DNA from: Candidatus Lokiarchaeum ossiferum
GTDB lineage: Archaea > Asgardarchaeota > Lokiarchaeia > Sigyniarchaeales > Promethearchaeaceae
Direction: 5' to 3'
Assembly: GCA_025839675.1 (NCBI GenBank)
Contig: CP104013.1
Coordinates: 6,003,314 to 6,035,313 of the forward strand
DNA: 32,000 nt
Part shown: one piece after another, positions 1 through 32,000 of the stretch
How positions within the stretch are numbered: the first letter of the stretch is position 1
How the letters are laid out: each line of letters starts with the position of its first letter
Translations under genes and position numbers: made by a program
The notes under the pieces: model-generated
Seen by the model: only the letters and a program-made list of their open reading frames with translations
Databases searched by the model: none
Told to the model about the DNA's origin: nothing

Positions 1-88
1 AACATAATGTAACTAAAATTCGAAAATCCTTCAAATAAATTTTCAGAGTCATTCTAACTACTTCTATATATTGTTGAGAACGCTTCAT
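1..88 (-). CDS. 5' end (first 29 codons) of a CDS running off the window; probable ABC-2-type permease partner of the adjacent ATPase
   Basis: ATG at 88..86 lies 1 nt downstream of the TGA (92..90) of the ABC ATPase gene on the same strand. Hand translation MKRSQQYIEVVRMTLKIYLKDFRILVTLC stays open to the window edge. Function is inferred only from the usual ATPase-permease gene order. Confidence 0.4.
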   Translation of the reverse strand, partial: MKRSQQYIEVVRMTLKIYLKDFRILVTLC

Positions 89-89
89 T

Positions 90-1028
90 TCAAATTCCAC
101 CATTAATAATATCCCGATATATTTTCCCTAATGTGCCTAATTGAGGACGAAGATCAAAACAATAATTCCTTTCCAGCATTAATTTATTGATTACCTCTGG
201 TTGATCTGTTTTAAAAGTGATTATTCCATCTGCTTCCAAATTTAGATTTGATATTAAATTAGTTTGATTTTTCAAGAAAGATTTCATTTCATCTATAGAT
301 TGAGATTTGTGGGAGAATTCCAATGAAAAATTTTGATGTTTCATATTACCTGCAATGGAATTAAGTTTTCCATTCAAAACAACTTGCCCACTTTTAAAAA
401 TCGCAATATCAGATGCTAATTGCTCTGCCTCATAGGTTTCATGGGTTGTAAAGATTATTATTGAATCCTTCTTATATCGTTTCTTAATTAAATGAATTAT
501 ATCATCCCGTCCTATCGGATCTAAATTTTGAAATGGTTCATCTAAGATAATTAAATCTGGATTTCCTATAAAAGCACGAGCCAAAGCCAATCTTTGTTTC
601 ATTCCATGAGAATATGTCCGTGTTTTTTTTTCCCAGAATGAATCAGGAATATTAACCCATTTAAGCAACTCTATTGATTTTTCCTTAATAATACTTTTCT
701 TATTAAAACCTTTTAATCTAAAGAACAGTCTTAAATTTTCCTCTCCTGATAAATTTGGATAAAAATCACCGTTCTCAGGAAGAAAACCAATCCTATGGAA
801 AATTTTAGAACCTTTAGTAAATGGATCCAAGATTTCATTTTGATAATAAACTGATCCACAATTTTTTTTTATTAAACCTAAAATCATCAATAAAGTTGTT
901 GACTTCCCTGCACCATTTGGACCCAAAAATGCATGAATTCCTGGATTAATTTCAATTGAGAGATCTTGAACTGCAAGAAATGACCCATATTTTTTTGTTA
1001 AGGAATTTAATTTTAATGTCTTATCCAT
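90..1028 (-). CDS. ABC transporter ATP-binding protein
   Basis: 312-aa ORF with Walker A GPNGAGKST, signature-like YSHGMKQRLALARA, Walker B LIILDEP and H-loop TTHE. There is an extra ~90-aa C-terminal domain. Confidence 0.9.
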   Translation of the reverse strand: MDKTLKLNSLTKKYGSFLAVQDLSIEINPGIHAFLGPNGAGKSTTLLMILGLIKKNCGSVYYQNEILDPFTKGSKIFHRIGFLPENGDFYPNLSGEENLRLFFRLKGFNKKSIIKEKSIELLKWVNIPDSFWEKKTRTYSHGMKQRLALARAFIGNPDLIILDEPFQNLDPIGRDDIIHLIKKRYKKDSIIIFTTHETYEAEQLASDIAIFKSGQVVLNGKLNSIAGNMKHQNFSLEFSHKSQSIDEMKSFLKNQTNLISNLNLEADGIITFKTDQPEVINKLMLERNYCFDLRPQLGTLGKIYRDIINGGI

Positions 1029-1369
1029 GATTTTGAACTCGAAAGTTTAAAATTGGGAATAATATTAAATGTTTTTTATTTCAGTCTAAGAAGAGATAAA
1101 ACACTGAAATTTACTCTTTTGGAATAATGGAATAAAAAATAAATCTTTTTTCCAGTAATGTCTTCAAAAATTATATGGAATCATTTTTAACCACCGATAT
1201 TGTATATAAATACGCCTACTACGGCAAAAGGTAAAATGAAGCATTATATTATGTTCTTATAATCTATCTTTTTTTTTCTACTTCTTGGAAATAATTTAAC
1301 AGCAATTTTTAATGCAATAAAGTAAAAAAGCTCAAATTTTGAACAAAACTCGGAAAATGCAATTACAAA

Positions 1370-1681
1370 TCATTGAAATCCCTTAAATTGCTGCTCATCG
1401 CTGTCAAGATCGCTTTCCAGATCGGGATTATTAATTTTGTCAAATTCAAGACTATTCCACATATAGTATTTCTTTAAAAGCGAAATAAACGTTTCTCCCC
1501 ACATACTTACCTTTTGAATCGCACGTAACAATCGGGCTTCCGAAAATTCGGAAAAGTAGAGACGAGTCCATCCAAAGGTAATATATGGCCGTGTTTCAAA
1601 AGGGAGCTCTGGATAAATGGAACCCAAGAAAGATATTTTATGCAGTTCCAGCAAAAATAGTTGGGATTGTTCAGTTGTCAC
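1370..1681 (-). CDS. hypothetical protein with acidic C-terminal tail
   Basis: 103-aa ORF with a GTG start and the tail DLESDLDSDEQQ. No recognisable motif. The upstream region is noncoding-looking and carries repeat element copy A. Confidence 0.4.
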   Translation of the reverse strand: MTTEQSQLFLLELHKISFLGSIYPELPFETRPYITFGWTRLYFSEFSEARLLRAIQKVSMWGETFISLLKKYYMWNSLEFDKINNPDLESDLDSDEQQFKGFQ

Positions 1682-1793
1682 ATCGAAAATGAAATCCCGT
1701 AAGGTTTGAGGAAGACTAAAACTACTTGTGAGATAGATATGATCCTATTTTTTTTTTAATTTGGAGCAAAACATCCATACCGCTTTCAGAACT

Positions 1794-1825
1794 ATGGCTC
1801 TCGGGGGGAGTTGTATCAGATAGTG
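1794..1825 (+). repeat. copy A (core only) of a 3-copy GC-rich intergenic element
   Basis: atggctctcggggggagttgtatcagata matches copy C at 24 of 28 core positions by hand alignment. It contains the GCUCU-N5-GGAGU hairpin core. Confidence 0.45.
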
Positions 1826-1927
1826 ACCCATTCTGAATTATAGAAAAGTTCGTTGCAGTTCTTTGGTATTTTGCAGTTCGAAGATATTACCTCATTCCTT
1901 TTTAAGCCAGAGTGAGAATTCAAGGAC

Positions 1928-2383
1928 ATGCTTATTGATAGATCCATGTATCAATTTTTCTATTCCCATTTGGTGGAAACACCTTCAATCTCTTGGAAAC
2001 CTAAAAGGAGAAATCTCCTACACTATCTGTTAATTGGAGGTATAATTTATGGAAGCATCATGATCCCAACGTATGTGGGGGATTTTCGCTTAGCAGAAAT
2101 TACTTCGGTTAATGTAACCCAACCCATTGTGGTAGGGCAAATCGGGCAGGTTGAAGTGAGTGGAATTTTTCGAAGTATCGGATCTCCGGTTCATCAACGG
2201 TGCATTATAAATCCGATAACCAAGCAAATCCAGTTGTTCATATGGCAAAGTCATGATGCTCCATATCAAGCGATGTGCTATTTTTCGGTGAATTTCACCG
2301 TATCGGTCCATTTGTCGGGGACCTGGGAAGTAAACTGTCACTCCGTCATATTTTACATCAAAGTTCCAACTGCATCCGAATAG
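1928..2383 (+). CDS. membrane-anchored beta-rich hypothetical protein (paralog of 4808..5251 product)
   Basis: 151-aa ORF with one hydrophobic helix (LLHYLLIGGIIYGSIMIP). The C-terminal stretch NFTVSVHLSGTWEVNCHSVIFYI resembles NITLSFACPGNWTLRINEYTSTI in the 4808..5251 product. This favours the + strand over antisense ORF 2090..2341. Confidence 0.45.
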   Translation: MLIDRSMYQFFYSHLVETPSISWKPKRRNLLHYLLIGGIIYGSIMIPTYVGDFRLAEITSVNVTQPIVVGQIGQVEVSGIFRSIGSPVHQRCIINPITKQIQLFIWQSHDAPYQAMCYFSVNFTVSVHLSGTWEVNCHSVIFYIKVPTASE

Positions 2384-2445
2384 AGAGTTCTAGGGATGAA
2401 ATTTCTACGAGTTACAGGAGTTTTTGATATTATAATAACTATATA

Positions 2446-2492
2446 AGTGTGTGGTGATGGGTGGCTCCCTGGAGGAGTGATATCAGATTGCG
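2446..2492 (+). repeat. copy B of the 3-copy GC-rich intergenic element
   Basis: aagtgtgtggtgatgggtggctccctggaggagtgatatcagattgc matches copy C (18361..18407) at 38 of 47 positions by hand alignment, in the same orientation. Confidence 0.5.
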
Positions 2493-2581
2493 CCCCATAC
2501 CGAATAAAAGGAGGGTTTAAATCTCCTGATTTTATCAATATTCTAATTAATATAGCTAGCAGTATATCCCTTAACCTTCAC

Positions 2582-2806
2582 TTAGAAAACCACTAAGTTA
2601 CTCCGGATATTTATCACATTAAAAACAGCCATTGCCAATCCAAACCTTGGAGCAGCAGTTGCTATCAATGCACCCCATAGAAATAGGTGCCAATCTCCGA
2701 GGTTTATTATGCTCATCAAAATAATTAAAAATGTAATTTGATTAATCAAACCAATGAGAATTCTCACCATATGCGGTTCAATACGCCCAAATGGCTTGAC
2801 GAACAC
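2582..2806 (-). CDS. possible small two-helix membrane protein (doubtful)
   Basis: 74-aa ORF with two hydrophobic segments. Its 5' end overlaps the 5' end of 2754..3362 on the opposite strand by 53 nt. If real, it probably starts at an internal Met (MVRIL.. or MSIINL..). Confidence 0.25.
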   Translation of the reverse strand: MFVKPFGRIEPHMVRILIGLINQITFLIILMSIINLGDWHLFLWGALIATAAPRFGLAMAVFNVINIRSNLVVF

Positions 2807-3362
2807 ATTGCTTGAAGAAACTGTCGATGAGCTAAAAAAAATCGTTCCAAAGTCGGAAGTAGAACGAATTCAAATCTCAGATGTGAAAATTAATGTATGC
2901 AAAGTGAGTTGTAATTCAGTATGCTCAAATAATCCCTATCAATGTGTTCAGCAGGATGATTTTCAACTTATTCTAAACCAAATGAAACATGCAGATATGA
3001 TTCTGCTAGGTGCTCCCCAATATTTTCGAGCCCCGCCTGCACAATTTCATGTATTAATCGAACGACTCGTAGCTTCTTTTTTCAACTATGAATGCAGCAA
3101 TCCAAAAGGAGAAAGTTCTCCGGTCCATGGAAAACTATGTGGAATAATCGCCACTGCAGAATATTCAAACCCCTATGTAATAATGGAATATTTAGCAGAT
3201 TTCTGTCGCATTCTCAAAATGCGGAATGTCGTATTGGATAATTTTCCCTATCTCGGAGTAGCAGGGCAACGAAGTATTGAGGGGACAGAGATCTTTCATC
3301 CCCATCAACGGTGCAAAGAATTGGCCCAAAAATTGGTCAATTTGTCAAAAGTACTACAATAA
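2754..3362 (+). CDS. flavodoxin-like-fold NAD(P)H-dependent FMN reductase / iron-sulfur flavoprotein-like
   Basis: 202 aa. The N-terminus MRILTICGSIRPNGLTNTLL is typical of this fold family. It has a compact Cys cluster CKVSCNSVCSNNPYQC (C-x3-C-x3-C-x6-C) and the LLGAPQYF motif. Confidence 0.8.
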   Translation: MRILTICGSIRPNGLTNTLLEETVDELKKIVPKSEVERIQISDVKINVCKVSCNSVCSNNPYQCVQQDDFQLILNQMKHADMILLGAPQYFRAPPAQFHVLIERLVASFFNYECSNPKGESSPVHGKLCGIIATAEYSNPYVIMEYLADFCRILKMRNVVLDNFPYLGVAGQRSIEGTEIFHPHQRCKELAQKLVNLSKVLQ

Positions 3363-3366
3363 TTCA

Positions 3367-3395
3367 TTTTTTTAGCATAATCACAAAAAATTTTT
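3367..3395. terminator. T/A-run region between convergent genes (possible bidirectional archaeal terminator)
   Basis: T7 run at 3367..3373 just after the stop of 2754..3362, and aaaaaattttt at 3385..3395 just after the stop (3441) of the convergent gene. Confidence 0.3.
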
Positions 3396-3440
3396 GACTT
3401 CATATTATTTCGCTCATCCAATCCAACCTTCATTTGGAGA

Positions 3441-4499
3441 TCAACATAAATTTTGAAATGGGAAATTCTCAATAATCTCATCAATTTGAGAGAGGGTAAC
3501 AACATTCTCTATATGATTTCGAATATGAAACAGATTACTCTTCAAGTTTCCCGCAGTATTGCACTCATTTATTGCTTTCAACGCATCAAAGAAAGAAATA
3601 TCAATAAATTTTCCTACGTTAGGTTCCAGCTGCATAATGTTTTTTTCTAAGAGAAGTTTGGCAATTTTTTGATTGTAAATTTGGGGATCTTGGCAATTGA
3701 CTAAAATAAGTGTCAGATTCTCCATTAATTGCAAATATTGATCCAATTCTTGCATTTTTCGATCTGAGAGGGATTGATTTGTTCTATTCAGTAATCTAAT
3801 ATATTTATTCAAAACGCTGGTAATATAACTCGCACTCCATCCCATTCTTAAATAATTAGATCGAATCGTTTTAATGGTTTGGAACCATTTTTCTTCACTT
3901 TGAATATCTTTTAAGTGAGAAAGTAGCAGGCGATTTTGTTTGAAAATATGATGGATTTCATTTTCAATATACACCTTATCTGCATGGAAAATACCCTTCA
4001 TTCCCACAATGAGCATCGCTTGACCGCTGGGAACGACTTTTGCAATCATTTTCATTCTCAGTGTTTGGGGTGCCGCTCTAAAGCCGAGTAATTGATGACA
4101 CTTGAAACACTGACCGATATTTCCTAGGAATTCAAAATTGTCTTCCCCACAGGTGTGTATCACAGGGACGACATTATTATACAGACGTTTCATCCCGCAT
4201 TCAACGCATTCATGGGCATCACAATTGACGCACTTAAAAAATTGATTCTCGCTTATCATTTTCCCACATATCGGACATTTTTCTTTCTTATACCTTGGCG
4301 AGTTATTGAATTGATCTAAAACGTTTAACCTACTCTCATCAAATATCCCAATATCAATTTTGCCGGATTTTGGATTTTGTATTGAAAAGACTGGATCGTA
4401 ACCCTTTTTTCGTAGCTTTTCTATTACTTTTGGCACTTTTTTCGGAGAATTGACTGTGTGTAAAACTTTCAAGAACGGTCCTGGATCTAAATTCATCAT
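3441..4499 (-). CDS. ZZ-like zinc-finger protein with helical C-terminal domain
   Basis: 352-aa ORF with CPICGKMISENQFFKCVNCDAHECVECG...H.C...CFKCH, giving C-x2-C-x11-C-x2-C-x4-C-x2-C followed by His/Cys ligands. The remaining ~200 aa look helical with no known motif. Confidence 0.75.
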   Translation of the reverse strand: MMNLDPGPFLKVLHTVNSPKKVPKVIEKLRKKGYDPVFSIQNPKSGKIDIGIFDESRLNVLDQFNNSPRYKKEKCPICGKMISENQFFKCVNCDAHECVECGMKRLYNNVVPVIHTCGEDNFEFLGNIGQCFKCHQLLGFRAAPQTLRMKMIAKVVPSGQAMLIVGMKGIFHADKVYIENEIHHIFKQNRLLLSHLKDIQSEEKWFQTIKTIRSNYLRMGWSASYITSVLNKYIRLLNRTNQSLSDRKMQELDQYLQLMENLTLILVNCQDPQIYNQKIAKLLLEKNIMQLEPNVGKFIDISFFDALKAINECNTAGNLKSNLFHIRNHIENVVTLSQIDEIIENFPFQNLC

Positions 4500-4807
4500 T
4501 TTTTTTTGCCTACAGTTTGTGCTTTAGTTAGTAATTATTCTTTTGACATTTGAGTAAATAAAGATTTCAATCAATGATTCCCATCCCGAATAATGAAAAA
4601 ATACTAAAAAAAGAAGTAGATAAAAATGAAACGAAAAAAATTTTGATCATTTTGAGTGATTCAAAATAAATCGGCCATTTATGATGTAATCCTCAGATCT
4701 TTTCAAACCTTGCATGCATGAGAAGGCATTTTTCTTCCAAGATCAAGGGTTACTTGAAAAAAATGTTCCCAAACAGGGAGAATAAGTTGCCTAAATTTTT
4801 ATAGAGG

Positions 4808-5251
4808 GTGGGTTTACATTATAGTAGTATGGGGGAAAAGACAAAAATCCAGATCAAGAAAAAAGCCTTGGGGATCTTGGTAGGACTTGTAATCATAGGA
4901 GGAGTTGCTGTCTCGAGGTGGGGACGGTCCTATTTGGAGCATATTCCTTATAGCCGTCATTCATTCACGGTAACCGAACTGATTCATCCCCCTAATGCTT
5001 CCGAAGATGAAACAATTACGGTAGAAATTCACGCCTTTAGTAGGTCAGGGTTCTCAGAAGACGATTTATATCTCTCCAAATCGGTTCTGGGGAAAAGAGT
5101 TTCGGGGGGGTTTTACTATTATTTGGATCCAAAAGGGGGGTATATTCAAGCCTTAGTGCCGGTGGTTCGGAATATCACCTTGAGTTTTGCATGTCCTGGA
5201 AATTGGACCCTTAGGATAAATGAGTATACCTCTACCATTCTTATCACATGA
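4808..5251 (+). CDS. membrane-anchored beta-rich hypothetical protein
   Basis: 147-aa ORF with a GTG at 4808 (alternative in-frame ATG at 4829). Basic N-terminus, then a TM helix ALGILVGLVIIGGVAV, then a beta-rich ectodomain. It shares a C-terminal motif with the 1928..2383 product. Confidence 0.6.
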   Translation: MGLHYSSMGEKTKIQIKKKALGILVGLVIIGGVAVSRWGRSYLEHIPYSRHSFTVTELIHPPNASEDETITVEIHAFSRSGFSEDDLYLSKSVLGKRVSGGFYYYLDPKGGYIQALVPVVRNITLSFACPGNWTLRINEYTSTILIT

Positions 5252-5401
5252 AATACGCTGCAGTATAGCGTAATGAGATTATTGAAGAGTTTGCAGGATC
5301 AGACCGCTTTGTAATTTCTCTGTCTCAAACTTCAAAATATCAAAAAAGAAAAACTATATTATATCGGATAGCAGAATAAATTTGGGTAAGAGATAAAAAT
5401 A

Positions 5402-6868
5402 ATGGTCGAACAATTTTCACGTTACATTAAACTTGAGAGCCCCTCATGTTTCCTCATATATTCATCAAAAAGTTCAACGAACTCCATAGTACAGGTGGTA
5501 TCAGCAATCGGAACCCTCTTGAAGGAGCTAAAAGTGAAACCATTTGTGATTCATGACAAATATTGGGATAGACCCCATGGAATTTTACAAATTGGAACAA
5601 TTATTGACCAATGTTCCTTTGGTATCATAATATTGGATGGATTTACTCGAAGATTGGCGATTGAAGTCATGAATCTCTCTCACGTGTATAAAAAACATTT
5701 TGACATTCCGTTTATCTTTTTACAAAGTAAGAGTGACTACACCGATTTTAAAACCCAGAAGAAAAATTTTGCTCTGTTTTCGAGTTCACTTTGGAATTTT
5801 TCGGACCAATATCGGATCGGGACGCAAATCGATGTGAGTAAATGCTTCACGGATTTTTGTGAAAGTAATGTTTTGTTTTTTTTTGATAGAAATGATAAAA
5901 ATGACCTGAAATTAATACAATCAGAAATCGCGAAAAAAATTGAAAAGAAGTTCCACATAAACCTCCAAAACTTAAATTGTTTGAAAGAATATCGTCCTGA
6001 AGCAGAAAGAATCGAAGAAGACATCTTAATTGATCGCAAGACCTTACTCAAATATCATAATACCCTCCTGCTTAGACAGGATGCAGAAGTATTACTGGAA
6101 TTGGAATCATTCCTCAACGAGCCCATTATTAGAAGATCCAATATTATAAAAGAAAAAACAAGAAAAAAAATAATAACCTTCTGTCAATTGGGATATTGGG
6201 AAAAGGATAGAAGAATAACTAAACTGGTTATCTCCAACAAAAATATGTCCCACCTCCCTGAAAATTTTGGAAATCTTACCAAACTCACCTATCTGAATTT
6301 GGAGAAGAACAACTTATCTACCCTTCCTGCAAGTATCTGCGATCTAACAGATCTCACAGGATTACATTTACGAAAGAATCAATTGACGAACCTTCCTGAG
6401 GCAATTGGAAAATTAGGTCACCTCTCTGAACTTTTATTGGATGGAAATCAGCTCCTTATTCTCCCCGATAGTATTGGCAAGCTGACCGAACTGAAATTTT
6501 TAAAATTGGAAGAAAATTTTTTGACGACTCTTCCGAGAAGTATTGGAATGCTCATAAGACTCACAGATCTGAATCTCGATGGTAATCAATTAGAGGCACT
6601 TCCTGATGAAATTGGTCATTTGGCATCACTTACATATTTGCGTCTAATGAGAAATCGCTTGACAAAGCTTCCTGAGACATTATATAATCTCAGAAGCCTA
6701 AAATTCTTATTCTTGAATAATAATCAGATTTCAACGTTTGCAGAAAGTTTCCAATTTCCTAAATCTCTTTCCTATCTGGATCTTTGCGGAAATCATACAA
6801 ATTTTCCCCCTTTTCTGAAAGCACAATTAGAAGAACAGAAATGTTTGATTTTATTGAAATATAAGTAG
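5402..6868 (+). CDS. TIR-like domain / leucine-rich-repeat protein
   Basis: 488 aa. The N-terminal ~110 aa follow a TIR-like pattern: CFLIYSSKSS.., LKVKPFVIHD, G..IIDQCSFGIIILDG, ..AIEV.., IPFIFLQS. The C-terminal half is nine canonical 23-residue LRRs (LxxLxLxxNxLxxLPxxIGxLxx). Confidence 0.85.
   Translation: MVEQFSRYIKLESPSCFLIYSSKSSTNSIVQVVSAIGTLLKELKVKPFVIHDKYWDRPHGILQIGTIIDQCSFGIIILDGFTRRLAIEVMNLSHVYKKHFDIPFIFLQSKSDYTDFKTQKKNFALFSSSLWNFSDQYRIGTQIDVSKCFTDFCESNVLFFFDRNDKNDLKLIQSEIAKKIEKKFHINLQNLNCLKEYRPEAERIEEDILIDRKTLLKYHNTLLLRQDAEVLLELESFLNEPIIRRSNIIKEKTRKKIITFCQLGYWEKDRRITKLVISNKNMSHLPENFGNLTKLTYLNLEKNNLSTLPASICDLTDLTGLHLRKNQLTNLPEAIGKLGHLSELLLDGNQLLILPDSIGKLTELKFLKLEENFLTTLPRSIGMLIRLTDLNLDGNQLEALPDEIGHLASLTYLRLMRNRLTKLPETLYNLRSLKFLFLNNNQISTFAESFQFPKSLSYLDLCGNHTNFPPFLKAQLEEQKCLILLKYK
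6220..6800 (+). repeat. nine tandem 69-bp LRR-coding units inside 5402..6868
   Basis: The units read ITKLVISNKNMSHLPENFGNLTK / LTYLNLEKNNLSTLPASICDLTD / LTGLHLRKNQLTNLPEAIGKLGH / and so on to LSYLDLCGNH. They are protein-level repeats; the nucleotide sequences have diverged. Confidence 0.85.
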
Positions 6869-6957
6869 TATGGGGACTATTTACAAGTCTATGTGGTATT
6901 ATTGCTCCAAACCCTTGTATTGGATATAAGATTTTAAGGGATGCGATCTAATGTATC

Positions 6958-7512
6958 ATGATGCGATCGAAAAAACTGAGGGTCAAAGAATTTATCCTCC
7001 GCCATTTAGGACTGGTTTTTGCTGGGATCATCATTGTTGGGTTAAGTTTAGTAGTGATTGCATTATTATATGCCATCCCCATACTTTATTATGTGTCGGT
7101 TTGTGGTACGTTGGGTTCGGGGTATGGTTATTCTGTACTTGATAAGCGGGAACGGGATAAAAAGAAATTGGTGGATTTCAAGCAAATTCTCCAATCAATG
7201 GGTCGGATCGAAATCACGGAAATGGCGAAACTGTTGCAGGTAGCGGAATCTTATCTACAAGAAAAATTATTGCTGTGGATGAAAGAAATACCGTTCCTTA
7301 TTGAATCTTCGAATCCAAAGAGGGCGATCCATGGGGTATTCTTCTTAGAAAGTTTTTTTGCTTTGTACGAAATGTGGAAACAGTTGCCATTAAAAGAGCA
7401 AAAGCCACCTATGGTGTATCGGGAGATTCTGATTGATCAAATTAAACAATTGATTGGAACGGATTTGGATTCTTTTGGTGCCAAAATGAATCTATACCTT
7501 GATTCTATCTAG
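6958..7512 (+). CDS. membrane protein with possible cytoplasmic wHTH-like segment
   Basis: 184 aa with two N-terminal hydrophobic helices (LGLVFAGIIIVGLSLVVIALLYAIPILYYVSV), then MGRIEITEMAKLLQVAESYLQEKL, which resembles an HTH. No firm family assignment. Confidence 0.6.
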   Translation: MMRSKKLRVKEFILRHLGLVFAGIIIVGLSLVVIALLYAIPILYYVSVCGTLGSGYGYSVLDKRERDKKKLVDFKQILQSMGRIEITEMAKLLQVAESYLQEKLLLWMKEIPFLIESSNPKRAIHGVFFLESFFALYEMWKQLPLKEQKPPMVYREILIDQIKQLIGTDLDSFGAKMNLYLDSI

Positions 7513-7764
7513 ACTCCTTTAGATGTTTTTGAAAATGTAATAATTATTACTTTTAACTTGATTTAATTGCCACTTTCCCTAAAATAAATCCATTTTACAT
7601 TAATTGGGAATCTGCACTACAAAATACTTTGCTGAAATAGTTTTTTATGAAAAATTAAAGTTCTTAAAATTCTTGATCGTAGCCTTTAACATGTTTAAAT
7701 TCATTTTCTGAAGAAAATATTACAAAAAAGAAAGGCAATTTAATATTCATCAAAAATGTGCAAA

Positions 7765-10700
7765 TTACCCTGTATAAACTGCAACATTGTTAATATAACT
7801 TGTATCTTCATTTTCAAATAGATAAATTCGTGTGTCTATAGGATTATTCGCATCATAAAAGTAAATTTCACTTTTCATAGAATATGATGTTGCATAAGAT
7901 ATTTTTGGGCGAATATGGATACTATATCCGCTCAGATGTAGGTCTATTGTCGCACCTCCATACACTTCAGTTGTTTTCTTTATTGTATGAGAATATGTAG
8001 AAGCTGCCCCTGCAGGATACTTCCATTCAAAATTATCAATAGTAGGCTGAGATATAATGGGATTTGGTACTTCGGAAAATGGATACTCCAATGAATACGA
8101 TAATTCCGTTAATCCAACATATCCCGGCGATTCTGACTCAATAAAGGTAGTTTCTTGTATGTAATGTAGTTGATTTGCGCTTGCAAATTTAAAACCTGTT
8201 GCTTTTACTGATCCTTTATAATTTTTAATAAGGATTATATCCCCAGTAGCTTGATTTGCAGTCCATGACAATTCAGTTTCATAGTTATCTTCACTAGTGG
8301 TTCCGATATCAAGTACAACTTCAAGATAGTCTAATTCACTTCCCCATTTCTTTCCGATAGCAACTTCTAAAGATATTTTTGTGGAAATTGTTTCTGTGAT
8401 AGTCAATTTTTGCCAACTTTCTTCCCCGGAAGGTGCATAAATTCGAGAAATAAATAAAGGGATTTCCTGATCTTCTAGAATTTCAACTTCCACGTTTTCA
8501 TCACATGTATCAATTTTAACATTATCAATGTAAACAGAATACGCTGAGCTATGAGAAATACTTTTAGTTGTAATTCGTATTCCTGAAGGAATATCTGTGT
8601 TATCCTTGATATTCATTGGTCCAGCTATTAAAACAGAGTTCAAATATATTTTACATCTTTGAATATTAGTATCATGCCAATAAAATAGGAAATCGATTTG
8701 ATACATTTTTCCAACATCAATATCTGCACGATGATCCCAATTGGGTATTGCTAAACCTGATATATCCACATCAAGTCTATTTTCTCCCAAACGAATCTTC
8801 TTTTGCTCATGTCCATCCTCATCTAGAATTTCAATATAGGCATATTGATTATTCACATTTGTTTCTAAGCCAACTTCTACAGAAAATAATACTGGAGCGT
8901 TTTCAGGGATATTTTTTGATTTTTCAATTTCCACATTTCCTCCAAACAGACCATAACTTTCATCAATCAATCTTACTACTTTTCCAGGTCGGTTAGTCCA
9001 ACTTGGTGCATTAATAATAGTTGCTGCACAATCCGTATCTTCCTCAATTGTCCAACTGTTTAACGAATCTCCGTTCACATCTTTATCAAAGTGATCTCCA
9101 AAAGGATCCATCGAATCTAATGGATTAGTAAGGTAAGTTAAAATTTCTTCTCCATCTGAAAATTCATCCCCATCCGAATCCGCTTCGGTCGGGTCGGTGC
9201 CTAAGTCCACTTCTTCCCCATCTTCCAACCTATCCCCATCCGAATCATCATTCTTAGGATCGGTTTTATAACCAAAAGAAGAATAGATTTCATCCGCATC
9301 CGAAATACCATCGTCATCCCAATCAAGAGGGTTTACACCGCCAATATTCAACCCTGTGTCTTCTTCAAAACGATCCAATAATCCATCTAAATCACTATCT
9401 GTCTGTTCTACGGCGAAGTTGGCGATTTTCCAGGTTCGCCCTCCATCATAAATCCAAGCTTTAATTTCCGTAATCATGGCTAAGGATCGGATCCATCCAT
9501 ATCGGACCAGTTCACCATCCCAAGTGGTCTTCATAAATTTATTTATTGGGGAATTAGGGATTATTTCGATTTCGAGATGGTGGTAAACGTTGGGAGTATT
9601 ACTATCATAGATATCCAGTCCAGTTTTATCTAAGTATTTGGTTCCATCGAACATGCGAATCTTTCCTAAAGCGGGTTCAATTTTGAGTAAAACATACTTT
9701 CCATCAGCAAAAGCAACATGGATAATTTTGACATTATCATCACTAAATTGGAGATCACACGAGAGGTATAACATTCGATTTGGATTTTCATAGGCATTAT
9801 AGGTAAAGGAAGCTCCTGATGTTGATGGAGATTGGAGGACTGCAACATTATTAATGCCAGAACCATAATTTTCCAAACTAATACTTCCTACATCATTAAT
9901 TGGATCAAACACTGTAGGGTTATAGTATACTAACGGATTATAGCCAGCAGTGTTCGCTTCAAAATAGTCTGAATATCCATCTCCATCCGTATCGGGATTT
10001 AAAGGATCTGTGCCGATCATATCTTCATCTTGATCTACTAATCCATCTTGATCATTATCAAATTCAAGATTGCCAACATACCATATGTTTGATTTATACA
10101 TACCTAACAACATGCTGGTAAATATTTCAGTATCTGGTGAATTGATATAAAGTGATAATCCGCCGAGTAAATGGCCATTCCAATAGGTTCGCCATAATTT
10201 TTGACCGGAATTTTGTTGGACGATTTTAACAACTAAATGGTGATCCGTATTTGCCTGGAACCCACCAAATTGAGTATTAACAGAATTAACATCATGATAA
10301 ATGGTGCCATCGTGAAGTCGGATTTTGCTATATTGAGGTTCAAATTTGATTAAAAGTGCCTTATTATTTCCAAAATAAAATCGCAAGAAAGTGGTTTGTT
10401 TTACTGTAAACTTAATGTCACATTCAAATTGGAGCACATTTCGGGACATCTCCAGATTTCGTTCTTTATATTCAAAATAACTCCAAGTAGTGCCCGTTGA
10501 GGTTAATTTGGATATATCACTTTCGAGATAACTCACTGATCCAGTGCCACTAAGAGATTTGAAATCTACCTGATTATCAGCAACATAGATTGTACTCTGA
10601 GCTCGCATGGTTCGCATAGCAAAATCTCGAATATCACTAGAACTCTCTAATGTGACGGGTGTATTCAAAGCGCCGTCATCGAGATACATCATCAATTCTT

Positions 10701-11184
10701 TTGTTGTAGTGCTTGATTGAGTAACCCTCAACTGAAAAGTGTACCATTGATTGGTGTTATACTTTAGATTCTGTGCTTGGTTTTCCATAACTAAATCATC
10801 GTATGTATAAGTAGAAATCCAATCACTCTCAAAACGGATGATGAAATAATCCCCATCTTCTAGAAAAACGTATAATTGTTTTCTCAAACCATCTCCAAAT
10901 TTTAAACTACATTGGAAATAAAAGTTTTCTTCGCCAAGGCCAGTTCCAGTATAATAAAACCAGGAAACATCAGAAGTTCCAGCAGTTAAAGCATAAATCT
11001 CCGTTATATCTCCCTCATTAGCGACATTTACGATGGTTGCAGCATCGTTCGTACTATAGGTGACTTCCCAGTCTCCGTCAGCATCTCCTACTTCTGCACT
11101 GACCAAAGACAAGTCATTTTGGGGTAGGATCGGGATCATTAAGAATCCCAATGCGAGTATCAAGACAATTTTTTTATTTTTCAT
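7765..11184 (-). CDS. secreted giant protein: 4 LamG/ConA-like jelly-roll domains with thrombospondin-type-3-like Ca-binding linkers and a C-terminal beta-rich domain
   Basis: 1139 aa with signal peptide MKNKKIVLILALGFLMIPILP. Four ~170-190-aa domains share a layout (..F.CD(I/L)KF.., ..(I/L)(I/L)(K/R)(F/I)E(P/S).., a final strand such as IYVADNQVDF or WYVGNLEFD). Asp-rich linkers DNDQDGLVDQDEDMIGTDPLNPDTDGDGYSD (~9934..10062) and DSDLDGL...DDDGISDADE...DSDGDRLEDGEE...DSDGDEFSDGEE (~9100..9410). No C-terminal anchor. Confidence 0.9.
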   Translation of the reverse strand: MKNKKIVLILALGFLMIPILPQNDLSLVSAEVGDADGDWEVTYSTNDAATIVNVANEGDITEIYALTAGTSDVSWFYYTGTGLGEENFYFQCSLKFGDGLRKQLYVFLEDGDYFIIRFESDWISTYTYDDLVMENQAQNLKYNTNQWYTFQLRVTQSSTTTKELMMYLDDGALNTPVTLESSSDIRDFAMRTMRAQSTIYVADNQVDFKSLSGTGSVSYLESDISKLTSTGTTWSYFEYKERNLEMSRNVLQFECDIKFTVKQTTFLRFYFGNNKALLIKFEPQYSKIRLHDGTIYHDVNSVNTQFGGFQANTDHHLVVKIVQQNSGQKLWRTYWNGHLLGGLSLYINSPDTEIFTSMLLGMYKSNIWYVGNLEFDNDQDGLVDQDEDMIGTDPLNPDTDGDGYSDYFEANTAGYNPLVYYNPTVFDPINDVGSISLENYGSGINNVAVLQSPSTSGASFTYNAYENPNRMLYLSCDLQFSDDNVKIIHVAFADGKYVLLKIEPALGKIRMFDGTKYLDKTGLDIYDSNTPNVYHHLEIEIIPNSPINKFMKTTWDGELVRYGWIRSLAMITEIKAWIYDGGRTWKIANFAVEQTDSDLDGLLDRFEEDTGLNIGGVNPLDWDDDGISDADEIYSSFGYKTDPKNDDSDGDRLEDGEEVDLGTDPTEADSDGDEFSDGEEILTYLTNPLDSMDPFGDHFDKDVNGDSLNSWTIEEDTDCAATIINAPSWTNRPGKVVRLIDESYGLFGGNVEIEKSKNIPENAPVLFSVEVGLETNVNNQYAYIEILDEDGHEQKKIRLGENRLDVDISGLAIPNWDHRADIDVGKMYQIDFLFYWHDTNIQRCKIYLNSVLIAGPMNIKDNTDIPSGIRITTKSISHSSAYSVYIDNVKIDTCDENVEVEILEDQEIPLFISRIYAPSGEESWQKLTITETISTKISLEVAIGKKWGSELDYLEVVLDIGTTSEDNYETELSWTANQATGDIILIKNYKGSVKATGFKFASANQLHYIQETTFIESESPGYVGLTELSYSLEYPFSEVPNPIISQPTIDNFEWKYPAGAASTYSHTIKKTTEVYGGATIDLHLSGYSIHIRPKISYATSYSMKSEIYFYDANNPIDTRIYLFENEDTSYINNVAVYTG

Positions 11185-11256
11185 TTTTTTCCCTTGTATT
11201 TAGGTTTTTTTAGTATCCATTTCACGAATACATCCTATGAAAATGATCTTGAGGTC

Positions 11257-11270
11257 TTAAAGAGGTGTGG
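11257..11270 (-). promoter_or_regulatory. CCACACCTCTTTAA motif, copy pointing toward the 7765..11184 gene
   Basis: On the minus strand this reads CCACACCTCTTTAA, ending 73 nt upstream of the ATG at 11184. It is the perfect inverted partner of 11340..11353. The TTTAA end is TATA-like. Confidence 0.35.
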
Positions 11271-11339
11271 CCAAAACTTTGAATGCCAATTTTGTCATAG
11301 TCTTTGTTTTGTATCCATTGGCAAAAATAAAAAAAAAAC

Positions 11340-11353
11340 CCACACCTCTTTAA
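11340..11353 (+). promoter_or_regulatory. CCACACCTCTTTAA motif, copy pointing toward the 11584..15921 gene
   Basis: Perfect 14-bp inverted repeat partner of 11257..11270, separated by 69 bp. It is preceded by an A10 run and lies 231 nt upstream of the ATG at 11584. Confidence 0.35.
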
Positions 11354-11583
11354 ATGCGTTTTGATCTATTTGTGGAGTATACACGAAAATTTCAAGAAAA
11401 TGATAAGCAAATAATGGGAACAGATTGGTAGTATTTCCACTTAAAAAAGAAAAAAGGGAGTCTAATGAAAGAAATTCCCCCAGTTTTTCTTTCTTCCTTT
11501 CTCTCCCACGATCTGGATTTATTTTTCTTGGATAGATTTTTTAAAAACCGAATGCAAGTATAAAATATTGGAAAAGATAACTT

Positions 11584-14500
11584 ATGAAATCAAGTAAAAA
11601 AAATACCTATTTAGGCATTCTGACGCTTATACTCCTTGGTTTTTCTGGTGCATTTTCACTACTATCACCAAGGGATCAAAACAATTTGAGAGCACCCTCT
11701 GTTGCTGACAATTCTCCCCTTTTATATGTTAATTTTGAAAATACTCTCACCAGTTCCACGGGGGAGACTGGAATCACAAATGGAAATTGGGAATATAACA
11801 CAACCGATGCAATTTTGGATTCTTATTCTGTCTATTTACCTGGAGAAAACAAAAATCACATCAAATGGGATTATGGAAGTGCCTTATCTGAGGGGACTAT
11901 GGAATGCTATTTCCATCCGACCTCCTTAGGGGATATTCCTAGCGCATTTTACATCATGCAGGCAGGAGAATATTTTGACTCCTATATTGGGCTCTATCAT
12001 CGACAATCTGGAGAATTATTCGCTCAATTTGTTGAAGATGGACCAATAATTCATACTTTGAAATCTAGCATTAATATTACTGCGGATCAAACCTATCACT
12101 TTGCTTTAACTTGGGGCGCACGGGGGGTTGAATTATGGATGAACGGTTTTCTCGTAGCTTCAGATCCAGATCTCACCAATGGATTGGATAGTGCAACTCG
12201 ATACTATGGTATTGGGAATGTACCTATGGGTTCTTCCACAAATTCAGGAATTGGGTTCTGGGATGAGTTTCAAGTAAGTGATTTTCAGAAAGATTCCTTT
12301 GTTTCAACAACCGATGTGTTAGGTGATAAACTTCCTGCACCCACTTTGAATTCCATTCCATCTCCCGATTCTGATGGAAACGTTTCCCTATCTTGGAATA
12401 GTGTTTCTGGAGCAGATCTGTATCACGTTTTTCGGTCAAATCAATCTATCTCTGAAATTAATGGGACTCAAACTTTAATCAATACTACCGATCAATTGAT
12501 TTGCGAGGATATCGAGTTGGAAGAGAAAACCTATTATTATGCCGTTGTGGCTCAAAATACCAGTGGGTTTTCGAATACATCTAATTGTGAATCCGTAGTT
12601 ATTACTTATCCTCCAGATTTAGTTGATGCCAATACTGTATTATATTGTGGGTTTGAAAATACCTTAGCTAGCTATTCTGAACATACTGCCATTACAAATG
12701 GGGGGTGGAGCTATGAAGAAATTAGTCCTCTGGTGGAAACATCGTCAGTTTCATTACTAGGAGAAAATAAGAATCATGTCAAATGGGATTATGGAAGTGC
12801 TCTTAGCGAAGGAACTATTGAATGTTTTTTCCGTTCGACAAATCTTGAGTCCTCTACCGGCGCAAAATATATTTTACAAGGTGGAGATTTGTTTGATGGG
12901 TCGTTTGGAGTATATTACTATAAAAATGGAATTCTACGCGCTCAACATGTAGACGGTGGAACAATTTATACTTTAGAATCTTCGGTAAATATCACATCAA
13001 ATCAAACCTATCATATCGCCTATTCCTGGGGATCCCGGGGCATTGAGCTATGGTTGAATAATGAGATCGTAGCCTCAAATAATACAATTCAAATGGGATT
13101 AGAAAGCTTTACTCGTTATTATGGGGTAGGAAATACTCCTATGGGTTCTTCTACCTTTTCTGGTTTAGGTTTTTGGGATGAATTTCGATTAAGTGACATT
13201 CAACGGGATTCTTTTACTCATCTTGATGGGATAATTGATGAAAAACCTGGGACACCCTTATTGAACCCAATTGAATCTCCTGATTCCGATGGAAATATTT
13301 CTTTATCTTGGAATTCTGTCATCGGAGCAGATACTTATTTAGTGTACCGATCGACCCAACCAATTTCTGAAATTAATGGGACTCAAACTTTAATCAATAC
13401 TACCGAGGAGTTGACTTGTGAAGATCTCAATTTGGGTGAAAACACTTATTATTACGTCGTTGTGGCTCAGAACGCAAGTGGATTTTCCAACATGTCCAAT
13501 TGCGAGTCTGTAATAATATCGTTATCTTCCGGTTTTGAGGATGAACATACTTTGTTGTTTTGCGAATTTGAGAATTCTCTCGCAAGTTCAACGGGTGAAA
13601 GTGGAATCACTAATGGAAATTGGGACTACAATACAATTAATGCGTTAGTAGATTCCACTTCGCTTTATTTACCAGGTGAAATCAGAAATCATATTAAATG
13701 GGATTACGGAAGTGCCTTATCTGAAGGAACAATGGAATGTTATTTCCGTCCAACCACACTTGGAGATATTCCAAGTGCATTTCACATCATGCAAGCGGGA
13801 GAGTATTATGATTCCTATATTGGGCTTTATCATCGTCAATCCGGTGAACTTTTTGCCCAATTTATTGAAGGGGGATCGATTATACACAGTTTGAAATCCA
13901 GTAAGAATATTTCTGCGAATCAAACATATCATTTTGCGTTAACATGGGGTTCACGGGGGGCGGAATTATGGTTGAATGGTCAAATTACTGCATCAGATCC
14001 GACGATTACGAATGGATTATATAGTACAACTCGATACTACGGTATTGGAAATGTACCTATGGGTTCTAATACAAATTCAGGTATTGGATTTTGGGATAAC
14101 TTCCGGCTCAGTGACATTCAACGGGATTCCTTTACTTATATATCGGATGTTATTGGTGAAAAACCATCTAATCCTATGTTGAATTCTATTCCATCTCCTG
14201 ATTCCGATGGAAATATTTCTCTATCTTGGAATAGTGTTTCTGGAGCCGATCAATACCTAGTGTATCGATCTCCTCAATATATTTCTGAAATAAATGGGAC
14301 TCAAACTTTAATCGATATGACCAATCAGTTGACTTGTGAAGACCTCAATTTAGATGAGGGACTTTATTATTATGCTATTGTTGCGCAAAATGCAAGTGGT
14401 GTATCTAATTCATCAAATTGTGAGTTGGTTGTGGTTGTTCTTCCTCCAGATTTAGTGGATGAACATACGTTATTATATTGTGGTTTTGAAAATACTTTAA

Positions 14501-15921
14501 TGAGTTATTCTGGTCATTCCGCAATAACTAATGGAGGGTGGAGCTATGAAGAAAACAATCCGCTGGTAGAATTATCTTCAGTTTCATTACCTGGAGAAAA
14601 CAGAAATCACATAAAATGGGATTATGGAAGTGCCTTATCTGAGGGAACAATGGAATGCTATTTCCGTCCAACCACACTTGGAGATATTCCAAGTGCATTT
14701 TATATTATGCAAGCTGGGGAGTATTATGATTCCTATATTGGGCTTTACCATCGTCAATCCGGTGATTTATTTGCCCAATTTGTTGAAGGGGGATCGATTA
14801 TACACAGTTTGAAATCCAGTGAGAATATTTCTGCGAATCAAACATATCATTTTGCGTTAACATGGGGATCACGGGGGGTGGAATTATGGTTGAATGGTCA
14901 AATCGTCGCTTCCGATAATACACTAAATGATGGGCTTTATAGCACAACCAGATACTATGGTATAGGAAATCTCCCAATGGGTTCTAATACAAATTCGGGT
15001 ATTGGATTTTGGGATAACTTCCGGCTTAGTGACATTCAACGGGATTCTTTTGGGGATATTGCTAAAATTGTCGGTGAAAAACCTTCTTCCCCTACTTTAA
15101 ACTCTGTAGAATCACCCGATACTGATGGAAACATCACACTTTCTTGGAATTCTCTTAAAGAAGTTGATTCTTATAATGTTTATTCATATTCTTCATGGTT
15201 TGATTCAGTAAACGAATCAATCGACATGAAGGTTTCAACTAATTTAACTGAATATACTGAGAACAATCTTCTAAATGGAACATATTATTATGCGGTTTCT
15301 GCCTGGAATTCTAGTGGTAGATCATTGCTCTCCAATTGTATCAAAATTGAAATTGCAATTCCATATATTCCACCCGTCGAACCTGAGTGGACTAATGGAA
15401 CTTGGCAAGATGTTGGTATAGGGGTGAGTACATTCATATGTACTGATGAAAATTTAAATATATGGATGGTCATCAAAATCGGGAGTGATATTACAACTGA
15501 AATTCGCTTAACTTACTATCAGACCAATCCTCTTGTTGGTACGATACCTGAAAACGTCTCATTGGAACATTTTTATCAAGTGGAAGTGCTAAATACCTCT
15601 TCTATTAGTTATTTATCCGCAAGTTTTTATTTTGGGGATCCAAAATACTCAGAAGAAGATTTATCCACAATGTGCATGTATCAATTTATGGATTCGGAAT
15701 GGAAAGAACCTACTCTACTTCAATCAAAGTATGAGAACAATATTTTTATGACAGATATATCTGCAAATGCCTATTTTGCCTTAGGAAATGATCTAAATCC
15801 TGAACTCCCAACTACTTCATCACCATTTAAAATCCCTGGCTATGATGGGTTCTATTTTGCAGCAAGTGTGTTTATTTCATTTTATATACTCCTAAGGAGA
15901 AGAGGTATAATAAAAAAGTAA
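11584..15921 (+). CDS. giant surface protein: 4 x (LamG_3-like lectin domain + FN3-like domain), C-terminal domain, C-terminal TM anchor
   Basis: 1445 aa with N-terminal signal/anchor YLGILTLILLGFSGAFSLL. Four ~306-aa modules. The LamG-like part ends in G(I/L)GFWD(E/N)F(R/Q)(L/V)SD(I/F)Q(R/K)DSF. The FN3-like part reads SPDSDGN(I/V)SLSWNSV.GAD.Y.V(Y/F)RS...YYY.VVAQN.SG. The tail is IPGYDGFYFAASVFISFYILLRRRGIIKK. Confidence 0.95.
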   Translation: MKSSKKNTYLGILTLILLGFSGAFSLLSPRDQNNLRAPSVADNSPLLYVNFENTLTSSTGETGITNGNWEYNTTDAILDSYSVYLPGENKNHIKWDYGSALSEGTMECYFHPTSLGDIPSAFYIMQAGEYFDSYIGLYHRQSGELFAQFVEDGPIIHTLKSSINITADQTYHFALTWGARGVELWMNGFLVASDPDLTNGLDSATRYYGIGNVPMGSSTNSGIGFWDEFQVSDFQKDSFVSTTDVLGDKLPAPTLNSIPSPDSDGNVSLSWNSVSGADLYHVFRSNQSISEINGTQTLINTTDQLICEDIELEEKTYYYAVVAQNTSGFSNTSNCESVVITYPPDLVDANTVLYCGFENTLASYSEHTAITNGGWSYEEISPLVETSSVSLLGENKNHVKWDYGSALSEGTIECFFRSTNLESSTGAKYILQGGDLFDGSFGVYYYKNGILRAQHVDGGTIYTLESSVNITSNQTYHIAYSWGSRGIELWLNNEIVASNNTIQMGLESFTRYYGVGNTPMGSSTFSGLGFWDEFRLSDIQRDSFTHLDGIIDEKPGTPLLNPIESPDSDGNISLSWNSVIGADTYLVYRSTQPISEINGTQTLINTTEELTCEDLNLGENTYYYVVVAQNASGFSNMSNCESVIISLSSGFEDEHTLLFCEFENSLASSTGESGITNGNWDYNTINALVDSTSLYLPGEIRNHIKWDYGSALSEGTMECYFRPTTLGDIPSAFHIMQAGEYYDSYIGLYHRQSGELFAQFIEGGSIIHSLKSSKNISANQTYHFALTWGSRGAELWLNGQITASDPTITNGLYSTTRYYGIGNVPMGSNTNSGIGFWDNFRLSDIQRDSFTYISDVIGEKPSNPMLNSIPSPDSDGNISLSWNSVSGADQYLVYRSPQYISEINGTQTLIDMTNQLTCEDLNLDEGLYYYAIVAQNASGVSNSSNCELVVVVLPPDLVDEHTLLYCGFENTLMSYSGHSAITNGGWSYEENNPLVELSSVSLPGENRNHIKWDYGSALSEGTMECYFRPTTLGDIPSAFYIMQAGEYYDSYIGLYHRQSGDLFAQFVEGGSIIHSLKSSENISANQTYHFALTWGSRGVELWLNGQIVASDNTLNDGLYSTTRYYGIGNLPMGSNTNSGIGFWDNFRLSDIQRDSFGDIAKIVGEKPSSPTLNSVESPDTDGNITLSWNSLKEVDSYNVYSYSSWFDSVNESIDMKVSTNLTEYTENNLLNGTYYYAVSAWNSSGRSLLSNCIKIEIAIPYIPPVEPEWTNGTWQDVGIGVSTFICTDENLNIWMVIKIGSDITTEIRLTYYQTNPLVGTIPENVSLEHFYQVEVLNTSSISYLSASFYFGDPKYSEEDLSTMCMYQFMDSEWKEPTLLQSKYENNIFMTDISANAYFALGNDLNPELPTTSSPFKIPGYDGFYFAASVFISFYILLRRRGIIKK
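11719..15360 (+). repeat. 4 tandem ~918-bp (306-codon) coding modules
   Basis: Module starts (L(L/V)Y/F-C/V-x-FEN) are at 11719, 12637, 13552 and 14470. Modules 3 and 4 are ~94% identical over ~300 nt (13683.. vs 14601..) by hand alignment. A 40-nt identical stretch (tctgaaattaatgggactcaaactttaatcaatactaccga) is shared by modules 1 and 2. Confidence 0.9.
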
Positions 15922-15943
15922 TAAAACATAGGTAAAAATACGC

Positions 15944-16735
15944 ATGAAAAAACTAAAATCTAAATCAACCAAAATAACTATTTCGACTAAGTGCAAAAGA
16001 AAATCTCAAAAATGGATTTTTCTTGTTATTTTGCTATCTTTAGTTTTTGGTCACTTTTTTTTTACATCTTTATTAAAATCTCCAATACCGAATTCATTTA
16101 ATGATGTAATAGTTAATCAACCAATGAGTTCTCACCAACTTCAAAATTCTTCCTTTTTCACTCAATATGAAAATAGTACATCTTATCGATTAGATTGCGG
16201 AGAGCAGATAAATATTACGATCTTTAATGCTGAAGGCTTTATTCTTGAAGTTACGAATAATGGAAATATATCAGCTTTTCGAATTATATCTGATTATGTA
16301 TATGATTACTACATATCAATTGATGAACTCCCTATAGGTGAAAATATTCTAACGCTGAAAATTTATAAACCAATCCCCCATAAACCATTAGAATTAATGG
16401 AATCACTAAAGTTGATCATATATATTGAACCTCCGATAAATAATAATTTAATTGCTCTAATTATTGCATTATCTCTACTTCTACTCTCACTACTTACTTA
16501 TATTGGGGTTCAAATGCATAATAAATCCATTATTACTGGATTTAACAAGTCATTTTTAGGGACCAATTCGATAGGGGAACCTGTTCTTTTTAATATCACA
16601 GAAGATCTATCTATGGTTTCTAAAAAAAGGGAATTCCGCATGCAAAGATTAATTATGTCCGATCTCCCGAATTGGGATTTAGATATAAATGAAGTGGATG
16701 ATTTAACCTTCTGCAAGAGTTTGCAAAAAGTTTAA
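15944..16735 (+). CDS. membrane protein (N-terminal and internal TM helices), likely co-transcribed with the giant surface protein
   Basis: 263-aa ORF starting 22 nt after the stop of 11584..15921. TM1 is WIFLVILLSLVFGHFFF. A beta-rich ectodomain follows, then TM2 LIALIIALSLLLLSLLTYIGV and a cytoplasmic tail. Confidence 0.7.
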   Translation: MKKLKSKSTKITISTKCKRKSQKWIFLVILLSLVFGHFFFTSLLKSPIPNSFNDVIVNQPMSSHQLQNSSFFTQYENSTSYRLDCGEQINITIFNAEGFILEVTNNGNISAFRIISDYVYDYYISIDELPIGENILTLKIYKPIPHKPLELMESLKLIIYIEPPINNNLIALIIALSLLLLSLLTYIGVQMHNKSIITGFNKSFLGTNSIGEPVLFNITEDLSMVSKKREFRMQRLIMSDLPNWDLDINEVDDLTFCKSLQKV

Positions 16736-16792
16736 TTGCGTTATGGTTGATTCTTATATGTAGATGTCTTTTATCCGAAGGGAGTTGATTTT

Positions 16793-17536
16793 GTGTTTAT
16801 ATTTTTGATAAATGATACGTCCAATTATCCTGTGACTGCAACATATGAATCGAAGGATCAGCGAAAGGAATACTCCCAAATTTTTGATTATATTTGTAAA
16901 TTATGTCCACAACGTTCCCAGAAAAGCATTTATTATAACCAGCTTAAATCTCGCCTTCGGAAACGATTTAAGCTTAATGAATCCTCAGTTAAACAAGTAA
17001 TAAATCACTTTGTGAGTTTGAATGCACTTATTGTGGCCTTCGATGATTCTATTAGTATCAATATATTATCCAATTCGACTCGTAAGGATATTTACGATTT
17101 AATTCAAAGATACCCCGGTGTGTATTCAAATGTTTTTAAAAAAAGTCTTGGATTGGGTTCCCGCCAAGTACTATGGCACATTGCTTTTCTGCTCGAATTC
17201 AATATTATCAAATTCGAAAGTTTTGGGAAGATTAAAGCATATGGGATTATAACTGTTGAACCTAAGGCGATTTTGCTTGGTTTCATAGTTTTAAAAGATT
17301 CTCTAAGAACGCTACTCATACATCTTATGAGCGATCCGGCAGGATTTGAATTAATTGAATTAGTCCATATCATAAGTAAGCCGAAAAATTCTGTGCTATA
17401 TACTTTGAAAAAACTGAAGGAATTGAATGTATTATCCATATCTTTGGGAGAAACAAAACACTATTGTATTCGCCACGAATTATTACCTAAAATCGATCAA
17501 ACAATCAGTCGATATAACAATATTTTTCAAAAGTAA
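16793..17536 (+). CDS. multi-winged-helix (ArsR/TrmB-like) putative transcription regulator
   Basis: 247 aa with a GTG start preceded by GGGAG 8 nt upstream. wHTH-like segments are RKDIYDLIQRYPGVYSNVFKKSLGLGSRQVLWHIAFLLEFNIIKFE and ELIELVHIISKPKNSVLYTLKKLKELNVLSIS. Confidence 0.65.
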   Translation: MFIFLINDTSNYPVTATYESKDQRKEYSQIFDYICKLCPQRSQKSIYYNQLKSRLRKRFKLNESSVKQVINHFVSLNALIVAFDDSISINILSNSTRKDIYDLIQRYPGVYSNVFKKSLGLGSRQVLWHIAFLLEFNIIKFESFGKIKAYGIITVEPKAILLGFIVLKDSLRTLLIHLMSDPAGFELIELVHIISKPKNSVLYTLKKLKELNVLSISLGETKHYCIRHELLPKIDQTISRYNNIFQK

Positions 17537-17771
17537 TGATCAAAGCCTTAAGAATACCTTTCCTGGTATAAAACTTAAAGTATTCGAAAAAATAAAACTA
17601 GAAAATAGATTAATTTATATCATGGAAATTCTGTATAGATCCGCCTTATATTTATAAATTTATTATTAAAAATACAATTATTGATGCTCCAAATCATTAG
17701 TTTAACACATTTCCTCCTTCAAAATATAATCTTTTAAAATCACAGATGTGTCGAAATACACAAAAAAAATT

Positions 17772-17784
17772 CCACACCTCTTTA
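17772..17784 (+). promoter_or_regulatory. third copy (13 of 14) of the CCACACCTCTTTA motif
   Basis: aaaaaaaattCCACACCTCTTTAta. It is preceded by an A8 run like the 11340 copy and ends 65 nt upstream of the ATG at 17850. Confidence 0.3.
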
Positions 17785-17849
17785 TACCTACTCAAGAATT
17801 CTATTAAATTAAAGGAAGTTTTCATCTCCAAAGAGACTCAATAAAATTC

Positions 17850-18074
17850 ATGCGTTTTTTTTTAAAACTATTCTACAAAATGCTGAATTCAATTTATTTA
17901 TCCAAGATCATCTCTAATACTTTACCAAAGACCCGATCTGCTAAGAATATGCGTCGTGTCTTAAAGGCAATTGCAACTCAAGGTGATATTGGCAATGTTA
18001 TGACTTCAGCTAATCCTGAAGTCGTTCAAGCTTTAGTAGACGAACGTGCTAAACTCTGTGAAATCAAATTTTAA
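17850..18074 (+). CDS. small hypothetical ORF (may instead start at the ATG at 17953, or be noncoding)
   Basis: 74-aa ORF flanked by the upstream motif copy and a downstream T9 run. The C-terminal 41 aa MRRVLKAIATQGDIGNVMTSANPEVVQALVDERAKLCEIKF look protein-like. No family recognised. Confidence 0.3.
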   Translation: MRFFLKLFYKMLNSIYLSKIISNTLPKTRSAKNMRRVLKAIATQGDIGNVMTSANPEVVQALVDERAKLCEIKF

Positions 18075-18119
18075 AATCTGAGCATTCATCGTTTAATATA
18101 ACTATTATTTGTCGAGGTC

Positions 18120-18128
18120 TTTTTTTTT
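18120..18128 (+). terminator. T9 run, candidate archaeal intrinsic terminator
   Basis: ggtcTTTTTTTTTcc lies 46 nt after the stop of the 17850..18074 ORF. Confidence 0.4.
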
Positions 18129-18360
18129 CCTACATGGTGAGACTCATTGGACGATCAATGTTAGAATTCTTCATCCATATCGTCTATATACAGGGTCATC
18201 TCAAGATTATCCGTCACTTCAAATGTTTAACGGAAATTCTAAAAGGTTTTTTGGCGATTGAGAACCTTTTGTTTTATATTGGGAAATGACCATTCATTTA
18301 ATTGAGATAAAATTTAGGTGAACTTCAAATCCACGGAGTCAAACTTTCCTGTTTTGATAC

Positions 18361-18407
18361 AAGTGTGTTGTGATGGATAGCTCTCGGAGGGAGTTATAAC
18401 AGATTGC
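18361..18407 (+). repeat. copy C of the 3-copy GC-rich intergenic element
   Basis: aagtgtgttgtgatggatagctctcggagggagttataacagattgc lies 124 nt upstream of the GNAT gene. See copies A and B. Confidence 0.5.
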
Positions 18408-18530
18408 ATATCCTTCAAGGTTAAATTTGAAATTACAATAAGGATAATATAGGAACTAGAAGGAGCAAGATTGGAAAAATGAATAAATATTTTAAAGAAT
18501 CCCGTTACTTTTCAATAAAAGGCAACAATT

Positions 18531-19133
18531 ATGAAAATCACATATAAATCCCTGGATTCAACAGAAGAAGTGGAAAAGGCATTTCAATTTATTACGGAAC
18601 AGTTAGAGATCGGGGAAAAGCATCCCCGTCAACTAGATTATTATTTACTGGTGCATAAAACACATCCATCCTTGCTAATGGTGGCGAAAAACCAAGATCA
18701 GATCATTGGATGTACCTTCAGCAGTAAAAATCAATTTAAACCTGAAGCAAAGGATGAATTACTTATTGGAGAAGTGTGTGTTCATCCGAATTTCCAAGGT
18801 CAGAATATAGGGCGGACGCTTCTAATGAAGGTAGAGAAGAATGCCAAGAAAATAGGTTTTAAAAAACTCATATTAGGGGCAAAAGAAGGTGTGGAGTCGT
18901 TCTACTTCAAATGCGAGTTTGTCGCGAATTTGCATATTCAAATTGAAAATGATCATTGTTTGGAAGAACTGAAAAACTTGAACTCCAAATATGAAATAAT
19001 CGACGAAGAAGTTAAGGAGGGATGGACTCGAGTATTAATAAAAACGAAGCAATTAGATCGACAGCTGGAAAATAGCTACAAAAAGAAATCACCAAAAATA
19101 TATCTTAATTATGTGTTTACGAAAGAAATTTAA
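18531..19133 (+). CDS. GNAT-family N-acetyltransferase
   Basis: 200 aa with acetyl-CoA-binding motif A IGEVCVHPNFQGQNIGRTLLMKVEKNAKKIGFKKLILG (Q-x-x-G-x-G/A type). Confidence 0.85.
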   Translation: MKITYKSLDSTEEVEKAFQFITEQLEIGEKHPRQLDYYLLVHKTHPSLLMVAKNQDQIIGCTFSSKNQFKPEAKDELLIGEVCVHPNFQGQNIGRTLLMKVEKNAKKIGFKKLILGAKEGVESFYFKCEFVANLHIQIENDHCLEELKNLNSKYEIIDEEVKEGWTRVLIKTKQLDRQLENSYKKKSPKIYLNYVFTKEI

Positions 19134-19621
19134 GGAGACCAAATTCGAATTTAGATTTTTGAACAAACTTCTGTAGAAGAAATCAAATAACTTGAAGTTA
19201 AAGGGATTGTTGGCAGAGAGAAATGATTGAGTCTAGCAATTAATATGGGATGTATCTCAAGTTTGGTTAAGATTGTAATAGGTTGTGCAAGTGGCTATTA
19301 CGATCAAAAAAAGGGTTTGATAGGCTTTGAGTTTTTTATTTATTGCGAATTTTTCGTCTTTTTCCGTGTATATCACATCTTCTAATTCAATTAAAATTTT
19401 TTCGAACTTCAAATTTCGATCTTGAGCTTGGTACTTATGAGTATATTAAAGAGTTCAAACGTTTGAGGTAGGACTTCTTTCTACCAGAAAAACAAGATCT
19501 GATTTCTATTAAATTGGTTGACAGACTTTTCCGCTTATTTTATTCATTCTTTTTAGTACTCTTCTTAAGTCTTGAGTGGATTTCTTTAATAGAACTCAAA
19601 AGGTATTTCTCCTTGATTAGA

Positions 19622-20737
19622 ATGATAGGTTTCAAATTAAAAACTATGATGGTAGTAATTTTGACCGTTCAATTTCTTCCCTACTCGGGAATTCACCCCC
19701 AATTTGTCTTGGGAGAATCTGCGAAACTCGATCAAGATTTAGAAGATCAATTAGGGGATGTGAATATCTTAATGCTGGTGCATAATTCGGTGGGTCGGAA
19801 TGCGCTCGATGTAAAAAAAGTGTTGGAATCTTGGAATTGTACTGTAACAACGGTTGGAGTGCTGTTGACTAATAAAAAAGTGTGTGATAATAGAGGGGAA
19901 ACGGTCTATATTGATACCGATCTGAAAATTGCGGAAGTTAATTCTATGATCTTAGCGACCTACGATTGTCTTTTTGTCCCTTCAGGGGCATATTGGAATG
20001 AAGTCTCGCAAACGGAAGAGATTACCTCTTTTATCGAAAAGGCATACAATGAAGGTTTGATAATCTCTTCGATGTGCGTGGGAACGGGGATTTTGGGTAA
20101 AGCAGGGGACATTGTGTCCGGATCGAAATTTATCTGTCATCCTAATAGTGGCCAGTTGTTACTCGACTCAGGAGGGATAATCGAAAAAGCGGATGTACTC
20201 CGAGATGGCCAATTTCTCACAGGCGGAACCGGGGGAGGATGGCGACAGGGAGGAAATGTTAAAGCCCCCTATTATGAATTCTCCGCTGCTCTCGTCCAAG
20301 AAATTTTGGGATATTCCTATTGTGAAAAGATGGAATTAGAGTCCACAAATAATGCAAGCCTAAAAACCGAATATTCTCTGAGTATTTCGACAGCTAATTT
20401 ATCTTCTCCCATTAATTCACTCCCGGGAGTAAAAAAGCACTATATTGCCAGAATCAATTTACTTGTGAGTGATCCAAAAGATCCCACTGTCGAAATTCGG
20501 GTGCCATTGGAAAAATCATCAACAACCACATTCAACCTCACATTCGATCTAAATGAATATAGAAAGATGGATCTAATGGTAGAAATCATTACTAATAATT
20601 CGGAAGTGGAAGTATTTCGTAACCTTGAAAATCCAATTCAGGCCTCAATCCCGGGAGGGACACCTATTCGTGTAATTTTCATCTCTTTTGTGAGTTTTAT
20701 TATCCTATTCTCACGACATCGAAAGAAAATTGCATAA
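19622..20737 (+). CDS. secreted, C-terminally anchored DJ-1/PfpI-family (class I glutamine amidotransferase-like) protein
   Basis: The ORF opens at a TTG (19514). The first in-frame ATG at 19622 gives a signal-peptide-like MIGFKLKTMMVVILTVQFLP. DJ-1/PfpI pattern: ILMLVHN.., YDCLFVPSG, nucleophile elbow SSMCVGTGILGKAG. Then a ~130-aa beta-rich domain and the tail IPGGTPIRVIFISFVSFIILFSRHRKKIA. Confidence 0.8.
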   Translation: MIGFKLKTMMVVILTVQFLPYSGIHPQFVLGESAKLDQDLEDQLGDVNILMLVHNSVGRNALDVKKVLESWNCTVTTVGVLLTNKKVCDNRGETVYIDTDLKIAEVNSMILATYDCLFVPSGAYWNEVSQTEEITSFIEKAYNEGLIISSMCVGTGILGKAGDIVSGSKFICHPNSGQLLLDSGGIIEKADVLRDGQFLTGGTGGGWRQGGNVKAPYYEFSAALVQEILGYSYCEKMELESTNNASLKTEYSLSISTANLSSPINSLPGVKKHYIARINLLVSDPKDPTVEIRVPLEKSSTTTFNLTFDLNEYRKMDLMVEIITNNSEVEVFRNLENPIQASIPGGTPIRVIFISFVSFIILFSRHRKKIA

Positions 20738-20864
20738 AGGATAGAAATTAGAGAGTAATAATTATTGAAAAGAATTTCTGAGAACCTCCATTCTCATTAT
20801 ATTTTTTATTTGTTCGAATGATTTTCCTTACACCTAAAATATTCACAATTTTCATTCTTATATC

Positions 20865-21326
20865 ATGAGAAAATTTGTTAGGAAAAAACAAATTTTTGGA
20901 GGGCTAATGCTAATATCTGTAGCTTTATCTGGAATTTTGCTTGTATCAGCTATCGGATTTGAGAATCTTTTTTATAGTTCAGGGTATTTGAAATATGCTG
21001 TAAACTTTAACGAAGAAACATTGATTAGTGAAAGTTACATAAAAATTCATTTTGAAGAGGATAATATTCATTTTTTTATGCAGATCAATGTAGATCGTCA
21101 CGTTAAAATCAACGAGTATCAATTAACAACATCTTTAGAGGATTACAACTTAACTATCTCAAATAATTATAAAGCAGAAAGAAATGAAGGATCTAAACTC
21201 GCAACAATCGAAGGAACAATTTTTAATCTGGAAGATGGGAATTATATTCTGAGATTTAGTATGGTTGAAGATTGGATTTTTGAAATTGAAATTGGAGGAA
21301 TCCAAGAAGATATTTGTGTTTACTAA
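20865..21326 (+). CDS. membrane-anchored hypothetical protein
   Basis: 153 aa with a basic N-terminus, the TM helix IFGGLMLISVALSGILLVSAIGF, and a beta-rich domain ending EDGNYILRFSMVEDWIFEIEIGG. Confidence 0.6.
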   Translation: MRKFVRKKQIFGGLMLISVALSGILLVSAIGFENLFYSSGYLKYAVNFNEETLISESYIKIHFEEDNIHFFMQINVDRHVKINEYQLTTSLEDYNLTISNNYKAERNEGSKLATIEGTIFNLEDGNYILRFSMVEDWIFEIEIGGIQEDICVY

Positions 21327-21342
21327 TGTGTCTCAATTTGAG

Positions 21343-21350
21343 TTTTTTTT
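21343..21350 (+). terminator. T8 run, candidate terminator
   Basis: gagTTTTTTTTc lies 17 nt after the stop of 20865..21326. Confidence 0.4.
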
Positions 21351-21496
21351 CAAATTTCTATCCAAGTTTGTGTACTATGAAGAATGCTGTAGGAGTCTGG
21401 TGAAATTTCATCTCCAAAAGAGCTCTATTTTTATTAGAACTTGATTGAACCACAAGACTCCTTTATTTTAAGGGAATACCTAATCAGAGAAGTAAT

Positions 21497-21503
21497 AAAA
21501 AAA
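21497..21503 (-). terminator. T7 run (minus strand), candidate terminator of the histone genes
   Basis: The minus strand reads caccTTTTTTTatt about 25 nt after the stop at 21528. Confidence 0.35.
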
Positions 21504-21527
21504 GGTGTTTTTAGTAAATTTCAGCAC

Positions 21528-21746
21528 TTAATAATTTTCGATTGCCAATTCAATGTCGCCTTTGGAGATCTTCTTACGTTTGCTATGTTTAGCAAATACT
21601 AAAGCAGATGCAGTAAGCTTTTTGGATCGGTCTTCTAAGTAGTTTAATAAGAGTTCCACCGCGTCTCGACTCACGATTTCAGCGCCTGCGCTTTTCATGA
21701 GACTTCGGAGTGGGCTCCATGCAAAAATTCTTCGTTTTTTGGCCAT
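21528..21746 (-). CDS. archaeal histone (histone fold) with short basic N-terminal extension
   Basis: 72 aa. PLRSLMKSAGAEIVSRDAVELLLNYLEDRSKKLTASALVFAKHSKRKKISKGDIELAIENY aligns by eye with HMfB (PIGRIIKDAGAERVSDDARITLAKILEE...KLARHAGRKTIKAEDIELAV). It is preceded by MAKKRRIFAWS. Confidence 0.9.
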   Translation of the reverse strand: MAKKRRIFAWSPLRSLMKSAGAEIVSRDAVELLLNYLEDRSKKLTASALVFAKHSKRKKISKGDIELAIENY

Positions 21747-21816
21747 ATTGTTTCAATCCAGAGTTTTTTTGTGTAAAGAAAAAAAATATTTCTGATTTTT
21801 ATAATCGAAGAGTCGT

Positions 21817-22035
21817 TTATAAATAATCAATTGCTAATTGCATATCCCCTTGGGAAATCTTCTTGCGTTTAGCGTGTTTGGCGAATTTTTGAGCCATAAT
21901 GGTCAATTTTTTAGATCGATCTTCTAAATAATACAATAATGCTTCAACTGCTTCTCGGCTGACAATCTCGGCACCGGCTTTTTTCATTAAAGCTCGAAGT
22001 GGAGACCAAGCAAATGTTCTTCTTTTTTTAGCCAT
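21817..22035 (-). CDS. archaeal histone paralog with short basic N-terminal extension
   Basis: Start chosen at ATG 22035 (MAKKRRTFAWSPL...) because it matches the paralog's N-terminus exactly. The ORF-track start at 22101 is a non-ATG codon adding 22 unrelated residues. ATG 22044 (MKKMAKK..) is an alternative. 55 of 72 residues are identical to the 21528..21746 product by hand count. Confidence 0.9.
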   Translation of the reverse strand: MAKKRRTFAWSPLRALMKKAGAEIVSREAVEALLYYLEDRSKKLTIMAQKFAKHAKRKKISQGDMQLAIDYL

Positions 22036-22486
22036 TTTTTTCATACTCCGCGTATAAATAAATGAGTAGCTGTCCCCATCTGTGAGATTTTTGTCGACCA
22101 AAAGTCCTTAAATGAGTCCAAACCAAATATATAATAGTATTTAATCTATTTAAAGGTAATGCAGTTTTCGGGTAAATAGCGAGTCCGAATGGATTGGATC
22201 AGTGATATTATCGACAAAAATACTCAATTAGAGTGTAGAAAATGAACTCATTTCCAAGCCCGTAGGATTGAAAAGAAGGCTAAATTTTGGAGATCGATCT
22301 GAGAAATGTAAGTAACACCTTTCTGTGAGAATAATTATGATCAAAATATGTTCAATGTTTTCATATATTACTTGAATTCATGAATGGTTGGTTATTTTTA
22401 TTATATTATTGTTTTACCTCTAGATTTCTCACTATCTAAAAATCTATTAAAATTAATAAAAGAAAAAATTGCCTATATCTCGCTTT

Positions 22487-23461
22487 TCATTTTATAGTTA
22501 TAATAACATTTCCTTTTTTATGACCTTTCTCCACATAACGGTGTGCTTCGGCCATTTGTTCTAATGAATAAACCCTATCAATCGCCGCTTTTAGTTTCCC
22601 CGCTTCAATAAGTCCTTTGAGGAAAAGAAGATCTTTTGCTTTTTCAGCGGTGGGTCTTAATCCTGCTGCTGCAAATTGTGCTTTTTTGTTACCAAATTTG
22701 CTCGTCCATAATGCTTGAAAAAGGATTGGTAGAGTTGGGACTGTGGTTAGGTAGATTCCACTTTCGTTTAATGCTCTTTTACATTTGGAAAAAGAACTTT
22801 TTGCAACAGTGTCAAAAATTATATCATAGGTGTGACCAGTTTTGGTAAAATCTTCTTCTGTGTAGTCTATTACGTTATCTGCCCCAAGGGATGTCACTAG
22901 TTCTAAATTAGTGGTGCTGCACACTCCAGTCACTTCAGCTCCATAATACTTGGCAAGCTGAATTGCTGCGGTACCCACACTTCCAGATGCTCCATTGATG
23001 AGAACCTTTTGACCACTTTGAATTTCTCCCTTATCTCGAAGGAAAGGTAATGCAGTTAAAGCTCCATCTACTATCGCTGCTGCTTCTCCATAATTCATAT
23101 TAATGGGCTTGAGCGCGATCTGCCCGTCTTCAGGTAAGCAAATATACTCTGCATGAGCCCCTAAATTATTGATTGATGCTCCAAAGACTTGATCACCTAC
23201 TTTAAATAAAGTCACATCTTTTCCAATGGCTTCTATCTCTCCCGCGAGGACATCTCCCGGAATCCGGTGTTTTGGTTTCAATAATCCCGTAAATAGGCGG
23301 CTGATGGCAGGTTTTCCCAATCGAAATGTCGGATCCGTGGAATTGACTGCTGCTCCGTAAATTTTGATTAATAGTTCGTTATCTTTAGGCGTCGGTTTTT
23401 CAACTTCTTTGAAATTGAGAACTTCTGGAGGGCCGTATTTGGTGCATATTATCGCTTTCAT
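22487..23461 (-). CDS. medium-chain dehydrogenase/reductase, NADPH:quinone-oxidoreductase-like
   Basis: Likely start is [15 protein letters not shown] (ATG 23461); the ORF extends to 23506. Motifs GDQVFG and Rossmann [21 protein letters not shown], with the C-terminal [10 protein letters not shown] typical of the QOR subgroup. Confidence 0.9.
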
Positions 23462-23590
23462 TTGTATGTTCATCCTATAAAATTTGTTCATATTTACATT
23501 GTTCAATATAATAAAAAAAAGTGCATTTTCGAAATTTAAAATTTGATTCTTTATTTTGATTTTTTACTTCAAGTAAGTATTCGTCGTAAA

Positions 23591-24517
23591 TTAGCTGGTG
23601 TGCTCAATCGTAATGACAACATTTCCTCTTTTATGGCCTTTGTCAACATAGGCATGGGCTTTACTCGTTTGATCCAATGAATACTTTTTATCAATAAATG
23701 GTGTGATTTTTCTTGCTTCTATAAGTTCTTTGAGAAAAAGCAAATCTTTTGTCAGTTCTTTAGTCATAGAAGTGATAGAAAGGTAAGATCCTGTGCTTTT
23801 AAGAGTTTTTTTGCATAATGAAGCGGAAATTTTTCCAACAGCTTCAAATACGATATCATAAATTGGTCCGTCTTTTGTAAAATCTTCTTTTGTGTAATCT
23901 ATCACTTTATCGGCACCAAGAAGTTTAACCATGTCCAAATTTCCAGTACTACAAACCCCTGTGACTTCTGCTCCAAAATATTTAGCAAGCTGAACTGCAT
24001 AAGATCCAACGCTTCCAGATGCTCCATATATTAGCACTTTTTGACCCTTTTGGATGTTTGCATTCTTTAGTAGATATAGCGCTGTCATTCCACCCACAGG
24101 GCTAGCTGCAGCTTCTTCAAAAGTTATATTATTCGGTTTTAGTGCAACAACTCCCTGCTTCCATTGTTCTGGCAAACATACATATTCGGCATAAGAACCA
24201 AATTTCAACCCAGTCGTGGTTCCAAAAATTTGATCTCCTATCTTAAACAATTTAACATCTTTGCCTACTGCCTCTACTTCCCCAGCTAATTCGGTACCCA
24301 ATAGAGTTCGTCTCGGCTTAAAGAATCCAAAAATAATTCTGGCAGGTAACCAAAACAAAAGAGGAAAATCGGAACTTCGAAGTCTCACATCGCCAGAGGT
24401 AACTGTGGCTGCATGAACTTTCACTAAAATTTCATTATCCTTAGGTATTGGTTTATTTACATCTTTTAATTTGAGAACATCTGGAGTTCCATATTTTTCA
24501 TATATTATCGCTTTCAT
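23591..24517 (-). CDS. medium-chain dehydrogenase/reductase paralog (quinone-oxidoreductase-like)
   Basis: Likely start is [15 protein letters not shown] (ATG 24517); in-frame ATGs also at 24523 and 24535. Motifs [27 protein letters not shown] and [10 protein letters not shown]. Collinear with the neighbouring paralog. Confidence 0.9.
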
Positions 24518-24888
24518 TTTCATCACAATTTTCATAAGTGGGACATTAACAATAACTATTTAACATTCACCTATATTATAATACTATATTTATTTAGGTA
24601 TTGTAGATTAATAAACTTTCGGTAATCTAAGAGATTGATGTGTTTTCGTTAAAAGAAATTAACTTTTTCCTATTGATTTTTAGGAATCTTAAAAAGATAA
24701 AATCAAAACAAAATAAAAAAATACCTCATGAATTCCATCTTGAAGCAAATACTTAATTTTATCATCGAAATCATACAAATAATACTTCGATTTCAAAAAA
24801 AACCAAACTCGATTCAAAACCTAAATTATCAAATATGAGATATGATGTATTATTAAAATACTGACTATTTTGTAAGGAGTTTGCTTCA

Positions 24889-25590
24889 TTGAAAAAAAAA
24901 GAATTCTCAGCAATTGCTAGTTGTGGAAAAGCAATTGAGAAATATGCTCTTTTTCGTATAATATTTTTTGGAGTGGGAGCCATAACTCTCTTCATAGCAA
25001 CAATTATTTCACCTCAAATTGAATCCCTGAATTTAGATGGTATGTCAGATTCAGAATTGTTTTCAAATATTGAGGGTTCTCTCTTTTTTTGGTTGATAAT
25101 CTCATTATTACTTATATTTGCAGTTGTGATTCTTGGATTTATTGTTTTGGGGATGTATTTTCGATATATTATGCGATTGAAAGATGTAACAAAAGAAACG
25201 GCGAGTCAGTATTTGCGCAATATTTTGATTTGTGAGTTCAGTCGTCCCATTATTTGGATAATTCAGCTGTTTTTGATAGGAAAATGGAATAATAGTCTTT
25301 TATATTTGCTGAACTGTATTTCCTTGGCTATTTCTATCTACATTGCAATTCAATATAGGAAATGGATTTTGTTATTTTCTGATTATGATTTGAAACTCAC
25401 GGCTTATTCTTCCATACTGACGTATCTTCAAATATGGATGTTAGCAGGTGGGACATTTATTATTTTAAGCTTGATCCAACTTATTGGTTTATGGACCGGT
25501 CTTTTCTTATTCGTAGTTGAAGCCTTATTGCTCCTTTTAATATCCATTTCCCTATGGTTTTTTGGAAAGAAAATAGATTGGCTCTTTTAG
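24889..25590 (+). CDS. polytopic membrane protein, unknown function
   Basis: 233 aa with a TTG start (the first in-frame ATG would delete the first helix). About 6 hydrophobic helices. No motif recognised. Confidence 0.55.
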   Translation: MKKKEFSAIASCGKAIEKYALFRIIFFGVGAITLFIATIISPQIESLNLDGMSDSELFSNIEGSLFFWLIISLLLIFAVVILGFIVLGMYFRYIMRLKDVTKETASQYLRNILICEFSRPIIWIIQLFLIGKWNNSLLYLLNCISLAISIYIAIQYRKWILLFSDYDLKLTAYSSILTYLQIWMLAGGTFIILSLIQLIGLWTGLFLFVVEALLLLLISISLWFFGKKIDWLF

Positions 25591-25685
25591 AATTGGAAAA
25601 AATGGAAAAAATTGGATGATTACCAAATCCAAATTTTATTCCATCTGAAATTCAAAAGGGAAAGAGAAAAAAAAGTTTAAAAAGG

Positions 25686-25982
25686 TTAACTCTGCTTTTC
25701 TTGCTTATTTTTAAAGAATTTGTAAAGGGTTGGAATTATACGGAGAATCACAATGATCCACATCAAATTTATCAATACAGTTGCCATGCTCTCACCACTC
25801 CACGCCTCAACATTATAACCCATCGCAGTCAAAATAAGCTGAACAAGGAATAATCCGGGGATTATCCAAACTAGTGTACTTAGAGACGAAATTAGTTTTG
25901 CTTCGGCTTCTAAAAACTTATCTTTTGAATCTACATCATACATTGTTATGAAAACAATCGTAAAATGTCCTATAAAATCCAT
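25686..25982 (-). CDS. small membrane protein (about 3 TM helices)
   Basis: 98 aa with hydrophobic segments GHFTIVFITM, LSTLVWIIPGLFLVQLILTAMG and MATVLINLMWIIVILRIIP, and a basic tail. Confidence 0.5.
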   Translation of the reverse strand: MDFIGHFTIVFITMYDVDSKDKFLEAEAKLISSLSTLVWIIPGLFLVQLILTAMGYNVEAWSGESMATVLINLMWIIVILRIIPTLYKFFKNKQEKQS

Positions 25983-26122
25983 GCCATTTCTCTCTATTGG
26001 AAGTAGCTGAAGAAAATTAATACATCTGATCCATATGGATAAAAACCTGTTGTTTTATCTTCAACACAGATTTTTTTGGACTATATTATACCTTTTTTTT
26101 CTATGAGTAATTTATTAAAAAT

Positions 26123-27505
26123 TTAAGTTACTTGCTCATAAAATGCATCGTAAATGTCAAGAAATGTTGAAATGTGCTCTTCATTGCCATGAAGAATGCC
26201 AATCAGATTCTCTTCTTGACCAGCAAGTAATCTTTGTAAATTTTCTATATTTATAATATCGGATTGGACCGTTGCAAGTGGATATGTTCCTGTTTTTTGA
26301 TACATTCTTCCCCTTGCCAAGCGTAGGTAAAATCCTTCATATCCTTTGAGATAAAATTGAATCACAAAGTCTTCTGATTCCATAAATAGCCCGATATCTT
26401 CGGAAGAATTACATAGTGTGATAAAGTGTTTAATTTTTTGACTTATATCTGAGGGTAATTGCTGAAGAGGGCTATCTGGATCTTGTTGGCTTATCGTTTT
26501 TTGCTCTGAATTCCGAATTATTTGTGTTTGATGGGCCAATTCTTGAATTTTTGAAAGGGGGGTGGGTGCTGGTCGTTTTTTAGGGATTTCGTTTTCGATT
26601 GAAGGGTCATCTTGTAAAGGATCTGGAAGTAAAGAAATATCTATTTTTTCTTCATGGGGGCCATCTTTTTCATTAACAGTACCATTCTTTTCTAATTTTT
26701 CCTTCCTCGTTGCATCGGAAGAATTAATATCTTCAATTTTTAATAATTCAAATTGTTCATTCCACTTGGGAATTTTTTTCTTATATTCTCTAAATCCCGC
26801 TTTTCCACACGATGGGCAAATGGATAGATTTCGTTTTTCCGCCTTTACTAAGCATTGAGGGCAATAAATTTGTTTACACTTTTGATTGGAACAAATTAAA
26901 AGGATATTTGGCTCCTTATGGCAAGAAAAACATTTCTTTCCTATTGATCGGGAAAGAAACATAATATTATTGTCATAATTTGTCAAGAGCATGTCTGTAC
27001 GCTTATTTAACCACTTCTTTTCATTACAAAATGGACATCTCTTAAGATATTTTTTTGGCTTCTTAGGTTCTGTAGCGCAATCCAAACAAATTAATGCTTT
27101 ACATTTTTCACACTTGATATGAAATCCATGATGATGTCCGCTAAATATAAATTCTTCATCGGATCCCAAGAGTTTTCCACAAGTATGGCAATGTAAATTG
27201 ACTTCTTTCTCACAGTTTTCGCACACATAGTGATCTACTACATATGAGCGCTTTTCTGTGGATTGGTAGGCCGGACCATACGTTTGGACAAATGAACTTA
27301 AGCTTTTCCCATTGTATCTTTTTGTATGATAGCATGATTTGCAAAATTCATTTCCACAACTTTCACAAGTAAGTTTTGATTTAGGATCAACTTTATCTAT
27401 AGTGATGCCAACAAATTCAGCGATGAATTTTCGTGTAAATCGATTGAAATCTTTAATATCGGCTTTTGTTAAATAAGTACCGCAAATTAGACAAGTTTTT
27501 CCCAT
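26123..27505 (-). CDS. multi-zinc-ribbon / RING-IBR-like cysteine-rich protein with unassigned C-terminal domain
   Basis: 460 aa. The first ~240 aa contain 11 CxxC pairs (CLIC, CESC, CKSC, CENC, CHTC, CEKC, CLDC, CPFC, CFSC, CPQC, CPSC) plus CSNQKC and a His cluster (HHHGFH). Then a low-complexity P/E/Q linker and a ~110-aa globular C-terminal domain. Confidence 0.8.
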   Translation of the reverse strand: MGKTCLICGTYLTKADIKDFNRFTRKFIAEFVGITIDKVDPKSKLTCESCGNEFCKSCYHTKRYNGKSLSSFVQTYGPAYQSTEKRSYVVDHYVCENCEKEVNLHCHTCGKLLGSDEEFIFSGHHHGFHIKCEKCKALICLDCATEPKKPKKYLKRCPFCNEKKWLNKRTDMLLTNYDNNIMFLSRSIGKKCFSCHKEPNILLICSNQKCKQIYCPQCLVKAEKRNLSICPSCGKAGFREYKKKIPKWNEQFELLKIEDINSSDATRKEKLEKNGTVNEKDGPHEEKIDISLLPDPLQDDPSIENEIPKKRPAPTPLSKIQELAHQTQIIRNSEQKTISQQDPDSPLQQLPSDISQKIKHFITLCNSSEDIGLFMESEDFVIQFYLKGYEGFYLRLARGRMYQKTGTYPLATVQSDIINIENLQRLLAGQEENLIGILHGNEEHISTFLDIYDAFYEQVT

Positions 27506-27722
27506 TGTGACTCTCTTCTATTATTAAATATTATGTATGTCAGTTGCATATAAGCATACCGATTATTTTAGTCAAAATGAGAATTGCCTATAAATTTTCA
27601 AGGGGCCAATCCTTTACTTTGCAAAAATGATTAATCAAATTAATAATCAGCAGAAGAAGAATTTGTTTCTATCAAGATTGACAAAAAAGAGAATGGCTTG
27701 CATAGCCTCATTCTTTCTAGAT

Positions 27723-28373
27723 TTATTTATCGTAAAGTTGATAGAGCGTAGTGCGTCTTACTAATTCTGCAAAAAGGGGGTAAATATTATATTTTTTATC
27801 CCACAAGGCAATAGTTTCGTATACTATTGGATTCCAAATATTCAATTTATGATCTGGCGGATAAATGAGGTTGTTTTCATCCAGTATTTGATAAATTTCT
27901 TCTTTTCGCATAGTATTGGGGAGATCTTGTTTGTTGGCCATTATTAAAAGTGGAATTTTACTGATAAGGTCTTCTCCACATATATTTTTCAATTCCTTAA
28001 GAGAATTAATGTTGCGATCTCGGTTACTTCGTTGAGAATCAAATACTAAGATAATACCATCCGTTCCATAAAATATCTTCTTTCGGAGTGGAAAAAAGCG
28101 ATCTTGGCCTGCTACTGTATAGATGTGGTAAAAAAGATTCTTTTCGCTTTTGGATTGAAATACCCCTCTGTCAAAATAAAGAGTTGACCCATTTTCCATG
28201 GCTATTTTTTTGAAATCATTTATGGGTGTTAAATTTGATTCAGAATCCTCTTCTTTTGCCATTTTATGTAGGGTATCAACCGCAGTGGTTTTCCCAGACC
28301 CCGCGCATCCCCACAAGAGTAACTTTATGTAGACTTTTCCATCCTCATTTACATTAACCAAAGGTTTATTCAC
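27723..28373 (-). CDS. MglA-like small GTPase
   Basis: 216 aa with a GTG start. P-loop LLLWGCAGSGKTT. The G3 motif is the MglA-type YTVAGQDRF (Thr in place of the usual Asp; M. xanthus MglA has YTVPGQ). TDGIILVFDSQ and G4 ANKQDLPN align by eye along the whole of MglA. Confidence 0.9.
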   Translation of the reverse strand: MNKPLVNVNEDGKVYIKLLLWGCAGSGKTTAVDTLHKMAKEEDSESNLTPINDFKKIAMENGSTLYFDRGVFQSKSEKNLFYHIYTVAGQDRFFPLRKKIFYGTDGIILVFDSQRSNRDRNINSLKELKNICGEDLISKIPLLIMANKQDLPNTMRKEEIYQILDENNLIYPPDHKLNIWNPIVYETIALWDKKYNIYPLFAELVRRTTLYQLYDK

Positions 28374-28598
28374 ATCATTTCTGTATCGTGTTGTATAAAA
28401 GTAGTAGATCCTTAAACTATTTAAGCTATATTAATAACCGATACCATAAATTTGAAAAAATATCTCTATGCGAAATAACCTTAACAAAATTGGAAAATTT
28501 TATTAAATACAAATCAAGACCAATCTATCAAGTATGTAAGGTAATTTAATCCTCTTTGCAAATTATTTTATTTTGATCTGTATTTTCGCTTCCTTTCT

Positions 28599-29111
28599 CT
28601 ACCACATTATATCAAGAACGATATCGGCTAAAGTACTTTTAAATTTACGCAAAGATTCCATTTTCATAATTGAAGTTTCATAGGATAGAATTTTTCGATG
28701 GCGAATCTGAGACAATTGAAAAAAATCTCTTGCTTTTTTAAGATTTTGTTGAGATTCTAAGAGATCCATTTTATGGAAACAGAATATAAAAGGAACATTT
28801 CGAGTTAAAGGATTATCTAAAACTTTTTCAAATTCTCGTTTTGCTTCTTCAAATCGTGGCGAATCTAAAACGTCTAACACAAAAATATTAATCTTTGCTC
28901 GTTTGATGCCTTTTATCCAAACATCACGAAAGGAAACTTGTCCAGGAGCATCCCATATTTGGAAAACAATATTTTTTGTAATCAATTTAGTAATATTGAA
29001 GGATAAAGTAGGTTTTGTACCTTGAATCAATTTATCTTCTCTAATTGAAGAAATTAGTGCTGTCTTTCCTGCTTGATCAATTCCGAAAACAAAAATTTTA
29101 TGTTGCTCCAT
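28599..29111 (-). CDS. Arf/Arl/Sar-like small GTPase
   Basis: 170 aa. KIFVFGIDQAGKTALI corresponds to Arf1 RILMVGLDAAGKTTIL. PTLSFNITKLITKNIVFQIWDAPGQVSFRDVW corresponds to [32 protein letters not shown]. The G4 motif is degenerate (HKMD). LSQIRHRK corresponds to LHSLRHRN. Confidence 0.9.
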   Translation of the reverse strand: MEQHKIFVFGIDQAGKTALISSIREDKLIQGTKPTLSFNITKLITKNIVFQIWDAPGQVSFRDVWIKGIKRAKINIFVLDVLDSPRFEEAKREFEKVLDNPLTRNVPFIFCFHKMDLLESQQNLKKARDFFQLSQIRHRKILSYETSIMKMESLRKFKSTLADIVLDIMW

Positions 29112-29180
29112 TTTTTCTCACTCTTGAGTAATTAATGGGTCAATCATAGTTGAATTTGATGTTTCTCAGTTCCCAGTTAT

Positions 29181-29205
29181 AAAAAAAATGAAAATTGAAA
29201 AAAAA
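29181..29205 (-). terminator. two T8 runs (minus strand) downstream of the Kelch gene
   Basis: The minus strand reads ..cgtaTTTTTTTTcaattttcaTTTTTTTTataac, beginning 17 nt after the stop at 29222. This suggests the Kelch and Arf-like genes are separate transcription units. Confidence 0.4.
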
Positions 29206-29221
29206 TACGTAAAAAGTGCTT

Positions 29222-30328
29222 TTATCTCATCCGTTTCTTATATATAATGAGAGTAATTGCCACAAAAGTAACAGAAACCCCTATAGATATTAAAAAGAAT
29301 GGCAAGTTTACCTTCTTTACTTCTCGCCACAATTTCAAGTTTGTATTATAATACCATTGATCTCCAAACGGCTGGTTCATATCTTCTGGATTTCCTCCTC
29401 CAAATAGAAATATTTTATTAGAACTTTCTATGTAAACCATTTGATGAACCATCCTCATTTTCGGTTTGTTAAGGCGCTTCAATTCTGACCATGATTCAGT
29501 TCTACAATTGAATATCCAAGTAATCTCTTCTAAAAATGGATAACTCCCACTTCCACTAAAAAATACAATTTTATCATGCTTTTGATCAAAACACGCACCC
29601 ATCCAATATCGCTTGCTGGGACCTTTTTCATCAATAGGTATTTCCTGCCAGCTATTATTATTGGGGTTTAATATCCAAATGTCACAATAATCACTACTAT
29701 ATGGTCTTCCTCCTACTAAATACACCCGATCTAAATTAACACTGTACATTAAAGATGCACCATATCTACCCGAAGGTTTTGCGCCCGTTTGATTTAGTTG
29801 AGTCCATGAATCCGTAGAACAATTAAAACTCCATAAGTCTCCGAGCTTGGTATCAATTTGAAATCCCCCAAATAGCAATATCTGAAATCTTTTTTCATCA
29901 AATGTAAACCCTGCATCAGTACGGCTTGGTGGTGAACTTGATAGATTTAATTTTCTCCATAGATTGCTTTCCACAGAAAATTCCCACATTGCTGTTCCTG
30001 AATACAAAATCACTCGATTATTTGTAGAATCATATGCCATTCCATGATGGGAAGTAGGTCCGGGGTTAATATCTCCAGAAATTTCTTGCCACTTGTTTGT
30101 TTTACAATCAAATATCCATGTATCATCCAATACACCGTTACTAGATTGGTTTTCTCTTCCTCCAAATAGAAAGATTTGATCTGACTGCGAAAGATAGACC
30201 ATTGAATGAGCAGTTCTTGGACAAGGCAATGAATTCTGTTCTGCATTTGCAAAATTGATCTGAAAGTGCGGGAATGTTGATATTAAAATGAGTAAACTAA
30301 TTTCAATGCATATTTTATTCGACTTCAT
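29222..30328 (-). CDS. six-bladed Kelch-repeat beta-propeller, signal peptide plus C-terminal TM anchor
   Basis: 368 aa with signal peptide MKSNKICIEISLLILISTFPHFQINFANA. Six repeats of P.....H.MVY.....IFLFGG......DDTW.F.....W. C-terminal helix FFLISIGVSVTFVAITLIIY followed by KKRMR. Confidence 0.9.
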   Translation of the reverse strand: MKSNKICIEISLLILISTFPHFQINFANAEQNSLPCPRTAHSMVYLSQSDQIFLFGGRENQSSNGVLDDTWIFDCKTNKWQEISGDINPGPTSHHGMAYDSTNNRVILYSGTAMWEFSVESNLWRKLNLSSSPPSRTDAGFTFDEKRFQILLFGGFQIDTKLGDLWSFNCSTDSWTQLNQTGAKPSGRYGASLMYSVNLDRVYLVGGRPYSSDYCDIWILNPNNNSWQEIPIDEKGPSKRYWMGACFDQKHDKIVFFSGSGSYPFLEEITWIFNCRTESWSELKRLNKPKMRMVHQMVYIESSNKIFLFGGGNPEDMNQPFGDQWYYNTNLKLWREVKKVNLPFFLISIGVSVTFVAITLIIYKKRMR

Positions 30329-30616
30329 AATCTATAAAATCATATCATGTTTATAAGAAATATTTGCTTTCATCTTCGTTTCATTCCAAAAAAGATGAAC
30401 AATTTTTATATTTGGAAAAAAAACAAATTATTCTTATTTTTATAATCAAAAATGGATGAGTTAATGAACCTTTTCTTAAGGAAAGATGATTTTATTTAGA
30501 ATTGAATCGTTCTCGGATGTCTCTTGTTATTCATTTGTCATGAACTTGTACTTTAATTTCATTAAGGATTTTTAACAGAATAGAAGAAAAAAGAATGACA
30601 TATATTTGAATCTAGT

Positions 30617-31741
30617 TTATTCTTGTCGTCTCCATTCTTCGCCACATTCACCGCAGATAAACTTTTTTCCATAAATCAATGGGTAATCCATTATAATATT
30701 GGTTCGATCCTCTACCTCGCGCATTAAGTTCGGTTTAATGTTACCGCATTTTGGACATTGATTTCTTCCTTCCCCAGTTTGAATTTTAATAGCATTTTTC
30801 TCGGCTTCTTCTTTGGCTTTACGATCGGCTTCTTCTTTAGCTTTGCGATCGGCTTCTTCTTTAGCTTTACGATCGGCTTCTTCTTTGGCTTTACGATCGG
30901 CTTCTTCTTTGGCTTTACGATCGGCTTCTTCTTTAGCTTTACGATCGGCTTCTTCTTTAGCTTTACGATCGGCTTCTTCTTTGGCTTTACGATCGGCTTC
31001 TTCTTTAGCTTTACGATCTGCTTCTTCTTTAGCTTTACGATCGGCTTCTTCTTTGGCTTTACGATCGGCTTCTTCTTTGGCTTTACGATCGGCTTCTTCT
31101 TTGGCTTTACGATCGGCTTCTTCTTTAGCTTTACGATCGGCTTCTTCTTTAGCTTTACGATCGGCTTCTTCTTTGGCTTTACGATCGGCTTCTTCTTTAG
31201 CTTTACGATCTGCTTCTTCTTTAGCTTTACGATCGGCTTCTTCTTTGGCTTTACGATCGGCTTCTTCTTTGGCTTTACGATCGGCTTCTTCTTTAGCTTT
31301 ACGATCGGCTTCTTCTTTGGCTTTACGATCGGCTTCTTCTTTAGCTTTACGATCGGCTTCTTCTTTGGCTTTACGATCGGCTTCTTCTTTAGCTTTACGA
31401 TCGGCTTCTTCTTTGGCTTTACGATCCGCTTCTTCAAAATGGGGTTGACAATCGGAAATCATCTTTTCTGCGTATATTATTCCATCATTCCATTTCTGCC
31501 TAAGACAAATCTGTTTAGATCTTCTGAATAAATCTGCAGCCAATTTCCATTTTTGCTGACTATAGGCCATTTTTCCCTTTTCAACAATCATAAAATTAAT
31601 TTTTCCCATTAACTCGGCGAATTCTTTGTTCGCATTTTCGATATTAGTCCTAAATTGGTGTAATTCAGGGAGTTCCATTTCTGGCGAATAATTTAATTGT
31701 TTTAAATAAAGGTTGAAAATTTCTTTGATCGGACTTTCCAT
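30617..31741 (-). CDS. protein with N-terminal helical domain, (EEADRKAK)x26 charged repeat and C-terminal zinc ribbon
   Basis: 374 aa made of a 102-aa N-terminal domain, 208 aa of perfect octad repeat, and a 64-aa C-terminus with CPKCGN-x29-CGECG. This frame is chosen because it alone connects non-repetitive ORF sequence on both sides of the repeat. Confidence 0.85.
   Translation of the reverse strand: MESPIKEIFNLYLKQLNYSPEMELPELHQFRTNIENANKEFAELMGKINFMIVEKGKMAYSQQKWKLAADLFRRSKQICLRQKWNDGIIYAEKMISDCQPHFEEADRKAKEEADRKAKEEADRKAKEEADRKAKEEADRKAKEEADRKAKEEADRKAKEEADRKAKEEADRKAKEEADRKAKEEADRKAKEEADRKAKEEADRKAKEEADRKAKEEADRKAKEEADRKAKEEADRKAKEEADRKAKEEADRKAKEEADRKAKEEADRKAKEEADRKAKEEADRKAKEEADRKAKEEADRKAKEEADRKAKEEAEKNAIKIQTGEGRNQCPKCGNIKPNLMREVEDRTNIIMDYPLIYGKKFICGECGEEWRRQE
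30812..31435 (-). repeat. 24-bp tandem repeat x 26 (624 bp), coding
   Basis: The unit on the + strand is tttRgctttacgatcggcttcttc. The variants are R = g or a, one acg>gcg, two ggc>tgc and one ggc>cgc. A 192-bp (8-unit) higher-order duplication is marked by gatctg at 31015 and 31207. Confidence 0.98.
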
Positions 31742-32000
31742 ATTACATTCATTCGTTTATGAGTTTATAAAATTTTTAGGTGGTTTTATCACTATCGAGA
31801 TTTACTGAGATCAATCAAATAAGAAATTTCAAAGTTATAATTTCAAGGTAATAGGAAACGATAAAATTTTTTCTATTTTTTTTAACAAATTTCATATATT
31901 CTTGATAATCGACAATAATTTTTCAGCCGTAAGGCTTATATGCAATGTTGCAGAATTGCGACGTTGTAGCGATTAATTTAAATTTTACGCCCGTTGACTG

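Follow-up and report, generated by a model that had tools for sequence, protein, structure and literature searches.

Whether five neighbouring genes, two of them coding for different small GTPases, act together or simply lie together is the question raised by this locus of the cultured Asgard archaeon Ca. Lokiarchaeum ossiferum B-35 (locus tags NEF87_005115 onward). It was analyzed within a stretch of 32,000 nucleotides, referred to here as the window. An earlier note on this DNA read the five genes as a single membrane or cytoskeleton module under GTPase control, with the two GTPases working alongside a Kelch propeller, a protein with a long single alpha-helix (SAH) and a multi-zinc protein.

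Gene layout and transcription units

All five open reading frames are found on the minus strand between positions 26123 and 31741 as they had been described (Table 1), and we have high confidence in the anatomy of the locus presented here. From the 374-aa gene to the 460-aa gene the intergenic gaps measure 288, 110, 225 and 217 bp, agreeing with the 110-288 bp reported before; they contain only ORFs of at most 53 aa, and a search of them for Rfam families and tRNAs found none, in line with the earlier remark that nothing lies between the genes. T-rich tracts occur after four of the five stop codons, the Arf-like gene being the exception, and the two T8 runs that the earlier note placed after the Kelch gene are indeed there, in a stretch resembling an archaeal oligo-T terminator. 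Concerning promoters, the block upstream of the MglA-like gene is kept in all three lineages compared, whatever gene sits upstream, and the one preceding the 460-aa gene is largely conserved in them, being nearly identical in the relative L016 and showing several changes in the relative L002. A conserved promoter-like block of its own precedes each of these two genes, so the cluster is not an operon, and the earlier suggestion of separate transcription units is borne out wherever genes could be compared.

No Roadblock/LC7 or longin family was detected at E<=0.001 on any tested ORF of the window, and no MglB/Roadblock gene lies nearby, as the earlier note had observed for this GAP. Its statement that all domain types present are eukaryotic-signature or polarity-associated is overstated, given that Kelch repeats and zinc ribbons are ubiquitous.

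Table 1. Positions in the window of the genes and features discussed in the text.
Feature	Position	Strand	Basis
374-aa SAH/zinc-ribbon protein gene	30617-31741	-	ORF list
Tandem DNA repeat, 24 bp x 26.5 copies, encoding the predicted ER/K helix	30801..31435	-	TRF, 96% matches
Kelch propeller gene, 368 aa	29222-30328	-	ORF list
T-rich stretch with two T8 runs directly past the Kelch stop codon	29181..29218	-	Resembles archaeal oligo-T terminator
Arf-like GTPase gene, 170 aa	28599-29111	-	ORF list
Promoter-like block (BRE/TATA-like) upstream of the MglA-like gene	28391..28425	-	Alignment A6
MglA-like GTPase gene NEF87_005116, 216 aa	27723-28373	-	ORF list
Promoter-like block GATTGGCCCCTTGAAAATTTATAGG upstream of the 460-aa gene	27587..27611	-	Alignment A5
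Zinc protein gene NEF87_005115, 460 aa	26123-27505	-	ORF list
Zinc-finger region, aa 1-245 of the 460-aa protein	26771..27505	-	Cys positions
Predicted SCP2-like (sterol-carrier-protein-2 fold) domain, aa 351-460	26126..26455	-	AF2, Foldseek, family profile

Conservation of the gene order

The five genes are colinear on one strand in three assemblies, namely the window, CP163304 (95.5% nucleotide identity) and L016/L017 (Ks 0.8-2.1). In L002, a 3.2-kb contig whose proteins share 64-74% identity with those of the window and for which Ks is saturated, the order is SAH protein, MglA-like GTPase and zinc protein, with neither the Kelch nor the Arf-like gene between them. In each of the four genomes found to carry the GTPase paralogue, the three genes of this trio lie side by side on one strand without any change of order. 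Ka/Ks values of 0.03-0.34 show purifying selection on all genes. Because the trio persists in L002 without the Kelch and Arf-like genes, the cluster has been rearranged internally without splitting it. Hence, the synteny across relatives that the earlier note proposed to check is kept for the trio, L002 included, and not for the five-gene set; the Kelch and Arf-like genes make up a two-gene segment separable from the rest, which was either inserted at this locus or lost from the relative. We conclude that the neighbourhood is genuine and specific to the lineage made up of the genus Lokiarchaeum and its near relatives, but that its five genes do not constitute a single module.

The Kelch and Arf-like genes

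The Kelch protein matches the Pfam Kelch families at E 4e-52 and displays two hydrophobic segments, residues 6-24 (signal-like) and 339-365 (a C-terminal membrane anchor); none occurs in the other four proteins of the cluster. The signal-like N-terminal segment and the C-terminal anchor together place the propeller outside the cell, leaving only about six residues in the cytosol, which bears out its description as membrane-anchored and extracytoplasmic. In L016 its identity is only 62-64%, compared with 84-93% for its neighbours.

The Arf-like identity of the 170-aa protein is confirmed by Pfam (Arf, 2.4e-29) and by its best solved relatives, Arl8 (5e-18) and the Asgard Arf-related 8oun (8e-18) and 8oum. 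These alignments begin at query residue 2 as against chain residue 21 (Arl8) or 14 (8oun), and in-frame stop codons lie upstream of the start; unlike the ArfR/AArf membrane switches, the protein lacks their defining N-terminal amphipathic helix. Its motifs are WDAPGQ at G3 and HKMD at G4, the DAPGQ-HKMD combination also setting it apart from them.

With a gene total of the MK-D1 genome that we take to be roughly 3,900, small GTPases would make up about 2% of its genes, a density that predicts one or two adjacent GTPase pairs per genome by chance. With small GTPases this common in Lokiarchaeia (about 2% of genes), it is not unusual for two different ones to be neighbours. The underlying count is 74 small GTPase genes in MK-D1 (PMC10933270). 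Asgard small GTPases have been sorted into the groups ArfL, ArfR, RasL, RagGtr and MglA (Klinger 2016; Vargova et al. bioRxiv 10.1101/2024.02.28.582541; Tran et al. 2024 PMC10933270; AArfs PMC11914678), and both GTPases of the locus belong to the Ras-superfamily expansion in Lokiarchaeia. Catalogues for MK-D1 and other genomes already include single-domain MglA-like and Arf-like forms, and no regulators of Asgard Arf proteins are known so far; in the papers on this repertoire we found no analysis of the gene neighbourhoods of these genes.

A single module of two GTPases with the Kelch, SAH and zinc proteins would account for the colinearity on one strand in the window, CP163304 and L016/L017, but it is refuted in part by the absence of the Kelch and Arf-like genes from the L002 cluster. 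In addition, the Kelch domain lies on the far side of the membrane from two GTPases that have no hydrophobic segments and is diverging far more quickly than the proteins encoded around it, promoter-like elements of their own precede the genes for which a comparison was possible, two T8 runs part the Kelch from the Arf-like gene, and an adjacent GTPase pair is expected by chance. We consider such a module very improbable.

A paralogue of the MglA-like GTPase family

For the 216-aa GTPase, Pfam scores Arf best (2.9e-18), and its best full-length solved relative in the PDB is MglA (6.5e-15 over residues 14-169); together with the MglA-type G3 motif TVAGQ (T86, Q90), this sustains the MglA-like assignment of the earlier note. 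As in the MglA/MglB switch of Myxococcus xanthus and Thermus thermophilus (MglA group 1; group definitions from PMC4316618), where the motif is TVPGQ, G3 has Thr in place of Asp, and the catalytic Gln, the switch I Thr and the TLxFD strand are also shared. Unlike MglA, the protein is archaeal and Ser63 occupies the position of the intrinsic arginine finger, a replacement by Ser seen in 111 of 120 family members. Moreover, of 449 small MglA genes 390 have a coupled mglB (Wuichet & Sogaard-Andersen 2014, PMC4316618), but no MglB/Roadblock gene is visible in the neighbourhood here, and the parent family of this GTPase adjoins ribosomal and RNase P genes. Since Ser replaces the arginine finger and no Roadblock gene is within reach, a non-canonical regulator would be required.

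The search for relatives yielded 667, mostly from Promethearchaeota, and in a neighbour-joining tree the protein forms an exclusive clade with its L002 orthologue (P0004). The Lokiarchaeia have a conserved GTPase of about 230 aa, represented in the same genome by NEF87_002828, which sits between SerRS and the rpl15e/RNase P genes; the 216-aa protein is a paralogue of it restricted to this lineage. It has lost the C-terminal '...VPDL' tail of the family; this loss and the exclusive clade would be consistent with a new role for the paralogue. The family duplicates readily, as tandem 216-aa and 231-aa copies in two further loci (L007 and L008) illustrate.

The zinc-finger/SCP2 protein

The 460-aa protein is built of three tandem eight-Cys modules (CxxC..CxxC-x4-CxxC..CxxC), a charged Pro-/polar-rich linker and a C-terminal SCP2-like domain. 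Its 24 Cys, the number given by the earlier note, are arranged as 12 pairs within residues 5-233, which would imply about six zinc sites; 23 of the 24 are invariant across five homologues, and one further Cys is found at 365. The spacing and the eight-Cys make-up of each module resemble cross-brace RING, PHD, FYVE or B-box fingers, and the succession of three such modules is reminiscent of RING1-IBR-RING2 in RBR proteins. Unlike for these fingers, no match reaches a family threshold, the closest in Pfam and PDB being IBR_1 (0.0016), FYVE (0.007), CHD4 PHD (0.035) and RNF4 RING (0.09), and on reading the sequence the basic RRHHCR motif of FYVE is absent. AF2 modelled the region poorly (pLDDT 64.8), and a fold search with this model returned nothing significant.

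The C-terminal domain, which the earlier note had overlooked, is predicted to be an SCP2-type lipid-binding fold. Its best AF2 model reaches pLDDT 86.6, the top Foldseek matches in the PDB are all SCP2 folds, namely AF1534 of Archaeoglobus fulgidus (3bn8, also 3cnu; E 2e-6, 25% identity for 3bn8), UbiJ-SCP2 and the C-terminal SCP2 domains of alkylsulfatases, and the family sequence profile also matches AF_1534 (E 1.7e-4). The model, Foldseek and profile results thus point to SCP2 and not to the Roadblock, longin, GAP or GEF fold that the earlier note had suggested looking for here. A stand-alone form of the domain exists (P0128, 122 aa); unlike the SCP2 domains it matches, the copy in the 460-aa protein is fused through its linker to the three zinc-finger modules, an architecture without a Pfam family, and no Pfam SCP2 model scores. 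Among 1.84 billion cluster representatives, no more than about 7 belong to the family of the 460-aa protein, and the Ka/Ks of the gene is 0.05-0.28.

The remote homologues (25-39% identity; L011-L015 and L018) have no adjacent GTPase or SAH gene. They keep a histone gene upstream, directly adjacent and on the same strand in the L012-type and L015 loci, and a DUF8156 gene downstream, convergent in L011-L015. From this surrounding, the protein may be independent of the GTPases, a RING/PHD-type protein such as a ubiquitin-like-modifier ligase or a histone-tail reader, with the histone and DUF8156 genes as its more ancient partners, a reading with which the weak RING, PHD and IBR similarities and the UniRef label 'RING-type domain-containing' agree. 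The window itself holds two histone genes about 4 kb downstream of the zinc protein gene. Nevertheless, all finger matches are below threshold and the region is poorly modelled, a chromatin protein would not be expected to carry an SCP2 lipid-binding domain, and no DUF8156 is found in the window, so we judge this independence unlikely.

The long-helix zinc-ribbon protein

The 374-aa protein consists of an orphan N-terminal domain of about 100 aa, for which no Pfam or PDB relative was found, about 27 EEADRKAK repeats (26 of them exact) and a C-terminal CxxC...CxxC zinc ribbon (CPKC...CGEC), whose Pfam matches are every one sub-threshold. The repeats would form, by inference from their sequence, an ER/K-type single alpha-helix about 32 nm long: as in known ER/K helices, the 8-residue unit sets acidic and basic residues four apart, 73% of residues are charged, and there is no hydrophobic heptad. 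Such helices, reportedly described by Sivaramakrishnan, Suveges and their colleagues, are said to serve as spacers in the lever extensions of myosin VI/X and as linkers in the Kelch-motif family. Unlike those spacers, this predicted helix arises from a near-perfect 24-bp tandem repeat and has an orphan domain on one side and a zinc ribbon on the other. Strains differ in the number of copies, the protein having 390 aa in CP163304, and short-read contigs end at the repeat. Ka/Ks is 0.10 relative to this second strain, and L002 and L016 show 70-92% identity at the C-terminus.

Possible functional coupling of the trio

What remains to be weighed is whether the trio is functionally coupled, which we favour tentatively, at somewhat less than even chances. 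A plain inherited neighbourhood ranks just below and is almost as likely: the duplicated MglA-like paralogue would have landed between two unrelated lineage-specific genes, with too little time passed since to part them and no coupling among the five. In its favour, promoter-like blocks are separate, the gaps measure 110-288 bp, T-rich tracts follow four of the five stop codons, synteny is confined to relatives with at least 64% protein identity, remote zinc protein homologues are free of GTPase neighbours, and the GTPase family is prone to duplication. These genomes are crowded with small GTPase genes, unrelated ones lying 4-6 kb from the zinc protein homologues of L012 and L018, and other Promethearchaeota GTPases likewise sit amid unrelated genes. 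On the other hand, the trio stayed together through a rearrangement in which two genes were gained or lost within it, synonymous sites between window and L002 are saturated, and the paralogue is never away from the zinc protein gene in the four genomes that carry it. It should be noted that L002 is the only diverged lineage with the trio minus the insert, where adjacency can persist by descent alone.

If the trio is coupled, the MglA-like paralogue would be a nucleotide switch, neofunctionalised, retaining the MglA-type switch II and devoid of the intrinsic finger and the tail; its GTP hydrolysis would need an external GAP. Its GTP form might engage the zinc protein at the membrane, where the three putatively binuclear finger modules would be joined to an SCP2 domain supplying lipid binding or lipid handling, and the ER/K-helix protein could act as a rigid spacer or tether. 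The trio may thus be a GTPase with a membrane-lipid effector, a proposal we hold at the same odds as coupling itself, somewhat below even, and any GTPase 'module' is at most this lineage-specific trio, weakly supported. The SCP2 assignment, by fold and by sequence profile, provides a plausible membrane-lipid link for the neighbour of this GTPase.

Gene content, conservation and transcription of the cluster

Five minus-strand ORFs lie at 26123-31741 of the window (Candidatus Lokiarchaeum ossiferum B-35, chromosome 6,035,313 bp), just as the earlier note had them, separated by gaps of 288, 110, 225 and 217 bp. They encode a 374-aa single alpha-helix (SAH)/zinc-ribbon protein, a Kelch protein, a 170-aa Arf-like GTPase (NEF87_005117), a 216-aa MglA-like GTPase (NEF87_005116) and a 460-aa multi-zinc-finger protein (NEF87_005115), hereafter the Zn protein. 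The gaps contain only ORFs of at most 53 aa, no Rfam family and no tRNA. Comparison with the second L. ossiferum assembly and with two relatives at greater distance gives Ka/Ks of 0.03-0.34 for all five genes and for a small downstream membrane protein, a sign of purifying selection, and the five ORFs are therefore real genes. A locus-tag look-up found no paper on them, and a defence-system reading was discarded, PADLOC matching none of six proteins.

The second L. ossiferum assembly (CP163304, 95.5% nucleotide identity) is colinear and carries all five genes. The order is also kept on metagenome contigs of a close relative (L016/L017), at identities of 92% for the SAH protein C-terminus, 64% for Kelch, 84% for Arf, 93% for MglA and 89% for the Zn protein, and with Ks of 0.8-2.1. 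A more distant 3.2-kb contig, L002, retains three of the five, namely SAH (C-terminus 70-80%), GTPase (74%) and Zn protein (64%), with saturated Ks; the Kelch and Arf genes are absent and the 376-bp spacer holds no remnant of them. Conservation of the full set thus extends to CP163304 and L016/L017, and that of the trio to L002.

The earlier note proposed a single GTPase-controlled membrane or cytoskeleton module comprising all five genes. Its observation of the cluster was confirmed, and the adjacency of the trio agrees in part with its interpretation, but an integrated five-gene module is highly improbable, because the Kelch and Arf-like genes are dispensable to the cluster, the propeller would lie across the membrane from the rest and the Kelch protein evolves much faster than its neighbours.

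Concerning transcription, four stop codons, all but that of the Arf-like gene, are followed by T-rich tracts, with two T8 runs after the Kelch gene. Three lineages share a conserved 35-bp block with TATA-like elements immediately before the MglA-like gene, whether the preceding gene is Arf or SAH, while the Zn-protein gene is preceded by a 25-bp block of another sequence, near-identical in L016 and largely conserved in L002. An operon would be recognized by genes that overlap or lie close together, uninterrupted by promoters or terminators; with gaps of 110-288 bp, the cluster departs from this. The T-rich tracts and conserved promoter-like blocks make the genes look individually transcribed, in line with the caveat already voiced that these are separate transcription units. 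A sigma-70 promoter/terminator scan, whose model is inapplicable to archaea, found no more elements than it did in shuffled sequence.

Locations of features in the window and at related loci
Feature	Location	Strand	Description
LRR protein gene	window 5402-6868		
Very large gene, divergent from the next	window 7765-11184	minus	1139 aa, bacterial TSP3 repeat; probably a surface protein
Very large gene	window 11584-15921	plus	1445 aa, four Laminin_G_3/ConA-like domains; probably a surface protein
Tandem histone-fold genes	window 21528-21746 and 21817-22101	minus	about 72 aa, both beginning MAKKRR(I/T)FAWSPLR
Tandem paralogous zinc-type alcohol dehydrogenase/quinone oxidoreductase genes	window 22487-23506 and 23591-24535	minus	between cluster and histone genes
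Segment colinear with CP163304	window 31908-25629		all five genes
3.6-kb insertion in CP163304	L020 6329-9970, against window ~25629/25630		between 98-aa and 233-aa membrane-protein genes; 170-aa ORF, DUF7347 gene, ABC transporter ATPase and permease
Putative recombination tract	window 28200-29600		identity between the two L. ossiferum assemblies 98-100%, vs 89-97% in flanks
24-bp repeat array	window 30801-31435 / L001		short-read (Logan) contigs end within it
Conserved ~230-aa MglA-like GTPase	L009 8001-8693		
DUF8156 gene	L012 6065-6292		
Zinc-finger half alone (P0125)	L018 10001-10750		249 aa

The GTPases and the Kelch protein

The 216-aa GTPase has its top Pfam score with Arf; among solved structures, MglA is the best match over the full length (6hjh/6h17/5ymx, 6.5e-15, residues 14-169), and Arf structures match residues 75-165 only. 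MglA group 1 is defined by a TVPGQ G3 motif, with Thr replacing the Ras Asp, and by an intrinsic arginine finger, and is usually coupled to mglB (PMC4316618). The G3 motif of the window protein, TVAGQ (T86, Q90), agrees with this apart from Ala for Pro, and in the family alignment the corresponding columns hold Thr in 117 and Gln in 116 of 120 sequences. The arginine finger, in contrast, is lacking: where M. xanthus MglA has R53, next to the G2 threonine, the window protein has Ser63, and 111 of 120 relatives also have Ser here. Coupling to mglB was judged by the presence of an mglB (Roadblock/LC7) gene within four genes (PMC4316618). No Roadblock, LC7 or longin match was found on the three upstream and at least four downstream ORFs or elsewhere in the window, which ends before the fourth upstream gene, so that the absence of a recognisable Roadblock regulator remarked on in the earlier note holds for the window ORFs tested.

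Nearly all of the 667 relatives of this GTPase are about 230 aa long and belong to Promethearchaeota. Within a neighbour-joining tree the window protein and its L002 orthologue (P0004) form an exclusive cluster, and both lack the C-terminal family tail ending in VPDL. The conserved family member of L. ossiferum, NEF87_002828, shares 62-63% identity with the window protein and about 80% with its own orthologues. Its place is between seryl-tRNA synthetase (SerRS) and rpl15e/RNase P subunit genes, an arrangement found in further Lokiarchaeia too, where the gene is in some cases duplicated in tandem. The missing tail and the separate clustering identify the 216-aa GTPase, as far as sequence can tell, as a derived, lineage-restricted paralogue. 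The loci of the conserved paralogue are likewise devoid of a Roadblock/LC7 gene, and the only hit of the 216-aa GTPase in a scan of genome contigs was a paralogue, 33% identical, surrounded by unrelated genes. At L007-L010, the ~230-aa protein is always found between SerRS and rpl15e, RNA_binding, Rpp30 and Rpp14, a housekeeping neighbourhood that is surprising for a "polarity" GTPase.

The 170-aa GTPase is, by its sequence matches, clearly Arf-family-like (PF00025 102.5 bits vs a cut-off of 22.3; Pfam E 2.4e-29), and among structures Arl8 (5e-18) and the Asgard Arf-related (ArfR) 8oun (8e-18) are equal in score. Criteria for Arf and Asgard ArfR were taken from bioRxiv 10.1101/2024.02.28.582541 and PMC11914678. 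The signature PTxGFN, WDxGGQ, NKxD is matched in part, reading PTLSFN, WDAPGQ (Pro for Gly) and HKMD (His for Asn), with the Trp residues of the motifs retained; the L016 version has identical motifs. The alignment begins at residue 2, vs residue 21 of Arl8 and 14 of 8oun, and in-frame stop codons precede the start. The protein starts directly at the G domain and therefore lacks the N-terminal amphipathic helix, which in the Arf family and Asgard ArfR couples nucleotide state to membrane binding. Longer L016 gene calls for both GTPases (184 and 230 aa) are unsupported in the window, where they meet in-frame stop codons.

The Kelch protein matches Kelch families with a Pfam E of 4e-52, and its hydrophobic segments, found only at residues 6-24 and 339-365, point to a propeller outside the cell, flanked by a signal-like N-terminus and by a membrane anchor that leaves about six residues in the cytosol. 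In the Arf-like gene, the two L. ossiferum assemblies differ by four non-synonymous and zero synonymous changes, and the high identity around it suggests a recent recombination tract. A mobile-element origin of the Kelch-Arf segment was not supported, as neither direct nor inverted repeats flank it.

The zinc-finger/SCP2-like protein and the predicted ER/K-helix protein

The Zn protein has 24 Cys residues arranged as 12 pairs between residues 5 and 233, and 23 of them are invariant in five homologues. They form three repeats of the layout CxxC..CxxC-x4-CxxC..CxxC, which is the ligand order of cross-brace folds (RING, PHD, FYVE, B-box), and the spacing fits three such modules. Pfam matches fall below the cut-off (best IBR_1, 18.7 vs 27 bits) and the PDB profile gives E of at least 0.035. 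AF2 modelled this region poorly (pLDDT 64.8) and Foldseek gave no significant match, so that a RING, RBR or FYVE identity stays a lead only.

A charged linker, with many Pro and polar residues, leads to a 110-aa C-terminal domain, whose best AF2 model has a pLDDT of 86.6 (the other four models were poor, at 38-54). At E up to 0.001, Foldseek returned SCP2 domains exclusively (TM 0.54-0.67), headed by Archaeoglobus AF1534 (E 2e-6, 25% identity), and, independently, AF_1534 is retrieved with a profile built from the sequences of the domain family (3cnu 1.7e-4, 3bn8 1.1e-3). Fold match and profile together predict that this domain is SCP2-like, and not Roadblock, longin, GAP or GEF, the folds that the earlier note had suggested looking for. 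A weaker resemblance is to the Eis-type acetyltransferase C-terminal domain; none of the 50 matches listed is Roadblock or longin, and a Roadblock/longin/MglB-like domain was thus rejected. The Pfam SCP2 models gave no score on the 460-aa protein.

The family is small: of 1.84 billion cluster representatives, a full HMMER scan picked out only about seven members; a word-indexed search with the family profile gave three proteins only, and two metagenome scans with the family alignments found nothing. Its two halves can exist apart, since the zinc-finger half occurs alone as P0125 and the SCP2-like half as the stand-alone 122-aa P0128. Remote members share 25-39% identity and occupy other gene contexts: in L012-L014 and L015 the gene immediately upstream encodes a histone, in L011-L015 a convergent DUF8156 gene lies downstream, and the N-terminal-half-only version of L018 sits among rubrerythrin genes. 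None of these loci (L011-L015, L018) has an adjacent GTPase or SAH gene. DUF8156 (75-99 aa) is found immediately 3' of every remote homologue on long-enough contigs, an adjacency conserved more widely than that with the GTPase. Homologues of DUF8156 are absent from the window. It does contain tandem histone-fold genes, one of which, called as a 94-aa TTG-start ORF, is probably over-extended.

Searches of Pfam and PDB sequences gave no relative for the N-terminal domain (about 100 aa) of the 374-aa protein. Beyond it, 26 exact EEADRKAK copies, encoded by a 24-bp DNA repeat (26.5 copies, 96% identity), build a region that is 73% charged and 25% Ala. Acidic residues are paired with basic ones at i/i+4 throughout and hydrophobic core positions are lacking, the pattern of an ER/K single alpha-helix, which the region is accordingly predicted to form. 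The protein ends in a CPKC...CGEC zinc ribbon, for which all Pfam matches are sub-threshold. Repeat number varies by strain, the protein having 390 aa in CP163304 vs 374 aa in the window. The number in the assemblies may be unreliable or truly variable, because Logan contigs break in the array and the exact 374-aa protein is absent from a 15-billion-protein collection.

Discussion

The conserved core suggests, tentatively and at somewhat less than an even chance, a lineage-specific GTPase-plus-effector trio, whose mechanism we infer. Adjacency has been kept past synonymous saturation and through rearrangement in the middle of the cluster, and in the genomes found to carry it the paralogue has never been seen apart from the Zn-protein gene. 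The GTPase has neither a built-in arginine finger nor a Roadblock partner, so it needs another regulator, and through the SCP2 domain the neighbouring Zn protein would be linked to lipid or membrane. However, the informative arrangement comes from a single diverged lineage on a short contig, and adjacency among relatives at least 64% identical is explainable by inheritance alone; a purely inherited neighbourhood is about as likely as the functional trio. Across the Zn-protein family, histone and DUF8156 genes are the older and more widespread neighbours, and the MglA-like and Zn-protein genes have promoter-like blocks of their own. Small GTPase genes are, besides, common (74 in MK-D1) and easily found as neighbours, unrelated ones lying 4-6 kb from Zn-protein homologues in both long distant loci.

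Should the trio be functional, it might represent an undescribed Asgard GTPase system, in which an MglA-type switch with no arginine finger or Roadblock would work with the zinc-finger/SCP2 protein and an ER/K tether of adjustable length, for example to place or hand over a membrane lipid a fixed distance away from the site bound by the zinc ribbon, with the missing GAP or effector function supplied by one of the two neighbours. We consider this specific scheme unlikely.

For Asgard small GTPases, Arf-like proteins included (PMC11914678), next to nothing is known of regulators or effectors. Both GTPases are new members of already catalogued Asgard groups, the 216-aa protein being traced, as a derived paralogue, to a conserved gene adjoining rpl15e and RNase P genes. 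The analysis cuts the candidate set from five genes to three and newly defines a Lokiarchaeial family combining three eight-Cys zinc modules with an AF1534-type SCP2 domain. If the trio does not interact, this is an ordinary neighbourhood in a GTPase-rich genome. As L. ossiferum is among the few cultured Asgard archaea, the conserved GTPase-neighbour pair, and with it the trio, is a testable lead rather than a demonstrated system; the zinc-finger/SCP2 family and its possible pairing with a GTPase, with no Roadblock protein, would be a new take on the GTPase-effector theme.

Follow-up and report, generated by a model that had tools for sequence, protein, structure and literature searches.

A perfect 26-unit octad repeat predicted to form a long single alpha-helical linker between a TPR-like module and a Loki-type Zn domain in an Asgard archaeal protein

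One gene in the window (the whole 32,000-nt stretch of DNA analyzed here) encodes what is probably a three-part cytoplasmic protein of an Asgard archaeon (Promethearchaeota/Lokiarchaeia type), in which a TPR-like module is followed by a long monomeric ER/K helix acting as a tether and by the Loki Zn domain. The features of the gene are collected in Table 1. Profiles built for the N-terminal module and for the Zn domain both matched this one ORF in HMM searches, and the frame encoding the repeated octad EEADRKAK is the only one that reaches conserved domains on both sides. The initial annotation gave no strand; the gene lies on the minus strand. Neither tRNAs nor Rfam families were found in the window.

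Table 1. Coordinates of the repeat-containing gene, its parts and flanking signals (positions in the window)
Feature	Position	Strand	Description
TATA-like box TTTATAAA	31764..31771	-	30 to 23 nt upstream of ATG; read from sequence
Complete gene	30617..31741	-	374-aa protein, 43.8 kDa, pI 7.5: N-terminal helical domain, 26 octads and Zn domain
N-terminal extension	31616..31741	-	aa 1-42, helices 4-15 and 25 onward; alignment and AF2 (pLDDT 74-92)
Three-helix TPR-like module	31436..31615	-	aa 43-102, conserved; HMMER relatives and AF2
Repeat array	30812..31435	-	26 contiguous 24-bp units (624 bp), aa 103-310; predicted ER/K-type single alpha-helix linker, ~31 nm contour
Degenerate 27th unit EEAEKNAI	30788..30811	-	aa 311-318, likely ancestral linker remnant
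Loki-type C-terminal Zn domain	30620..30787	-	aa 319-374, predicted zinc ribbon C329-x2-C332-x30-C363-x2-C366
Oligo-T run CTTTTTTC (coding strand)	30586..30595 (approximate)	-	~25 nt past stop codon; read from sequence

Tandem Repeats Finder reported a single array at 30801-31435 with a period of 24, 26.5 copies, 96% matches, 0% indels, and a score of 1151. When the array was dissected unit by unit, all 26 units were found to translate to EEADRKAK, making the 208-residue block 100% identical at the peptide level. Only three sites vary within the 24-bp unit, each of them a third codon position at which the change is silent: nucleotide 9 (C in 23 units, A in two, and G in one; Ala GCC/GCA/GCG), nucleotide 15 (T in 25 units and C in one; Arg CGT/CGC), and nucleotide 21 (13 units each with C and T; Ala GCC/GCT). 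The head-to-tail organization and silent-only variation described in the initial annotation were thus borne out by the dissection. Synonymous changes make up 14 of the 72 possible single-base changes in the unit, and the chance that four independent events would all be silent is p ~0.0014, or ~0.012 counting transitions only. An 8-unit higher-order duplication had also been proposed, and this claim is supported in part: units 10 and 18, which carry GCA, lie 192 bp from each other, the blocks 9-16 and 17-24 can be told apart by a single nucleotide, and self-identity is 97.9% at a shift of 192 nt versus 95.8-97.5% at other shifts. Units 1-8, on the other hand, fall outside that pattern.

In the origin we propose, the ancestral linker would have been a non-repetitive, E/K-rich stretch of ~80 aa, as in the relatives described below. 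Slippage or unequal recombination may then have expanded one 24-bp octad of this linker to 26 copies, with duplication of a block of about eight units as one sub-step. The amplification would be recent (96-98% nucleotide identity), and only silent changes would have accumulated since. The linker of the homologue P0031 contains KAKEEADQ and AEAEKNAE, which can be compared with the degenerate unit EEAEKNAI.

Retention of the peptide with silent-only changes suggests that its exact sequence matters, and the charged helix could conceivably be the working part of the protein, binding a filament, a nucleic acid, or divalent cations along its surface rather than serving as a passive spacer. Single alpha-helices (SAHs) can bind partners: the INCENP SAH and the CAF-1 KER helix are reported to bind microtubules and DNA, respectively (PMC4571873, PMC10335832), and charged tails might contribute to calcium regulation according to Akil et al. 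(PMC9433394). However, the youth of the array and constraints on frame and helix explain silent-only variation equally well, the repeat carries no net charge (in contrast to the basic SAHs that bind DNA or microtubules), and the linker sequences of the homologues are not conserved. We therefore consider a binding role very unlikely and favor a spacer.

The copy number of 26 is a count from a single assembly, and short-read contigs stop at the array. It is possible, although we lean against it, that the count of 26 in a genuine array does not represent a fixed length, reflecting either an assembly estimate or a rapidly varying polymorphism in which no particular length is functional. This would be compatible with a tether. 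A literature search on the short-read run accessions gave no match. In the independent short-read assemblies SRR22273277 and SRR32148622, the 3' flank is identical and the contigs break off after 19 nt of the last unit, the contig carrying a related array (L026) likewise ends within it, the exact 374-aa product was absent from a collection of 15 billion proteins, and octad number differs between the near-identical gelsolin loci L059 and L061. Nevertheless, the GCA, GCG, and CGC markers together with the irregular C/T series provide internal landmarks, which would not arise if the assembly were collapsed or invented, and the reading frame is intact.

At the protein level, the sequence of the repeat is typical of an ER/K single alpha-helix, in agreement with the initial claim. 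Its octad (E2 D1 R1 K2 A2) is 75% charged and 25% Ala with a net charge of 0 and a pI of 6.95, and not one V, I, L, M, F, Y, or W occurs in the 208 residues. Eight opposite-charge pairs are formed per octad at i+3/i+4, and all six charged residues lie in continuous i+4 ladders (E1-R5-E1', E2-K6-E2', and D4-K8-D4'), while the Ala stripe precesses 40 degrees per 4 residues. Because of these continuous alternating-charge ladders and the one Ala stripe, the repeat is predicted to be a monomeric ER/K SAH, one that would extend the last helix of the N-module to span aa 84-321 (~36 nm). Octads rich in Asp and Ala have received less study than E/K/R heptads. With a simplified Waggawagga-like score (our own re-implementation and not the published predictor), EEADRKAK reached 0.49 of the EEEEKKK maximum, compared with 0.83 for AEEEKKK, 0.06 for EAAAK, and 0.00 for GCN4. 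The K:R ratio of the repeat is 2:1, the same as in AEEEKRK, the most stable design of PMC5347031; the Ala-containing ER/K designs AEEEKRK and AEEEKKK are both monomeric SAHs in that work.

The AlphaFold prediction that had been proposed as a check was run, and the single-sequence AF2 model is helical at aa 84-200 and 212-321 with a pLDDT of ~80-87. The two helices are separated by one break at aa 201-211, the midpoint of 84-321, where pLDDT falls below 50 and the helix folds back; the pTM of the model is 0.24. Taken literally, this break would make the repeat an antiparallel hairpin with half the reach, and pairing between two molecules, in an Alacoil-like or charge-zipper coiled coil, would give a dimeric stalk. 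The Ala found every 4 residues does form a small-residue stripe, and alternating charges could pair between helices. However, the octads are all identical and encode no turn, such that the break is apparently produced by the modelling itself, given its pLDDT and the low pTM. Moreover, bulky hydrophobics are missing, and a spacing of 4.0 residues carries the stripe around the helix once in 36 residues (54 A) and differs widely from the coiled-coil periodicities of 3.5 or 3.67. The designs AEEEKKK and AEEEKRK, as noted above, are monomeric. A hairpin or dimer is accordingly quite improbable, and a canonical coiled coil was rejected: the period is 8, and Ala at 4-residue spacing is the sole apolar residue.

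Another way to read the repeat is as an intrinsically disordered, well-mixed polyampholyte serving as a flexible, entropic linker. Charged low-complexity repeats are often disordered, and other linkers preceding the Zn domain are non-helical and Pro-rich (PEPVQV, PEPTPAPA, and EAAAPKAK; PMC9433394 and loci identified here), which indicates that the family tolerates disordered linkers. On the other hand, AF2 assigns helix to the repeat at a pLDDT above 80, no Pro or Gly interrupts its 208 residues, and the i/i+4 spacing is ideal for salt bridges. E, A, K, and R, moreover, are the strongest helix formers. Disorder is hence unlikely, and we retain the monomeric helix as the preferred reading. Its description as a rigid 31-nm rod or ruler was nonetheless too strong. 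The contour length of 31-36 nm is about twice the SAH persistence length of ~15 nm (PMC5347031), which argues for a semi-flexible tether and not a rigid ruler, and a fixed ruler length is unlikely because the linkers of the homologues differ from it in length.

Several database matches to the repeat were discarded. Cornifin/SPRR (PF02389) scored 43.5 bits against a gathering threshold of 34.8, yet cornifins are Pro/Gln/Cys-rich repeats of mammalian cornified-envelope proteins. Since the repeat here has no P, Q, or C, the match was read as an artefact of periodicity and low complexity. The TolA models (NF007065 and TIGR02794) covered the repeat only and scored 46.1 bits versus a cut-off of 213 and 41.1 versus 59.45, respectively. 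NCBIfam matches to MSCRAMM (Clf/Sdr) proteins were far under their cut-offs, confined to the repeat, and driven by composition.

The C-terminal zinc ribbon proposed at the outset was supported and could be named. Residues 318-372 alone matched residues 280-334 of Loki2DGel (PDB 7WHG_G) at E=5.1e-18, and the Zn-domain family profile matched the same chain at E=3.2e-25. The sequence thus identifies the C-terminus as the Loki-specific Zn domain, a predicted (CxxC)2 zinc ribbon. C329, C332, C363, and C366 are invariant in the alignment, the DYPxIYGKK loop with its Tyr is conserved, and the spacing between the Cys pairs counts to x30 and not to the x29 originally given. In comparisons with zinc ribbons of the TFIIS/Rpb9 C-terminal type, the family profile matched 1QYP at E=1.6e-3, and Pfam zinc-ribbon matches all fell below cut-off (Zn_Ribbon_YjdM 7.8e-4; Zn_ribbon_TFIIS 0.35). 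Akil et al. (2022) described the Zn domain behind variable linkers in Loki gelsolins and unrelated proteins, exclusively at their C-termini; zinc binding in that work is a model only, and the domain is without density in the 7WHG crystal (PMC9433394). In the present protein, too, a variable linker precedes the domain, which ends 8 residues short of the stop codon, at the extreme C-terminus. The family comprises 27 members among proteins plus 323 metagenome loci, and the domain occurs as a free protein of ~60 aa in the Lokiarchaeota lineage as well. It presumably serves as a docking module for a cellular partner.

Two unannotated homologues from Promethearchaeota MAGs, P0031 (208 aa) and P0037 (194 aa), have the same three-part layout of N-module, charged linker, and Zn domain. 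Both end domains are homologous to those of the protein described here, with 40-42% identity across the aligned ends. Their linkers are non-repetitive, ~80 aa long, and not conserved in sequence, and that of P0037 is partly Pro-rich. The idea that the repeat is a spacer between an N-terminal domain and a zinc ribbon fits this family and stands in that form, without the rigid, fixed length originally attached to it. Tandem-repeat linkers recur in Zn-domain proteins. PEPTPAPA is present six times at locus L016, EAAAPKAK is present four times in L059 and three times in L061, and the linkers of L079 and L089 are made of 16-aa repeats. Locus L026 carries another ER/K array, with at least eight near-identical 24-bp units encoding AEEEARKK immediately before the Zn domain.

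A helical N-terminal domain had also been predicted, and AF2 modelling with a multiple alignment supported it (pLDDT 90.8 overall and 97-99 across aa 41-100). The aa 1-42 extension is missing from P0031 and P0037. The conserved module follows the pattern N..V..a....W..A..lF..S.eiC...W.dG..yA..MI..C, with N49, A68, F72, S75, C79, W84, G87, and A91 invariant in the alignment, and its last helix (85-101) abuts the repeat in the model. An exhaustive HMMER search recovered 22 relatives at E<=1e-3 (best 1.2e-13), mostly from Asgard archaea; a word-index search found none, peptide-pattern scans of genome and metagenome contigs gave no match, and neither did a comparison of the profile with PDB sequences. 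The module itself had no Pfam match, TPR included, and TPR_2 matched 5 of 14 relatives at sub-threshold levels (best 3.6e-4). With Foldseek, the best match in the PDB had an E of 0.11, and TPR and MIT folds followed at 0.3-1.2. Membership in the TPR family was not supported, because the Pfam gathering threshold was not reached and no fold match to TPR was significant. We regard the module as previously undescribed and resembling TPR, and it presumably binds a partner.

The initial annotation drew attention to neighboring small GTPase and Kelch genes, but a meaningful association was not supported. A gap of 288 bp separates the gene from the Kelch gene, and the gaps among it, the Kelch gene, and the Arf GTPase genes are 288, 110, 225, and 217 bp. 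To judge from the sequence, the TATA-like box is a putative archaeal promoter belonging to the gene itself, the mRNA may be leaderless or have a short leader, and the oligo-T run is a possible archaeal terminator. GTPase/Kelch synteny is not conserved at the loci of the homologues; the P0037 gene, for example, is followed 46 bp downstream by a gene for a ZIP transporter. An operon with the Kelch and Arf GTPase genes was rejected on these grounds. Among GTDB genomes, the Kelch neighbor matched only unrelated Planctomycetota Kelch proteins (24-27% identity). An Arf-like gene is found near L026 and L006, which counts as weak evidence because these genomes are very rich in small GTPases.

Based on these results, the charged helix would function as a semi-flexible spacer or tether between the N-module and the Zn domain, setting the reach of the N-module from the docking site of the Zn domain and lowering the effective concentration between both ends. 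If the SAH prediction holds, few natural single alpha-helices would be longer or more regular than this linker, and it would belong to an archaeon closely related to eukaryotes. The Zn-domain family, with its differing cargos and linker lengths, would then provide a handle for finding the docking partner and a way of testing whether linker length matters. If it fails, the array would be a mere low-complexity linker expansion in a lineage-specific protein. Whatever the function, the perfectly periodic octad provides a natural ER/K spacer of tunable length that is ready for use, and it is a clean example of tandem DNA amplification tripling a linker while selection holds the peptide constant. 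The Zn domain is common to this protein and the actin-severing Lokiarchaeota gelsolins. A bolder and rather unlikely scenario is that the domain is a shared hook attaching gelsolin, TPR-like, and coiled-coil cargos to one cellular structure, with the linker as a length dial reset by expansion and contraction of 24-bp units and the ~33-nm helix as the first SAH-type lever or ruler in Asgard cell architecture. Were this true, a mechanical element typical of eukaryotes would predate eukaryogenesis.

Among known systems, domain II of TolA is a long helix rich in Ala, Lys, Glu, and Asp that spans the bacterial periplasm as a spacer and joins an anchor to a distal binding domain. The repeat is likewise a long, charged, Ala-containing helix by prediction, and its compositional matches to TolA models reached E=3e-12 and 1e-10. 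However, the protein is archaeal and cytoplasmic, lacks a TM anchor and TolA domain III, and is not a family member. One relative, P0046, is labelled "membrane protein involved in colicin uptake" by JGI.

The closest parallel for the linker itself is with ER/K SAHs such as those of myosin-10, myosin-6, caldesmon, and the de novo designs AEEEKRK and AEEEKKK (PMC5347031, PMC4183817, PMC5812594). Like them, it is E/K/R-rich with dense i/i+3 and i/i+4 pairs and no hydrophobic seam, and the structure predicted for it is a long helical monomer that links two functional domains and acts as a spacer or spring. The linker differs in having a perfect 8-residue period instead of irregular or 7-residue patterns, in containing Asp and 25% Ala, and in its length of 208-238 residues, at or above the usual range of 40-200. 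It also appears to derive from a recent 24-bp tandem amplification in an archaeal host. The protein differs from P0031 and P0037 in its 26-octad repeat and its 42-aa extension, and the gene neighborhoods differ as well. Loki2DGel (7WHG) and MKD1-2DGel also end in a homologous Zn domain (E=5e-18), preceded by a low-complexity linker of variable length and sequence; in Loki2DGel this linker is charged and forms a helix, and in MKD1-2DGel it is a tandem repeat (PMC9433394). In contrast to these gelsolins, the present protein has a TPR-like three-helix module as its N-terminal cargo instead of gelsolin domains, and its linker is a perfect ER/K repeat of ~216 aa compared with 69-79 aa in theirs. 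The 208-residue repeat, three times the usual length, is an extreme but recognizable case of a known design.

The only array that Tandem Repeats Finder detected in the whole window lies at 30801-31435 (period 24, 26.5 copies, 96% matches, no indels, score 1151). Translation of its units within the 374-aa reading frame bore out the 26 head-to-tail EEADRKAK octads of the initial annotation (see table), and these are directly followed by a degenerate 27th unit, EEAEKNAI. Since several frames of the 24-bp unit are free of stop codons, four ORFs run across the array; the EEADRKAK frame is the only one joining conserved protein domains at both flanks. Variation was found only at unit positions 9, 15, and 21, each a third codon position, and is silent as reported. 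An 8-unit higher-order duplication had also been proposed; it holds for units 9-16 versus 17-24 (1 nt apart), but it does not span the whole array. Unit-to-unit DNA identity is 96-98%, so the array is either young or undergoing homogenisation. About four independent substitutions are visible, all silent. Since only 14 of the 72 single-base changes possible in the unit are silent, this pattern has p ~0.0014 (0.012 if transitions alone are modeled), which is genuine though modest evidence for constraint on the peptide or, at the least, on its frame and helix pattern. The array also stands out in GC content (44% versus 34% for the window) and in codons, which are almost exclusively GCC/GCT for Ala and CGT for Arg. 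In the remaining genes of the window these codons are in the minority, with 46% of Ala encoded by GCA and 12% of Arg by CGT, and the choice fits amplification of one founder unit. The linker of the homologous protein P0031 contains KAKEEADQ and AEAEKNAE, from which the amplified octad and the degenerate 27th unit apparently arose.

Sequence features in the window and in metagenome loci (L handles).
Sequence	Position	Strand	Feature
Window	7765-11184; 11584-15921	-; +	two very large proteins of 1139 and 1445 aa, in divergent orientation
Window	26123-27505	-	460-aa protein; N-terminal half with >10 CxxC pairs (multiple motifs of zinc-ribbon or treble-clef-like type)
Window	27723-28373; 28599-29111	-; -	two Arf-family small GTPases, adjacent, divergent; Pfam Arf E=2.9e-18, 2.4e-29
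Window	29222-30328	-	Kelch beta-propeller protein; hydrophobic N-terminal signal-like segment; C-terminal TM helix and basic tail (…FFLISIGVSVTFVAITLIIYKKRMR)
Window	30617-31741	-	374-aa ORF
Window	30812-31435	-	26 contiguous perfect units, each EEADRKAK, aa 103-310 of the 374-aa ORF
Window	-30 to -23 of 374-aa gene		TATA-like TTTATAAA
L003	811-1020; 1100-1411	+; -	convergent genes, Zn domain in both
L006	6589-8055		P0037 followed 46 bp downstream, on the same strand, by ZIP-family metal transporter gene; also L007-L010, several MAGs
L016			linker repeat PEPTPAPA x6
L026	1094-2212	-	372-aa protein, C-terminal part sharing 37% identity with the 170-aa Arf-like GTPase of the window
L026			at least 8 near-identical 24-bp units, AEEEARKK, directly before Zn domain; contig ends within array
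L059, L061			EAAAPKAK x4 (L059) and x3 (L061), a direct copy-number difference between gelsolins that are otherwise near-identical
L079, L089			16-aa linker repeats

The octad is 75% charged, 25% Ala, and net neutral, and has no V/I/L/M/F/Y/W, Pro, or Gly. A linker of this kind could be a disordered polyampholyte, which we regard as quite unlikely, or a single alpha-helix (SAH). All six of its charged residues fall in three unbroken i/i+4 ladders along which the charge alternates, with two i+3 pairs in addition, and the Ala residues make a fourth stripe with a period of 4.0 residues (one turn per 36 residues) that is incompatible with a coiled-coil periodicity of 3.5 or 3.67. That the helix is itself a binding surface seems very improbable. 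A simplified Waggawagga-style score placed EEADRKAK at 0.49 of the EEEEKKK maximum (AEEEKKK, 0.83; GCN4, 0.00), using matrices other than those on which the published default cut-off of 0.25 is based. AEEEKKK is a proven de novo SAH, and the K:R ratio of EEADRKAK, 2:1, is also that of AEEEKRK, the design with the highest helicity and thermostability (PMC5347031). AlphaFold2 (AF2) in single-sequence mode likewise predicted helices, at 84-200 and 212-321 with pLDDT ~80-87. Its only helix break lies at the exact midpoint and keeps alive a helical hairpin or dimer. However, because all octads are identical we read the break as a fold-back habit of AF2 rather than an encoded turn, and we give the hairpin or dimer as little credence as the disordered chain. 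An SAH of this length would not be the rigid ~31-nm rod that had been envisaged: the SAH persistence length is ~15 nm (PMC5347031), so a contour of 31-36 nm would make it a semi-flexible tether.

The proposed C-terminal zinc ribbon proved to be the Loki Zn domain, although the cysteine spacing is x30 and not x29 as first described. Searched with its last 64 residues, the PDB gave a match to residues 280-334 of 7WHG chain G, "Lokiarchaeota gelsolin (2DGel)", with E=5.1e-18, and a family profile matched this chain with E=3.2e-25. Akil et al. 2022 gave the domain its name and described in it a (CxxC)2 motif and a Tyr-bearing, conserved extended loop; it was reported from Loki only, always C-terminal, in two-domain gelsolins (2DGels), "unrelated multi-domain proteins", and free ~64-aa proteins, could not be seen in the crystal, and showed no co-sedimentation with F-actin (PMC9433394). 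We recovered 27 family members, mostly free proteins of 57-68 aa, plus 323 metagenome loci. At L003, one of the two Zn proteins is free (69 aa), and in the other the domain ends a longer protein that has a P/Q/E/K-rich linker and runs off the contig.

At the other end, neither a word-index search nor pattern scans returned relatives of the N-domain, and an exhaustive HMMER search with aa 43-100 found 22 (best E=1.2e-13). The shared module spans ~55 residues with invariant N49, A68, F72, S75, C79, W84, G87, and A91. In agreement with the helical 102-aa domain initially proposed, AF2 with a 14-sequence alignment modeled aa 1-102 at pLDDT 90.8 with helices 4-15, 25-61, 65-82, and 85-101. TPR_2 was matched below threshold in 5 of 14 relatives and with E=1.4e-16 by P0042, a bacterial (Phycisphaerae) protein with 10 tandem copies of the module. 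The target itself matches no Pfam family, and Foldseek against the PDB gave nothing beyond a best E=0.11 for the module, so we call it TPR-like by resemblance and do not file it as TPR. The module occurs singly, in tandem, or fused to other domains: behind a WD40 propeller (P0032) or a cold-shock domain (P0041), with TIR and LRR (P0043, Lokiarchaeota), or with LRR (P0044). An E/K/R-rich helix often comes after it. It behaves like a mobile, undescribed repeat or adaptor module.

Exactly the target's architecture of module, linker, and Zn domain was found in P0031 (208 aa) and P0037 (194 aa, Promethearchaeota), but their linkers of ~80 aa are E/K-rich and non-repetitive whereas that of the target is a perfect octad array. 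In P0046, the module is followed by AEEEAKKK-type octads. Three or more tandem copies were found in the linkers of at least 7 of 84 Zn-domain ORFs taken from the metagenome loci. Linkers of Loki 2DGels are 8- or 16-residue tandem repeats (PEPTPAPA, EAAAPKAK, EVAAPKAKEVVELKHK) at L016, L059/L061, and L079/L089. Judging from these arrays and that of L026, repeat-built linkers, ER/K octads included, recur before the Zn domain, and the window protein, with a linker of ~216 aa or roughly three times the usual length, is the extreme case.

We consider it reasonably likely that the target protein is a modular tether. The Zn domain would dock to a structure or complex that the protein shares with Loki gelsolins, the TPR-like module would bind a second partner, and the ER/K helix would set the reach and effective concentration between both ends, its length being free to evolve through repeat expansion. 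The broader proposal, in which the Zn domain is a docking module in common use and the linker a length dial that can evolve, is unlikely. The exact 374-aa protein is absent from a 15-billion-protein collection that does contain the neighboring Kelch and Arf proteins, encoded on short-read Logan contigs of runs SRR22273277 and SRR32148622/3. Two of these contigs start 19 nt within the last perfect unit and are elsewhere identical to the window, so the array boundary is reproduced across independent runs; the number 26 rests on this one assembly. It is possible, if doubtful, that 26 is not a fixed length, which would be compatible with a modular tether.

The initial annotation had also pointed to the neighboring GTPase and Kelch genes. 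Genes in the window code for Arf-family GTPases, a Kelch propeller whose C-terminal tail is hydrophobic, and LRR, TSP3, and laminin-G proteins, a gene content typical of Asgard archaea, and the named relatives of the target's domains are all labelled Promethearchaeota, Lokiarchaeota, or Hodarchaeota. The five genes at 26.1-31.7 kb point in one direction, with gaps of 110-288 bp, and an oligo-T run lies past the target stop codon. Homologue loci are dissimilar: P0037 precedes the ZIP gene, P0031 follows ETF genes, and P0046 precedes a guanylate kinase gene. In L026 and L006, an Arf-like gene is located no more than a few kb away, and none is in L004 and L012. The L026 neighbor, which adjoins the AEEEARKK-array gene, could reflect chance or a weak recurring association; we did not count Arf proximity as linkage because small GTPases are abundant in these genomes. 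The pairing of P0037, which has a predicted zinc-binding domain, with a ZIP transporter was not seen in the window. Elsewhere in the window, the 460-aa CxxC protein had no match in Pfam or NCBIfam, and its gene is downstream of and co-directional with the two Arf-like genes; the 216-aa GTPase has a G-domain insertion. The Kelch protein is probably a surface-exposed, membrane-anchored propeller, and the 1139- and 1445-aa proteins, which carry bacterial TSP3 repeats and laminin-G/ConA-like and GH85_C-like domains, are probably secreted or adhesion proteins.

SAH linkers are already familiar, and predictors have reported such helices from each of the three domains of life (PMC5812594). The Zn domain has likewise been published with variable linkers in "unrelated multi-domain proteins", and its linkers are non-homologous: that of Loki2DGel is 69 aa, charged, and predicted-helical, and that of MKD1-2DGel consists of nine PEPVQV repeats (PMC9433394). 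New relative to these systems are the target's particular architecture, the N-module family, which had not been described, an octad array exceptional in its length and perfection, and the recurring 24-bp ER/K amplifications before the Zn domain.
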